The notes beneath the pieces are model-generated. The model did not search any database. It had not been told where the DNA came from and saw only the letters and a list, made by a program, of their open reading frames with translations. From Phoronis australis (lineage: Eukaryota; Animalia; Phoronida), in assembly GCA_002633005.1 (NCBI GenBank), contig NMRA01000043.1, positions 1,134,689 to 1,198,688 on the forward strand: a stretch of 64,000 nt of DNA. Reading direction: 5' to 3'. The position numbers and the translations under genes were made by a program. Of this stretch, positions 1 to 64,000 are shown in pieces (positions within the stretch are counted from its first letter, which is position 1; every line of letters starts with the position of its first letter).

Positions 1-280
1 TCATTTACAAGGAAAAAATGGCGGCGTTCAGGACAAGTTCTTGAACTGATGAGCCGGAAACAAAGATTTTATATAGTATCTTTGCCGGAAATGTGGGTAC
101 GGAAATAACCGATGACAACCGGTAATCATACGCTCAGAGAGAAGGGTCAAATACTGTTTAAAAATCGCTTTTGGCAAGAAAGGCGAAAAGAATATAAAGA
201 AAGGGTGTCGAAAATAAGAATTTATGTAGTAAGTATTTTCGGATACTGGAACCACATGGGCAGTTTGCAAGAAGGACTTT
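1..280 (+). repeat. Dispersed repeat, inverted copy at ~30020-30267
   Basis: 1-280 matches the reverse complement of ~30020-30267 (AAAAATGGCGGC...AACCGATGACAACCGGTAAT...TCGAAAATAAGA) with scattered substitutions and an indel. Confidence 0.8.
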
Positions 281-1047
281 AAAGTCATATGATCCGTTTG
301 TAGACGTTTTAAAAACGTGAATCTGCATAAAAACCATTGAAACATACTCTCTGACACTTAATTAAAACTTTTCGTAAGTATGGGGTCGATCTGCTGCCTG
401 TACACATTTTTTCTTTTATTTTTTATTTTCTTAAAATCTGCGTGATCAAAACAAACGAATGTTGCCCATAATGCTGTGCGGTTTGACCTTTCGGCAACTA
501 ATCAGCTGTTTCTGGTACTGCTCCGAAGAAGAGAAGTTCGCCTTAACCAGGTAATTTATTCGTTTCTTGAACATTTTGATGACGATATTGCTCCCTGTAT
601 GAGCTGAACAGTCTAACTATTACTCTTAGAATTAGATGAAACCATTATCTGTGGGAAAATTACGTACTCAATTTGATAGTAATCGTTGTGATCGAGTCGA
701 GGGAGTCTGCAGTGGTACCCAGCCAGCTAGCGGTATCAAAATACAGCTAGGTACCACTGGGTGTTTTTCTTCAATAGAGCCCGAAATTCACACAGCCAGG
801 GTAGTATATTTAGTATACAGATTTGTATCAAGGATAGCCCTAGCCCTATCAATGGAGTGTAATGTTATTGTGGTTGGATAGACCCTGTTTGTCACTCGAT
901 GGTCGTGAGTTGAATTTCTACCTGCTGGCAGTTTTCAGACTTTGGACTTGAATTGCAAAACTATTCGTGATTTTTCATTGCCATAACAAAAACCATCGTC
1001 TATCACCAGGGACTCTATATACACACTCTACTTGTATATTGTACTAG

Positions 1048-1433
1048 CAGGGGCACATTGGAGGATTTAAGGGGGGGGGGCAAGAGGGCCATGGCCCCCC
1101 TAAAGTTCTCCCAGATACCATTTGACAGTTCGGGGTGCAAATTGCTGATTAGCACATGCACCTTGAACAAACCCTGTTTACCGTTTATGTTTTTTTAGTA
1201 ATAAGATCCACAAACCCAAAAATTAGACACCCCCGCATACCTACATCAGGCTGGGCTCGCGCATGTCGCAAAATTCTGGTTATTCCTGTGCACTGGCCCC
1301 CTAACTCAAAATACTGGATTCGCCCCTGGGGCAGATCCAGGATTTTGAGTTGGGGGAACAGGGCAGAGTATTGGCCAGGATTTAGTTCACCAAACATTTG
1401 CACCCCATAGCCCCCCCTCTAAATCCACCACTG
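1048..1433. mobile_element. MITE-like element with G/C-run termini and an internal inverted junction
   Basis: Starts CAGGGGC..GGATTTAAGGGGGGG, ends CCCCCCCTCTAAATCCACCACTG; flanked by ACTAG at 1043-1047 and 1434-1438; internal palindrome ~1297-1355. Confidence 0.6.
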
Positions 1434-3406
1434 ACTAGTCAGCTAGCTAGTCCACTTGAACACAACCCACTGGATCAGCGATGAATCCTCGGATTAAATG
1501 CAAGCAAACTTGGGAAGTGCCGGTAGGCTGAAGCTTGTTGCGAGAATAGTGAGATCATACAAAACCATGGTTGGGAATGGGATGCAACAAGTTGATGCCT
1601 GTTATTCAGTGAAGAAATCTGGTTCTCAAATTGCAGGACACTGGGAGTGGTCACATCATTACAGAACAATATACTATGTATGGGACCTCCTCAAAGGCAA
1701 AAGGTATAAGCCAAAGGCAGATCAGTAGTAGCATTAATAAAGGTCGAGCAGGTTACATCTTGTATTATCAGTGGTATGGTCTCGATTGGGTAAATAAAGG
1801 GCTAGGGACAGGGGAAGGTTAATGACAGTGCTTGCTTTTAATTAATATACTCTTTCTTGGACTTTGAGTGTGCAACTAGGCCCTTGCAGACTCACTTTAT
1901 CAAGAACACAATCCATCAGTTTACATGGCAGAGGGCCTAAAGGGTGCTTCGAAAATCATCTATCCTCCTTGAATGTCAGCTGTTACAGACTTCTAGCATC
2001 GGTATTGGCAAGTTAACAAAGGAAATAAACTTAATTAGTCTGGAAACAGGTAGAACACTGAAGTTTCAATTTCTGGTACACTCATACTTTTGCGAAAATG
2101 TGTATCCTATGGAATGTATTGATCAATGTTATCTATGTACTGCTCAGATTGGCATTTTATGTGATTACAATGTTTTTAAAGGTTCACCGTAATGTGCATC
2201 ACCAGTTCACCAACAATAACAATACTCAAGCAACAGAGACAACATGATTGGAGTACTGAGCCATGTGCAGAGGAATAGGCTTAGGTGGCAATTGATGTTC
2301 GGTCTCTTCACATGCAGGTATGCTTGGAACTCTCGTTTCTTAACGCAATAGAACCGATTCTACATAACTTTTGTGTTATCAAGTCATTCTTATTGTTTTC
2401 TTTCATCAGTAATCACACAAGCTTTATAGGTAACAAAACTGAAAACCTGTAATAAAATACATTTGCTATGTATCACTAAAATATGCCACATAAAATGCTG
2501 AAAATTATACTGTCTTAAAACTTCATTAATTAAAACTTCATTAATAATGGACCACTGGCTTTTTGAAGAACAACAACCAGTTTGCAGCTATGAAAACAAC
2601 ATTCCCCTTCATGTTGAGGTCATGTTTAAACTACAACTCAAAATTAATGTGGTTTGATTTTTTTCAGCCTCACATAAGTATATCTGAGGATGAGGGCATT
2701 GTATTCAACTTGCTGTGTCCATACTCACTGGGGTGGTGGGTATCACCAGCTGTGATTGTCATCAGGGTGTACATGTGGCAGATGCTGAGGAGTGTCCACT
2801 ACACTGAAAAGATCTATAAGAAGCAACCTGTCACCTGCATTTTGCTTATGCCTGTGAGTATTTCTTATAAAGACAGTTTTGGAAATCCAGTTAAGCACCC
2901 TCATTATGCACACATGTGACTCTGTGAAAGAAAACACAGCTGACATGACACTTGTAATAACCTTTTACCATTTTCCTTCCAAGGCTCTGGCTACAGAGAT
3001 TTGGTCTTGCACTCAACATCAATGTTTCACACAAATACCCAAAACTCAGTTTAACAAATAAATAAATTATCTGAATATGCTCATAATTGTTACTTATTGA
3101 GAAAATGTGAACAAATTATTTCCAGGCTATTAGGTATTAATGATAACTGGAGTAAACCTTTACTTGGCAATTGTGAAGTGAAAACATTATTAAGGCCCTG
3201 ACAGTATGCCTGTGATATGAATATTCATAAAGACTATCTATGGATTATTGGCAGGTTCATGATAAGGTCCAGTTTTAGTCAAACTAAACAAAACACAATA
3301 AAACACATTCCTTATTTGAGTTTTGTTTATTGTTTATCTGAAATTTAAGTATAAATACCAAAATAGCCATAACAATGGATTGCCAACAGTACATTCTATA
3401 AGGTAT

Positions 3407-3624
3407 GTATAAATAAATCTTTTTCAATAAGGCATGGAAAAATGTCGCAAACAGCTTGTCCCATCAGCACGCCATGTTTTTGGTCACATCACGTGACCTA
3501 ATGAATATCAATCCAAAAAGATTTCTGCCCGTCCCTGTCTAGGGCAGAAATCTTTTCGGACATACATTCATTAGGTCACGTGATGTGACCAAAAAGATGG
3601 CGTGCTGACGGGACAAACTGTTCG
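3407..3624. mobile_element. Foldback (hairpin) insertion between 15-bp direct repeats
   Basis: Near-perfect ~80-bp arms spanning 3447-3625; CATTCTATAAGGTAT repeated at 3392-3406 and 3625-3639. Confidence 0.8.
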
Positions 3625-5047
3625 CATTCTATAAGGTATTCAGCTTTTGAAGTACACTAGTTAATGAAGAATTTTTTTCTCTTATACATGACTATGAAGA
3701 AAATTTTATTTTTATTTTTGATTCAGGACTTTTGGTTTCATCGTCATAAATGAGGAACTGGCAAGAGTCTACCGTAATGATGTGCTGGCTTTCAACAAAG
3801 GTACCAACTACAACAAAAGGCGCCTACCCCAACATATTTTCGCAATGCAAGGGTTATGTCACAAAATACTGCTTTATCTACTTTGCTTGCAGTCAAACAA
3901 ATTATGTTATTTACTCAGGCACCATATTTTATGTGTCTAATGCATATTTGTTTTGTCTACTACTTAGTACTCAGATAAATGTGATTTCTTTGGGGTACTA
4001 ATAAACAAAATTTATGCCCAATACCATTTCTTAGTTTCATACTGAAAATCGGATGAAGACTTAAATGTAATGAAACAGAACTGGTAAAGTTGCTACAAAC
4101 CAACATTCCATCAACAATAAAGTAACTTTTAATTTATACCATTTTCCGCATCAGACCTCCTATCAGTAAGTTTCTTTACCCAGCTGAGGATGGGTTTCTT
4201 GGCTTGTAACAAATTCACCTACAGAAAATGACAAGCTGTTTCAAGGCAACTTGATAAACTGAGGTTCGAGCTATAACAAACTGTCAGTTCTTTCTAATTC
4301 CAGGAATCACTTGTACTTTGAGTAAGGAATGGGCCAAGACAATAAATAGTCACAATCAAGAGTTGGTTTAATTGAAGGAAGGCAGGTTCATAGCAGCTTT
4401 AACAGCAATGACATAATCACATTAACAAACAAAATGGATTTTCACTGCCGAAGTTTAACCTGTATAACATCAAATGCATTTCACTGCAGTAATTCTCAAC
4501 ACAACAGAAATGTAAATGCAAACAAGAGTTGCAGCATGACATGTAATTAATCGAAATATGTTTGAAGTCATGGACACATTTATATTAATTACGTAGTCAA
4601 TTCGCACAACCACGAGGACCAACAAAAGCAGATGATGACTGTTGATAGACTCAACATGAACCAAGTTACATGAGCACTTCAATTAAAAAGCAGGTACTGT
4701 ATCACAGTTTTGGAGTCAAATGTAAGCAAACAGTGGTCAAGGATTGTTGGTTTACATATATAAAAAGTAGAATGTCAGATTTATATGCTGTACGGTAAAT
4801 GAGTAAGATCAAAAATATAGCCGTGTCCTTTTGTATTGACAACAGTCTATATGCACGTCAAGCTACTATGCAAAGGTAACTTTAAAATCAGAGTCAAATG
4901 TTCACTGAAGTAGTGATAGTTCTTTTGATAGATCAAATAACATTTGTTGTCATTGCAAAACCATTGATCGTTAAGGCAATGAACTGGGTGGCCCCTGGAA
5001 GTCATGTGTCAAGTTTGAACACGCCTTGTTTTTCTCTCAAGCATCTG

Positions 5048-6942
5048 CTAATTATGGACACCGGTGGCACTGGAGTATAGACCTTTCTTAATCCTTGACA
5101 GCATTACTCTTAGATTTCTCACTGAAGTACCTATGTAGCCTGTAAGTGTAAAAAATTGTGAAAAGTTACAATATAATTGAGCACTGAAACACTAAAACCA
5201 AAAATACAGTGCAAAGAAAACCACCATTGGGTACAAGTAATGATAACTGTGTCTATACCACCAACGGAATGCTAGTATCAACAAGTGTGAGAGGTTGCAA
5301 GTTAGAAAGATGGTGCAGGAACTAATGCACGTATTGCCAAATCTTCATCGCATCATGATAACTTTTGATGGCCATTGCCACTTTATGGTTTAAGTGGATC
5401 CTAGAGTTCCAAGACAAGAAACTGAACTAATGGCAACATGGTTATGTCCCAAGTGCTACTCAGCAGCCGGTCATACTATTATCGTCTTTTAACAAGCAGT
5501 AAGAAACCTACATTGAGAGAAAATAGAGTTGCATTTTCACAGAAAAATTTCTGCGGCTATAAACCCTGTTATCCGCGCAACTTAACTTTTGATTTTAACC
5601 ACTTTCCTCATTCAGATGATAAATAAGTTTTGTTCTTGCAAAGAACTGTCAGTTCATTATGGTTGTGACCATGTCAGGTGAATGAAATGGCATGCTGTGA
5701 CACGTCAACCTAAAGAAACTCTCAAGTAGTAACAAATTACTGGAGATTTTCAAGCCCAAACTTCACACCTTATTTTTATCAAGGAACAATTCGAGATCAA
5801 CATCATACTAATGGTATATGGTCTAAATAAACAGTTGGTTTTCGTGACATAAGGCATGCCTATATCTACTTTAAATTCCAATAGAGCATAGAGTCTTTAC
5901 AAGAGCAGACACAAACCTTTGATCCAGATTGTGAGGATGCAGGTGACAAAGAAGATAAGGACAACGGTGAACAACAGCTCTGAATCCCTGTAAGATGACA
6001 ATAGTGGCATTTGTAAGAAGACATTCAGTTTAAAATTTATTCTGAGGCCTCTACACTGAGAACTTAGACATGTATCTATGAATCTGAAACAGTGACATTG
6101 AATCGACAGATGGAATCGTAAAAGGGCAAATTTTCAAAATAAGGTTTTTAGAAATCATAATTGCTCCCCACACCAAACATGATGCACAGAATTTCAACCA
6201 GCAGCTGGAGTTAGCTTGCATTTATACTACAGTTGTAAGCGAGTTGAAAATTTTCACATGCAAATTAGTTAGTTACATTACAAATGTTCTTTGCTCAACT
6301 GGACATCCTCCAAAGCACTGATACATTAGAATCAAAACTTCACACTAAAGTACGGTTTACACAAACCTAATATAAATAACTCAAATGAAACACTGCTTCA
6401 AGCATTTCAATGTGCATTTCCATATTTTAATATGGAACAGCAGTGACGCCATCATGTGCGAAGTGCACTCATCCTTAAAAAATATCTCTAATATTTGTCT
6501 GGTAAGCTGCTTGGCTGTATTCATAAGTATAGGTGTAAAAGTCTAGGTCCAAGCAGTTTTTTAAGTAAAAAAAGCTCGCTACAGGGGGTTAGTTTGAAAA
6601 CGCTGATGTAAACGCTTTGATCTATGTATTTTTGTAAAAAATTAGGTTGCTGGTGCACTGCACGGTGGTAGGGGTAATGCGTTGTCGGAATCACGGACAC
6701 TCCGAAATATTGGGAATCCCATTTTGGACTCCCTATTTTCGAAATCCTGGGTGAATCCCTGAATAGAAATTGAACAGGCTTTAAACAAGGCATGTTTAAA
6801 TACTGTAAACGAAACAGTGATATCTTTGGTTAGGATTGTGAGTTGTGAGTTGAATAAATGTGAAACGTCACTCCATAAGATATTAAGGAAATGAATGAAA
6901 CAATACCTCAAGGTTTCTTCAGGTGATGACCAGTCTGGGACT
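5048..6942 (-). CDS. Three 3' coding exons (6942-6907, 5987-5917, 5139-5048) encoding a C-terminal transmembrane anchor
   Basis: AG/GT boundaries with compatible phases (2/2, 2/1, 1/stop) give ...VPDWSSPEETLR-DSELLFTVVLIFFVTCILTIWIK-GYIGTSVRNLRVMLSRIKKGLYSSATGVHN*; ~19-residue hydrophobic stretch then basic tail. Confidence 0.7.
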
Positions 6943-8029
6943 CTTGCAAAGAAAATACAATATGGCAATATACTTCAAATAAAGATTAGAGTAAAAGGGT
7001 CTTTACATTACAACACAATATGGCAATATAACAAAATTTTATTTTATCAAACTTTTCAACAAGAATAAACAAGAAGAGAATTTCACTCAATTATTTAAAA
7101 ACTTTTAATATAGTACCGCTGTCATCAACAAACGAAATTTTGAACATTTTTGGTAAATGCAGTAAGCATTTGAAAAATCGAAAAATGACAATTTTGGCCA
7201 TTATTTACATTTTAATTTCAGAAAACTTTACTATATCCTGGAACCAGCATGTAGGCGTGTCCATCAACAAACATCACATAAACTGCAGTCATTTTTCACT
7301 AATGCATTAAAAAGACAAGTGTCAGCTCATAGACATCCTGTGACAACACCAATAACTTGGTGACTGTGTAAATATAATCAACACCTGATGCTTGAGTGGT
7401 CCACTTAACAGAGGTCCACTATAAAATGGATCTTGATGCAAATACCACAATTAAGTAACCAGTCAGAAAAGTAAATGACTGGAGGTCAGTCTCAAAATGT
7501 ATCAAATGAATAGTTCAACAGATTTTAGCAAATTAATCTTTTGTGCAAAAGTGTCTTCAGCCACGAAATATGCGATCACACTAAAGTTAAACTTTCCAAC
7601 CCAGATGCAAATCATAAATCAGATTACACATCCACAAGTTATAGTGATGTCACGGGGTAACATTGCACAATGCATTTAAAAATCCAAAGCAGCACTGAAT
7701 TCACCGAAAATAGTATACTACCTCAGTGGCGCGGCTGCTATTCTCTCCCCCGATTGCGAGATAAACTTCAAACGAAACAGCCCCCGACCCATATTTCAAG
7801 TTGCGTATTTGTTTTAGAAATGTCCCTCAAAACAAGCTTGTTATATGTGAAACATAAGAACTGATTTAAGATATGGGGCAAGCTGACAAGGTTTCTCTGA
7901 GAAACATGTCGGCAAGCGATGCAAGTTCTTACATTGTCTCCATCGATTTTTACATGGGGGTTGGCAACTGTCAGTTTTTGCCCTTTTGTTACGCTATATC
8001 AATGTATATTTCAAACAAGAACTTTGATA

Positions 8030-9120
8030 CAGGTATGGGTCCAAAAAAAACAAAACTGCCACTAGGAGGCGCCACAGTAGTCCAAGTCGTCAGAAAATCA
8101 TCGGCAACCGTCCCCTTCATAGAAAGAACATACATAACAAAAAATGGCCACTACATGTCGCAAAAAAACCTTGAGTCAATGCGAATATGAATGACTAGCG
8201 TCACCTCACTAATGGATGTCTATGTGCCAAATTTTATGGAAATCCGTTGAGTACCTTTGAAGATACAGCGATAAACGCAAAAAAACTAAAATTGCCACTT
8301 GGGGGCACACCAGTAGACCCATCTGTCCAAAAGTTGTCGTCGTCTGTTGTCAACTTTATATAAATACACCTGCTAAATTTAATAACGATCCTGTTGAGTG
8401 TTTAGGAGATACAGCCATGGGTGCAAAAACAAACAAAGCTGCCACTAGGAGGCGCCACAGTAGTCGAAGTCATCTGAAAATCATCGTCAACTGTCTTCTT
8501 CATAGTAAAACCATACATGCCAATTTTCACAATCATCCTTAGAGTGGTTTGGTTGTTAGAGGGGCGGACGCCAAAAAACGGCTTGAAAATAATAAAAATG
8601 GCCACTAGATGGCACACAATCCATCGAAGCAATCCAAAAACGGGAGGATAGCGTCAACTCATTAATAGATACCTATGTACCAAATTTCATGAAAATCGGT
8701 TGAAGACCTTTGAAGATACAGAGACAAACATAAAAAAACTAAAATTGCCACTAGGGGACACAGCGGTATTTGGGTCGGTCCGAAACTCGTCACCCTCTGT
8801 CGTAGACCCCATAGGAACACACGTGCCAATTTTCAATACGATCTTGAAAGGGGTTTATGAGATACAGCCGCCGACACCCAGATGCCCATATAAATATGTG
8901 GGCGCATAAAAATTGCCACTAGGGGGCATATCAGTAATCGAAGAGTTCCGAAATTCCAAGTCATCTTCATAGGAACACATCTGCCAAATTTCATCAACAT
9001 CCTGTGAGGGGTTTGGGAGACACAGCTGCGGACGCCGGACGCCAAAACAGAGATGACGGCAACATGCGACCACATATAAATAAATATGTGGCCGCACAAG
9101 TTGACGACCACGGTCAAAAT
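8030..9120. repeat. Diverged internal tandem array (~150-230-bp units), probably the core of a non-autonomous element
   Basis: Recurring AAAA(T/C)TGCCACTAG(G/A)..GC..CA at ~8050, 8290, 8440, 8600, 8745, 8910 with CCAA(A/T)TTT(C/T)AT motifs. Confidence 0.7.
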
Positions 9121-9159
9121 GATCAGGGTACGTGTAACCCGACCAGCTGACATAAAAAC

Positions 9160-9280
9160 AAAAAACAATTTGAGGAGTACAGTCAAAATGATTTGGGGTG
9201 TTCCCAGAGCTCCCACAGCTGAATCTTTAAACACAATTTTATGAGTACACCCAAAATGATTTGGGGTGTACTCAGAGCCA
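9160..9280. repeat. Two-copy ~70-bp tandem repeat
   Basis: CAATTT..GAGTACA..CAAAATGATTTGGGGTGT..CAGAGC occurs twice. Confidence 0.6.
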
Positions 9281-9857
9281 GAGAGCTGCTAATACACAGA
9301 CANCAAGTTGAAAGTTAATAACTTTTTGAACTCCATGTCACATCAAAAAACCGGCTTAAACGGCGTTAAGAGGTTTTTTCTTCTATAACTCGGACCATAG
9401 GCCTTTAAGTGCGATTGTCGAGAACACAGATTTTTTCGGTAAATAATAGCAAACGGTCTACAAACTGTTCTCTCGTAGACCGATTTGAGGAGATCAATCA
9501 TCCTTCCAATTAACACTGGAAAACCCACAATTCTGATACCTAATGTACGATACCTGTCAACCAAAAAACATTCGGACATGTCCGCGAATGTTACCTTCCA
9601 ACCAATGGGAATGTCCCGTCGGGCGCTTAGTCATTCTGCTAATCAACAAGAAGTCAGGTTCACTGTTCCTTGACAGTGCTGCTGTTCTCATCAGTAGGGA
9701 AGAGTGTAAAAGAGAACAAGACTAGGATATTGGTCGCTGAATAAGATCGAACAGCTTATGTCGAAGGTTTCCATGAGTAGCAGAAGGTGGTTCACAATTT
9801 AAATCGTGCGCAGAAAAGGGCCTAGAGCAAAAAAAAAAACAAAGTAAATTAACTTAC

Positions 9858-9967
9858 GGAATCCAAGCCATGTTGTAGCTCTTCAGACTCTTAAAATCAT
9901 CATCTAGCAATTCTTCGGCTACTAATTTAATAATCTTCCTGTGATGCTTCATTTTTTGTTGTTCCAT
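9858..9967 (-). CDS. First coding exon of DED-gene paralog A (N-terminal half of a death effector domain)
   Basis: Acceptor ctctctttctacag before 9986, ATG at 9967, donor GTAAGT after 9858; MEQQKMKHHRKIIKLVAEELLDDDFKSLKSYNMAWIP; homologous in sequence, phase and flanks to 40715-40603 and 46659-46547. Confidence 0.75.
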
Positions 9968-10079
9968 GGCTTCTTAGTGAAAGTTCCTGTAGAAAGAGAG
10001 TAATGTTCATCGCATGATTTAACACAACAATTGCTACATTGTTTTTCACTACGTGTTCTTGTAAATAACTATGTAAACA

Positions 10080-11008
10080 TATAGATTATTACATGGCGAA
10101 GTCGTTATCCCCCGTTATCTAGAGCCCGAGTGGATTTTGGAGAATTATCGCCCGAAGGGCGTTAGCCCCGAGGGTGATAATTCTACAAAATCCACTCGGG
10201 CTCTAGATAAGGCGGATAACGACTGAGAACATGTAATAATCTATTCATACCACATACTGAACGAGAAACATTGCAATGAATCGATCTACCTTTCTCGACT
10301 CGCCTCGGCTTAGTAACTACTTTCTATGTCAAAGGCCCGGGGTCGGAGGTCGTGACCTTTAAGAAAAGCCGAGCTATTTTTGTCAAATAATGCTTACACT
10401 CAAAACCAATAGAAATAAAGTGAATCTATAAATTAAGGTTTAGCAACTATTATAGCTTACTACACATTTTATCACGCTAAGCTTCGACCGGGAAAATATC
10501 GTCTGCTAAAGTAGGTTACCAATAGTAACTGAGTATAATGCTCAAGTCAAAGGATCCCGACGACCCTCACCCCCATTCAAATTGGAGATAGGTGATTTAC
10601 AAGTGAGAGAACCCGAGAGAAAATTTTCACTGAATTAAAATACCGTGTTTATGGAAATTATGCATTTTATTTCTCATAACGTATAAATATCGGTGCAATA
10701 CCCTTTGCTGAACATGCGATTGTTGCGCGTGCTCATTTAAATTCACGTTCGATGACGTCAGCCGCTCAGTGGTGTAGTGGTAAAGTCGGCGACTTGAAAC
10801 GCTTGAGGCCCGGGTTCGAATCCGGCATCGGTTTCCCGCCAAAATGTAATCTCACTAGTGAGATAACTGTATGGGTTATTACACGGTTGTATCTGTCATT
10901 CAAGGCTAATATTGTGGTATAAGTAGTTTTTATGCCACAATATTCGCGTCGCATGGCAGATACAACCCATAAACGGGGGATAACGACTTCGCCATGTAAT
11001 AATCTATA
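10080..11008. mobile_element. Non-autonomous TIR element with left-end foldback and internal tRNA-like segment
   Basis: TIRs TATAGATTATTACATGGCGAAGTCGTTATCCCCCGTT; hairpin 10082-10242; absent from the paralogous intron at ~46790; family fragments at ~11500-11530 and 45770-45860. Confidence 0.8.
10764..10835 (+). other. tRNA-derived (Pol III A/B box) segment, not a functional tRNA
   Basis: A box TGGTGTAGTGG 10770-10780, B box GGTTCGAATCC 10813-10823; no good acceptor stem. Confidence 0.6.
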
Positions 11009-12007
11009 TTTACCTATCGACATTCAAATAAAATATCGAAAAGAATGTACCTCGAGTATAAATGTACAAATAAAAATGACAATAGCTTTCGCAAATACAC
11101 AACTCAGGGGAGTGTACTGTACAAATAGGGCATGCTGGAATGGTAAAAGAGAAACTGCAGACGAGCGTAGAGCGCAGTAATGCTAGAACCTACGCGAGAT
11201 TACGTGAGATATTTCCGTTTATTTTTAATGAGAACACATGATTTTGGCTAGATTTCTCTAGCCACGAGACAGCTACTGAACTCTACCTGGGCTTAGAAAA
11301 TGATACAGAGGAACCTACACACAAGGCATGCGCGATTAGTACAACTGAAACTACAGAGAGAGCATGCACGAATGGTGCATGGGAAACTACACATATATTT
11401 TAGCCACCACCGGCACCTTTGAAACTATAAACTCACAATTTTACAATGACACTCACGGTCAATTAACATGTGCTACCGGAGAAAACGAGATTACGACAGA
11501 TAACGACTTCGCCACGTAATAATCTATATTTACCTCTCCAATTTCATTGTACATATAAAAAGTATCCTATTTCAAAGAAGAAAATGTATAAACGACCACT
11601 GTTGCTACAGTAGTGACAAAGACGCTACTATATTACGGTAAGACACCCGGTATCCGGCCTAGAAGAGAAAAGGACAAAATTTTCACTAATCGAAACGGGC
11701 TGAGTGATAACACAAGTTAATGTTTTATATGTACCAAACATGAACAGTGAAGAACCTCACCTGTAGCTGAAATTGAAGGGCACGAATGAACTCAAATTTC
11801 GATTTCCAATTCTAAAGAATATTCAGCCAAAAAAGCTGAAGTCACCCCAACTTGAGACCAGTTCTATGTAACATAAGTAGGCCAAGTCGTGAGCAAAATT
11901 ATATGTTATACCTGTTGTAAAGTCTATTTAGAAAACCTGCTTCCTCCTAGCTCCAACGATGAAATTCTGTGAACTTCGTTTGAAAATCACGTATAACGCT
12001 CACTTGG

Positions 12008-12017
12008 GGGAAAACCC
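12008..12017 (-). promoter_or_regulatory. Rel/NF-kB-type site upstream of DED paralog A
   Basis: GGGAAAACCC (GGGTTTTCCC on minus), conserved at 54859-54868, ~100 bp upstream of a conserved CAG|GTAT donor. Confidence 0.45.
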
Positions 12018-12714
12018 AAACTGACAAAGCGCGGACCCGAGTTGAAAACCCAGCAGTTGAGTCGATATTGACTGTCATGGCCTTTGCACTAATTTCAGTG
12101 GTCTTTGTGCAAACTGAATGGGAAAGCAGTTTCGTGCAGCAGGCAGTGATGATTATTATTGGTTGTAGTTCAGCAGATTGTAAAACGACTCTGAAAAAAT
12201 AACCATTGACATATCCCTACATGTAATGCATGGCAAAATAATCGTGAATGTGTACACAGTAAACATAACAGTATTGGCCCAGTACCAGTTTTCATGAAAA
12301 AATTAATTAACACGAGATGCATTACAGTGTAATTTTATTTTTTTAACAAAACTTTCCACCAGATGACTCATTGAAAACCGCCATTTTGAAATTTCCGTTA
12401 GGAGGCACTGAACAGTTCTCATAGGGATTTGCCTATCAGAACACACGTCAATGGGCTCTTCACCCTTTCTTCACTCTGTCAAAAACTGCATGCAAATAAT
12501 GAACAGATTTGAGTCATTTCACATCACAAACCCTACAGATGAGCACAGAAACTTTGTACTCTCTTGTACTTTTGACCCTTTCACTCCCAGTGGAAACCAA
12601 GCTGAACTAAGAAAAATAAGGGCAAAAATGCAAAATCGGCACTTTTCACCCTTAAATCACCACTTCCCTGCCGATGCACGAGTAAAACCAACAATAGATT
12701 CTGAAACAACGTGT

Positions 12715-12930
12715 CTGTCAAAAAAATATTTGATCCATATATCAGACAAGGCCATCGTAGTGATTTGAGATCCTCCACCCCATATGCAATTCCTCCGTCG
12801 TTCAGTCAGGCATTCAGAAGGTCTACAGTCATGATGTGTATCAACAACTGGAATTCTCTTCCAGTCTCTGTTAAGGAAAGCAACTCTTTTACGAGTATAA
12901 AAAATAATTTTAGAACTGTTTTTCATAATT
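12715..12930 (+). mobile_element. CR1/L2-type LINE ORF2 3' fragment
   Basis: CINNWNSLPVSVKESNSFTSIKNNF fits the WNSLP..VK...S...FK C-terminal motif; absent from the paralogous region at ~56600. Confidence 0.6.
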
Positions 12931-12990
12931 TTGATAACTCAACACCCTTGACTCAATTCTCCCTTACCTGCGATAACGAAATAGCATTGT

Positions 12991-13615
12991 NNNNNNNNNN
13001 NNNNNNNNNNNNNNNNNNNNNNNNNNNNNNNNNNNNNNNNNNNNNNNNNNNNNNNNNNNNNNNNNNNNNNNNNNNNNNNNNNNNNNNNNNNNNNNNNNNN
13101 NNNNNNNNNNNNNNNNNNNNNNNNNNNNNNNNNNNNNNNNNNNNNNNNNNNNNNNNNNNNNNNNNNNNNNNNNNNNNNNNNNNNNNNNNNNNNNNNNNNN
13201 NNNNNNNNNNNNNNNNNNNNNNNNNNNNNNNNNNNNNNNNNNNNNNNNNNNNNNNNNNNNNNNNNNNNNNNNNNNNNNNNNNNNNNNNNNNNNNNNNNNN
13301 NNNNNNNNNNNNNNNNNNNNNNNNNNNNNNNNNNNNNNNNNNNNNNNNNNNNNNNNNNNNNNNNNNNNNNNNNNNNNNNNNNNNNNNNNNNNNNNNNNNN
13401 NNNNNNNNNNNNNNNNNNNNNNNNNNNNNNNNNNNNNNNNNNNNNNNNNNNNNNNNNNNNNNNNNNNNNNNNNNNNNNNNNNNNNNNNNNNNNNNNNNNN
13501 NNNNNNNNNNNNNNNNNNNNNNNNNNNNNNNNNNNNNNNNNNNNNNNNNNNNNNNNNNNNNNNNNNNNNNNNNNNNNNNNNNNNNNNNNNNNNNNNNNNN
13601 NNNNNNNNNNNNNNN
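12991..13615. other. Assembly gap
   Basis: Run of N. Confidence 1.
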
Positions 13616-13907
13616 CAATTCTGGCTTGTTTGAGGGCTACCTAAAATCGCAGCCAATTTCTCAGTCGCTACCCAGCAATGCACAATTGCAACCGGGGGCC
13701 GCCATCTTGAAGAAGAGTGCAGCTACAGCCGAGAAAGTGGCCTTTTTATTCTCACCATGTTCACAAATGCAAACAAACCACATTCACTGAGCCTACATGC
13801 AATGCCCACCTACAAAATGCCCCCAAACTTGGCCTACCCCAAAATTTTAATATTTTGGCAGTGGAAATTGGCCGCGGCCGCAGCCTAACTATTCAGTGCC
13901 ACCTTAA

Positions 13908-16900
13908 GAATGATTCCATATAAAAACCATATGAAAATGAAAAATCACTATATACTCAAAAATTCATACAGAGCTAATACTTTGTGCATGTGTTGGGATG
14001 CTGGCCCAAAGTACACAGCTGCAATATTTGCACTCAATGACCTTTGATTACCGAGATACGACCTATTTGGCTACAAAGGCATATTTTGCATTTTTTCATA
14101 TCAGTAAATCTGCATTTTTTGAACGGCAAAAATCAGACTTGGAAAACTGGTGACAAAGTTTGACATTAATGGTCATAAAGACTCATGTAAGGTTAGTAAG
14201 AAAATGAAATTGGCAACTCATAGGTACAATTAAATTTCCAGCAGGGGAGAAAACTCCGAGACCACTTTTCAAGCCAGTCACCAGTGGCAAGATGTTGCTT
14301 AACCTGCCTGCTATATCGGAATGTATTTGAAGTTGAAATTCTCTGTGTAGACACTTCTAAGAGTGAACTTTGGTAATTGCTTTTGAAAAAACTTGTATCT
14401 TATATATTAGGTGCTAAGCGTGGCCCTCAAATTTGGGCATTTTTGTGATGTGGCCTTAATCTGACTGACAAAAGAATTGAGGCTACTCTTTTAGTTTAGA
14501 GATATCACCTAAAATATATGATCTAATACCAACAATGCAATATCACAAAAATTTAAATTTCACTTTTGAGACCCCAATTTTCTAAAACACTTTTGTTCAA
14601 CTTTACCAATAGCACTTGAGGGTTCGAGATTACATGCACTTCCTGTCACTAAAAAGAATATGGAGGAATTTCCTTCTTGTACATTTGGTTAATTTTCGTT
14701 ACATAAATGTAATCGCGGAGGAAATGTGGCCTTCATTAGCTGTGTTAAAGACGTCAGAAGTCATCTGAAGTAGTGCAAAGTGCCACAGAAGTTTGAAAGC
14801 ATATCGGAATTACAGCTGACATCGACATGAGTTTGGACTTGACTTTAGACAAAAATTGACGTGCTGTTATCCAGAACACACAGCATATTTTCAGAGGGAT
14901 AAACCAGGAACAAGCAAAACAGGATCTGATGTCATCTCTCACCCCACACCCGGGCCATGTTTGGTTGTAATGGATTTTGCAATGAAGTTCATACCCATCA
15001 GTTTCCGTGAAGCACAGTCCGACTGGTTTGGAAAAAAGGATCTCATGGCACGTGGCGGCGAAAGGTGAAAGCCACCAGGTAAAAATAAATCCTCAATAAG
15101 TATTCAAGGTGTTACAAAGTAATTCTCAGATGTGCTCAATATCAAACAGAAAGCTAGTGATGAACAATGTTGTTGCCTTTACCTCTTTTTAGTATGTTGA
15201 TTTACTGTAACAGTACAAGATACGGGGAGTGTGCACTTAATATCTAGTCTTTTTCTTGCCATTTCCCTACAAAAGCTTGACAGTGATGCATTCTTTGTCT
15301 CTAAGTAGATTTTGCACACAAACCTTCATTTTAACTGAAGCCATTTTGTACTTATGGATGATTTTCATATCTTTGTGAAGGGGAAATTTCCCCCTCCCTA
15401 GAAATGTTTTGATGGAGCTACTGATATAATAACGTGTTGAGACGAACCATGTTTGACGTTGAGTGGTGTGATTGCGGTTTAGGTGGTAATAAGACGTAAT
15501 AAGGTAGTTCTTTAAACTAGCTGACCTATTTGAGTTACATAATTGTTGTATTTCAGGTACATACTTATATCCATACTCTAGATGCCTGCAAGCAAGGCTT
15601 TTTCACTGTTTGCTGTTTAACGCTAGATGTGCTAAGGCAGATGAAACCTAGGGATCCACAAATTACGGAAGCTACGACAATGCCAATTGTTACCATTCAG
15701 CCGCCCTTCTGATTCATTTGTTCTACATGTCTGGTAACACCGGCATCTCCATTCTGCGCTACGACTGTAGGAAATTATAAACATGTTTTAGTTGTTGTCT
15801 ATTCTTATGATATTGTTGTGGTCATCATTATCGTAGCTAGGGGACTGGGGTCCACCCTGGGCGAAATTGGGAAACATGGAAGATGAAGCATATTCGGGGC
15901 TTCCATGGGGGAGAGATTTGAGTGGTGGCCGTTTGGGGAAAATAATCCAAGCCCCTGATGGTTAACATTGAAATCTTCTGTCACTTTTTACTAGCGTTTT
16001 TTGTTTTATGTTCAGTTTGGGACTCGTAAAGCATACTTTTTACATGATTGATTCTATTGAAATTACTGAGATTTTTATAGGAGTGATTATCTAGTTTTGA
16101 GAAACGTCTATCTTAGACATGTGTACTGAGCAAAATAAAAGGACTTTGTGTTTCAGTAGCTCTTGTTTTCTTCAAACAAAATGCAGTTTTTGGAAGTGTT
16201 GTGTAGAAATGCATCATACACTAAAACTAGCATACCTTCAAGAAACTGTGGTTTTGAGTCCGCCGCATGAACGGAATTTACATGTTGTGAAACTCTTAGC
16301 TGGTAAGTCGCAACAACACCCAATTGTTTAAATACTGGTTTGGAAAGCCGGTATCTTGGATATCACTGAAAGTATTATGTTTTCAATCGTAAATATTCGT
16401 ACTTGTTATTTTTCTGTAATTGCAGATTCCATTGGCGCACTGCCACCATGCTCGGCCTTTTGTGTAGTACAAGAAGCATTGGGTGACACTTTGTATGTCC
16501 AATAACACGACACTTCTGCTCGTATCCACCGTCCTCTTTTCACTTGTGATCTCGAAGATCTTTATTAGTTTTAGTATGAACTTTGCTAATAGTCTGAGAG
16601 GAGTTTTTCAAGCGCATATACAGGGATTTGTTCAGGAGGTCTGAAAATGGACCAGCATGCACTGCAGGCAGTGCGTGGGATTCTTAGTCAATTACGGTGT
16701 TTGAAAATTGACCAAGCAATGGGTAATGGGCACCCTTAATAAGAATAAAACCTGCTTCTCTGAAGTATGAGATGCTGATGGGTTTGTATTATTAACTCAT
16801 AAGTACATTAAATTTGACTTTTTTGGTTTCTGTAATCCTATAACAAATTTTTATTTTTGCACCAGCAAAAATGAAAATCCGAGCTTCCCATGATCTCCTT

Positions 16901-17575
16901 CGTCACTGATGTAGCAAAACGAAGGATATTTGTTCTATTTGGCATCTTGGTCGACAGATAATTGCACAATCGAGTAGCGCCTCCTAGAGTCTTTTAATCA
17001 AACTGACAGTCACAGATTGGCAGAAAAGTGTGTAAGTGAGTTATGTAAAAAACTGACTGCACAAAAACTATGAAAAAGACAAGATTTTTTATTCTTGCGT
17101 TGGGCTGAACAAAGACGGCAGTACCAGATGGAAGTGAAATCATGTTCCAAAAGAATCCGATATAGATTTGGGAGAGTGATAAAAATGCGTAAAAATGGCC
17201 TTAATAATAAGTAGTGAAAATGATATTTCTGTTGGCGAAAATGGGAGGACATAAAAATCAATAAATCCATCCGAACTAGTCTTTCTTGTATGTTATTCTT
17301 TCTCCTTTCTGCTATATAGTTATTTTTCAATAGCGTGAAGCGATGATGTGCTGTTGCTGAGAAAATTTCACCTACTTCCAAGTACTATTATTTGCTATTT
17401 TTCAGAAAAAGTACAAAGTGGTCGTAAAAAGGGTTAAAAAAACCCGGAAACTCTTAAAAATTCAGGCTCAGGTTTCTTTTGACAAGGCCAGCTGATGTGT
17501 TAAGTTTCAAAAAAAATTGGTGATTTTGCATATACATTGTATAGCCCACCATCTGGTTTTTATATGGAATTGCTC
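13908..17575 (+). mobile_element. Sola3-like DNA transposon, internally decayed, intron-containing transposase
   Basis: TTAA at 13904-13907 and 17576-17579; termini GAATGATTCCATATAAAAACCA / TGGTTTTTATATGGAATTGCTC; fragments LVVMDFAMKFIPISFREAQSDWFGKK/ISWHV (~14960-15055) and DNANCYHSAALL...ISILRYD (~15675-15765). Confidence 0.75.
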
Positions 17576-17934
17576 TTAACACCTGAGCTGTTTAGAGATT
17601 TTCTACAGTTTGAAATCATAGTGTGTGACAGAATTTAGTGAAGGATTTTGACAGTGAACTTCAGATTTCTGTTAACTTTCATATTTGTTTACTTTGGATT
17701 GCGTGCTAATGTCTGTAAGAGTAAAAAGTTATTCCACATATGTTCTCAGCTTCTGATCGTCTACAAATCCAATACAAATTACAAAAAACTACAGGATATG
17801 ACACAGGGGACACTTCAGCTGACTATATCAAAGACAAAATAAATGTACGCAAAACGGGTCCAGCAAACCACGAGTAATTGTTATATCTTCTGATAGCATT
17901 TTCTTAGGCAAAACGAAGCCTAGGCAATTACTGA

Positions 17935-18160
17935 ACATCGCCTTGGATGCCGCAGGCATACAAGGGCGATAGTACATCCCCACAAAAAGTTACGAATTTC
18001 AAAATACGGCAAGTAAAATCAAATGAAGCATGCATACATGCACATGGACTTATAATTAACACATACCAGCATAAGTTTGGAGACGATTCAGTCAAGATAA
18101 TTTGAACAAATCGATGAAAATCTGTTGCGGTTTGCTCGAGTTTTTCTTTCCGGGTGCCAT
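17935..18160 (-). repeat. Dispersed repeat with an ATG exon; inverted copy at 22576-22803
   Basis: ~230-bp inverted match; MAPGKKNSSKPQQIFIDLFKLS*LNRLQTYA then GTATGT. Confidence 0.75.
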
Positions 18161-18329
18161 CATAGACTATAGTACAAGGACCGCCAACTCCGTATACTTT
18201 CAATGGACGAAATCTGTGGTGTTTCGCACAAGCCGTTATGTCATTATTCACTAGCGTCACCTGTCCAAATTATCTGGTGTAATTTCCGGCAAGTACGTCG
18301 TCTGCTAATCATGGTCGGTCGCTGTTGAA

Positions 18330-19400
18330 TTCTCAATATGAATCAAAAAAGTAGGGATCTTTTCATGCAGTGCGCCTAATTTAAGGACCAAGTCCCTAAA
18401 GGTTTTGACTTAATTAAGCGCCCAGTTTTTAGTTATATTATTATAAAACGTCATAAATCAAAAGAGGAGCTCATAATAAAGATACAATGATAGAAAAATA
18501 TAAAAACTGTGAGCAAAGAACAAAAAATGCCTAAAAGATTTACCAACTCAGTTGAGTACAAGCGGATCCAGGGTGGGGGAGGGGGTCAAAGGAATCTGGA
18601 TCCCCATTTTCCTTGATTGTAGTGATATTATCAATGCTAGAATTTCCAAATTGTTGACTTGGGCCACTTTTCTTAAAAAATCATTATCCGACCCCCCCCC
18701 TTTAAAAAATCTTGGATATGACCCTGTTGGGTCGATATTTGGGACAGTTTCATGTAAATGGGCACAGACACAACTGCTTGAATCTAGAACTCTTAAGATG
18801 TGAAGTTTCGAAAGAAAGATCTACTAATTTTTCCATTTTATTGTAAAACAAAGTTTGTGTGTTGAAAGCTTACATAATTAATTGTTAATTGATATTAACA
18901 CCTCGGAATATTGGGGCAAAGAAGCTATCTCTGCCCTCAACCTTTCAATTGGTTTAGGGGCACCGCCTGCTCCTATCTCTTCTTCAGCAGATCCATTTGA
19001 TATTTATTACATTCCTGACCCCCCTGGACAAAATCCCACAGGTTCGGTACCTGCCCATTCTTCAATAACCTACTATCATCGGCTCAGCTCTTATTACTGA
19101 GTCTCCCTCTTGCTTATGATGTATTTCTCGTAATTTATTTTACCTTTGCTGCCCATTTTTTCTTGGTTTACTCTATATTTTGCCTATGTGTAGTTTACCA
19201 TTACAGTGCTCCTGTTTTCTGTTTTCATTATTTTAAACAAAGACACTTCACTGACAATTTTGAATGTGACAAACTAAGATCGGCCATAGTCAATGCCTTG
19301 CGTACTTCGTCGGCCCACACACACCCGCTAGGTGTCGCCACTATCAATGACACAATAATGGCGGCGGCCTCGGTAAATAGTCTTGTTAGCGTCTTTGGTG
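18330..19400 (+). repeat. ~1.1-kb dispersed repeat, second copy at ~51635-52793
   Basis: Colinear match from TTGAATTCTCAATATGA to TTAGCGTCTTTGGT. Confidence 0.85.
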
Positions 19401-21098
19401 TTCGGCCACACTGGCGAAATGCAAAGGCGTTAGCTTCCATAGAGTACGGAGACCCCATAATCGGCTGCGGGAGAAAAACCTTATAATTTGTACAAACGTC
19501 AATGAAATTTTGATGATGGATGTTTTTAACTTCTGGTAGGCCTACTAGTACTACCACTACTGACTTATTCTGTCTCACATATCCATTGTTCTTTACTCCT
19601 TTATGATGAACATTACCTGGTTATTTTTTGGCGAAAATTGTCCGCTAAAGTCTTTCAAAAGATAGTGATTCACGAACTCCTGCCTTTACGAGGAACTTCA
19701 GCCATAGTCGAGTGTATGAATTAACCAAATTGGTCATCTTCGCTAGCACTAATCAGGCGGTTACTATCTCAGCACAATGCGCAGATTTCGTCGGGATTTG
19801 GATCACCGATTTAGCCAATTTATAAATCCGTGTAAAATTAAATTGAATGCTGCTGGTAAAACCTTTAACATAAATAAAGATCACATTAGTACTCCAGAAA
19901 TAACCAACTGGCCTTCTCAAAATGTATCTCGCAATTCAACAGCAGGTTACACACCCATTTCATGTCGAATGTATGCCGCACAAAATCTCTAGACCATCTT
20001 AGCCAAGTACATTGCAGTCTATGAAAATACAACCAACTAACTCGAGTTTCAACATCCTTTCAAACAAAAAACAGGACCACCACAGGGGTGTGAAGGTTGT
20101 TTTTATTCTTCAATGTTAAATTTTTGTAAGCGGACAAATGATTTTTAAATTTCCGCCTTATGTCTTAACATTTCCAAAATTAAGCCTTTCAAACAAACGT
20201 TTATAACAAAACAACCGGTTTTGTAAAGTCCTATACCACCTTTAGGGTACACAATGAACCAATTCTACTCGTAATGTAACAGAAGGATCCCTTGCGTAAA
20301 GGATACTAAGAATTGTCCTGAAATATTATGTGAAATACCAAATCAGTCCAGTTTTACTTTTCATGAACTTCAGTTGCACTGCACGCAATTTTTTATGAAT
20401 TTACCGTAGTTGGCAACGCAGACAAACGTCACCCTATGCAGATCCAGTTTCATCAGGTATACATGTAAATAACGTCACAACCACGGAAGTTCACCGAAAC
20501 ACTTCTACGTTTCAGATGTGACATTCCCTAGCCTCGGAAAACTTGACAACCCGACAAAAATACTAATGATGAAATACCGGTGATGATAATCATCCACTTT
20601 GTTACTTTACTTCACCTACACAATTGGAAATTGCCGCTAAAATGAAACTCATTCGAGTAATCACCACGTGAGTCCCTAGGCCAGCCCCGATAATTATGGT
20701 AGAACCCAAGAAGCCCAAGTTGCGGTCAAATCAGGATGGGCATAAATAAGGAGACTAGCCAAATAAAAAATAAGATACATAGCATTGCTACAGTGCACAC
20801 GTGCTTGAACCAATCAGATCACCAATGACGCAAACCTTTCGAAAACACGCTTGATTTTTAGGGAGTCTGTTACCTGCTCTTTATATTTTCAAAACTTTAA
20901 TGTGTTGCGTTTAATTCATTTTCTGTTCAACTTAATGAGGCTACTTAATATAAATGTATTAATCGTGTTAAATGTAAAAACCACAAGTCATACTGTATCA
21001 ACATTGGACATAATCAGTACACCCCTTTCTTAAAAAATGGGTTAAAATTGAGAAAAAAAGGACACAATTTTCCATCACTTGCAACGTCGATTTTTGAC

Positions 21099-21407
21099 AT
21101 GGATGTTGGGGAAGAATATCGGTATGGCGACAGCAACACAGAATCGTACGAAGGCGATGATTTTCGAAATTCGATTCGTTTTGTTGTATGTCTTTTTCCC
21201 TACGGTTCAGGATTACTTGTGGATCCACGAACAAGAACTGAACGAGGCAGGGTTCGTGATAACGTTGGTGAACGGTAACAAAGGTGTTACAACTGTCATC
21301 GATATTGTCATCTCCTCTGTTTTCATCCAGCCTTCCCTGATGAAAACTTGAATGAAGAGTACCTTCGGTACTTGAGTGAGCACGGTATACTTAGTGATGT
21401 ATGTTGA
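21099..21407 (+). pseudogene. Single-stop ORF with a PHD-like Cys/His cluster
   Basis: MDVGEEY...GER*QRCYNCHRYCHLLCFHPAFPDENLNEEYLRYLSEHGILSDVC*; the stop falls where PHD fingers have W before CxxC. Confidence 0.4.
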
Positions 21408-22007
21408 ATTATTCATCGGTTCTTTTAAGAACCATTTCACGCTATACCTAAGGCTCATGCACAGTACACCTAACGGCCCTTTTAAGGGCCCTCAACACTT
21501 CCCACAAGAACTGATCAGTTGAGAATGTTGAATTATAAACATGGAACGGTTAAACTAGTCAAATCGTTGCAGAGGCTCGTTTTTTAATTCGAACAAAATT
21601 AATATTTTTCTAAAAAAACACGTTATATAAGTATCTTTTGCATTCACAGGTACTCCTTGGAATTTGTGCACAAACATGCTTTCGTACTTTTCTCAGTAGG
21701 CCTATGTGAACCATAAATCACAAACTGTCCGATAGCTATGCTGCTATTGGGCCAGCAGACATAATCAGTCGACACCGAAGTTTGAATTTTGTAATTAATT
21801 ACCAGTAGCATTGCCAAAAGTACTCACGATACCTACACTTCTACTATTGGAAGACTTTGAACAGCGTTGTGCTGTCCAGTAGGTGCGAGAATTTCCCGTC
21901 AAAATACACTAACCGTAAAGGCATCAAATAATTTAGGAGAGTGGCGACGTCTCTAGGCTAGCACGTAAGTAAATGTCGGAGTTGCGAATCTGTTGTCTAT
22001 AATGTAT

Positions 22008-22583
22008 GGTGCCATTTTGTGGAAGTTACGTGAAATCACGCATGTTGACGAATAAAAAGTCCAAGGGACACAAATCTTACAAATTTCTCCCGATACCTTC
22101 CCATACTATTGTGTAAGTGTCACGCGCCAGCCTCACGCGCTTCGCTCAGTCTCGCGCTAGTCTTTGCCTAACTCACGTGTCTCAGTTGAAATACTTTGTG
22201 GTTATCGCGCGAGTGGTGAAAAACTTAAAGGTGACCAAAAACGTGGAGTTGAAAATCTTCGCTAAAGTCACCTTAATCCTCCTAACTAAGCTTCATCGAA
22301 GATACATGTAGGTGTAGAAGGAGAAAGGACCACTGAAGAAAGTAAGCCTTCTTTAAGTCATACTATTACATGTAAGTGTGGAATGTATTTTGACAAGGTG
22401 AAAACTCTTAATCGGTGACTGGATTTGGCCTACCGCCCGTTTAAAATACACAGGACGAAATTCGTACAGAAAGCGATGGGAAGTATTATAGCCCCTAACC
22501 GGCAAGGCAAGGGTCTACGTGTTGCCTTGAACGTTTTGTTCGTCAACATGCGTGATTTCACGTAACTTCCTCAAAATGGCACC
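22008..22583. repeat. ~50-bp inverted repeats enclosing ~480 bp
   Basis: GGTGCCATTTTG.GGAAGTTACGTGAAATCACGCATGTTGACGAA (22008-22057) is the reverse complement of 22534-22583. Confidence 0.85.
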
Positions 22584-24339
22584 CGGTAAGAGAAACTCGA
22601 GCAAACCGCAACAGATTTTCATCGACTTGTTTAAATCATCTTCACTGAATCGTCTCCAGACTTATGGTATGTGTTAATTATAACCCCATGTGCATATATG
22701 CATGTTTCATTTGATTTTATTTGCTGTGCATGTATTTTTAAATTCGTAATTTTTTGTGGGGATGTATTATCGCCCCTGTATGCTTCCAGCATCGAGGGCG
22801 ATGCAATTGCTTAGCATTTACGGTGCCCTGCTCCAGCGAGTTCGCAACAAATTCGCGATCAAAGCACAAAAATCTTCCAAAAAACCGATGCGTACCGTCA
22901 ATGTACTGCATAAATTATATGGAAATTGCGGATTCGTTTCAGAAGGTCACGACATTAATAACTCCACTTTTATCCAGACCACTCTGAAACCTTCCGTGAT
23001 AAATCAGCAATTGCCGTCCATCCGTAAGTCATCGGATAATTCCGTATCCAATCGCGTGGGTCACATGAACAGTAGGCTTCTGTTTTTTTGGACAGAATTT
23101 TGTGCTTCGACCTTGAATTTTTTGCGCACTCGCTGTCCAGAGCAGGACACTGTAAATGCTATCAGAACAACAATCGCTCATGGTTTGCTGAACCCCTGTT
23201 TTGTGTAAATTTATTGGGTTTTGCGTTTGATATGGACGGCTGTAGTGAATTAGTGAAGCACCCATGAAATTTTTAGTAATGAGTGTCATACGTTGTGGTA
23301 TATATTTATAGTGTATTAGGTACGGTCAGAAGCTGAGGATCGTCCCAAATACACTATAATACTAAAAGGTCTGACATCGGCTTTTGGGAAGATTTTTGTG
23401 TAAAGTGAAGCACTCATACAATTCGTAGTTCCGAGCGTCATGCCTTACGGTTTTATAGTGTATTGAGGATGATCAGAAGTTGATAATGCCTGTGATTTAC
23501 AACACAGGCCGACGAATTTCCCGATGACCCATAAGTTAACCATATAAGAAACATAAAGGTTGGACACTAAAACTTTGCTAAGCCTAGGTTCCCAGTTTCA
23601 ACTGTTCTAAATCCAAGTAAAATCTGTGTGCACCGATGTAAATGATATAATGTCATTGTTACATTTTACGTTGTTAAGCCTCTTTTAAAATGTAACATTT
23701 TACGTAGTTGTTACATTTCACGTCGAACGCACATGCGAGAAATCTACCATTGTTACATTTTACAAAACCCACGCCATATTGCAAAGAAAATTACCAAAAT
23801 CACGAACAAGTGGTATCTGACACCACCAGGGGGTACTAGAGTATTTTTGTACGAGGGTGTCGCCCGAAAAAATTGAATACGTACCCGTTTAGAGAGTGGA
23901 TTCGGACAAAAAATTGACCCATTTAGAGACTAATTTGTGTAAAAATTCACATTTTCGCACACCTTTGTTTCAGAAATTCAGGAACGGTACATTTCAGCTA
24001 TATTTTGTCGAAAATAGCACCATTTTGGAGGGTGTTTTTCTGTTAAAAACACCCTGTTTGGCGGCGCTTTTCGTATACTGGTGTGCCGACCACACACCAT
24101 TAGAAGGTGTGCCAACCACGAACATTGAAGCTCCGAGTCTCAGAGATGACTCATTTAGACTCTACAGTCTATAGACCTATTTACTAGTATTTCTATATTT
24201 ATTTATACGTAATTATCATCTCTTCAGCAAGCAATATATGTTATACCAAATTATTGCGTTACTGCCTACACAACATATATCCTCCGGGCTGACATGACAT
24301 GAATGTGGCTACATATAATCATTTTTATTAGTATTACAT

Positions 24340-24830
24340 TACTATCACTTCTATTATTACTATTACTATTACTACTAATACTACTATTACTACTATTACT
24401 ACTGTTACTCGTTATCGTTTTCGTTATCGTTATTATTAATATAAATATTTTAAAATTTATTTAACGAGGATAAAATACCTGTTTAGCAAAGTGCTAATAC
24501 ATCATGGTCCTCAAAAATTTTTTTAAATCTTCTCATTTATGGTTCAACGTTTTCATCGGGCTTTCCATAGTGGACAGCGAGTGCTGTTCTAAAGGATTAT
24601 AAAGGTGTTCCCATGTTAAGCCTTAACAAAGTTGTAAGGAACGTCTTGACAGTTGTGGATGCAGAGTACGCCTACTTCTTGGAAATGAGGAGGCTGTGAT
24701 TTGAAATCTTTGTTTGGACGTGCACCAACTTCAAAAATTGATTATTTCTGACCTATCGGTAAACACTGTATTGTTTGTAAATATAACTATATCCATCTGT
24801 AGTTTGCCAAGAAGAACTGAATTCAGACCG
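24340..24830 (-). mobile_element. LINE 3' end with microsatellite tail
   Basis: Minus strand ends ...TTAAATAAA followed by a (TAA/TAG/TAACGA)-type microsatellite at 24340-24440. Confidence 0.45.
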
Positions 24831-25670
24831 CACTATTTTACTCGCGATTTTCATCTAAACGTGAGGATACCCACAGTGTAATCATTTTTGTCTCTTGTTG
24901 AAAACATTTATTGTCAAAGAACTGGGGGTTGCTCTGCGATGATGTGTAAGGTCAAGTTTGAGTTAAGTTTAACTCTGTAGGCAGACATTTTTCAAGAACT
25001 AACGATTAGTCGGCTGCGGTCTCTGGGTCAATAGAATAGCTGGCAATGGACATGCAAAACGCGCAATAATTTTATTTGGAACGGGCCCCAATATTCTTAG
25101 AACAGCACAGTTATTTAAAAGAGTGATTTGAACTAGGTTTCATTGAAAGTGGATTGTATGGAACAAAAACCGCTAACGCCGAAATCAGTGATGTTTAATA
25201 TGACCATTTTATGCAATGTATCAAATAGGTAAATATACCAAATTCGTTTAAGTGTGAGCTGCAACACAAAAAATGGCGCCTCATACGACACGTCACATCA
25301 CGTCCATTAACAATAGAATGTCCTATCTTTGTCTTCATTTATATGCACTTCGAACTAATGAATATTGACCAAATAGCAATTGTAATTCATATTTTATCTT
25401 AAAAGATAATAGACAGAGAAAGTGCATGTTTTTATAATCTGAAAGGCCGACAGTCAGCTTTTTGGACTATTTCCCCTTTAAACTAGCGACCTAGACCTGT
25501 CCAGGTTTGAGAAAAATAATCATGTCCTTTCAGAGTGCAAAATATTTTCTATTTCCCCAGCTAGGCATCCCATTTTATGCATACAACCCACGGTTTGACC
25601 TGTTGTTACCACCACTATTTCAGACAGGTTTGACATCATAGGGACAATGATATTTATTTCAGCTTTTAAG

Positions 25671-28600
25671 CTGTTTAAAACACGTTACAATGCCGCCACT
25701 TTTTTAAACTATTCGCTCGCCCTTCTCAAAGGCGATATTTTGCTTTTGCTTTGGAAAAATCTGTCAACCTGCCGGCAAATCAATGCGTGCTTTTACTTCC
25801 TTCCATCACAATGCTTTAAGAAATTGTCATTCGTAACTAAGGTGGTAGACAGAACCTGTCGGTATCAGAAACATTGGTTTTGCTCCTTTTGTGCGGAGCA
25901 GGTCAATTACTGCATTAGCGATGACTCCAAGGCAATAAAACACTGGGTGAAATAAACTAAACTATCGTGGACTAAAACTGGTGTTTTTTCTATCAAATTG
26001 GCTTCCGAAATTGAATTCTCTATTAAAAATTGTGTTTGTGTAGTTTGTTCCCGAGAAATACGATAAATATTATCCAAATACGACAGTCATTGTTGTGCTT
26101 ACCAAGGGAAGTGTGTTTGCTGTAATGCCGGATACGCAATTGATTTATGACCTGTGAACGTCAACAAAAGATTGCAAGAATGCTTTAACAATAAAAAAAA
26201 CTTGTTACCTGATCCTGGAAACTCCTTTCGTGTGGAGTTGAAACTGTACGGTGTGCATTAATGATTATAGCATAAAACTACCCATATTAAAAACATGTAA
26301 AGCATATAGGGACACATCTATAAGTTCGACCTGGCACATTTGATAGAATTTCATTCACTCAATCTGAGAAAGAAGGACTCGCACAGAGACGCCTCAGTGA
26401 CAGGTTGAAAGAACATCACACCTCAGAGAAAAGTAACATATATAGGCATTGTATTAGCTACAATCACCAAGCCAACTCTGTTAGTATTATCTGCAGAGAA
26501 CCTAATGAGGAGTTAATGTACATTGAAAAGTCATTAGCCATTCAGAATCAGCATGCCACTGATTCACTGAATAACATGCAGAGCTCAGTGACCCTGCAAC
26601 TATGGTGATGACCAGCTACTGACTATATTCTATGTATCTCTCACTTCACTCTATGGATGTTACCTGAGCTGTATGTTGGCACTTGTTGTCCTAAATTGTT
26701 GTAAATATGATCCTGATGATGTCTAATGAAAAGACGCAACGTTGAATTGAACATGAACTTTTTTATTTGTGCAGCGATCGTCCGTTTGTTTTATCTTGCG
26801 TTTGTTCTTAACTTTACGGACTACTCTTGTTTGAAAGGCAATGAACACTTGGCTTTGGTGGAGATTTCTGACGTCAGACCATAATTAATTTGCAGGAAAT
26901 TAGCTATCGGCAACTGCCTGTTTTCGCGGTAATCCTACGTTAGTGATTCTTTGGTTTTAAACAAGGTTACTTTACAAACCCAAAGTTTGAATACTGAAAT
27001 TAAATTATGTAATGGACACTCAATTAGCTTTCGTGGGCGGGCTAAAACAGAGTTTCGGAATTGTTTCAGTACTGCATATGAAAAATCCGGATGAGTACGA
27101 ATGTCGTCTGCCATGAACGTCAAAAAGTAACCTTAATGGGTTTCAACATTTTTGTTTGCAAATCACCACTCGAAGGCAGTTTAACATAATAAAGTGAAAG
27201 AAGGTATTCAAAAATTTGTTTGGTGCTGATTTTGTTAAGTTTCATGAAAATTAATTTAAGAAAGTTTTGGGCAAACCAATTTTTATGGCCCAACTTTTAT
27301 ATTTTATTATGTAGCCTAGTGAGTGACGTCAGTGGTGATCGAGGAACAGATAAACTAAAGTGTCTGGTTTATATTTGCCGGTTTTGCGCCAGCATGACAA
27401 GAAACTGTAGGNTGTTTAAAACACGTTACAATGCCGCCACTTTTTTAAACTATTCGCTCGCCCTTCTCAAAGGCGATATTTTGCTTTTGCTTTGGAAAAA
27501 TCTGTCAACCTGCCGGCAAATCAATGCGTGCTTTTACTTCCTTCCATCACAATGCTTTAAGAAATTGTCATTCGTAACTAAGGTGGTAGACAGAACCTGT
27601 CGGTATCAGAAACATTGGTTTTGCTCCTTTTGTGCGGAGCAGGTCAATTACTGCATTAGCGATGACTCCAAGGCAATAAAACACTGGGTGAAATAAACCA
27701 AACTATCGTGGACTAAAACTGGTGTTTTTTGTATCAAATTGGCTTCCGAAATTGAATTCTCTATGAAAAATTGTGTTTGTGTCGTTTGTTCCCGAGAAGT
27801 ACGATAAATATTATCCAAATACGACAGTCATTGTTGTGCTTACCAAGGGAAGTGTGTTTACTGTAATGCCGGATACGCAATTGATTTATGACCTGTGAAC
27901 GTCAACAAAAGATTGCAAGAATGCTTTAACAATAAAAAAAAAACTTGTTACCTGATCCTGGAAACTCCTTTCGTGTGGAGTTGAAACTGTACGGTGTGAT
28001 TATAGCATAAAACTACCCATATTAAAAACATGTAAAGCATATAGGGACACATCTATAAGTTCGACCTGGCACATTTGATAGAATTTCATTCACTCAATCT
28101 GAGAAAGAAGGACTCGCACAGAGACGCCTCTGTGACAGGTTGAAAGAACATCCCACCTCAGAGAAAAGTAACATATATAGGCATTGTATTAGCTACAATC
28201 ACCAAGCCAACTCTGTTAGTATTATCTGCAGAGAACCTAATGAGGAGTTAATGTACATTGAAAAGTCATTGACCATTCAGAATCAGCATGCCACTGATTC
28301 TCTGAATAACATGCAGAGCTCAGTGACCCTGCAACTATGGTGATGACCAGCTACTGACTATAGTCTATGTATCTCTCACTTCACTCTATGGATGTTACCT
28401 GAGCTGTATGTTGGCACTTGTTGTCCTAAATTGTTGTAAATATGATCCTGATGATGTCTAATGAAAAGAAGAAACGTTGAATTGAACATGAACTTTTTAT
28501 TTGTGCAGCGATCGTCCGTTTGTTTTATCTTGCGTTTGTTCTTGACTTAACGGACTACTCTTGTTTGAAGGGCAATGAACACTTGGCTTTGGTGGAGATT

Positions 28601-29130
28601 TCTGACGTCAGACCATAATTTATTTGCAGGAAATTAGCTATCGGCAACTGCCTGTTTTCGCGGTAATCCTACGTTAGTGATTCTTTAGTTTTAAACAAGG
28701 TTACTTTACAAACCCAGAGTTTGAATACTGAAATTAAATTATGTAATGGACACTCAATTAGCTTTCGTGGGCGGGCTAAAACAGAGTTTCGGACTTGTTT
28801 CAGTACTGTATATGAAAAATCCGGATGAGTACGAATGTAGTCTGCCATGAACGTCAAAAAGTAACCTTAATGGGTTTCAACATTTCTGTTTGCAAATCAC
28901 CACTCGAAGGCAGTTTAACATAATAAAGTGAAAGAAGGTATTCAAAAATTTGTTTGGTGCTGATTTTGTTAAGTTTCATGAAAATTAATTTAAGAAAGTT
29001 TTGGGCAAACCAATTTTTATGGCCCAACTTTTATATTTTATTATGTAGCCTATTGAGTGACGTCAGTGGTGATCGAGGAACAGATAAACTAAAGTGTCTG
29101 GTTTATATTTGCCGGTTTTGCACCAGCATG
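25671..29130. repeat. ~1.74-kb near-identical tandem duplication (25671-27410 / 27413-29130)
   Basis: Near-identical ORF pairs; junction is a single n at 27412. Confidence 0.9.
26380..26790 (+). mobile_element. Penelope-like element 3' end (GIY-YIG C-terminus plus pLTR); copy at ~28115-28520
   Basis: TQRRLSDRLKEH...SNIYRHC...H...IICRE...IEKSLAIQ...SLN...LQLW*; downstream CTGATGA-GTCT..AGAC-G(C)AAC hammerhead-like motif. Confidence 0.75.
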
Positions 29131-29254
29131 ACTATTTGACTTTTTTAAAGTATTATAACGAAAGAATACTTCTTGCTAAGCAATTGAAAGAAGCTCCTGA
29201 GCACCAGTTTTCATGAAACACCTGCTAGTATAGAAAAGTTGAGAACATTGCAAG

Positions 29255-30050
29255 GGAGAGACACAGACCCTAACGGTTCTAAAGATGTGTGCCTTGGGGG
29301 AGGGGGTTCCTCTTTGATTGAATTTTTTGTTTATTTGCGTAACTCTTTTTAGGGCTTTCTCCATAAAATAAGTCAAAATCCTTATCTTAAAATGCCAATG
29401 GGGCTTANGTATTTTGAATATTGCAATGCATGTGTTCCAAAATCTAAATAACTTGGGTCCTATATTTTTGTATTAGTGCGCGCCGAATGAAAGTAATCGT
29501 GAGTGTTGCTGTGTTGCAAAATCTCTTATCCTGGGCCGATTTGAAAAATTCAAAGTTGTACTCATATTTGTTTTCGCTCCTCTTTTCAAATATTACAGTA
29601 AAAACTACGTAAAACTCTCTCCATAAAAAGTACAGTCTGCTAGCTAGATTGTAATCAGCTGATCATATCCGCATGAGCGAAGCCAATTATCCTCGCTCGT
29701 GACTCGATGACTAGAGCAGCTTGGCGGCATCTCTTTGATCGTGAGCCTAGCGCGACTCAGCCAAGGTAGATAAATACGGTCTAGTTCAATTTTCTATACC
29801 CCACCGTTTACCTTAACCACTGGGGTTAGAACCAATCTTATTTAGTGGGAATGTTCATAGCATGCTTTTTTAAGTATTATAACGAAAGACTACTGCACGG
29901 GTGAGACACAGACCCTAACGGTTCTAAAATGTGTGGCTTGGGGGGAGGGGGTTCCTCTTTGATTGAATTTTTTGTTTATTTGCGTAACTCTTTTTAGGGC
30001 TTTCTCCATAAAATAAGTCAAAATCCTTATCTTAAAATGCCAATGGGGCT
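29255..30050. repeat. ~150-bp direct duplication (29255-29405 / 29900-30050)
   Basis: GAGACACAGACCCTAACGGTTCT...AATGCCAATGGGGCT twice; first copy ends at n 29408. Confidence 0.8.
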
Positions 30051-32194
30051 CTAGTATCAGGAAATACTTAGTAAATAAAATCTTATTTTCGATACCCTTT
30101 CGTTATTTTCTTTTCGCCTTTCGTGCCACAAGCGTTTTTTTACCTGTATTTGACCCTTCTCTGTGAGCAGATAATTACCGGTTGTCATCGGTTACTTCCG
30201 TACCCACATCTCTGGCTCGTCAGTTCAGGAACTTGTCCTGAATGCCGCCATTTTTCCTTGTAACTGAATGTGCTATCACTTGCTCGAAAAGTCTTCATTA
30301 TTTTGTTTTAGTAATATCTCGCCATTCGTTTGTATATATAGTGTTTTTATAGTTCGTAGTGAGTGGTCGTTAATTTTTTTGGAATGTTACGCGTACTTTT
30401 GATTATTATGTTAAAATAGCTTTGGCGTTTAGTTCCTGTTATGTAGGACGGTCGAACCTAGGGACGATATGAGTCGAACCAATTTTTTTGGTTTTAATTT
30501 TTTTTCGTTTTGAAAAAATACTTTGCTATCATCGGAAATATAATGCATCCTACTCAGTAAAAATCGAAAAGTATCAAAATTGGGGCAAGCAATGCAAAGT
30601 TATTGAAATTTTTGTGTCGAAATTTGGGATCACTTTGTTTGGATCGGGTCAGTTTTCACCAAACTTCAGCCTCGCAGTTGTTACTTATAAATGTGCTCTC
30701 AATCCCCGTTCTGGCTGCACCGAAAACATGGCGACTTTTGCTGAACTGAAAGGCATTTCAATCGGTTACTTTGTAATTTTTGAAGATTTAACGCTGACAC
30801 ATTTTGACAAACGTTGCTACAAAAAAGGAACTTTGTTCAATTTTCGTGTTTTTGTGCAAAAATATATGGCATATTAGAATTGTTTTCCTATAACTTTCCC
30901 ATTCAGGTGATCTTACACCAAGTTAAAAAAATAGTTGAAATAATTTTGAAATGGTTTTTTATTTGACTGCTAACTGCTGTTCAAGGCTTGATTAGGTGTC
31001 ACAAAATGAATCATATTTTTCAGAATTTTAAGACTAAATTGCTTTGAAGTCATGTTTTGTAACTTGTTGCTTTCTTTACTCAGGTAATCAAGTCAACAAT
31101 ATGAAGAATCTTAACTAGAGAAATAGGCTATGTTGGATTGTGAAGCTTCAATCATGCTTGTCAAATTTTGGTGTAAGGATAACACTATTCGGTCACCATG
31201 GTAATAGTTACAGGCATGTCCACTTTCATATCATGAAAACTTGTGCTGCTGGATAGTGTTTTTAATGCTTAAATGTTAAGTACTGTGGTACTGTGCATTT
31301 TAAGTTACTTATGGTGAAAGGCTGAATCATTTTGGCTTACATAGCGCTTCTATACTGAGATTATTTCAGTTTTGACTTATGTATAGTAGATATAAATGTC
31401 AACTGCCTTAAAAGACTTTAAGTAGTAATACACTTTATTCACGATAAGACAAAAATACAATTAATACAAATTAATGCTTATGGAAACTCGGTGAAGGAAC
31501 TGAAACCAAATATAGAGCTCCGACTGAAAGCACTTGATTTTGATTTGAACTGTGGAACACCTAAAGGATTAAATCATTATCGTTCACTGATTTCTTCTTT
31601 CATTTCAATGATTGAGCGACCAAAGCATGATATGATTAGCTTGCCATGTATAATATGTTCACTAGCATCTTCAGGCAACATTTCTTGATGCCTTAGGTTT
31701 ACTATTATTCCAATAGATTGATACATAAATTTTAAAAACATCATATATTTGAAAACCAAGTTCACTGGAAGTTTTTCATTTCATGGATTCTTGCAATTCT
31801 GTCACTCAAGTTACAATTATCACTATGCTTCAGTTGTAAGGTCACTTCCTTCGTACTCACTGCTTAATAAGTAAAAAAATGATAACATTTCGTATTGGAC
31901 TTGTCATACTTATATGCTCGAACGAGCCCCCTATTTGGAGAAATGGAAAAAGGTCTGTCTCGGGCAGAGAACCAAGAACTCCGAAAACTAGAAAACGAGA
32001 CAAAAGTTCACTACAAGGCAGGAAGTATCAAAATTTGGCGTCTGCAATTCATAGCTCAGAACACACTCTGTGAATCTTATAGTAAAAGGTACACATTCTC
32101 AAAAATTCTCTTAGTCTTCGCACTGAATTGTCTGTTGAGCAAATTCACCAGCTACTGGGTTTTTGCCTTAATACTACCTATTTTTATGCAACAA

Positions 32195-33300
32195 CAGATT
32201 CTACCAGCAATGCCATGGAGCTGCTATGGGATATCGTGTGTATCCGACGTATACATGGAGGAGTTTGAACAGACAGTCTTGGCGTCGGCACCCAGACCCC
32301 CACCCATCTGGCTCAGTTACGTGAACGACACTTTTGTCATGCTCCCGGAAAATGACATCTCCACCTTCACTGGTCACATCAACAGTATTGACAACTGTAT
32401 TCAATTCACCATGGAGACAGAAACCAACAGAGCCTTACCTTTCTTGGATATATGTGTACACGTAGTTGATAATGGTTCCATCAAAGTCAAAGTCTACAGG
32501 AAACCGACACATACAGACCAATACCTCCAGTTCTCATCCAACCACCCTTTAAAGCACAAACATTCTGTCGTTTGTACCCACCTGGATAGAGCTGATCGTT
32601 ACATCACTGACTACCGATACTATGTCGAAGAGGTTGACCATGTTGAAGATGCCTTGCGAGCTAATGGATACCAGGAATGGATGTTCACAGACCCCCCTAG
32701 TCGTAAATCTTCGGAAAGAAACGATGGTCCCTCCGTTGCCATCCCATACATAAGAGGAGTGTCTGAAAGCCTACAACACACTTACAGAACACACGGAATT
32801 TCTTCATACATGAAACCTATATACACCCTCCATTCCGTACTAGTCAGAAGCAATGACCAAACCCCGATGGCTAAACAATGTGGGGTCATATACCAGCTGA
32901 AATGTGACCAGGATCGCAATCACTCCTACATTGGAGAAACAAAGAGACCGTTCCTTACCAGATTCAAAGAACATCAGAAACTAAACAGACCAACAGCTGT
33001 GGGGGAACACATATTGGCGACTGGGCATTCCATCTCTCTTGCGTCATCCAAAGAACAAAATTGGTGTGTTCGCAAGCTCAAAGAGTCCATAAACATCAGC
33101 AGTCACCGCCCCCTCTTGAACCGGGACCGAGATCTCCACTTACCCCCGTGTGTTCCAACATTCTTAACCTCATTCATTGACAAAGACCTGGCGGACAAGG
33201 TCGAAACCTCTGCAAACAACCTACAGTACCACGTCTCTAAGTAAGTGATCATCTTATACTACAATGCCTCTAGAGACCAATGACGAACCTACTCTCCAAT
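32195..33300 (+). mobile_element. 5'-truncated Penelope-like retroelement (RT C-terminal part plus GIY-YIG endonuclease)
   Basis: FYQQCHGAAMG (frameshifted), WLSYVNDTF (YVDD mutated), FTMETE..LPFLD, VYRKPTHTDQYL..SNHP, GVIYQLKC...YIGETKR..RFKEH. Confidence 0.9.
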
Positions 33301-33867
33301 CTTTGGAGTTAGCCAAGACGTCCTTAAAAGGCGTTTTCGGCCATAGGTCACAGCAGTGCACGAATCATTAGGAGGTAGATAGCCTAGTTTGGTTGTTCAA
33401 ATCCTTTCATGATTGAGAAGAATGGGCAGCTGGGCATCTGTAAAGTCGGTCAAAGAAAGGAGTGTATTTTGGGTGAAGAACATGCTTTAAAGGACGAAGT
33501 TTATTTCATTTTTGTTCAATGTCAAAATGAACATGATCTGGGGGAGCTTGTACTGCGTATGATTGAGTTTGGCAAACACAAACCTTGAACTGAACAGCTG
33601 TTAGTAAGACACGTAGTCCTGGCGACAAGAATTCCACTGCCAAACCTATTCCTTGTGATGTAAATTTAACTTGAATAGCAAAAAAAAAATATGTAGAGAA
33701 CACTTTGAAAACTGACATGTACTTCTTGTAAAATATACGGGGAGTCAAATTGACCTACAATGTGTGTCACGAAGCTCATCTCCTTCGGCCAGTCTAATTT
33801 GTCTTTCAGTAGAAGAATGGGCACCTGCACCTGTGCAAAAGTGGTCATCTGCTGCCAAAGAGTGTCC

Positions 33868-34110
33868 TTAAGTGGTCCACGATTTGTCTCCGTACTGAAC
33901 TCTGACCCCCTCCCCTAGTAGTTTAAGGGTTATCTTGCGCATCGCGTGTTCCACGGCGCCGCCTTTACCTTTATAACCCTTTGCCTGAGCGGTGACGCCA
34001 GAGCATATCGCCAAACCATCCCAAACTAATTTAAACTTTCTTATTCTCCAATCGACTTTTATGTCGCACACCATTGGGTTTCCTTGGTTAGGTCCTGGGA
34101 TGATGGTTAA
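33868..34110 (-). CDS. Terminal exon: anti-lipopolysaccharide-factor-like domain
   Basis: Strong acceptor ctttttctttttgattacag; Cys(34068)-x20-Cys(34005) basic/hydrophobic hairpin and GAVEH (33960-33946), as in horseshoe-crab ALF. Confidence 0.8.
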   Translation of the reverse strand, partial: LTIIPGPNQGNPMVCDIKVDWRIRKFKLVWDGLAICSGVTAQAKGYKGKGGAVEHAMRKITLKLLGEGVRVQYGDKSWTT

Positions 34111-37100
34111 CTGTAATCAAAAAGAAAAAGTTCAGAAACCTTCCCATTTTATACGTAATTTTTTACCGTCATTTAACCAGAAGTGGAATTTTAATGACGT
34201 TATCCAGCAAGAACAAGCATTCGCTCTAAACTACAATTTTTAGTAACATAGTTTATACCGTCTTTAGTTGCCGGCAAAAATCACAAGATTTTCTCAAGCG
34301 ACTGCGCTGCGTGGTGTTCCAGTGAAAGCATATGCACGAGTGCCTTTTTGCACGTAGAAATATTCTTAATCTACAGGTATGCGAGGTTTTGCTTCATGTA
34401 CGCGCACGTTTGCTTAATCTGCGTGTAATTTTGCCTAATCGACGTGTACTTTTGCTAAATCTACGCGTATTTTTGCCTAATTTGCACGTCGTGATTTTGC
34501 TTAATCTAGGCGTATTTTAATTCTTAAACGATCATTGTTCTGTTCTTAATCCATTAAGTTGATAGCACGGACGTGATTGGACTATATGAACTGGTTAAAC
34601 GTACGCGTAGATAAGCAAAATACGCGTAAATTTAGCACCTTTCTACGAGCAGAAAGATACATGTTTAAGAACCCCTTGGCGCTTCATAGAAGCGGGCTGA
34701 GACCGAGTCATTTACTGGATTTCCGTCTCTAAATAGCTTGTGTGGTAGAGTGCATAAGACATCTAAAACGCACCTTTTCTGTTGGACCAGATGAAATACC
34801 CATCGTAACAGTGACGTCAGTGAGCTTCTCAAGCTTTTCTACAGGTGGCGATGAGGTACTTCCTGTAGAACACACCAAGAGGTTAAAAGCTATTTATTGC
34901 CGGCATTGAGGTAACTACATGAACTTGAATTCATACGTCGTAAAAAAGAAAGCAAGCTTAGGAAGTTCATGTTTTCAAACGTAAACGAATTTAAATATTC
35001 ATCAGATAACTTTTGGTTAAAGCATCAGATTTGTCTTCAAATGTATTGAGTCCACATGCTGAGACAAGGAAACCACAAGCACCCGACGAGAAAGTTCGTA
35101 AAAAGCTCGTCAATTTGTAAAACCTTCATTTTAAAGCTCGATATCTGAACCAAGAAATTTCGACGAGGCAGGACTGACTTGTCCATTACTACCGACAATT
35201 ATAATCTCAGTGAAATCGTTTTCCAGGCTATGTTACTCGAAGGGAAATAAAGCCTCTCTTTGGAACATCGTTTATTACTGGGCGATCATCGGCTCTTGCA
35301 CACTCTAAGCAGGTTATATGCACTACCATATTGCACGTTACAAATTGCTGCCAGTCTACATGTACCTTGTATCAGAGATCGCGTCTCGGCTGTGGAATCA
35401 ATCTCCGTCCCGCTTCCATGTATTCCTGCAAATTTCCATTCTCTCATTAGACATTCTTCCTAATCTCAACACCAGATGTTCATTACAGCACAGAAATTTG
35501 AGGAGCTTGTTTAGACTTTTTCATTCTTAATTAAATACCAAACGAGTTCAGTGAACTTCGTGAATTTTGAGTTTAAAGGGATCTCTATCAGTTTGTGACT
35601 TTACTGGCGTAAGGAAATTCCTACACCAAATTAAAATTTGTAATCCACACTAGAGGAATCTAAAGCTCATTGCGTGACCGGTGGACAATGAATTATCGGT
35701 AGACTTGTCGAGAGCTCTTTAATTTCTCACCTGACGTGCTGTAAAGAAGCCAACCAATCAAGGGAATCACAAGTGACCACATTGCACGAGGAAAATTCTG
35801 GGGCAATTTCTGAAGCAATCGCCTCCGAAACGTGATGACACTTGCGTCGCCTGAAATAGACGCGGTGCGTATGTACGTGTAGATCGGCATTTCCTCAATG
35901 TTTTTGAAAATGTTTTGAATTTCGCTTCTGAAATTCCTGGTCATACAAATTGTGAACACAAACCGATAAGAGATTAATTGCACTGGTGCAAAGCGAAAAC
36001 AAGGCGTGGAGGGAATGAACGGATTGTGAACATTAACCATAAGATTAATGTCCTGTTATTAAGATGAATATTTATGTTATGTTCGAACCCACGTATAATA
36101 ATATAATCTTCACATACTCGCTGACTGAGTTGTACAATTGTTAAGTAACAAAACGAGCCACGTGGTCACATGTTTACCACTGAAATGGCCACTCCATTGG
36201 TCTTAACATCCTTTCTAAAGTAGAATTGGCCAATTTACACTTACCTCTAGTCTATTTATAGTGGAATAACGTTTCTATCTGTCATTTCTCAGGAGATACA
36301 AACTTCTTAAAAGAACAAGCACGGGAGTATGGCACACTCATAGCGGTCGATGATGAGCAAGCTGGGATTGCCTTAAGGCTGTCAGTGCAATGCTATAACC
36401 ACTACACCACCGAGTCATACATTAACTTAGAGGGAAATTTGTTATAGATACACCTTCTTTGGGAGTGGTAAGCAGGCTTTATTTGCCTGCTTGCAGGGTG
36501 ACTGAATACATTGTGTTTAGCGATCTTCCTTATGGCTTAGCATGTTTCAAGGTCAAGTATCCGGATACTTTCCCACTGGCTGTTCACATGTGATCTGGTA
36601 CATCTTCAGAGACCCTGGTCTCTTGTTTAGCATTTTACCACAACCACATGGGATTCTTAAAGTAATATAAGTGACGCTCTTCTTTTTTTCCATGTCTGTT
36701 TCTGATTTGACATTGACCAGCTGTCTACCCAAGTTGTCTGAGCTACGATATACAGTTCTTATATTGAATTCCTTGCATATACGTCGCAGTTTTTCAGAAT
36801 TCCAGATATGTATGTGAGACACATAGCTTGTGTGGTGTATTCTTCTACCCTGTGCCTCTTCTCTGTTATGATGTTTCTGATCCCACGAATTCTTTGATTA
36901 ACCCCTTATGTTGAATGATTATACCGGGGGTCCATCTCAGATTGGAGTGTTGGGTTACACAATTCCTTTTTTCTTGATGCCAGACACTTGATAACACCTA
37001 TCTTAACTCCTTTGATGGGAGCGGAATTGTAGTCAAGGTACCGTCCAGTTTGAGTCATGTTTAGTACACCAATGCATTTAACTGCTCTCCATTTCCAGCC

Positions 37101-40100
37101 ATGAACCCATCAAGGAATGGTATGCTGTTATTGTCCCCCACTTCCTGGTGTATCTTAATGTAGTTGTTGTTTACGTGCTAAGGAATATCTCGATATTGTC
37201 TGGGCGGTGGTTATGTATAACGAATAGTCATCTTCATATCGTTTCCACATTTTGGGGGAATTTACTGGTTGGGATTGAGAAGTGTTTGCTAGAACCTCCG
37301 AATGCACAAAATACTAGTAATAGCGATGATGCCATTGGCAGTTCACAGGTCTGCTTGAAAAAGAATTTCACCATTTGGAGGATGTAATTCGCTGATATAT
37401 TTTTGTTCTGAGTTTTTGTATGGCCAATCCCCGTTTTCGATCTCAGTATCGAAAGTACCACTGCTGTTGGAAGACTTGTGAACAGGCTTTAACCATTGAA
37501 ATTCACCATTAGGTAATTGAGGTCAGTGCTGATTAATGTCAGCATTTTCGCGGAGTCAGTTTTTGCCAATTAGTGGGGATGTCATGCCGCTGAGGAACTT
37601 AGCTAGCATGTGACATCTGAAGATGGCTTCCGAAGAAATGACCGACCGAAATGTCGTGCCAAAGTAGATAGGCTGGAAGTTGGCGTAAACAGACCAATAG
37701 ATTTTAGAAAGTAATGATGTTTCTACATCACCTCAAAGCAGTTTTAGAAAAACTCAATTTGTCTTACAACTGCATAAACTTATCATTCAGTTACGCAGGC
37801 TTAGAAGTTTCCTAATCTGGTAGACTCAGATTCCATGTAACTTACTTGGAGTGCTTGCAACTTCTTTTACTCGTTTGCCGTCGTATTCTGAAAATTGAAG
37901 CAATGGACTGCACTTGGAATTTAAATTGTTTGTAGTCACGAATCGTTTGTTTCATTATGTTTTACTGGACAATGAGGTTATGCTAAAATAGATGAATGCA
38001 ATTCACTCTCTACATTTATTTCTCTGCAAACATAAAATGCACAGTCAGAACTGTAGAAGGGTAAAAGTTCGTACCCGAGAACACATCAAGTAAGGACCGT
38101 AGATACAACCATAATAGTGGAGTCTTCCTTTACAGTCACAAACACACACACGCACAAAACGGGTAGCTTAATCAATACGTTAGCAGCCAAAAGATGGCGC
38201 TTCACTACATTACTCGGAATGAAAACCATCTTTGGATTTGGGAGAACTGACCGTTCGTTATTATTTGAGAGATGGCTCAATAAATTGGCTTGTTACGGCG
38301 GGTCATTTTAAGCGACGAGCACGATCTCAGTTCTTAGTGAATTGTCAGTTGCCCCATATCCCCGAAATCATTCTACCGAAGAGTAAGGAACAAGGTATGG
38401 TAGAAGTGACGCAAATCAAATGTATGTTTTACAGCTTAGTATCATTATTTTCATATTGACTCCAATGCAAACACGGTATTGTTGACGACGAAACATCAAC
38501 TTCGCACTGAGTGTTCTTTATTCAAAATATCGTTTATTTGATGACATAATGGGCGAGTGTACCAAAATATAAAAACACTCAACCTAACGACCTTGAGTAA
38601 TTATTCAGTTTGTACGTGTGCAACGTCACACGCCTTAGACCTTTGTACGCGTGGTGAAAAGAAACTCATGTAGAACACATCGGCACTTCAAACATTATAA
38701 TTTGTACACTTTTATAAAACAGACACCTGATTATAAAGTCACTTTGAAAGAAGTCCACCGAAACGAGCTTTAGAATCCATTTCAGACAATTTGAACATAT
38801 ACACCATTCCTTTTAATCATATGACGACTTGACAGAAAGTAACGTCGAACATCACTTCTACAATTTAGACTGGTGAATCTAACTCCTTCAAAGTAGACAT
38901 ATTGCATTCAAGTAATATATTATTGTAAGTTTTGAGAAAATAAACATCTATGAAGTAGTCAGTTAATAAAACTGTCCTGCAGAAAACAAGCGTGCGTCAA
39001 CCGCAGGTCAGTTGAGAGTCGATGAGACTTTTACTTGGACTGCAGCTTCACCGAAGGTCCATACCAAGTTGTGCTTCCTCTTCCATCTTTGCGATCACAC
39101 CATCCACCTTTTTAATCAAATTATCCATTTGGTACTCCTTCAGCATTTTGATCAGCTCCACGTAATTCCCGATTCCAATAACAGCTTGTGTCTCTAATTG
39201 GTTGAGAAGTTTTTCAGTAGTAGTTATGTTCTGGAGTGTAGCTGGCCTGTACAACAAAGTTAAGAAAGGTTAATAAGAATCGCTTAAAATAGACCGAGAG
39301 TTTGGATTGGCGCGAATGCGGATGGGGTGGCCAACATCGCCCAGTCACTTTCGGCCCCTCCTCAGTCTTTTACAAGTTTCACTCTCCCGTCGATACCAGT
39401 TACTGTCCCTGAATGGTAGTCATTCTCGCCTCCCCCACTCTTAGCACGCTCCCACCTCACCCCACGCCCCGCCCATTGTAATTACAACAAAGATCTTAGA
39501 TATGTTGGTACTACAAGTACTTGACTTCATATTCATACGCATACATGTACGTGACGCATTACACTACATCTCCCTGTATCAAAACAAAGGAGTATCTATT
39601 TAGTATGTCAATCTTACGTAAACAAACTGTGTCAGGATATATTTTAACTAATGCTCTTTATATTCATAGTCCTTGAACCAGGCTGGACTCTTCGATATGC
39701 GTCCGGAACGAGTCGTGTAATCTTTGGTGACGGACGTCACAATTCCATGTGGTTCAGGGCTACGAAAAGCAGGTGTTTTCTCTGAAATAACTACTGGTCG
39801 GTCTGGGATGACACTTAGGTGAATTCAATTTGTTTTAATATCTGACCGTTTTCTCGTTGGACTATGTAACTTCTGAGCTCTGCACAATTTCTACAACAGC
39901 ATACAAAATTTCCAGAGTTCATGGATTGCATGGTTACGTGTTGACCAATGTGTAAGCGATGTACATCTCCTGTTTCTTTGTCATAGTACTATTTCTGCTA
40001 CATCTGACGAGTAGCAAGATGACACTGAACATCGTCTGCATCTGGTGACATGCATGCATGGGGGAGTATCCGTGATTCGGTGATTGAAAAGGATCTCGGC

Positions 40101-40715
40101 AGGGCGCGGCTTTTCAGCTTGTGGTCAACAGGGGTAGTACGCCATCGCCCCCTTGCGGTGATTGTTTTTTTAAACGTTTGCCTCCATATCTTAGAAGTTC
40201 CTTGGCTTATTTTCATGCTAGAGGCCGAATAGTCTGTTGCTGTGTGTTTGAGCTTTTCGCTGCTCATTTAGTGTTGCATAAGAAATTTTTTTTGAATAAA
40301 ATTCCACGACAATGAATCAAATGCTTTCTCAAAATCGATCAGTAAAAGCAATCCTGGTTTCTTAGCTGCCTGGGCACAAAACATTAAATCATATAGGACG
40401 CGGATATTTGCGTTCATAGTTCTTCCCGAAACGAAACCTGTCTGGTCCTTACCGATTAGTTTTCCCAAAACGGATTTTAACCTAAGCTATTGGTCGCTGA
40501 ATAAGATCGATCAGCGTCTGTCAAAGGTTAGCAGGAGTTGGTTCACAATTTAGCTCATGCACCTAAAAGGGCCTAGAGCAAAAACAAAACCAGTAAACTT
40601 ACATTATCCAAGTCTTGCAATAGTCCTTCAGTCTCTCAAGATCCGACATGAGCACGTGGTCGGCTACTGTCTTAATGACCAGGCGGTGCTGCCTTCTTCG
40701 TTCTTCCTGGTCCAT
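33868..40715 (-). CDS. DED + linker + anti-LPS-factor-like domain protein, 242 aa; exons 40715-40603, 39246-39065, 37887-37846, 35425-35366, 34862-34774, 34110-33868
   Basis: All introns GT-AG, phases 2,1,1,1,0, 729 nt open. MDQEERRRQHRLVIKTVADHVLMSDLERLKDYCKTWIMPATLQNITTTEKLLNQLETQAVIGIGNYVELIKMLKEYQMDNLIKKVDGVIAKMEEEAQL-EYDGKRVKEVASTP-RIHGSGTEIDSTAETRSLIQ-GSTSSPPVEKLEKLTDVTVTMGISSGPTEK-LTIIPGPNQGNPMVCDIKVDWRIRKFKLVWDGLAICSGVTAQAKGYKGKGGAVEHAMRKITLKLLGEGVRVQYGDKSWTT*. Confidence 0.75.
34345..34640. repeat. Degenerate ~20-bp minisatellite with inverted copies (MITE-like), in the last intron
   Basis: TTTTGCTTAATCTACGCGTA-like unit ~8 times, reverse copies at ~34600-34640. Confidence 0.65.
36270..36416 (-). 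mobile_element. Possible tRNA-derived SINE remnant
   Basis: Minus strand begins GACTCGGTGGTGTAGTGGTTATAGCATT (A-box-like); no clear B box. Confidence 0.35.
36550..37620 (-). mobile_element. Degraded Penelope-like element in intron 3 of the DED-ALF gene
   Basis: Fragments FFKQTCELPMASSL (cf. G.PMGS.L) and SEKLRRICKEFNIRTVYRSSDNLGRQLVNVK...RIPCGCGK, many frameshifts. Confidence 0.75.
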
Positions 40716-41926
40716 GGTCTCTTAGTGAATGAGAGTACTGTTCATTGCGTCATTTAACACAGACAGCAGTTGCTGCATTGTTTTTCACAAAATATAGGGC
40801 AGTTTTTTGACAAAGTGTTCGTATAAATAACTATATAACTCTTTAATCCGACATATCAAATTTCAACTAGACTACCGTATAGAATGTATCTTGAGTATGA
40901 ATAAACAAATAAAAATGCCAATAACTTTCGCTCAAACACAAGTCTTCATCAGGGGAATACAGAGAGAATGGAAAGTACAGACAAGGTATGTGCGAATGAT
41001 AAAATAGGAACTACAGGTTGGGGTACAGTTCAGCAACGCTAGAACCTACGTTAGGACCTCCCTAAAAGCAAGAGTTCGCGAGATTACATGACACTGTCGT
41101 GTATTTCAAACGAGAACTCGTGGTTTTGGCTAGATTTTTCAAACCGCGAGAGAGCTACTAAACTCAACCTGAGCCCGGTCTCCAATCTCCGTACTCAGAC
41201 TCATACTCATACTCGAGATTTCATACTCAAAATCGTGGTCACTGGAGTCGTACTCAAAAAGCGTATCCAATTTTGCATTTCGAGTAGACTCCAAACGTAC
41301 TCAAATCTGACACTCATACTCGAGTTGCTATGGAACTCTTTATGATGTGAAATGCAAAACCACGCAAAGTCGCGCTGATTCATCGTTCCCTATTGGCATA
41401 GACCACCTCAGCAACTACATTATCGTCTACTGTCTTTACAACTACAAGAGTAGGCCTATAACGTGGAATTCTAAGTGTTCTGTACCTGTTATTCATTTTT
41501 TCAGTTTCAATACAATATTCTTATACCATTTCTTTGATACATTTGGCAATTATTAAGCTTTACCTCTTGAGTTCCTCATCTCCCGAAAATATCTTAAGAA
41601 ATTTGTAACAGCTTATCACATCAAAGAACCCCTGTTCTCTCTTGCTAATTTAGTATTGACGTAGAACCCATTGCTGTGTAGGAACAGAGACCGTAGAGAG
41701 AGAGAGAGACGTTTCACCTAGCGAAATCCTATTGGACGACCACTGGCGGCCATTGTTGTTTCATGGACCGTAGAGACGTCTAGCGGGTGTGTGTGCGAAA
41801 AAAGGAATATGGCTGATACTCTGGTCAGTGGTCACAGAGACAAGATATTTTATCTGATCTTGTAGTTCATATAGATTTCCCATAGTTAATACTTCTGAGA
41901 ATAGTGCTGCTTCAAGTAACTTCAAA

Positions 41927-42322
41927 NNNNNNNNNNNNNNNNNNNNNNNNNNNNNNNNNNNNNNNNNNNNNNNNNNNNNNNNNNNNNNNNNNNNNNNNNN
42001 NNNNNNNNNNNNNNNNNNNNNNNNNNNNNNNNNNNNNNNNNNNNNNNNNNNNNNNNNNNNNNNNNNNNNNNNNNNNNNNNNNNNNNNNNNNNNNNNNNNN
42101 NNNNNNNNNNNNNNNNNNNNNNNNNNNNNNNNNNNNNNNNNNNNNNNNNNNNNNNNNNNNNNNNNNNNNNNNNNNNNNNNNNNNNNNNNNNNNNNNNNNN
42201 NNNNNNNNNNNNNNNNNNNNNNNNNNNNNNNNNNNNNNNNNNNNNNNNNNNNNNNNNNNNNNNNNNNNNNNNNNNNNNNNNNNNNNNNNNNNNNNNNNNN
42301 NNNNNNNNNNNNNNNNNNNNNN
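41927..42322. other. Assembly gap
   Basis: Run of N. Confidence 1.
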
Positions 42323-43091
42323 ATAAATTGGCTTGTTACGGCGGGTCATTTTAAGCGACGAGCACGATCTCAGTTCTTAGTGAATTGTCAGTTGTCCCAT
42401 ATCCCCGAAATCATTCTACCGAAGAGTAAGGAACAAGGTATGGTAGAAGTGACGCAAATCAAATGTATGTTTTACAGCTTAGTATCATTATTTTCACATT
42501 GACTCCAATGCAAACACGGTATTGTTGACGACGAAACATCAACTTCGCACTGAGTGTTCTTTATTCAAAATATCGTTTATTTGATGACGCAATGTGCGAG
42601 TGTACCAAAATATAAAAACACTCAACCTAACGACCTTAAGTTAATTATTCAGGTTGTACGTGTGCAACGTCACACGCCTTAGACCTTTGTACGCGTGGTG
42701 AAAAGAAACTCATGTAGAACACATCGGCACTTCAAACATTATAATTTGTACACTTTTATAAAACAGACACCTGATTATAAAGTCACTTTGAAAGAAGTCC
42801 ACCGAAACGAGCTTTAGAATCCATTTCAGACAATTTGAACATATACACCATTCCTTTTAATCATATGACGACTTGACAGAAAGTAACGTCGAACATCACT
42901 TCTACAATTTAGACTGGTGAATCTAACTCCTTCAAAGTAGACATATTGCATTCAAGTAATATATTATTGTAAGTTTTGAGAAAATAAACATCTATGAAGT
43001 AGTCAGTTAATAAAACTGTCCTGCAGAAAACAAGCGTGCGTCAACCGCAGGTCAGTTGAGAGTCGATGAGACTTTTACTTGGACTGCAGCT

Positions 43092-46000
43092 TCACCGAAG
43101 GTCCATACCAAGTTGTGCTTCCTCTTCCATCTTTGCGATCACACCATCCACCTTTTTAATCAAATTATCCATTTGGTACTCCTTCAGCATTTTGATCAGC
43201 TCCACGTAATTCCCGATTCCAATAACAGCTTGTGTCTCTAATTGGTTGAGAAGTTTTTCAGTAGTAGTTATGTTCTGGAGTGTAGCTGGCCTGTACAACA
43301 AAGTTAAGAAAGGTTGATAAGACTCGCTTAAAATAGACCGAGAGTTTGGATTGGCGCGAATGCGGATGGGGTGGCCAACATCGCCCAGTCACTTTCGGCC
43401 CCTCCTCAGTCTTTTACAAGTTTCACTCTCCCGTCGATACCAGTTACTGTCCCTGAATGGTAGTCATTCACGCCTCCCCCACTCTTAGCACGCTCCCACC
43501 TCACCCCACGCCCCGCCCATTGTAATTACAACAAAGATCTTAGATATGTTGGTACTACAAGTACTTGACTTCATATTCATACGCATACATGTACGTGACG
43601 CATTACACTACATCTCCCCTGTATCAAAACAAAGTAGTATCTATTTAGTATATCAATCTTACGTAACAAACTGTGTCAGGATATATTTTAACTAATGCTC
43701 TTTATATTCATAGTCCTTGAACCAGGCTGGACTCTTCGATATGCGTCCGGAACGTGTCGTGTAACCTTTGGTGACGGACGTCACAATTCCATGTGGTTCA
43801 GGGCTACGAAAAGCAGGTGTTGCCTTTGAAATAACTACTGGTCGGTCTGGGATGACACTTAGGTGAATTCAATTTGTTTTAATATCTGACCGTTTTCTCG
43901 TTGGACTATGTAACTTCAGAGCTCTGCACAATTTCTACAACAGCATACAAAATTTCCAGAGTTCATGGATTGCATGGTTACGTGTTGACCAATGTGTAAG
44001 CGATGTACATCTCCTGTTTCTTTGTCATAGTACTATTTCTGCTACATCTGACGAGTAGCAAGATGACACTGAACATCGTCTGCATCTGGTGACATGCATG
44101 CATGGGGGAGTATCCTTGATTCCGTGATTGAAAAGGATCTCGGCAGGGCTTTTCAGCTTGTGGTCAACAGGGGTAGTACGCCATCGCCCCCTTGCGGTGA
44201 TTGTTTTTTTTAACGTTTGCCTCCATATCTTAGAAGTTTCTTGGCTTATTTTCATGCTAGAAGCAGAATAGTCTGTTGCTGTGTGTTTGAGCTTTTCGCT
44301 GCTCATTTAGTGTTGCATAAGACAATTTTTTTGAATAAAATTCCACGACAATGAATCAAATGCTTTCTCAAAATCGATCAATAAAAGCAATCCTGGTTTC
44401 TTAGCTGCCTGGGCACAAAACATTAAATCATATAGGACGCGGATATTTTCGTTCATAGTTCTTCCCGAAACGAAACCTGTCTGGTCCTTACCGATTAGTT
44501 TTCCCAAAACATATTTTAACCGTTCAGTCTCAGCCGACGAAGTCAATTTATATGTCACATTGAGTAAGGATATGGGTCTCCAGGTTTCAAATAATGTTTA
44601 CTTTTATCTGCTGCTNTCCCCCCCCCCCCCCTCTTTCTGTGTTGATGATTACTGACCAACAGCAAAACCAGTTTTAAGTAAGCGAACAACGAAATGTCCA
44701 ATGTCAGACCAGAAAGTTAAAAAATTCCAATGAAAACCATCGGAGCCTGGGCTCCTGTTGTTTCTCATTTTTCAAGCATCGTTTGACTTCATCCTATGTA
44801 AGAAGACCATCTAATTTTTCTTTTTCTGTCTCATTCAGTTTGGAAACACACACCTTATGAAGTAGAGTTTCTAAAGCAGTATTTCTGTATTTGTACAGAT
44901 TTTCACGAAAAGTTTTGGTTTCCTGAATAACTTATTCTTCACTATTGGTTTTAGTATTGCCATATTTCCACAAAAAACATAAACTTACTTGTGTAATGCC
45001 TATTTTCTAAGTGAAGAAAATATTTGGAAGGTTTTTCTCCCTCTTCCATCCATCTTGCCCTCGACCTAGTCATAAGACCTCCTAACATATTTTGCCTTAG
45101 CTGGACAGTTTGATTACTTTTTGTTCCAGTAGTCCCCTATCAAGTCTTAGACTTTTTTCCAATAACCTTATTTCTTCGATAAGATGCTGTTCAACTCTAT
45201 CACTCTTTCTTTTTTAAGTAAATACCAAAGGAAATTGTTTTGTCGCGAATCTCCATCAACAACGTTTCAAGAAAAAGTTGATCATTTATAGACAATTGTA
45301 AATCTGAATTACTTGTGCTATCGACTGTCTGAATGTCGCCAGTCATGTACTTCTGCTTAACTATTGTAATGGTATCCTTGACCGCAGCAATATATTCAGA
45401 GTTTTTAAAGAGATAGTTATTAAATTTCCAAATGATTTTCTCCTACTGGAAACAGCACTTTAAAAAACCTACACCATGGAATAATGAAACCGGTTACTGA
45501 ATTCTATTAAGGAGTCATCAATATCGGCTAAAAGGTTTTCAGAAATTAGAAAAATATCTAGTCTGGAACGCTTCCTTCCAGCTCCCCAAGTGTATTCCTA
45601 CTATTGGGGTTCAGTTACCGCCACACATCAGTAATAGACAATTCTCTACAAGTCTCCATCAACTTAATCCGTGACTTCGGGTTGTTAACCTGTCGTGCCT
45701 TAGACCGATCGAGAGCAAGATTAAAATCGCCTGCCCAAATAACTGAGTAATTTCCTATATCTTGAATATATATAGATTATTACATGGCGAAGTCGTTATC
45801 TCCCGTTATCTAGAGCCCGAGTGGACTTTGGAGAATTATCGCCCGAGAGGCGTCAGCCCCCAAACGGTGTAATCCGGGACGAGCTTCGTAGACCACAAGA
45901 AGACAGACTGCACTCGCAGCAAAAAGTCTCTACATGAACACTTCCTTCAATTCCAATAAACACTCCAACCGCGCCGACCAGTTAATCCCAGTGTCTGTCA

Positions 46001-46659
46001 GAACAAGCGAGAAACACTCAGCGTCACACGTGTGATTTTGCAAAGTCTTCAGAGATCTTGCTTTTCTCGTGAAAAACTAGGCTTGTATAGCCTAATGATT
46101 AGGAACAATTGTCGAAAATACAGAATTTTTGGTAGATATTAGCGAACGGATTACTCACTGTTCTCTCGTAGACCGATTTTAGGACATCGGCCAAATTTCC
46201 AAGGTGATTAATAAACACAGGACCACTCACAATTCTGATATGCATTATGCTACGGAAAGTCCAATATGTTAACTGTCAACCCAGAAACATTTGGATAGTT
46301 ACCTTCAAACCAATGGGAATGTCCGAGTGCTTATTCTTTCTTCTAACCAACAAAAAGACAGATTTACCATCCCTTGACAGTGCTGCTGCGCTTATCGGTT
46401 GGAAAGAGTGTAAAACAGAACAAGACTAGGATATTGGTCGCTGAATAAGATCGATCAGCGTCTGTCAAAGGTTAGCAGGAGTTGGTTCACAATTTAGCTC
46501 ATGCACCTAAAAGGGCCTAGAGCAAAAACAAAACGAGTAAACTTACATTATCCAAGTCTTGCAGTAGTCCTTCAGTCTCTCAAGATCCGTCATGAGCACG
46601 TGGTCGGCTACTGTCTTAATGACCAGGCGGTGCTGCCTTCTTCGTTCTTCCTGGTCCAT
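43092..46659 (-). CDS. Second copy of DED exons 1-2 (46659-46547, 43290-43109; read-through stop at 43092)
   Basis: Same protein as the first copy except S->T in exon 1 (LMTDL); keeps an upstream acceptor at ~46678. Confidence 0.75.
44320..45770 (-). mobile_element. L1/Tx1-clade ORF2 remnant (APE endonuclease to RT); shorter piece at 40290-40485
   Basis: SVIWAGDFN...DVWR...SRLDIFLIS endonuclease motifs; DQTGFVSGR...NIR...LLLIDFEKAFDSLSW RT motifs; stops and frameshifts. Confidence 0.85.
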
Positions 46660-49600
46660 GGTCTCTTAGTGAATGTCCTTGTACAAAGAGAGTACTGTTC
46701 ATTGCGTCATTTAACACAGACAGCAGTTGCTGCATTGTTTTTCACAAAATATAGGGCAGTTTTTTGACAAAGTGTTCGTATAAATAACTATATAATTCTT
46801 TAATCCGACATATCAAATTTCAACTAGACTACCGTATAGAATGTATCTTGAGTATGAATAAACAAATAAAAATGCCAATAACTTTCGCTCAAATACAAGT
46901 CTTCATCAGGGGAATACAGAGAGAATGGAAAGTACAGACAAGGTATGTGCAAATGATAAAATAGGAACTACAGGTTGGGGTACAGTTCAGCAACGCTAGA
47001 ACCTACGTTAGGACCTCCCCAAAAGCAAGAGTTCGCGAGATTACATGACACTGTCGTGTATTTCAAACGAGAACTCGTGGTTTTGGCTAGATTTTTCAAA
47101 CCGCGAGAGAGCTACTAAACTCAACCTGAGCCCGGTCTCCAATCTCCGTACTCAGACTCATACTCATACTCGAGATTTCATACTCAAAATCGTGGTCACT
47201 GGAGTCGTACTCAAAAAGCGTATCCAATTTTGCATTTCGAGTAGACTCCAAACGTACTCAAATCTGACACTCATACTCGAGTTGCTATGGAACTCTTTAT
47301 GATGTGAAATGCAAAACCACGCAAAGTCGCGCTGATTCATCGTTCCCTATTGGCATAGACCACCTCAGCAACTACATTATCGTCTACTGTCTTTACAACT
47401 ACAAGAGTAGGCCTATAACGTGGAATTCTAAGTGTTCTGTACCTGTTATTCATTTTTTCAGTTTCAATACAATATTCTTATACCATTTCTTTGATACATT
47501 TGGCAATTATTAAGCTTTACCTCTTGAGTTCCTCATCTCCCGAAAATATNGGTGAGTTTCCAAAAAGAAACACTTAGTTCCACTCAATAAAACTGTTATT
47601 CAGTGGGGTAACTGGTGGGGATAACATCACCGAACAATGTTGATAGAAACTGATTGCTAAAAACTTACCAAGTAATGTTGTGTAGTCATACTAATTACTA
47701 TAGACATAGAGCACACACGGGGCCTCAGCATCCACACACTTTTTGTCAGTTAGTTGACCCTGTTGACCGCAGTTGTCCACGAATATAGTAACCTTAGGTC
47801 TTTTGGGAATTTGTGGCCACCTGTCGAAGACTTGCACCAGGGAAATTAGCAGTAATAAGGCTTAGCGCGACGACGTATTTTGATAAAAATTCCATCTTTT
47901 ACCAGTTGTTTACATGCAGACAGTCACGCATGCGCAATTCAATCACCACTAGTACAACAGCGACACCGCGAGGAGAATTCTCCGAATAGCCCCATTTTGC
48001 ATTTCTAGTAGACTCCAAACGTACTCAAATCTGACACTCATACTCGAGTTGCTATGGAACTCTTTATGATGTGAAATGCCAAACCACGCAAAATCGCGCT
48101 GATTCATCGTTCCCTATTGGCATAGACCACCCCAGCAACTACATTATCGTCTACTGTCTTTACAACTACAAGAGTAGGCCTATAACGTGGAATTCTAAGT
48201 GTTGTGTACCTGTTATTCATTTTTTCAGTTTCAATACAATATTCTTATACCATTTCTTTGATACATTTGACAATTATTAAGCTTTACCTCTTGAGTTCCT
48301 CATCTCACGAAAATATCTTAAGAAATTTGTAACAGCTTATCACATCAAAGAACCCCTGTTCTCTCTTGCTAATTTAGTATTGTCGTAGAACCCATTGCTG
48401 TGTAGGAACAGAGACCGTAGAGAGAGAGAGACGTTTCACCTAGCGAAATCCTATTGGACGACCACTGGCGGCCATTGTTGTTTCATGGACCGTAGAGACG
48501 TCTAGCGGGTGTGTGTGCGAAAAAAGGAATATGGCTGATACTCTGGTCAGTGGTCACAGAGACAAGATATTTTATCTGATCTTGTAGTTCATATAGATTT
48601 CCCATAGTTAATACTTCTGAGAATAGTGCTGCTTCAAGTAACTTCAAAACAAGATATGGCGGCTGCAGTCCCTAAAAAGAGGATGAGAGGAGCTTTTTGC
48701 GCTGCAGCAACAGTAAGTTGAAAAATCGGGGTTTGAACTTCTCCCCAATGAATGATAAAGACAGGTGAGATATACGAGTGATACAAAAAATTCTTTTTGT
48801 GAATATGCTGCCAGTCGCCCATTGATGTTGGCAAAGTGATTTGAAATTGTCTTACCTGTAAGTTTCAAGGTTTTATTTGATCACTCAAAGCAAAATACAT
48901 GGCCTTGATGATGGGTACTTGATTTTAGAGCCTACTCCCACTGAAAAACGCCCGTTATTCAGTGGTAGTAACTGGTTCTAGAATGAATTTTGAGTCAGGG
49001 ACTCACCTATCAAACTATAACCGAAATTGTCCTGCACGTGTTTCACGACTTAGGGCCTACTGATAACTGGTGTTTCTATTCTATGATTGGATCTAAATTG
49101 TAATTTCTTTCATTTCTTCAATTCACTTTAGTGTTTATACATTCAGATCCAAGAGATAGGTGATAAACAGCAAATGTGTGGACCTGCTAAGGAGAAATGC
49201 TGTGATGTTAACTTAGTCCAGTAGACTAGTATGTGTTTAGGTCTAAACTGTGATGGGCCTTCATTATACTTTCAAGGACCTATAGTCCGAAGAGTCATTA
49301 CTTGAAAAATATATCAATCAGGCGTTACTCCAAAGCAACATTACTTAGAAGAGTGATTACTTTGGGAAAGAGTGAGTGACGCTGCATAGACAATATTGCT
49401 GATGCCACATATTTTTTCCTGCATGTTGTATTTGTTATAATGTAAATGATATTTTTCCAGCCAATAGGTCACAGCTACGACACGAGTGAGCCCAGTGAAA
49501 CACCCCCATCTGCTGAGCACCATAGAGGGCTGCTTTAGTAAAGCTCTTAGGGGAGGTAATAGGACATAATTAATAATGACCACAATTTTATCCTCCATGA

Positions 49601-50626
49601 CTGATGGTTTTGTTATATCTATTGTATTGCTACCTGAAGCTCACCTCTCTAAATACTATAGTTATAAAAAGCGGACTCTGTTGTTTTTGATTTCATGACT
49701 TGGATGTATACATTTATTGATCTGAAGTGGTATTTTTTAAGTATTTATTTGGTTTAACACACTTGGGATTTTTAAATCCCTTTGATTAAAAAATATGCTG
49801 AAAATCAGAGGATGAGCCTTGAGCCAGGCTGTGTGTTAAAAATGTAGGTGTGTGTGGACAAGTAGGCAGTTGTAGGCAGTTAATATGTGTAGATGCCTTA
49901 AATGTATTTTTGTATTCATTCATTTCAGAAAGTTGTTGACTTGCATGAGAAAGTAAGTCATGCGAGGATGCCGAAAAGTCTACACCCAGCGGTCCCTATT
50001 GTGCCTGTGACTGTAGAGGGAATTGTCAGTGGTGCCGTCGGATTAGGCATGGCGCCAGTAACTGCAGCATCTTTGGTGCTACCATCAGAGATCGTAGATA
50101 GGGAGACAGTCCACATAGCAAAATCCCATCGAACGGCCACTTTGACTGGCGGACAGTGTTGTTTCATGGACCGTAGAGACGTCTAGCGAGTGTGCGTGCA
50201 ATAAACAAATGTGGCAAGATATCATGGCTACCGTCGGTAAAAAATCAATGGGGCTTTTTGCACTGCCTACGGCTGCAGCAACAGTTAATTGAAAATTCGT
50301 GGCTTATGCTTTTTTGCTTCCCCAATGATTAAGATAGGTGATGCTCATGATTGAAACAGAGGATATTTCTGCGTGAAACTGTTGCCAGTCACTCAGTGAT
50401 GGACCGAGTGATTTGAACATAAATAGTTGGCATGATTTTGGGAACTACTGATTAGTTTATTCTGATTAGTTTATTCTGATTAGTTTATTCTAGGCACATT
50501 TATGCTTCTAATTACTTTCTTTCATTTCGTTCTGCAGACTTAATACATTCAGATCTAAAAGATAATTATATTTACTATTACTTACTAATTTACTATTGTT
50601 TTTTTCATATATTTGTTTTATATCTT

Positions 50627-50912
50627 AAACTGGACGATCGCCGCACCAATAGAAAAGTTCATGTTCAGTTCAACGTTTCGTCTTTTCATTAGACATCATC
50701 AGGATCATATTTACAACAATTCAGGACAACAAGTGCCAACATACAGCTCAGGTAACATCCATAGAGTGAAGTGGGAGATACATAGAATATGGTCCGTAGC
50801 TGGTCATCAGTTGTCCTGAATTGTTGTAAATATGATCCTGATGATGTCTCATGAAAAGACGAAACGTTGAATTGAACATGATTTTTTTATTTGTGCGGCG
50901 ATCGTCCGGTTT
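50627..50912. mobile_element. Penelope-derived inverted pLTR palindrome
   Basis: ~105-bp arms; left arm plus spacer is the reverse complement of 26605-26790; CTGATGA..GAAAC motif in each arm. Confidence 0.8.
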
Positions 50913-53269
50913 TTGAGCTTATTGTGGCCAAAAACTGATTTAATTGTTTTATATCTATTCTTGATTATTTATTATTATTTATTTTTTCTTTATTTGCTAT
51001 TGTATTATTTAAATTATTTCTTGTGATCCCATACAGTCAACATCCTGGCTGTCGTTGATCAATAATCTTTATAATATGATCATGATATATGTACTTCAGT
51101 ACATTAATATTACTTTAAGTGGTTTGGGAACCTATTTGATTATTTGCCATAGGAAGTGGTGAAGGAAGTGTTTTTTAAAAGGCACATTGAGCCATACATC
51201 TGTGAGCACTTCGGTAGTATGTGTAGTACCTTGGAAACTTGTTACACTCAAGTGACGATGTCGTTTGTTTAGATTTTTGTTTTGACATGGGTCTTAAAAC
51301 ATCAAGGCGTCCTTATATTATTTACTTTGAGGTTGGCCAGCCGACACAGGCTGAATACGCCTTTAACTAAATGCTGATAGTCGATTTAACAAATGTGAAT
51401 GATTTATGAGAGCTGGAAAGCACAGGTTTACTGGTCTTCAGGCGGGAATTCCATCTCTTGCTGGTTTGGAACCCCTACCCCTCTTGCGTCCAGTTTCATT
51501 CACCACAACCCACCCCAATTCGCTACCCATTTCAGATACCATCTGGCACGGCTGCTTGGGGTCCAGTGAATCAGTCCCAAATAGCGACTCAACTATGCTC
51601 CCTAGAACTACTACGTTTTTGTGAGTTTTCTAGTTTGAATTCTCAATATGATTGAAAATAAGTAGGGAACTTTTCATGCAATGCGCCTAATTTAAGGACT
51701 AAGTCCCTAAATGTTTTGACTGAATTAAGAGCTCAGTTTTTAGTTATATTATTATAAAACATCGTAAGTCCAAAGAGGAGGTCATAATTATGATAAAATG
51801 ATAGAGAAATATAAAAACTGTGAGCAAAGAACAAAGAATGCCTAAAAGATTTACTAACTCATTTGAGTACAGGCAGATCCAGGGTGGGGGGTCAAAGGGG
51901 TCTGGACCCCCCATGTTGCTTGATTGTAGTGATATCAATGCTAGAATTTTCAAATTGTTCACTTGGGCACCTTTCTTAAAAATCATTTTCCGATCCCCTG
52001 CCTTTAAAAAATCCCGTATATGACCCTGTTGGGTTGATATTTGGGACAGTATCATGTAAATGGGCACTGACACAACTGCTTGAATCTAGAACGTCTTTAA
52101 GATGCCAATTTTTGAAAGAAAGATCTGGACCCGTGTTTGGATGGCGTAAGAGGGCAGTTTTTAGACATTGGCGTAGGAAACATTTGATGGTTGGGGGAGG
52201 AGAGTGTACTAATTTTTAAATTTTATTTTAAAACAAAGTTTGTGCGTTGAAAGCTTACACAATTAATTGTTAATTAATTGATATTAACACCTGGAATATT
52301 GGGGGAAGAAAGCTATCTCCGCCCCCAACCTTTTGGTTGAGGGGAACCCCCCGTTTTTGCTCCTATCTCTTCTTCAGCAGATCCATTTGATGTTTATTAC
52401 ATTCCTGACCCGCCTGGACAAAATCCTACAGGTTCAGTACCTGCCCATTCTCCAATAACCTACTTTCATCTGCTCGGCTCTTATTACTGAGTCTCCCTCT
52501 TGCTTATGATGTGTTTCTCGTAATTTATATTACCTTTGCTGCCCAAATTTTTTCTTGATTTACTCTATATTTTGCCTATGTGTATTTTTCCATTACAGTG
52601 CTCGTGTTTTTTTTTTAATTCAATATTTTAAACAAAGACACTTCACTGACAATTTTGAATTTGACAAACTAAGATCGGCCATAGTCAATGCCTTGCGTAC
52701 TTCGTCTGCCCACACACACCTGCTAGGTGTCGCCACGGTCCATGACATTACAATGGCGGCGGCCTTGGTGAATAGCCTTGTTAGCGTCTTTGGTAACCTG
52801 ATGTCAAAACTTAGTATTTTACAGGGATGTATCAAGTTAGTTGACATTTGGCGCGTGAGTTAAAAAACAATACATGTACAGGCATTCAGAGTTCACCAGT
52901 GAACGGGACGATCGATACGCCTACTTAGAAATCAGCAAACAAAATCTGGAATACCATTCGGGGATTGAAGAATTATAGATGACTAAACTATGACGTGAAA
53001 TGTACCTGACAGGGAAGCAAACTGTTTTTAACTTTCCTCGCCTCCTCGTCTTTTGGAAACCTTACAAACCGTAGACACACCTACTGAAATAAGGGCAGCA
53101 CAAACTTCTCACACGACTTTTCTCACAACTGCTTTCGACACTTGTAATGACTCGCCGACAAGGGATTAGAATGCGCCTGTTGCCAGGAATCGTAGAGTAA
53201 GGAGTTCATGAATTGGCGGCGATGACATGCAGTGATACAGCGGGTTAATAAGATGAAGAATAAGGAGAT

Positions 53270-53340
53270 TTAAAGGAGAATGCCACCCAAAAAACAACCT
53301 ATTTCGTATCAATTAAGATCGAGTAGTTCTACTCCATAAC
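53270..53340 (+). mobile_element. Kolobok-like terminus
   Basis: TTAA followed by AGGAGAATGCCACCC; similar TTAAAGG end at ~63469 and CCTTTAA end at ~25480; partner ends not found. Confidence 0.35.
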
Positions 53341-54858
53341 GACACGTTCGGTTGCGTTACCTGACACCTGACGGCAGAAGGAGGCGTTGAAATTATCCAA
53401 TGACGTAATTGGTTTCACACGCAGTCTTTTCAGTAGTTCACAACACGGGTTACTGGTGTCAGCTTATCGCTTGACTTCTTCGTTTAACGCCAAAAAATCA
53501 TCAAACTTCGATGTAAAACCCTTAAAAATACACCGAGTTCTTAAACGTGTTGTTCTATTTCGCTGTTACGGATTCATTGGTATTTGGACACACCCGGGCC
53601 GTAGCCTACAAAGATCGGCAAGGTCCGTAGCAGGAGTTTGGGGTGAGTTCGGAGATAAATTCGAACTATTCTTCCGTGAAATACAGACAGGAGAGCATAG
53701 ATTTGTGTTATTTAGACTTGTGATTTTTTGTGTTCTATACACACAAAAGGCTTGTTATCCCGGCCTGTGGCTCGGAACCCGATCAGGCCGTAGTTGTCGC
53801 CGGGACGTGCACGAACATCAACCAGCATGAGTTGGAAACTGTACTTACAGTCACGAAAAAAATATAATAGTGAGCCAAAGAAATAATTTACATGTAATTA
53901 TTTATGTAAATTAGCCACGAAACTGAAAATCTACTTACTTGTCGGGGGGCCGCGAAGTCGGGTTCACCTTCCACAGACCGTCACAGGGCAAAGATTGTAC
54001 AGTAACAATGATTTGAATAATGTATTTTGCATTTCTAAATAAAAATTCCCCTAGCATGTGACCATAGCATATAAAATCGAGTAATTGTTTCACAACAGCT
54101 TTCTGTCAGCAAACACTGAATTAGCATGCGCTCACACGGCCTCGGTGCCCGGTCAATTACTTTTATTGCCGACATCAAAAATCGGTAACGCAGTGGTTTA
54201 TTCATTGCTGGCTGCTCAACATTTNACAAGTCAAGGCTTCGCAGCACTGGCTGGAGCATAAACAGACATTACGTCGGACGTTTTGTTTGAGTAGGCTTGT
54301 GAACGTACGGTCGGGATTAATAAAGGATTAACTCGAACCAATCTTCAGTCAATCTTCGCACCGAAAGCTATTAGCACCGGTCTGTAACAACCTGCGCCCA
54401 CCCACACACGGGGAAAACGTGACAAAGGTAAACTACGGAGATTGGAGACCGGGCGCAGGGCTTAGAGAATGATATAAGGTAAACTACTGAGAAGGCAGGT
54501 GCAGATGGTACAATGGGAACTACAGAAAGGGCATGAGCTAATTATAACGTTTAACGTCAATAAACATGTGCTGCAGAGAAAACGGGATTACGACAGATAG
54601 CTTAGCTGAAATTGAAAGCGTTCCAATTTCAAAGCTGCTTCAGCCAAAAAGCTGAAATCACTTCAACTCTAAGTCAGGCCGACTTTAGACCAGTTCCAAT
54701 AATGATAGCATAAGGTCTTGAGCAAAAATACACGTCATACCTGTCGTAAAGTCTGTTTAGAAAACCTGATTCCTTCTAGCTCCAACGATGAGAATTTTAT
54801 CAACTTCGTTTGAAAGTCACTGGTGACTGACTGACTGGTCGTTTTTCGTATGACGCTG

Positions 54859-54868
54859 GGGAAAACCC
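54859..54868 (-). promoter_or_regulatory. Rel/NF-kB-type site upstream of the DED-ALF gene
   Basis: GGGAAAACCC conserved with 12008-12017. Confidence 0.45.
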
Positions 54869-55045
54869 GAGCTGACTAAGTCCCGGGGGCCTTTGAAAAC
54901 CCCAGCAGTGTAAACAAAGTTCGATATTGATTGGCATGGCCCTTTTAGAAATTTGGCCTTTGTTCAAACTCAATGTGAAAGACGGTTCGGGTTGCAGGCA
55001 GGTTGTTATCGGCCATTGTTTGGCAGATTGTAAAACGACTCTGAA

Positions 55046-55123
55046 AAAATAATCATTGACATATCCGTACAGGTATTGCATGGCAAAATAATCATTGACA
55101 TATCCGTACAGGTATTGCATGGC
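55046..55123. repeat. Perfect 39-bp tandem duplication
   Basis: AAAATAATCATTGACATATCCGTACAGGTATTGCATGGC twice; single copy in the paralog at ~12196-12234. Confidence 0.9.
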
Positions 55124-55382
55124 AAAATAATCGTAAAGGTGTTGTATAGAGCACCAATTAGCGCAGATATACAGGTGTTACATGACACCTGAGAAAGCAA
55201 GAGAGAGAAGGATTGTTCTTATCATGCAGTTTGTAAGTGATCAGTAAGCACGGTCGCTACCAAACACCAAAACATAAGTACTCAAAATTTTCTAGACATT
55301 TCCAATATTTTTGCTGCAAATGAAATGTACTGGCATAAGTGAGTGTCGTGGCTTAATAATTTATGGTGCCACGACACAATCC

Positions 55383-55400
55383 AGTTTCAGTTTCACTTTC
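55383..55400. promoter_or_regulatory. Triple IRF-element / ISRE-like motif
   Basis: AGTTTCAGTTTCACTTTC matches AGTTTCNNTTTC with a third half-site. Confidence 0.45.
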
Positions 55401-58021
55401 GCTCATTTCGAGAACAGATTTTTCGAGCATGACACTGAATACACCAAAGCTAAGTCTGTACTCGAGTTGAGTATGAAGTGTGAGTTTGAGTATGATTCGA
55501 GTCTGAGTACGGAGATTGGAGACCGGGCCCAGTTCACTCAATGTTATTGTTAGCCTAGGATCTTATTGACGAGTCTGTGTATTCAGTTTAGGACTACAAA
55601 GCGAGGTGTGTCATAAGTTAGCCAAATTTGAACATTTTTCTTGGAATCTACAAACCGTGGTCCGACAAATTCAAGAGAATTGGGCGAGAAACCCGAGTGG
55701 ATGTTGCCGCCAGCAGGGCAGCCGTAGCATACCGTGCAGCACTGTACCTTGTCTACTACTACGTAGTTATATCAACTGTGAAAAAAGGCGTCATGACCTG
55801 GTATAAGATATTGCATGCTCAATTGCCTTTTCCCTAGCTTGTTATGTAGTCACCAACGGGGATTTTTAAGATGTTACTGTTTTTGCTTTAGTTTTGAACG
55901 GTGAGTGACTATACATTTCTATCGCATGATGTGCGTCCACGTGCATTGTGATTCAGTACAATTACTTGAAAAGTAAACACGAGCATAGAACTCTAGCCTT
56001 GGAATGCCAACTCCCTCACGTGACCTATGTATTCTAAACTACTCAAAAAGTAACGTCCCCTTCATACTTTTCTGGATAACTTCAAGAAGAAATAATAAAA
56101 CAAGACAGTTATTTCACCACGAGAAAGTTTAATTCAAGACACATCTTTCGATATCACACTTGCTAGAAGTTTGTACAGGAAAATGAATTTAATTTGGCGA
56201 TAAAATTAATATACAAATCAAAAACAGAAGTCTCAAAATGGCGACATGCCATAACGTAATACTAATCGGATCGGTTCCAGTCTATCTCATCAGTATGGAG
56301 GCACAGAACAGTTCTCACAGGGGTTTGTCTATCAGAACCTACGTCAATGGACTCTTCACCCTTTCTTCACTCTGTCAAAAACTGCATGCAAATAAAGAAA
56401 AGTTTTGAGTCATTTCACATCACAAGCCCTACAGATGAGCACAGGAACTTTATTCTCTCGTGTATTTTTGACCCTTTCACTCCCACTGAAAACCAAGCTA
56501 GACTAAGAAAAATAAGGGCAAAAAATGCAAAATGGGCACTTTTCACCCCAAAACCACGACTTCCCTGCTGATGTTCAACTAAAGCCAACACTAGATTCCA
56601 AAAGCAAATTTCCTACCGATTCCAAAAATGTGGTCCAAAAGAACTGTAAACCAAATCTGGCTTGTTTTAGGGCTACCTGAAATCGCGGCCAATTTCTCTG
56701 TTGCTACAAAGCAATGCACAAATGCAACATTGGGCCACCATCTTCAAGAAGTGTGCAGCTTCAGCCGAGCAAGTGGTCTTTTTTAATTCACAGCATGTTC
56801 ACAAATACAAACAAACCAAATTCACTTGGCTTACATACACTACCTAACTAAAAATTTCCCCCAAGCTTGGCCCACCTGACGTGTACTGTCGCCACTTGCG
56901 TTTACCACAGGCATGCATCTCTCACGCATAATCAAGGTCATGCTACATGGGCGCACCCAGGGGGGCTTGGGGGGGGGGGGCTCGAACGAGCCCTCCAATT
57001 TGGCGAATTAGGAAAAAGGTCCGCCTCAGCAAAACAAAAAGTCCGAGTAAACGGGTGAACAATTTGTAGACCTCAACCTAGTGACCCGTTTTTTTTAGTC
57101 CTCGTTGATTTTTGTCAGTAAAAAGTCCGGATACCGAAAAATTCGGGCCCCCTATAATTTAGGCTGAGTGAGCGCATGTTCTATGTACGCATCGACCTGT
57201 GACCCGGCCTGGATGCGGATATCTTTTCAACCCCAGTCTTAGAACCACTTTCGACAGCCTATCAAACTGCATGTCAGGAGTTTTTTAACAAGACATCTTT
57301 AAGTGTTAAAATCATGTTACAGTAGTTTACGGAAACAACGTGTTATTTCGTTTCTGAACGTTTGGTCTGCAATCATAAATGAAAAGTTTAGGCCCGCGAA
57401 GCTGAGTATTTATGTGTGTGTGTGCGTGTATGTATACATGTGTATATTACCGTTTTCAATTGTTCATTTGAGCAATGTTTACCGGGTCATGTTGCCAAGA
57501 TACCATTTTTGTTAATTAAATTTCTGGACAGTACTGTTATCTGTAGTATTTACTTATACCATGAAATAGAATTTAAAAAATGAAAAGTTTACATTGTAAA
57601 AGAATCCAATCCAATACTTTGTGTTACCGACAGCGTCTAAATCAAGTGGCAAATTATCATGTACTATAATTTCCCACGCGACCGATAGCCATATTTACGG
57701 CACCCACAATTTCCCATTCGTCTAAAACCAAAAAATGCCCTTGGGGACTTTTGTGTGTTACGTCTACCGTTCGACAAAAACGCTGTCGGGACGTTTTTGT
57801 GTGTTGCGGCGAACATTTCACCCTTGCGTTTTGGCATAGAACCAGATGTCCAGCTTTTTATCCGGAAGTCCCGCTTTTGAATCCAGTTGTCCCGTTTTTT
57901 CATTCTGAATGTTGACCGAGACAACTACGCAACAGGTAGTCAAAATAACATTGTCTCTTTGTTATGAATATTTTATTTTCTAAAATCTAGTTCTTTCTTT
58001 AGTAACATAACAACCGTAAAA

Positions 58022-58881
58022 ATGCCTCGACTTGCTTACAGTAAACACCCCGGCCAACCAGCGATCAAGAACGCCCAGAAGGATATTGAGAACGAGACCT
58101 TTCATCAAAAATGGCTGATGACAGTGACGTCCGAGATTAGCCTTTGTTGTAGATCTGAAATGATACTTGGATTTTGCTTGTTTTTTAAAATAACGAGGGC
58201 AGAAAGCAATGGCTTTCGGTAAAATGCCCTGCGCCTCGTAAGATCTACAATTTCTACCTGTTCTTAGCAATTCCAGGGTTCTTAAGTAGAGACGTGTGAC
58301 GTTTATAGTTTAATCTTCCCTTGTGACCCCTTTGTTAGTTACGATTTATGAAACAATTAGAGCTATTTACCAATACAAGCGGGTCTTTGTGTGAGACGGC
58401 GATCGGGAATAAAATCGTTAATTCTCTATCGCGATCGTGAACGCAAAAAAGCAATCATGAACTCACATTCTTTTCTCTTCATTTGCCTGAATAGTTGTTG
58501 AACTTACGGTGTTATGTCAATAATTTTAGAATAATACGGACCCTGAATTACATGTAGTTGATGGGTTGTCTGATTGTCAATTATAATTCATCGTTTTTTA
58601 TGATTTCTTTGAGATTTAGTCTAACAAACATCACTGAATGCGTTAGATTTTTTTAAAGTTGAACTGTAGCCACACAACGAGTCCTTCAGGGTGTTAACAT
58701 CCACGCCTTCAAAAAAAGAGCAGCACAACTGCTGCATGCGACAATGGACTGTGTGTGTTGTGGAGCTTCGTTCTGGAAGAAATCGACTTTGTATGACCAC
58801 ATGGCAATAAAACACAGTGACGCTACTGCAAGCAAGACCTTTATCAGCCATGTGATTGGAGTGGGCGATACTTACAAATAA
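58022..58881 (+). CDS. Small putative two-exon C2H2 zinc-finger gene (possibly decayed)
   Basis: Exon 1 MPRLAYSKHPGQPAIKNAQKDIENETFHQKWLMT (weak donor ~58124); exon 2 from 58670 or 58690 with CVCCGASFWKKSTLYDHMAIKH = C-x2-C-x3-F-x5-L-x2-H-x4-H. Confidence 0.55.
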
Positions 58882-59519
58882 TTTTTGGCCAATTGCTATT
58901 TTAAAATAAAATATATGTCTATGATTATTGTACAAATTGCTTTCATATTGTTGATTTCCTGTGAGAAAATTTTATACTAACAACCGGTTCGAAATACATT
59001 GTCTGTGATTCAGTGATGATTTAGTCTACAGTGTAATAAATTCCAAAACAATTCAGGGAAACGTTCAATGGGTTTGTAATGTTGGTTTCCCTGAGGCAAT
59101 ATCTTATATCTTTTGTATGACCAATTTCGAGGTACATGTATGTAGGAAAAAAGATTAATAGTATTATAGAAATATTTGAATGTTATTCTTGATTTCCTGT
59201 TGAATAACTACAGTGTGTCTTGAAGTAACTTTAAGGACAACATTGTGACTACGTTTTGATAAAATCACAATATAGTACGTGTATTATGACTCGTCCCGCA
59301 TGTTTTCAATGTCACATGAAGCCGGAACTCATGAACTGAAGATGCACGGTGAACTCAGGACCAAGAATACAAAACAGAAAAGTCAAACAAAACGTACATA
59401 CAAGCCACACGGGAGCCACACGTCAATCTGTTAATCTCTGCCATCGGTAAAACTTCAAACAAATCCCTCCCGTTTTATCAGCACAACAGTTTACACAACG
59501 TCTGGCAATTTTTAAATAT

Positions 59520-60585
59520 CAGACGTTCATGAGCGGGAATATTTGAATCATCTCGTGAATGGTGTTGCCGCACTCCTCTCTCTCCCCATGGTCAACCTCA
59601 TCATCATTCTCTGGCTTCACTGGCTTATTCTTTGTTTCCTTTTGCTGTCACAATTTTGCAAGAAGATTCGACAGTCGCTTTGACCTGCAGTAACAAATTG
59701 TTTACCCCTCGCTGACACGCCACATGAAACCACTCCTGTGCGAGTCTTAGTTTAGAACCCCTTGTTCCCATTGGTTTCGTCTAAAAGTAGGTGTCTGTAT
59801 TTCAGAACCCTGGTGGGTGTACCTTCAAGCCGTGGGTAGCATGTTCATTGAAGCTCGCTTCACAATAATAACAATTACAGTGAACTTGTTTCCTTTAATG
59901 AAAATAAAATCTTTTGTGGAAAAACTATAACTAAAATAATACGCTTGAAGCACATGCAGTGATCATGGCGATATAATGGTAATATGCTACGCCATTCTTT
60001 CGTTTTTGATACGAAAGTAACACAGTAATGGCGCAAAATGTGATTAGTTCATTGCACCACACTTATTTTGTAGTCTTCTTCATGTTTTATAAGTAAAATG
60101 TCCATTATTGTTCGATCGCATAAACAAAACACAAATCAGCGTTCCCGATCTCTTATCATTGCGTTCTCGATCGCTTCTTTCCACAAAAAAGTTGAAAATT
60201 CAGAGAACCTAACAAAACTAAGAAAAAAAGCGTTGCATTATATTTTCTCATGTCATTTCTTCATAACTTCATGATTAATTTATTGATATAGTGCCAAAAA
60301 TAACCACAATTTTCCAAAATGGCACATAAAATCTTATTAGACTCCAGCGATGCGTCGTTCAACGTAACTTTTCTCATATAATTTGAAGACACTGGCATAA
60401 ACCTCTATCTGTCCTTCCCCAATGTGTTCCGCCTTGTACTCATTCCTCTGTTTTCACATTGAAAGTAAAAACGACGAAAATTCATCAAATTTACTCACCT
60501 TGTCTGGCTTCGCTTCTCGCACCAAATTTCGTTCTTGATCGCCTTCCGGGCATTATTTATCGCTGGTTGGCCGGTGTGGTAACAT
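59520..60585 (-). pseudogene. Two-exon decayed gene sharing its N-terminal motif with the C2H2 gene
   Basis: HTGQPAINNARKAIKNEIWCEKRSQTR|GTGAGT (donor ~60498) joins in phase to ttactgcag|..SKRLSNLLAKL*QQKETKNKPVKPENDDEVDHGEREECGNTIHEMIQIFPLMNV*. Confidence 0.5.
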
Positions 60586-60833
60586 ACACTACACATGTAC
60601 ATGTATCAGTAACTTTTACTTTCTGAACATCTGGGTTTACTTCTAAACTTCTATGGAAAGTCCTACAGTGCAACCAGTGTATTTAGCTGTCCACAGTAGA
60701 CTTCAAAGCACAACTCCCTTAGGATCAAAACTACGTTTTGTCTTTGTTTTCCCCGGCACCATTCTATCATAAGTACACCGCGTTTACTCAATGTTATGGC
60801 GATTTTGTGAATGGAAGGACTAAGGATATTCGA

Positions 60834-63397
60834 AGCTGGCGTGCGTTCAGTAGACGCTAGGACCTACGCTAGAACCTAGCTAAAACCTAGTCAAAGTCAC
60901 GTGTTCTTATTTAAAATGCACGGCAATATCTCACGTAATCTCGCGAAGTCTTGCTTTTTAGCGAGGTCCTAGCGCTACTAAACGGGAGGCTGTTCTGTAC
61001 CTGGCGGGAGATTCGATTTGATTGAAAGTCCTTTAACCTTTGACCTCGGATAAGTAGTAAACAAGTATTCACGCGGTTGAGCGGTTCCGAGGTGGTTCCG
61101 TTAAATCTTTTTTTCTCGCTACGCAGTATATGTTTTGTATTTGAAGTTCCCCGAGAATGAAGATAAGGTATTTATTTTACTAGACACATGTGAAATATTG
61201 TAAAAATGGTCATTTTTTGTGAATAAAGTTGGATATAACCTTAAGAAGGACTTGTTGATTTTAAAGCACCACGGGACCGTGACTCCTTGTTCTTTGCATA
61301 AAGACACCCCCAGTCAAAACAGTTACTCATTTCACTAGAATATTTGCGTTTACTCCCACCTCTGTTTATTGCACGATAGTGTGTCCCAGGTTGCCAGAGT
61401 CTCCTCCGCGACCAATAATTTCACGTTTGCCTACTATTGAATACTAGTAAGACTTCCTACGCCAGTGTTAACTATACATCGGCGAAAGGCACCACGTATT
61501 TGCCTTGATGTATGAGTTTGAGCAACGCTATTAGACAAATAATTTAGTTACGCGAACAAAGTAGGTTAACTTTCGTAACATACAATTACTTTTCACTACC
61601 CACGTTTTGGAAGTATTGATAGAAACACTGTTCATTAAATCACTTTTTTATTAAGAATACATTGATATCAGATAGCATCCGATAATTACGTTAACCGATG
61701 TGCAGTTCCATTAGGACAAATAGTCCCCTGCGCTCGAACAACGCCATGAGTGTATCCAAGCACACTGAATAAAACATAACTCGTACAATTCACTACAATT
61801 TGCTCATATACACATTATTCATGAACTCCCATTTTAAAAGTGAGCATATTTTTTAGGCTTTAAAAACAATGCATTCTGCTCTTAATTACAGCGTGCTCTT
61901 TATTTTTATGTCTCAAATGAATTGTTTTATAAACCTAAAAAGACGTTCTCTATTGAAATGGCAACTGCGTGAATAAGGTACATGTATATACTTGATTATA
62001 GACTGCCGTTAATCACAGACGTGCACTATTCATAGGATGGCGTCATCAGCACTACAAAAATGTTGTACACGATTTGCTGCCGTATTTTACATTAACCCCT
62101 GTGCCGAACAGTTTCCTCGTCACGTCACACAGTGCGTTCACAATCGCGCTTGACTTGCTGGAGCGCCCCCTAGTAGAGCCAGAAGCACCCGGGCACGTCG
62201 CAGTTGCATCGTAGACCAATTCCCATTTGCTGATTCTCCATTTCCACTCAACGTCGCAGTTGACAGCGTCGCCTTGGTTTGCTCCGGGGGTAATGGTTAC
62301 CTTTGAAAAATAAATCTTTCAAGTCATGTCTGAGCATAATGTTAGAATTATGAATGTGACTATTTGACTGCGGTTCCCGGCATATGACCACCCGTATCCG
62401 AAATATGACTCTAATTTTTACTCATGTGTTTCGTACATAGGTGTATACACCTGAGCTTCAGTCAGAGGCACTAGCAGCTATATGTTGTACACATCCAGAT
62501 CTTGTGTGATCTATCTCCATTCTCTTAGCATTTTTTATTTATATTAAGTGTTCGTGCCGTTTCAAGTACTTGCCCTCCTTGGTTTGCTCAAGTTCTTCGC
62601 TTGTGTGCCTAATCATTTCCGGATATAAAGGAACAGCTTCGAATAAAGGCGCATGAGCCAAATGAAATACGCGCATACTCACTACCAGCACGAATTCGGA
62701 GTTGTGCTTTAAAACGAGGCGTTGTGTCCAATATACAATGGTTATGCATGTTTGGAACACGCACGTTTGCGTTGTTAAAATTGATACTTAAACGAGGCTT
62801 TGTGTCCAAAACAACAATGCACAACAATAAGTTTTTGCAGCTCCATCAAAGCGTGAAAGTAGTGAATAACATACAAAGATAAAACAGAGTTGAAAACCAC
62901 CGTGTTTTGTCGTCCAGGAACCCTAAAATGAGGGGAGGTGACTGTTGTTTACAAACATGCTGACACCTTCAGAAGTTGTCTAATTCACTGTACCATATCA
63001 ACAAACCTCAGTGAACACTGCAACATTGCGATGTCAGAGAAGTACTGTGCGACACAAACGGCTGGGCGTAGCGGTATACCAGTAACGTGAAACTGTTGTG
63101 TTTGAGGACCTAAATAATCCTGGGATCTACGTTCTTTGGAGAAAGTTTATTTTTTTGCAAAAAATCGGGACCACTGCCGCAAGACCGACCAAAAACGTTC
63201 GAGAGGAGTGAGAACGTTTTGCCGACAAGCGAGAGACCTGCCTCCCGTTCAGTAACGCTAGGACCTCGCTAAGAAGCAGGACTTCGCTAGATTACGTGAG
63301 ATATTGCCGTGCATTTTAAACGAGAGCACGTGACTTTGACTAGGTTTTAGCTAGGACCTAGCGTAGGTCCTAGCGTCTACTGAACGCACGCCAGACT
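60834..63397. mobile_element. Non-autonomous DNA element with ~160-bp TIRs
   Basis: CTGGCGTGCGTTCAGTAGACGCTAGGACCTACGCTAG... (60836-61000) inverted at 63235-63394; older family fragments at ~11175-11250, 41030-41130, 46985-47090. Confidence 0.8.
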
Positions 63398-64000
63398 TAA
63401 GCCTATACTAGACTAGCAAAATATCCTCCACTGAAGGGATTGGTCGGAGCGTATTTATAATGTTGAAGTTAAAGGCGAAGGCAACCTTTTTCATGTCATT
63501 TTTAGCAAATATTAGGTTCGTTGATTATCCCAGACATGTTTTCCCACTTAATTAAAGCTTTTGGTAATTTACATAATTATTCGTTCTCTACTCCGGAAGG
63601 GACGTTTTGGAAGGCAAGAATTTCGCGCCAATTTCTGTTCATATAGTCGGACTATGAGGGCTGTCGAGTCAGTCATTGACCTACCTCGGTTTTGATAAGA
63701 TCGGTCGTCACTTGCTTTTGTTTACGAGTCAGTCGACATGCCACACTGTTGCTGCGTACCGGGATGTACTTATTATGACCCAAAGCCTATAAACAATCCT
63801 GCTGCGATGTTGAGTGGTGGGAGTGAATACAGGCTCCGTTCGACACTCAATGAAGGGGACAGTTCGTTGTTCAATGAACAGATCGGTGAGCCAAACTTAG
63901 ATAATTTTATTGTAGACTTGTCTAAAGTATTGGAGATATTTAGAAGGTGCCAGATGTGTGGCGAGGCAGTCGCACGGCAGGGTGTAAGCAGTTTGTGTGC

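Follow-up and report, generated by a model that had tools for sequence, protein, structure and literature searches.

A putative DED gene and ALF-like exons adjoin on the minus strand

The DNA analysed here, which we call the window, is a stretch of 64,000 nucleotides from contig NMRA01000043.1 of Phoronis australis. Its minus strand carries exons for a putative death effector domain (DED) and exons for a domain resembling the anti-lipopolysaccharide factors (ALFs), together with further copies of each (Table 1). The original prediction had joined six exons into a protein of 242 residues, and we could reproduce that join: 40715-40603, 39246-39065, 37887-37846, 35425-35366, 34862-34774 and 34110-33868 follow one another on the minus strand, bounded by GT-AG, in a frame with zero stops. 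The putative fourth exon, 35425-35366, is the most plausible among six frame-preserving 60-nt AG..GT candidates.

Table 1. Features discussed in the text, in window positions.
Feature	Position	Strand	Remarks
DED gene B, exon 1	9858..9986	-	37% identical to gene A exon 1
DED gene B, non-coding first exon	11912..12030	-	5' end approximate
ALF-like gene, terminal exon	33868..34110	-	Cys-x20-Cys hairpin, helix, final strand; AATAAA 33505; depth ~2
ALF-like gene, Ser/Thr/Pro-rich exon (89 nt)	34774..34862	-	junction to 34110 in 16 reads
60-nt candidate exon, optional spacer	35366..35425	-	acceptor 6, donor 5 (moderate)
120-nt candidate exon, skipped in the original prediction	35731..35850	-	basic stretch, ATG 35782, 17 uncharged codons, strong phase-1 donor
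ALF-like gene, candidate non-coding first exon end	36245..36260	-	strong donor 36244
42-nt candidate exon	37846..37887	-	phase 1-1, top-tier splice signals
DED gene A, terminal exon, copy 1	38000..39246	-	stop 39050-39048, then ~1 kb 3' UTR; 3' end approximate
DED gene A, candidate poly(A) signal AATAAA	38015..38020	-	near end of read-covered UTR
DED gene A, coding exon 1, copy 1	40603..40715	-	first two predicted helices
DED gene A, exon 2 and 3' UTR, copy 2	42323..43290	-	cut by assembly gap 41927-42322
DED gene A, exon 1, copy 2	46547..46677	-	intact acceptor; ATG 46659
DED gene A, non-coding first exon	54741..54860	-	3' end 54741 fixed; 5' end approximate; donor 54740
Paralogous ALF-like terminal exon	62052..62300	-	45% identical, four Cys; tblastn E 8e-22

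The main DED transcript ends before the ALF-like exons

We examined RNA in three stranded runs (X1-X3), reading 18-19 in 100 of each raw run and listing joints carried by at least three reads at a likeness of 92, which gave five joints. The junction from 40603 to 39246 was found in 27 reads (7, 4 and 16 in X1, X2 and X3) and in one contig. In X3, 17 reads have loose ends at 40731; these ends and a contig of X4 match 54743-54760 exactly, and the non-coding first exon at that place is conserved in paralog B. Further downstream, the terminal exon contains a weak internal phase-1 donor, 39064, that agrees with the consensus at 3/7 positions, a score that 41 in 100 of the window's GT dinucleotides on the minus strand reach. 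Sense reads of all three runs pass through this donor into the stop codon and the UTR, and the open reading frame, 103 residues long, ends at the stop just past this donor. Sense depth was 6, 5 and 19 at 38943 (X1-X3), with reads that differ little from the window, and 2-14 per bin over 38077-38919; it dropped to 0.05-2.3 in bin 37796-38076 and was 0 below. Because sense depth was 0 in the intron-1 bins 39482-40043, we take the read-through RNA to be mature. The AATAAA in the UTR is likely the poly(A) signal of this gene. A weak donor with a poly(A) site downstream also resembles a composite terminal exon.

A junction out of 39065 was absent among the five listed joints (at least three reads, X1-X3). 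We conclude that the DED transcript runs from the non-coding exon (54741) to exon 1 and exon 2, continues through the internal donor to the stop, and ends near 38000. Its predicted product is a protein of 103 residues with a single DED. This result does not support the central claim of the original prediction, a single leaderless cytosolic DED-ALF protein: the transcript seen in RNA encodes a DED only and has a 3' UTR of its own, and no listed joint links the DED exons to the ALF-like exons or to 34110, although joints rarer than three reads fall below the listing. The original prediction had itself named, as outcomes that would refute it, the lack of DED-to-34110 transcripts and a signal-peptide exon spliced to 34110; the data point to both but establish neither with certainty, given the listing threshold and the zero reads on the candidate signal exon described below. 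Of the five junctions in the 242-residue join, the first (exon 1 to exon 2) and the last (exon 5 to exon 6) were seen in RNA, but the three in the middle were absent among the listed joints.

Depth bookkeeping near 39065 implies 20.8 in X1 and 15.8 in X2, against 6 and 5 at 38943, which leaves room for reads stopping there. In X3 it implies 8.9 against 19, which leaves none.

Further copies of the DED and ALF-like exons

DED gene A has a second copy, whose exon 1 equals that of the first at 111/113 coding letters and whose exon 2 equals it at 199/199 letters up to the stop and at 761/768 letters of the UTR. Copy 1 of exon 1 is missing 13 letters, among them the upstream acceptor, which is kept in copy 2. 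Read ends upstream of DED exon 1 fit the copy-2 form, and reads show copy-2 letters at 38352, 38454, 38547 and 38552.

Upstream exons of the second ALF-like exon were not found within the window, and a second exon of DED gene B was not found in 1-9857. The order of ALF-like 2, DED A, ALF-like 1 and DED B may have arisen when an immune cassette of two genes was duplicated in tandem long ago. Alternating order with similar divergence (37% and 45% identity) fits the duplication of one gene equally well.

Profile and structure matches of the two domains

Exon 2 of the DED gene, searched alone, matched Pfam PF01335 with E 0.001 and 19.8 bits, under the cut-off of 35.9, over profile positions 32-78 of 82; exon 1 alone had no Pfam match. 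The structure model of exon 2 has four helices at pLDDT 69, where the DED fold has six and the model covers exon 2 only. A fold search with this model returned death-fold chains in 8 of the 50 listed rows, at Z 3.7-4.3 and not above unrelated rows (for example 3oq9_A, Z 3.9, rmsd 2.3, 52 residues aligned). Foldseek with the same model gave 0 matches, an ESM Atlas search for a DED gave no usable match, and a word-based search of exon 2 against longer proteins confirmed 0/48 candidates. PDB sequence searches with either domain returned no ALF or DED, the best rows being unrelated at E 0.03-0.4. The E/D-RxDL charged triad, as an excerpt of PMC4558505 defines it for DEDs, is not intact: the window protein has Q-M-D-N-L before the last helix, a position assigned by eye. 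The DED pattern read in the original prediction agrees with the weak Pfam match; its final DL is D-N-L in the window.

We compared the ALF-like domain with Pfam, with the ESM Atlas and with a property pattern from the literature. The last exon matched PF11630 with E 0.033 and 14.8 bits and the paralogous exon with E 0.0015 and 19.1 bits, both under the cut-off of 25 bits and both as single exons covering profile positions 32-83 of 100. The identification of a DED and an ALF domain has held up as a pair of weak but consistent profile matches, each under the curated cut-off. In the ESM Atlas the top two clusters were ALFs (0.81 and 0.78). The Cys pair with 20 residues in between, which the original prediction had pointed out, is present on 34110-33868; in both paralogs the exon has its cysteines at residues 15 and 36, and the modelled strands span 13-24 and 27-36. 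The polar/non-polar pattern of the LPS-binding loop, taken from an excerpt of PMC6499195, is matched at 13/15 sites by the 34110 exon and at 14/15 by the 62-kb paralog, in a comparison that is not specific, since any amphipathic hairpin scores well. Among the 60 C-x20-C loops open in the six frames these two rank highest, and shuffling gives a P of 0.0005-0.014 depending on how the sites are scored.

The model of the last exon alone has four strands and one helix at pLDDT 76. Fold searches returned no ALF chain among the rows listed; the highest-ranking were 8wwc_D, a designed binder (Z 7.3, rmsd 2.1, 64 residues aligned), and dsRBD-like chains with Z up to 6.1. We did not adopt a dsRNA-binding role, since the arrangement is common, the matches are of middling quality and the model lacks the first dsRBD helix. 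Word-based protein searches with the last exon confirmed 0/24 longer candidates and gave no candidate of similar length, and a scan of metagenome contigs confirmed 0/248 pattern matches. Among 1.84 billion metagenomic proteins, P0002-P0006 share 33-43% identity over 37-53 core residues (E 2e-6 to 2e-4), and P0002-P0005, which are tandem PF11630-domain proteins, lie above the Pfam cut-off. These five differ from the window protein in that the two Cys are absent and several repeats are present, and none has a DED; P0002 and P0005 begin with a basic-then-hydrophobic anchor. The top row of the six, P0001, had no matched stretch, and we discarded it as a repeat artefact. ALFs are called exclusive to horseshoe crabs and crustaceans in an excerpt of PMC6213531. 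PF11630 outside arthropods is already on record because of a rotifer gene in one table row excerpted from PMC12220480, and beyond that row none of the titles listed by the literature search dealt with ALF outside arthropods. A search for ALF and DED together listed two papers, both of a single crustacean survey.

Two strong exon candidates lie between the DED and ALF-like exons

Across the 64-kb window and both strands, two frame-preserving open exon candidates are top-tier, the 42-nt and the 120-nt exon, and both sit in the 4.2-kb gap. The 120-nt exon is the most hydrophobic of the window's five ATG-to-strong-phase-1-donor candidates. Its ATG has a purine at -3, and the stretch that follows has no charged residue and a hydrophobic run of ~15 residues, which is short for a membrane helix; the best 19-residue hydropathy is 1.24-1.38 and the insertion-energy estimate is positive. 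Judged by its sequence, this exon is a candidate signal peptide, or a candidate signal anchor if it is part of a fusion. The 242-residue join indeed has no hydrophobic leader, as had been claimed, but this is true only by skipping 35850-35731. With its ATG, hydrophobic stretch and top-tier splice signals, this exon precedes the ALF-like exons in the same frame, and it has zero reads: sense depth in the 120-nt and 60-nt exon bins was 0 in X1-X3. A transcript resembling the window and present at depth 2 would leave the signal exon without reads in all three runs with a probability of ~0.0002. Therefore, either the expressed form is too diverged there, as it is in exon 5, or the exon is not used.

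Just beyond the likely DED poly(A) signal comes the 42-nt exon, whose phase fits the weak donor 39064. Its bin has a mean depth of 0.38, 0.05 and 2.31 (X1-X3); the X2 reads there cover at most 14 letters, and the X3 value is what a UTR tail of 11 reads would give. At the depth of the DED transcript (~10), 9 reads per run are expected on this exon. Donor 36244 is one of 22 strong minus-strand donors and has an in-frame stop just upstream in phase 1; there were no sense reads at 36245..36260.

We considered whether one gene has two outputs, a DED-only isoform made by intronic polyadenylation and a long isoform in which exon 1, exon 2, the 42-nt, 120-nt, (60-nt) and 89-nt exons and the ALF-like exon are joined into 262 or 282 residues. 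In this type II topology the DED would face the cytosol, tethered by a short signal anchor, and a Ser/Thr-rich stalk would carry the ALF-like domain on the outside. Clustering by a ligand would seed DED filaments, and the short form would be the brake. We regard this as rather unlikely. The join is open, the phase it needs is common to both top-tier candidates, and pairs of soluble and long forms made by intronic polyadenylation are known (excerpts of PMC2926593 and PMC3708835). The depth near 39065 is unexplained in two of the three runs, yet no listed junction leaves 39065 and next to no reads fall on the 42-nt exon despite window-like DED reads. Five Arg/Lys stand ahead of the hydrophobic run, and P0002 and P0005 begin in a similar way; but the run is short, with the hydropathy and insertion energy given above, and an open frame of 22 codons, as seen ahead of the ATG, often arises by chance (an estimated ~1 in 3). 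Donor 36244 with its in-frame stop offers a separate non-coding first exon instead. The alternating order of DED and ALF-like exons and their similar divergence agree with a long isoform, whereas DED copy 1, which adjoins the ALF-like exons, is without its exon-1 acceptor, and no longer protein with either domain was found in searches that were weak for such proteins.

Should the DED exon 2 be spliced onward, we would expect such a type II membrane DED-anchor-ALF protein, an outcome to which we give a small chance, rather than a cytosolic sensor, to which we give a very slight one. The latter is the original prediction of a 242-residue leaderless protein that senses LPS and recruits FADD/caspase-8-type proteins, and we hold it to be highly improbable. 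Its join is open, both domains have weak support and two of five junctions occur in RNA; however, the other three are not listed, the weak donor is required, the dominant DED transcript ends earlier, and the join must skip a top-tier exon yet keep a weaker one. A hairpin disulfide is unlikely to form in a cytosolic protein. The activity of a shrimp ALF peptide requires that disulfide, and strongly active ALF loops have 5-6 basic and no acidic residues (both from an excerpt of PMC6499195), whereas the loop of the 34110 exon has 5 basic and 3 acidic residues; both points argue against a cytosolic sensor. The loop net charge is +2 and -1 in the two paralogs.

RNA at the ALF-like exons derives from a diverged copy

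Splicing joins the last two ALF-like exons (9, 2 and 5 junction reads in X1-X3). Every reading frame and splice site in these exons is intact, and the last exon and UTR have low sense depth. Sense reads over 34833-34837 all differ from the window at three places (18/18, 15/15 and 9/9), and those of X1 depart from the window at 34850; because of these differences we assign the reads on the 89-nt exon to a diverged copy. That copy has a 12-letter insertion relative to the window upstream of Met 34803, a codon of the 89-nt exon with a good start context (A at -3, G at +4). The six letters visible upstream of exon 5 in X1 reads match an intron acceptor at 5/6 and the end of the signal exon at 3/6.

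The acceptor-like read ends, the zero reads on any upstream exon and the context of Met 34803 would suit a leaderless ALF-like gene apart from the DED gene, transcribed from just upstream of the 89-nt exon and encoding an intracellular protein of ~90 residues. We find this quite unlikely, since the reads come from a diverged copy with only six upstream letters visible, the insertion is a multiple of three, as in coding sequence, and a well-formed signal exon would have no use. The ALF-like exons and DED copy 1 could also be a poorly expressed or decaying duplicate, with reads mostly from sister loci or alleles elsewhere. Every sense read on exon 5 differs from the window, the shorter arm of a junction read never exceeds 48 letters in X1-X3, copy-2 letters appear in UTR reads and copy 1 is without its acceptor. 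Even so, we judge a decaying duplicate very unlikely: the ALF-like frames and splice sites are all intact, the last exon and UTR are covered at low sense depth, and high allelic diversity explains the differences equally well.

Two probable neighbouring genes and their known relatives

Taken together, we favour, at slightly better than even chances, two separate genes: an expressed DED-only gene and a likely secreted ALF-like gene 2 kb further on. By analogy with PEA-15 or short FLIP, the DED-only protein may be a small decoy or adaptor for the DEDs of FADD/caspase-8-like proteins. The ALF-like precursor would start at ATG 35782 and have 128 residues, or 148 with the 60-nt exon. It would be exported and cleaved, the Cys-x20-Cys hairpin would close outside the cell, and the mature domain may use the hairpin's basic face to bind lipid A or other anionic molecules of microbial surfaces. 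Against this two-gene reading, the 42-nt exon with its excellent signals is left unexplained, the proposed signal exon has no reads, and there is room for reads stopping near 39065 in X1 and X2.

The two-gene reading describes a divergent, duplicated ALF-like family whose gene structure and C-terminus differ from those of the horseshoe crab and crustacean peptides, and it removes the claim of an LPS-sensing fusion that rested on an untested exon join. The literature, protein and metagenome searches returned no DED attached directly to an ALF-like domain, as the original prediction had supposed, but the searches for longer proteins were weak. The long isoform, if it exists, would be a receptor architecture absent from all searches made. 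Such a type II receptor, with a cytosolic DED on a short anchor, an outward ALF-like LPS-binding domain, a DED-only inhibitor from the same gene and a tandem repeat of the whole, is in our estimate doubtful; if true, it would be a membrane receptor acting as a microbial sensor that bypasses the death-domain/FADD bridge.

Death receptors are type I proteins that carry a death domain and rely on FADD as the bridge, and caspase-4/11 bind LPS through a CARD. Under the fusion models only, the window protein would resemble Fas/TRAIL-R and caspase-4/11 as a recognition module wired to a death-fold platform. PEA-15, FLIP-S/R, procaspase-8L and procaspase-10G are single-DED or DED-only regulators; the DED-only product is likewise short, with a single predicted DED and no catalytic domain, and truncated DED-only splice forms are known regulators according to an excerpt of PMC4558505. 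The DED-only product has one DED, not a tandem pair, with an RxDL motif that is not intact and an exon 2 that alone falls under the Pfam cut-off.

With LALF and ALFPm3 (PF11630), the ALF-like domain shares two Cys around 20 residues, the alternating pattern and a predicted beta-hairpin with a strand and a helix after it. The ALF fold has three helices on a four-stranded sheet, with the third helix at the end, whereas the model of the last exon has four strands and one helix and ends in a strand. Shrimp ALF genes consist of three exons, the second of which encodes the sheet (excerpt of PMC6213531), while here the hairpin and helix lie on one terminal exon, preceded by a Ser/Thr/Pro-rich spacer. 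According to the same excerpt, ALFs are made as precursors with a leader; the window gene likely has a candidate leader, of 17-18 residues compared with 22-28. Shrimp ALF groups differ in charge, as the window paralogs do, and the second paralog has four Cys, like the ALF-related peptides set apart in that source.

A DED-only transcript from the first two exons

The original prediction described six minus-strand exons encoding a 242-aa cytosolic protein, in which a death effector domain (DED) is fused to an anti-LPS-factor (ALF) domain. Five of the exons have GT-AG ends and matching phases and give 222 aa. Adding a 60-nt exon, which we chose among six frame-preserving 60-nt candidates, gave a stop-free join of exactly the predicted length. 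Because 29409-41926 has no assembly gap, these exons are neighbours on one contig.

Features of the locus, by window position
Feature	Position	Strand	Remark
ALF-like 2	62 kb	-	first in minus-strand order
DED A	54.7-38 kb	-	second
ALF-like 1	35.8-33.5 kb	-	third
DED B	11.9-9.9 kb	-	fourth
Exon 1	40715-40603	-	in 222-aa set
Exon 2	39246-39065	-	in 222-aa set
42-nt exon	37887-37846	-	in 222-aa set
120-nt exon	35850-35731	-	skipped in the prediction
60-nt exon	35425-35366	-	our choice
Exon 5	34862-34774	-	in 222-aa set
Exon 6 (last)	34110-33868	-	in 222-aa set
Direct duplicate, 98%	38280-41592 vs 42323-47549		bounded by single N letters or gap
Direct duplicate, 98%	25667-27398 vs 27408-29132		bounded by single N letters or gap
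Direct duplicate, 98%	41267-41926 vs 47991-48648		bounded by single N letters or gap
Candidate 71-nt exon	5917-5987	-
Reverse-transcriptase fragment	44307-44597 and 40300-40480	-	LINE-like
Retroelement remains	31886-33244	+	452-codon frame
Decayed piece	36400-37800	-	resembles retroelement remains
Abundant repeat	41167-41450

Three stranded raw RNA runs (X1-X3) and one RNA contig set (X4) with the same species label were compared with 33300-41700 at a likeness setting of 92. The comparison covered 18-19% of each raw run, and a joint was listed only if at least three reads carried it. Five joints were listed. Exons 1 and 2 were joined in 27 reads and one contig, with a 3-letter variant in one contig, and exons 5 and 6 in 16 reads; the two remaining joints fall inside a repeat near 41200. 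The abundant repeat at 41167-41450 had a depth of 40-75 per strand in the raw runs and 377 in the contigs. Sense depth was little or nil in the 42-, 120- and 60-nt exons.

Sense reads crossed the donor at 39064 from exon 2 and reached about 38000, close to an AATAAA at 38020; sense depth was nil in intron-1 bins 39482-40043, and read ends at 40731 matched a non-coding exon ending at 54741. From these observations, we conclude that there is a DED-only mRNA that has a first exon and a 3' UTR of its own. Read-through past 39064 adds five codons before a stop, giving 103 aa. Bin means near 39065 allow extra reads stopping there in X1 and X2 but not in X3. The DED and ALF-like domains are probably carried on separate transcripts. 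The cytosolic fusion needs the donor at 39064, which scored only 3/7, and must also skip the 120-nt exon, with its top-tier splice signals, in addition to splicing exon 2 onward. Given this and the DED-only mRNA, we consider the fusion very improbable.

Exon 2 alone matched the DED profile (E 0.001, positions 32-78), and exon 1 is long enough to provide the remainder. Death-fold entries made up 8 of the 50 rows listed in a fold search with the exon-2 model, at low Z, and the RxDL motif is disrupted in the DED A product. The predicted DED is likely present, in divergent form. One X4 contig (contig 3) was ~95% similar to part of exon 2 (39137-39246) and diverged from the window at 39137, pointing to another DED paralog elsewhere.

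The last exon encodes an ALF-like domain

The last exon (E 0.033) and a paralogous exon at 62300-62052 (45% identical, E 0.0015) both matched Pfam Anti-LPS-SCYG, at scores under the 25-bit cut-off. Both usable rows of an Atlas search were ALF clusters (0.81 and 0.78), which the tool rates as leads only. The Cys-x20-Cys loops of the two paralogs agreed with the ALF-loop property pattern, taken from PMC6499195, at 13/15 and 14/15 sites, and ranked as the top two by this score among 60 such loops in the window. In the model of the last exon, a hairpin is followed by a third strand, then by a helix and a final strand; no ALF chain was among the listed rows of three fold searches with this model. 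We term the domain ALF-like, not ALF.

Among 1.84 billion proteins searched, six matched the last exon: four tandem-repeat proteins above the PF11630 cut-off, one protein without family, and one that was dropped as a repeat artefact. Matches P0002-P0005 are unnamed metagenome proteins built from multiple Cys-free repeats that resemble PF11630, and two of these proteins also have a membrane anchor at the N terminus; we noticed no description of this ALF-fold repeat architecture among the literature titles searched.

A candidate signal-like exon upstream of the ALF-like exons

All 42 of 42 exon-5 sense reads carried three substitutions relative to the window, and 15 X1 reads had a loose end at 34850. 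These reads originate from a diverged copy, so the upstream exon may differ too much from the window for read matching. The six letters visible upstream of exon 5 in the reads are closest to an intron acceptor, which favours a separate but leaderless ALF-like protein, a reading we consider unlikely.

Among phase 1-1 open candidates of 30-150 nt on both strands, only the 42-nt and 120-nt exons had top-tier splice signals. In the latter, an ATG at 35782 is followed by 17 uncharged codons, then by a strong donor; it is the most hydrophobic of five such candidates within the window, and joined to exons 5 and 6 it would encode a 128-aa precursor. An in-frame stop lies upstream of a strong donor at 36244, where a non-coding first exon could terminate. 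The exons chosen originally do join without a signal peptide, but only by skipping this hydrophobic ATG exon.

The fusion frame, too, is open through the 120-nt exon and would yield 262 or 282 aa; there, a basic stretch precedes the hydrophobic run. If exon 2 splices onward, the outcome to expect is this membrane form, whereas a cytosolic one would require an additional skip. Such a long isoform, carrying both domains, would be a new receptor type; it is doubtful, however, because the run spans ~15 residues, a length more like that of a signal peptide than of a membrane helix, and the donor is weak.

By little more than an even chance, we favour two separate genes, one for a secreted ALF-like precursor and one for an independent DED-only protein. 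Judging from its family, the precursor would be secreted and its disulfide hairpin would bind anionic microbial surfaces. With 5 basic and 3 acidic residues in the loop, a strong killing activity would not be expected. The DED-only protein may act as a decoy or adaptor, by analogy with PEA-15 and short FLIP (PMC4558505).

Duplications at the locus

The alternating DED/ALF order is what either a duplicated two-gene cassette or a single duplicated long gene could give, and it is not decisive. DED A is present in two copies of 98% identity, the second between assembly joins, and copy 2 may be a second haplotype; the other two direct duplicates are likely second haplotypes put in tandem by assembly. 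Copy 1, which adjoins the ALF-like exons, lacks 13 letters at 40732-40733, among them the exon-1 acceptor retained in copy 2 and paralog B. RNA reads agree with copy 2 at this acceptor and at four UTR sites. Both observations favour a decaying duplicate, which we nevertheless regard as quite unlikely.

Exon 2 of DED B was not found in a search of 1-9857; a single N lies at 9303. The candidate 71-nt exon encodes a strongly hydrophobic 23-residue stretch in an entry phase compatible with DED B exon 1, from which the assembly join at 9303 separates it; a Pfam scan gave no match. The reverse-transcriptase fragment (RVT_1, E 1e-12) lies in the first coding intron of DED A, is longer in copy 2 and collects reads of both strands. 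The frame in the retroelement remains, which we take to be Penelope-like, has a weak GIY-YIG match (E 0.003). The decayed piece lies between the 42-nt and 120-nt exons and had no match in a Pfam scan.

Comparison with known systems

We found no description of a DED and ALF architecture in the main texts of the openly accessible literature; the papers listed for the two domains together were two versions of one crustacean survey. PF11630 is already known outside arthropods, from at least one rotifer table row in PMC12220480 and from unnamed metagenome proteins. According to PMC6213531, ALF genes encode a leader and have three exons, and they seem to occur in no groups other than marine chelicerates and crustaceans. 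Compared with the ALFs described there, the ALF-like gene of the window differs in exon layout and C-terminus.

Follow-up and report, generated by a model that had tools for sequence, protein, structure and literature searches.

Six minus-strand exons in a 64,000-nucleotide stretch of Phoronis australis DNA (the window) are best explained as the gene for a predicted type II membrane protein of 262 or 306 amino acids, with a DED-like domain inside the cell and a disulfide-bonded ALF-like domain outside. We give this reading a probability of roughly 0.4. The outer domain is supported as a distant relative of ALF, a likeness decided by sequence and cysteines, and is not a member of the ALF family in the strict sense. 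It is encoded by a last coding exon, of which the window holds a second, paralogous example:

33868..34110, minus strand: ALF-like last coding exon, 80 amino acids and a TAA stop (Pfam, profile search, predicted structure)
62052..62300, minus strand: paralogous ALF-like last exon, 82 amino acids and a TAG stop (tblastn, same phase-0 start)

The 80-codon frame of the 34-kb exon runs on the minus strand from 34110 to 33871, with its TAA stop at 33870-33868, and encodes the Cys15-Cys36 hairpin, a third strand, a helix and a conserved C-terminal tail. Its AG acceptor is strong, within the top 0.2% of window AGs by a simple splice score. The paralogue is 45% identical (tblastn E 2e-21), and identity between the two exons at the three codon positions is 0.60, 0.75 and 0.31, with pS at 0.78 (synonymous sites saturated) and pN at 0.35. 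This pattern argues that both exons are under constraint at the protein level, and on these sequence grounds the ALF-like exon is evidently real, coding and duplicated, more than chance. Upstream exons of the 62-kb paralogue were not found in the 1.7 kb left to the end of the window. The paralogue has four cysteines (15, 36, 58 and 78), of which the extra pair (58, 78) may link the C-terminal tail to the helix, and its hairpin carries a net negative charge, with 4 acidic residues against 3 basic ones.

The original prediction described the domain as sitting on one phase-0 exon and proposed a modular origin by exon shuffling. The preceding intron is indeed phase 0, but the exon is a TAA-terminated last exon with a single phase-0 boundary and not a symmetric phase 0-0 cassette, so intron phase offers no argument for cassette shuffling. 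A modular origin is still plausible, since the same core occurs elsewhere as tandem repeats or as a C-terminal module. The hairpin was said to carry 5 basic and 3 acidic residues alternating with hydrophobic ones. Counting the Cys15-Cys36 22-mer gives the same numbers (5 K/R, 3 D), and the alternation is strict in strand 1 but only partial in strand 2, where it is broken by V29 and L33. It was also correct that the N-terminal helix of ALF is not evident: none is predicted, the elements being strands at residues 16-24, 27-36 and 39-45 and a helix at 49-66. In shrimp ALF genes this helix is encoded by exon 1, off the hairpin exon (according to passages of PMC6213531), so its absence from the ALF-like exon says little alone. 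The stalk exon upstream holds no hydrophobic helix, only one short polar amphipathic stretch.

Several searches bear on the relation to ALF. Pfam PF11630 matches the 34-kb exon with E 0.033 (14.8 bits) and the 62-kb paralogue with E 0.0015 (19.1 bits), both below the gathering score of 25 bits. With a profile of the two exons, the sole match in the PDB (177,635 sequences, E up to 10) is shrimp ALFPm3, 2job, at E 0.5; a PDB search with the single protein sequence gave no match for the exon. C15 and C36 align gap-free with C34 and C55 of 2job, both cysteines in register, and in both exons they flank a 22-residue hairpin, as in ALF. A HMMER search of the exon against 1.84 billion representatives returned six matches, four of them Cys-less tandem-repeat proteins above the PF11630 cut-off. 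The closest single domain is P0006, another of the six, with 43% identity across residues 17-69. Two candidates were rejected: the pomegranate repeat protein P0001 is a repeat artefact with no matched stretch and no PF11630 match, and L001 is a chance match of 14 residues. The profile search brought in 12 further proteins, including Symbiodinium P0018, which has a GBP-like GTPase, a DAC domain and an ALF-like C-terminus. This chain of GTPase, diadenylate cyclase and ALF-like domain, found in P0018 and P0021 (Symbiodinium, EukProt), is an unusual, immune-looking architecture. When a profile of 54 repeat units was used, both exons scored better (E 3e-6 and 0.005) than any of the 3,409 reversed decoys (0.98), a test that is not fully independent because the repeats themselves were found using the exon. 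PF11630 is matched by 16 of the 21 members of the family alignment A4. In the ESM Atlas, ALF clusters appear for the exon at 0.81 and 0.78, as leads, and nothing appears for the paralogue. Word-indexed homologue searches gave no match for the exon, and crustacean ALFs are absent among the close relatives that the homologue searches retrieved.

Passages of PMC6213531 restrict ALFs to marine chelicerates and to crustaceans and describe them as stand-alone secreted peptides, and an excerpt of PMC5437397 has them as malacostracan-specific among crustacean AMPs. A rotifer paper contains a table in which one row bears a PF11630 annotation (excerpt of PMC12220480). A wider range of the ALF fold, which had been suggested in case the host was not an arthropod, is thus partly precedented by the dinoflagellate protein, the repeat proteins and the rotifer annotation. 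With ALF/scygonadin (PF11630; ALFPm3, 2job) the window domain shares two cysteines 20 residues apart around an amphipathic hairpin, a predicted third strand and long helix (fitting at 1.4-1.6 Å over about 60 residues), and probably, as predicted here, transit through the secretory pathway. It differs from ALFPm3 in that the hydrophobic N-terminal helix, the first strand (with E25/K26) and the third helix are missing, in its acidic LPS face, and in that it is predicted to be fused with a membrane anchor and a DED-like domain. The exon layout is also different: shrimp ALF genes have the hairpin on exon 2 and the C-terminal helices on exon 3 (according to passages of PMC6213531), whereas here both lie on one terminal exon. 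The Cys-less repeat proteins P0002-P0017 and P0018 have the same core, and several exceed the PF11630 cut-off. In contrast to the window domain, these proteins have tandem repeats or other partner domains, with no hairpin disulfide and no DED, and the hairpins of the repeats are net basic. In P0002-P0017 there are up to five Cys-less ALF-like repeats, and eight of these proteins have a type II-like N-terminal membrane anchor ahead of them.

Upstream of the ALF-like exon, a gene model can be built from the following features, given here in the direction of transcription:

40603..40715, minus strand: first coding exon, putative 5' part of the DED-like domain, with ATG and phase-2 donor
39065..39246, minus strand: 3' part of the DED-like domain, phase 2-to-1, matching positions 32-78 of 82 in the Pfam DED profile
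37846..37887, minus strand: linker exon of 42 nt, phase 1-1, with strong splice sites
36667..37177, minus strand: relic of a Penelope-like retroelement within intron 3, with three weak matches in collinear order (E 0.008-0.42, intron-only search)
35851..35982, minus strand: optional 5' extension that the hydrophobic exon gains when spliced at 35982, an in-phase and stronger acceptor
35731..35850, minus strand: hydrophobic exon, phase 1-1, a basic cluster followed by a 15-residue hydrophobic run
34774..34862, minus strand: Ser/Thr/Pro-rich stalk exon, 29 codons, phase 1-to-0

The six GT-AG exons join in phase to one open frame of 262 amino acids, or 306 via the acceptor at 35982, and an in-frame stop lies two codons upstream of the ATG. 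Ser, Thr and Pro make up 16 of 33 residues of the stalk (four preceding residues counted in). The hydrophobic exon has the strongest donor of the gene, within the top 0.2% of GTs, and its acceptors at 35982 and 35850 are within the top 1.3% and 6.4%. The hydrophobic run begins at Met 35782, and a start at this Met would give a precursor of 127 amino acids. There are 5 K/R and no D/E before the run, and 1 K/R and 2 D/E after it, a charge bias of the type II kind. Its best 19-residue Kyte-Doolittle mean is 1.24, against 2.47-3.07 in eight homologue anchors. In 20,000 dinucleotide shuffles of the 3-kb interval, a strong phase-1 donor together with a hydrophobic run occurred in 427, of which 120 had a Met and 32 an in-phase acceptor, with thresholds that were chosen post hoc, after the real exon was known. 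The open frame upstream of Met 35782 is mildly unusual, as 231, 45 and 20 of 500 shuffles had no stop over 22, 67 and 91 codons. Six-frame searches found no caspase QACxG or P-loop motif, and there was no tRNA or Rfam match.

The DED-like domain is predicted and atypical, and it is half-confirmed, as the tool support covers half of it. The 3' exon alone matches Pfam DED (PF01335) with E 0.0009 and 19.9 bits against a cut-off of 35.9, for half a domain; the first coding exon alone has no Pfam match and nothing relevant in searches. Judged by eye from the translation, the RxDL and FL motifs of DEDs have degenerate counterparts here. Further copies of these exons are found in the window:

43109..43290, minus strand: DED 3' exon in a second, identical copy across the N gap
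46547..46659, minus strand: first coding exon again, with 2 differences in 113 nt
9858..9967, minus strand: paralogue of the DED-like first coding exon, 39% identical, sharing its phase-2 donor and having a 5'UTR acceptor

The copy at 43109..43290 is probably the other haplotype assembled in tandem. The stretches 38280-41926 and 42323-48648, which flank the N gap at 41927-42322, are about 98% identical and probably two haplotypes. The stretch at 40760-40715 is a copy without the ~13 nt that carry a 5'UTR splice acceptor, possibly an allele affecting the start exon. This acceptor is present in the 9967 paralogue (10010-9967) and weaker in the 46659 copy (46700-46659). Downstream exons of the 9967 paralogue were not found in 1-9857. 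Along the minus strand, the order in the window is ALF exon, DED exons, ALF exon, DED exon.

For the membrane protein to exist, the DED, linker, hydrophobic, stalk and ALF-like exons would have to be spliced together in vivo, and the hydrophobic run would have to stay in the membrane as a signal anchor with the N-terminus inside. The repeated DED-to-ALF order along the minus strand speaks for joining the two. The linker's strong phase-1 donor also calls for a phase-1 acceptor downstream of the DED exons, and in the interval after the linker, much of which is retroelement relic, no convincing separate last exon for them was found. The Cys15-Cys36 disulfide would form in the secretory pathway. 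The ALF-spaced cysteine pair and the second pair of the paralogue fit an oxidising compartment, and the question raised earlier, whether the disulfide forms in the cytosol, is probably moot because the in-phase exon 35850-35731 would route the domain to the secretory pathway. A topological precedent is given by 8 of the 13 homologues examined, which have a basic patch and a strong N-terminal anchor with ALF-like repeats behind. A multivalent microbial surface ligand that binds the ALF-like domain might then cluster the protein, and the clustered DEDs might recruit a DED-bearing caspase or FADD-like protein, leading to caspase-8-type signalling; clustering and caspase recruitment follow general DED biology. 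One weak point of the membrane model is the run itself, which is weak for an anchor and is Met-led as a cleavable signal peptide would be. The combination of DED and ALF is seen once, the other exons of both paralogues not having been found in the window, and no protein of the same architecture is among the homologue and profile search matches. Searches of open-access article text listed no DED-ALF or membrane-anchored ALF protein. The death receptors of the Fas/TNFR type, acting with FADD and caspase-8, have type I topology, carry a death domain and require FADD. The predicted protein would resemble them in coupling an extracellular binding module to a cytosolic death fold, and would differ in being type II, in having the DED on the receptor itself and in an ectodomain derived from an antimicrobial protein.

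The Met that opens the hydrophobic run also allows a shorter gene of three exons with a promoter at ~35.9-36.3 kb, encoding a secreted, divergent ALF of 127 amino acids in the body fluid, with the DED exons in a separate or alternative transcript; we consider this rather unlikely. The run, with a purine at -3 and small residues at its end, has the length of a signal peptide, and at 39 strong donors in the window this exon alone gives a Met-led hydrophobic match. The product has nearly the size of the ALF cluster representatives (122-123 amino acids). In the 600 nt around the hydrophobic exon there are two kappaB-like words and one TATAAA, but the kappaB-like count is near the window background of 0.8 per 600 nt. 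The exon overlaps CCAAT- and CRE-like words by eye, so that it could be promoter DNA. Shrimp ALF genes also have three exons (as given in passages of PMC6213531). On the other hand, with a secreted form there is no evident 3' end for the DED exons, and this reading turns the in-phase acceptors and the basic cluster into coincidence. If the hydrophobic exon were skipped, or were not an exon, the result would be a cytosolic DED-linker-ALF protein of 222 amino acids, a bipartite adaptor like FADD or ASC, whose ALF-like domain would sense cytosolic microbial material or bind other ALF-like domains. The five remaining exons do join to 222 open codons with no signal peptide, a size that resembles two-domain adaptors, and the Cys-less homologues point to a fold that is independent of the disulfide. 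To make this adaptor, however, the strongest donor of the gene must be skipped, and the ALF-spaced cysteine pair is kept in both paralogues, one of which has gained a second pair; this makes the adaptor unlikely in our view. The preferred membrane protein likely arose when an upstream DED gene captured a secreted ALF-like gene by splicing into the leader of its signal-peptide exon, a route by which a short secreted isoform may coexist. Membrane, secreted and cytosolic isoforms may even all be present together.

A different kind of doubt concerns the fold. An AlphaFold model of the exon from the single sequence had a pLDDT of 41 and was discarded, and the usable model was built on alignment A4 (21 rows). 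Its member set was picked for strand register from 14 random subsets and from four hand-picked sets, the latter at two settings each; in two of the 14 random subsets nearly all rows were in the HMMER-vs-2job register of strand 1, and in a third they were partly so. Alignment A3 had a 4-residue shift and was hence not folded. The A4-based model (pLDDT 75) has three strands and a single helix, with low confidence at both ends of the chain, and no helix before residue 49, so for the domain without its stalk the ALF fold of three helices on a four-stranded sheet is not matched. In Foldseek against the PDB, dsRBDs have E 0.03-0.08 and 2job has E 0.094, with TM 0.60 and 1.4 Å over 57 residues. In VIA, dsRBDs reach Z 7.2-7.7 (the best, at 7.7, with 2.4 Å over 62 residues, matching the strand-strand-strand-helix core) against 5.8 for 2job, which fits at 1.6 Å over 62 residues. 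Among the matches listed in Foldseek and in the first VIA list, 2job has the lowest rmsd; it is absent among the best 50 matches of the second VIA list. None of the fold matches is at E <0.001 or Z >=8, and below Z 8 they may reflect just a common arrangement. Whether a different fold such as a dsRBM is the best structural match thus depends on the measure: by rank (E, Z) it is, by fit (rmsd) it is not, and nothing is significant. The claim of an ALF-like domain stands on the sequence side (Pfam, the 2job profile match, the repeats, the cysteines) and is ambiguous on the side of the fold, where dsRBDs rank above. The gene could on these grounds be a dsRNA sensor, with a dsRBD-like RNA-binding domain that has lost helix 1 and resembles ALF through a shared fold. 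Besides the lead of dsRBDs by E and Z in all PDB fold lists, viral dsRBD-type proteins make up much of the viral fold list, and Lys49 at the start of the helix is kept in both paralogues. But the tighter fit of 2job, the missing helix 1 and the dsrm profiles, none of which matches the exon or the paralogue in Pfam at E up to 1 or is among 25 of the 34 families listed for the A4 Pfam scan, while PF11630 matches 16 of 21 family members, make this quite improbable. Compared with dsRBDs, the window domain shares the core and lacks helix 1, the GPxH loop and, among the Pfam matches listed, a sequence match, and it has a hairpin with a predicted disulfide and is likely extracytosolic. Still slightly less probable is a normal arthropod ALF gene, or a set of gene fragments in decay within an assembly that was poorly collapsed, in either case without functional link to the DED exons. 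The region does contain N gaps and relics of retroelements as well as haplotype copies in tandem, but no crustacean ALF came up as a close relative in the homologue searches, the frames are intact with purifying selection between the paralogues, and exon layout and termini are unlike those of shrimp ALFs (as described in passages of PMC6213531). Separately, PDB 9qbl and 9qbq (DUF4365) are weak matches of the A4 profile (E 0.8-1.4) that lie outside the domain's best match and are probably chance.

The ligand face of the domain differs strongly from that of ALFPm3. According to an excerpt of PMC3701609, seven residues bind LPS: E25, K26, K35, K39, K50, R52 and R62 in 2job numbering. The window domain has no counterpart of E25 or K26, and K35, K39, K50, R52 and R62 correspond to D16, D20, D31, L33 and A43, so that none of the five alignable basic residues is kept. 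The paralogue retains one of the five (K20), and D16 and D31 are common to both exons. Passages of PMC6213531 describe the seven residues as not universal even among true ALFs, and in the anionic group D ALFs of shrimp, two of the seven are kept, LPS binding is 20-fold weaker, the hairpins are inactive and the peptides barely antibacterial (excerpt of PMC3701609). Group D thus resembles the window domain in having the ALF fold with LPS-binding residues lost, but it is a canonical secreted peptide that keeps two of the seven, where the window domain keeps none of the five alignable ones and has three reversed to Asp. A simulation study emphasises K39 and Y49 (excerpt of PMC10131219); of these, the aromatic position alone is kept here, as W30. 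The basic residues of the window domain are at the hairpin tip, and the sheet positions equivalent to the LPS binders of ALFPm3 are mostly acidic. With an acidic LPS-binding face, the LPS-neutralising activity expected of the 22-mer is doubtful, and classical LPS neutralisation by the domain appears unlikely. Given this face, binding of lipid A in the manner of ALFPm3 is probably not what the domain does, and the conserved aromatic-basic tip of the hairpin would be a likelier contact.

The relation between the proteins was examined in a tree of 31 rows (the two window exons, P0006, P0018 and 27 repeats from 7 of 15 repeat proteins), in which the window exons group with P0006 and P0018 (support 100/98). 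P0006 was placed beside the dinoflagellate protein by similarity only. The tree is midpoint-rooted and without arthropod ALF rows, and hence cannot test horizontal transfer, which had been raised as one explanation for a non-arthropod host. This idea found no support, as no prokaryotic or viral relative was found: scans of viral, prokaryotic-genome and metagenome contigs, sensitive to close relatives alone, gave no relatives. A broader and tentative proposal, which we hold with less confidence than the membrane protein itself, is that the window contains a tandem family of single-chain, DED-bearing type II death receptors in a non-arthropod, in which a charge-reversed ALF fold would detect a microbial ligand other than lipid A, ALF being an old eukaryotic sensing module. 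If this is true, ALF has been plugged repeatedly into immune signalling proteins, and is not an arthropod-specific peptide, and the sensing of microbes would be coupled directly to cell death. In invertebrates that lack TLR4/MD-2, the route from molecules of the bacterial surface to a cell-death response is poorly understood, and an ALF-DED protein would be a concrete, small candidate for it. Even milder readings would place the fold in a new architecture with a changed ligand, the latter predicted because the LPS face is reversed.

The window has a GC content of ~0.38 and a CpG o/e of 0.79, and it holds no telomeric repeat. Its spliceosomal introns, DED-like domain and retroelements mark it as eukaryotic and almost certainly animal, and the exon layout, unlike that of shrimp genes, together with the lack of a crustacean ALF among the close relatives retrieved, makes a non-arthropod host likely. 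The stretches 25667-27398 and 27408-29132 have a similar look of tandem haplotypes to those around the N gap. Intron 1 of the DED exons contains a broken LINE at ~46000-44300 (minus strand; RT, Pfam RVT_1 E 1e-12), which differs in length between the two haplotype copies. An open stretch at 63729-63983 (plus strand) has no Pfam match, and its Cys-rich start, judged by eye, presumably resembles a THAP zinc finger. On the strand opposite to the ALF exon and ~620 nt downstream of it, a Penelope-like frame of 452 codons lies at 31886-33244 (plus strand), with a weak GIY-YIG match at E 0.003.
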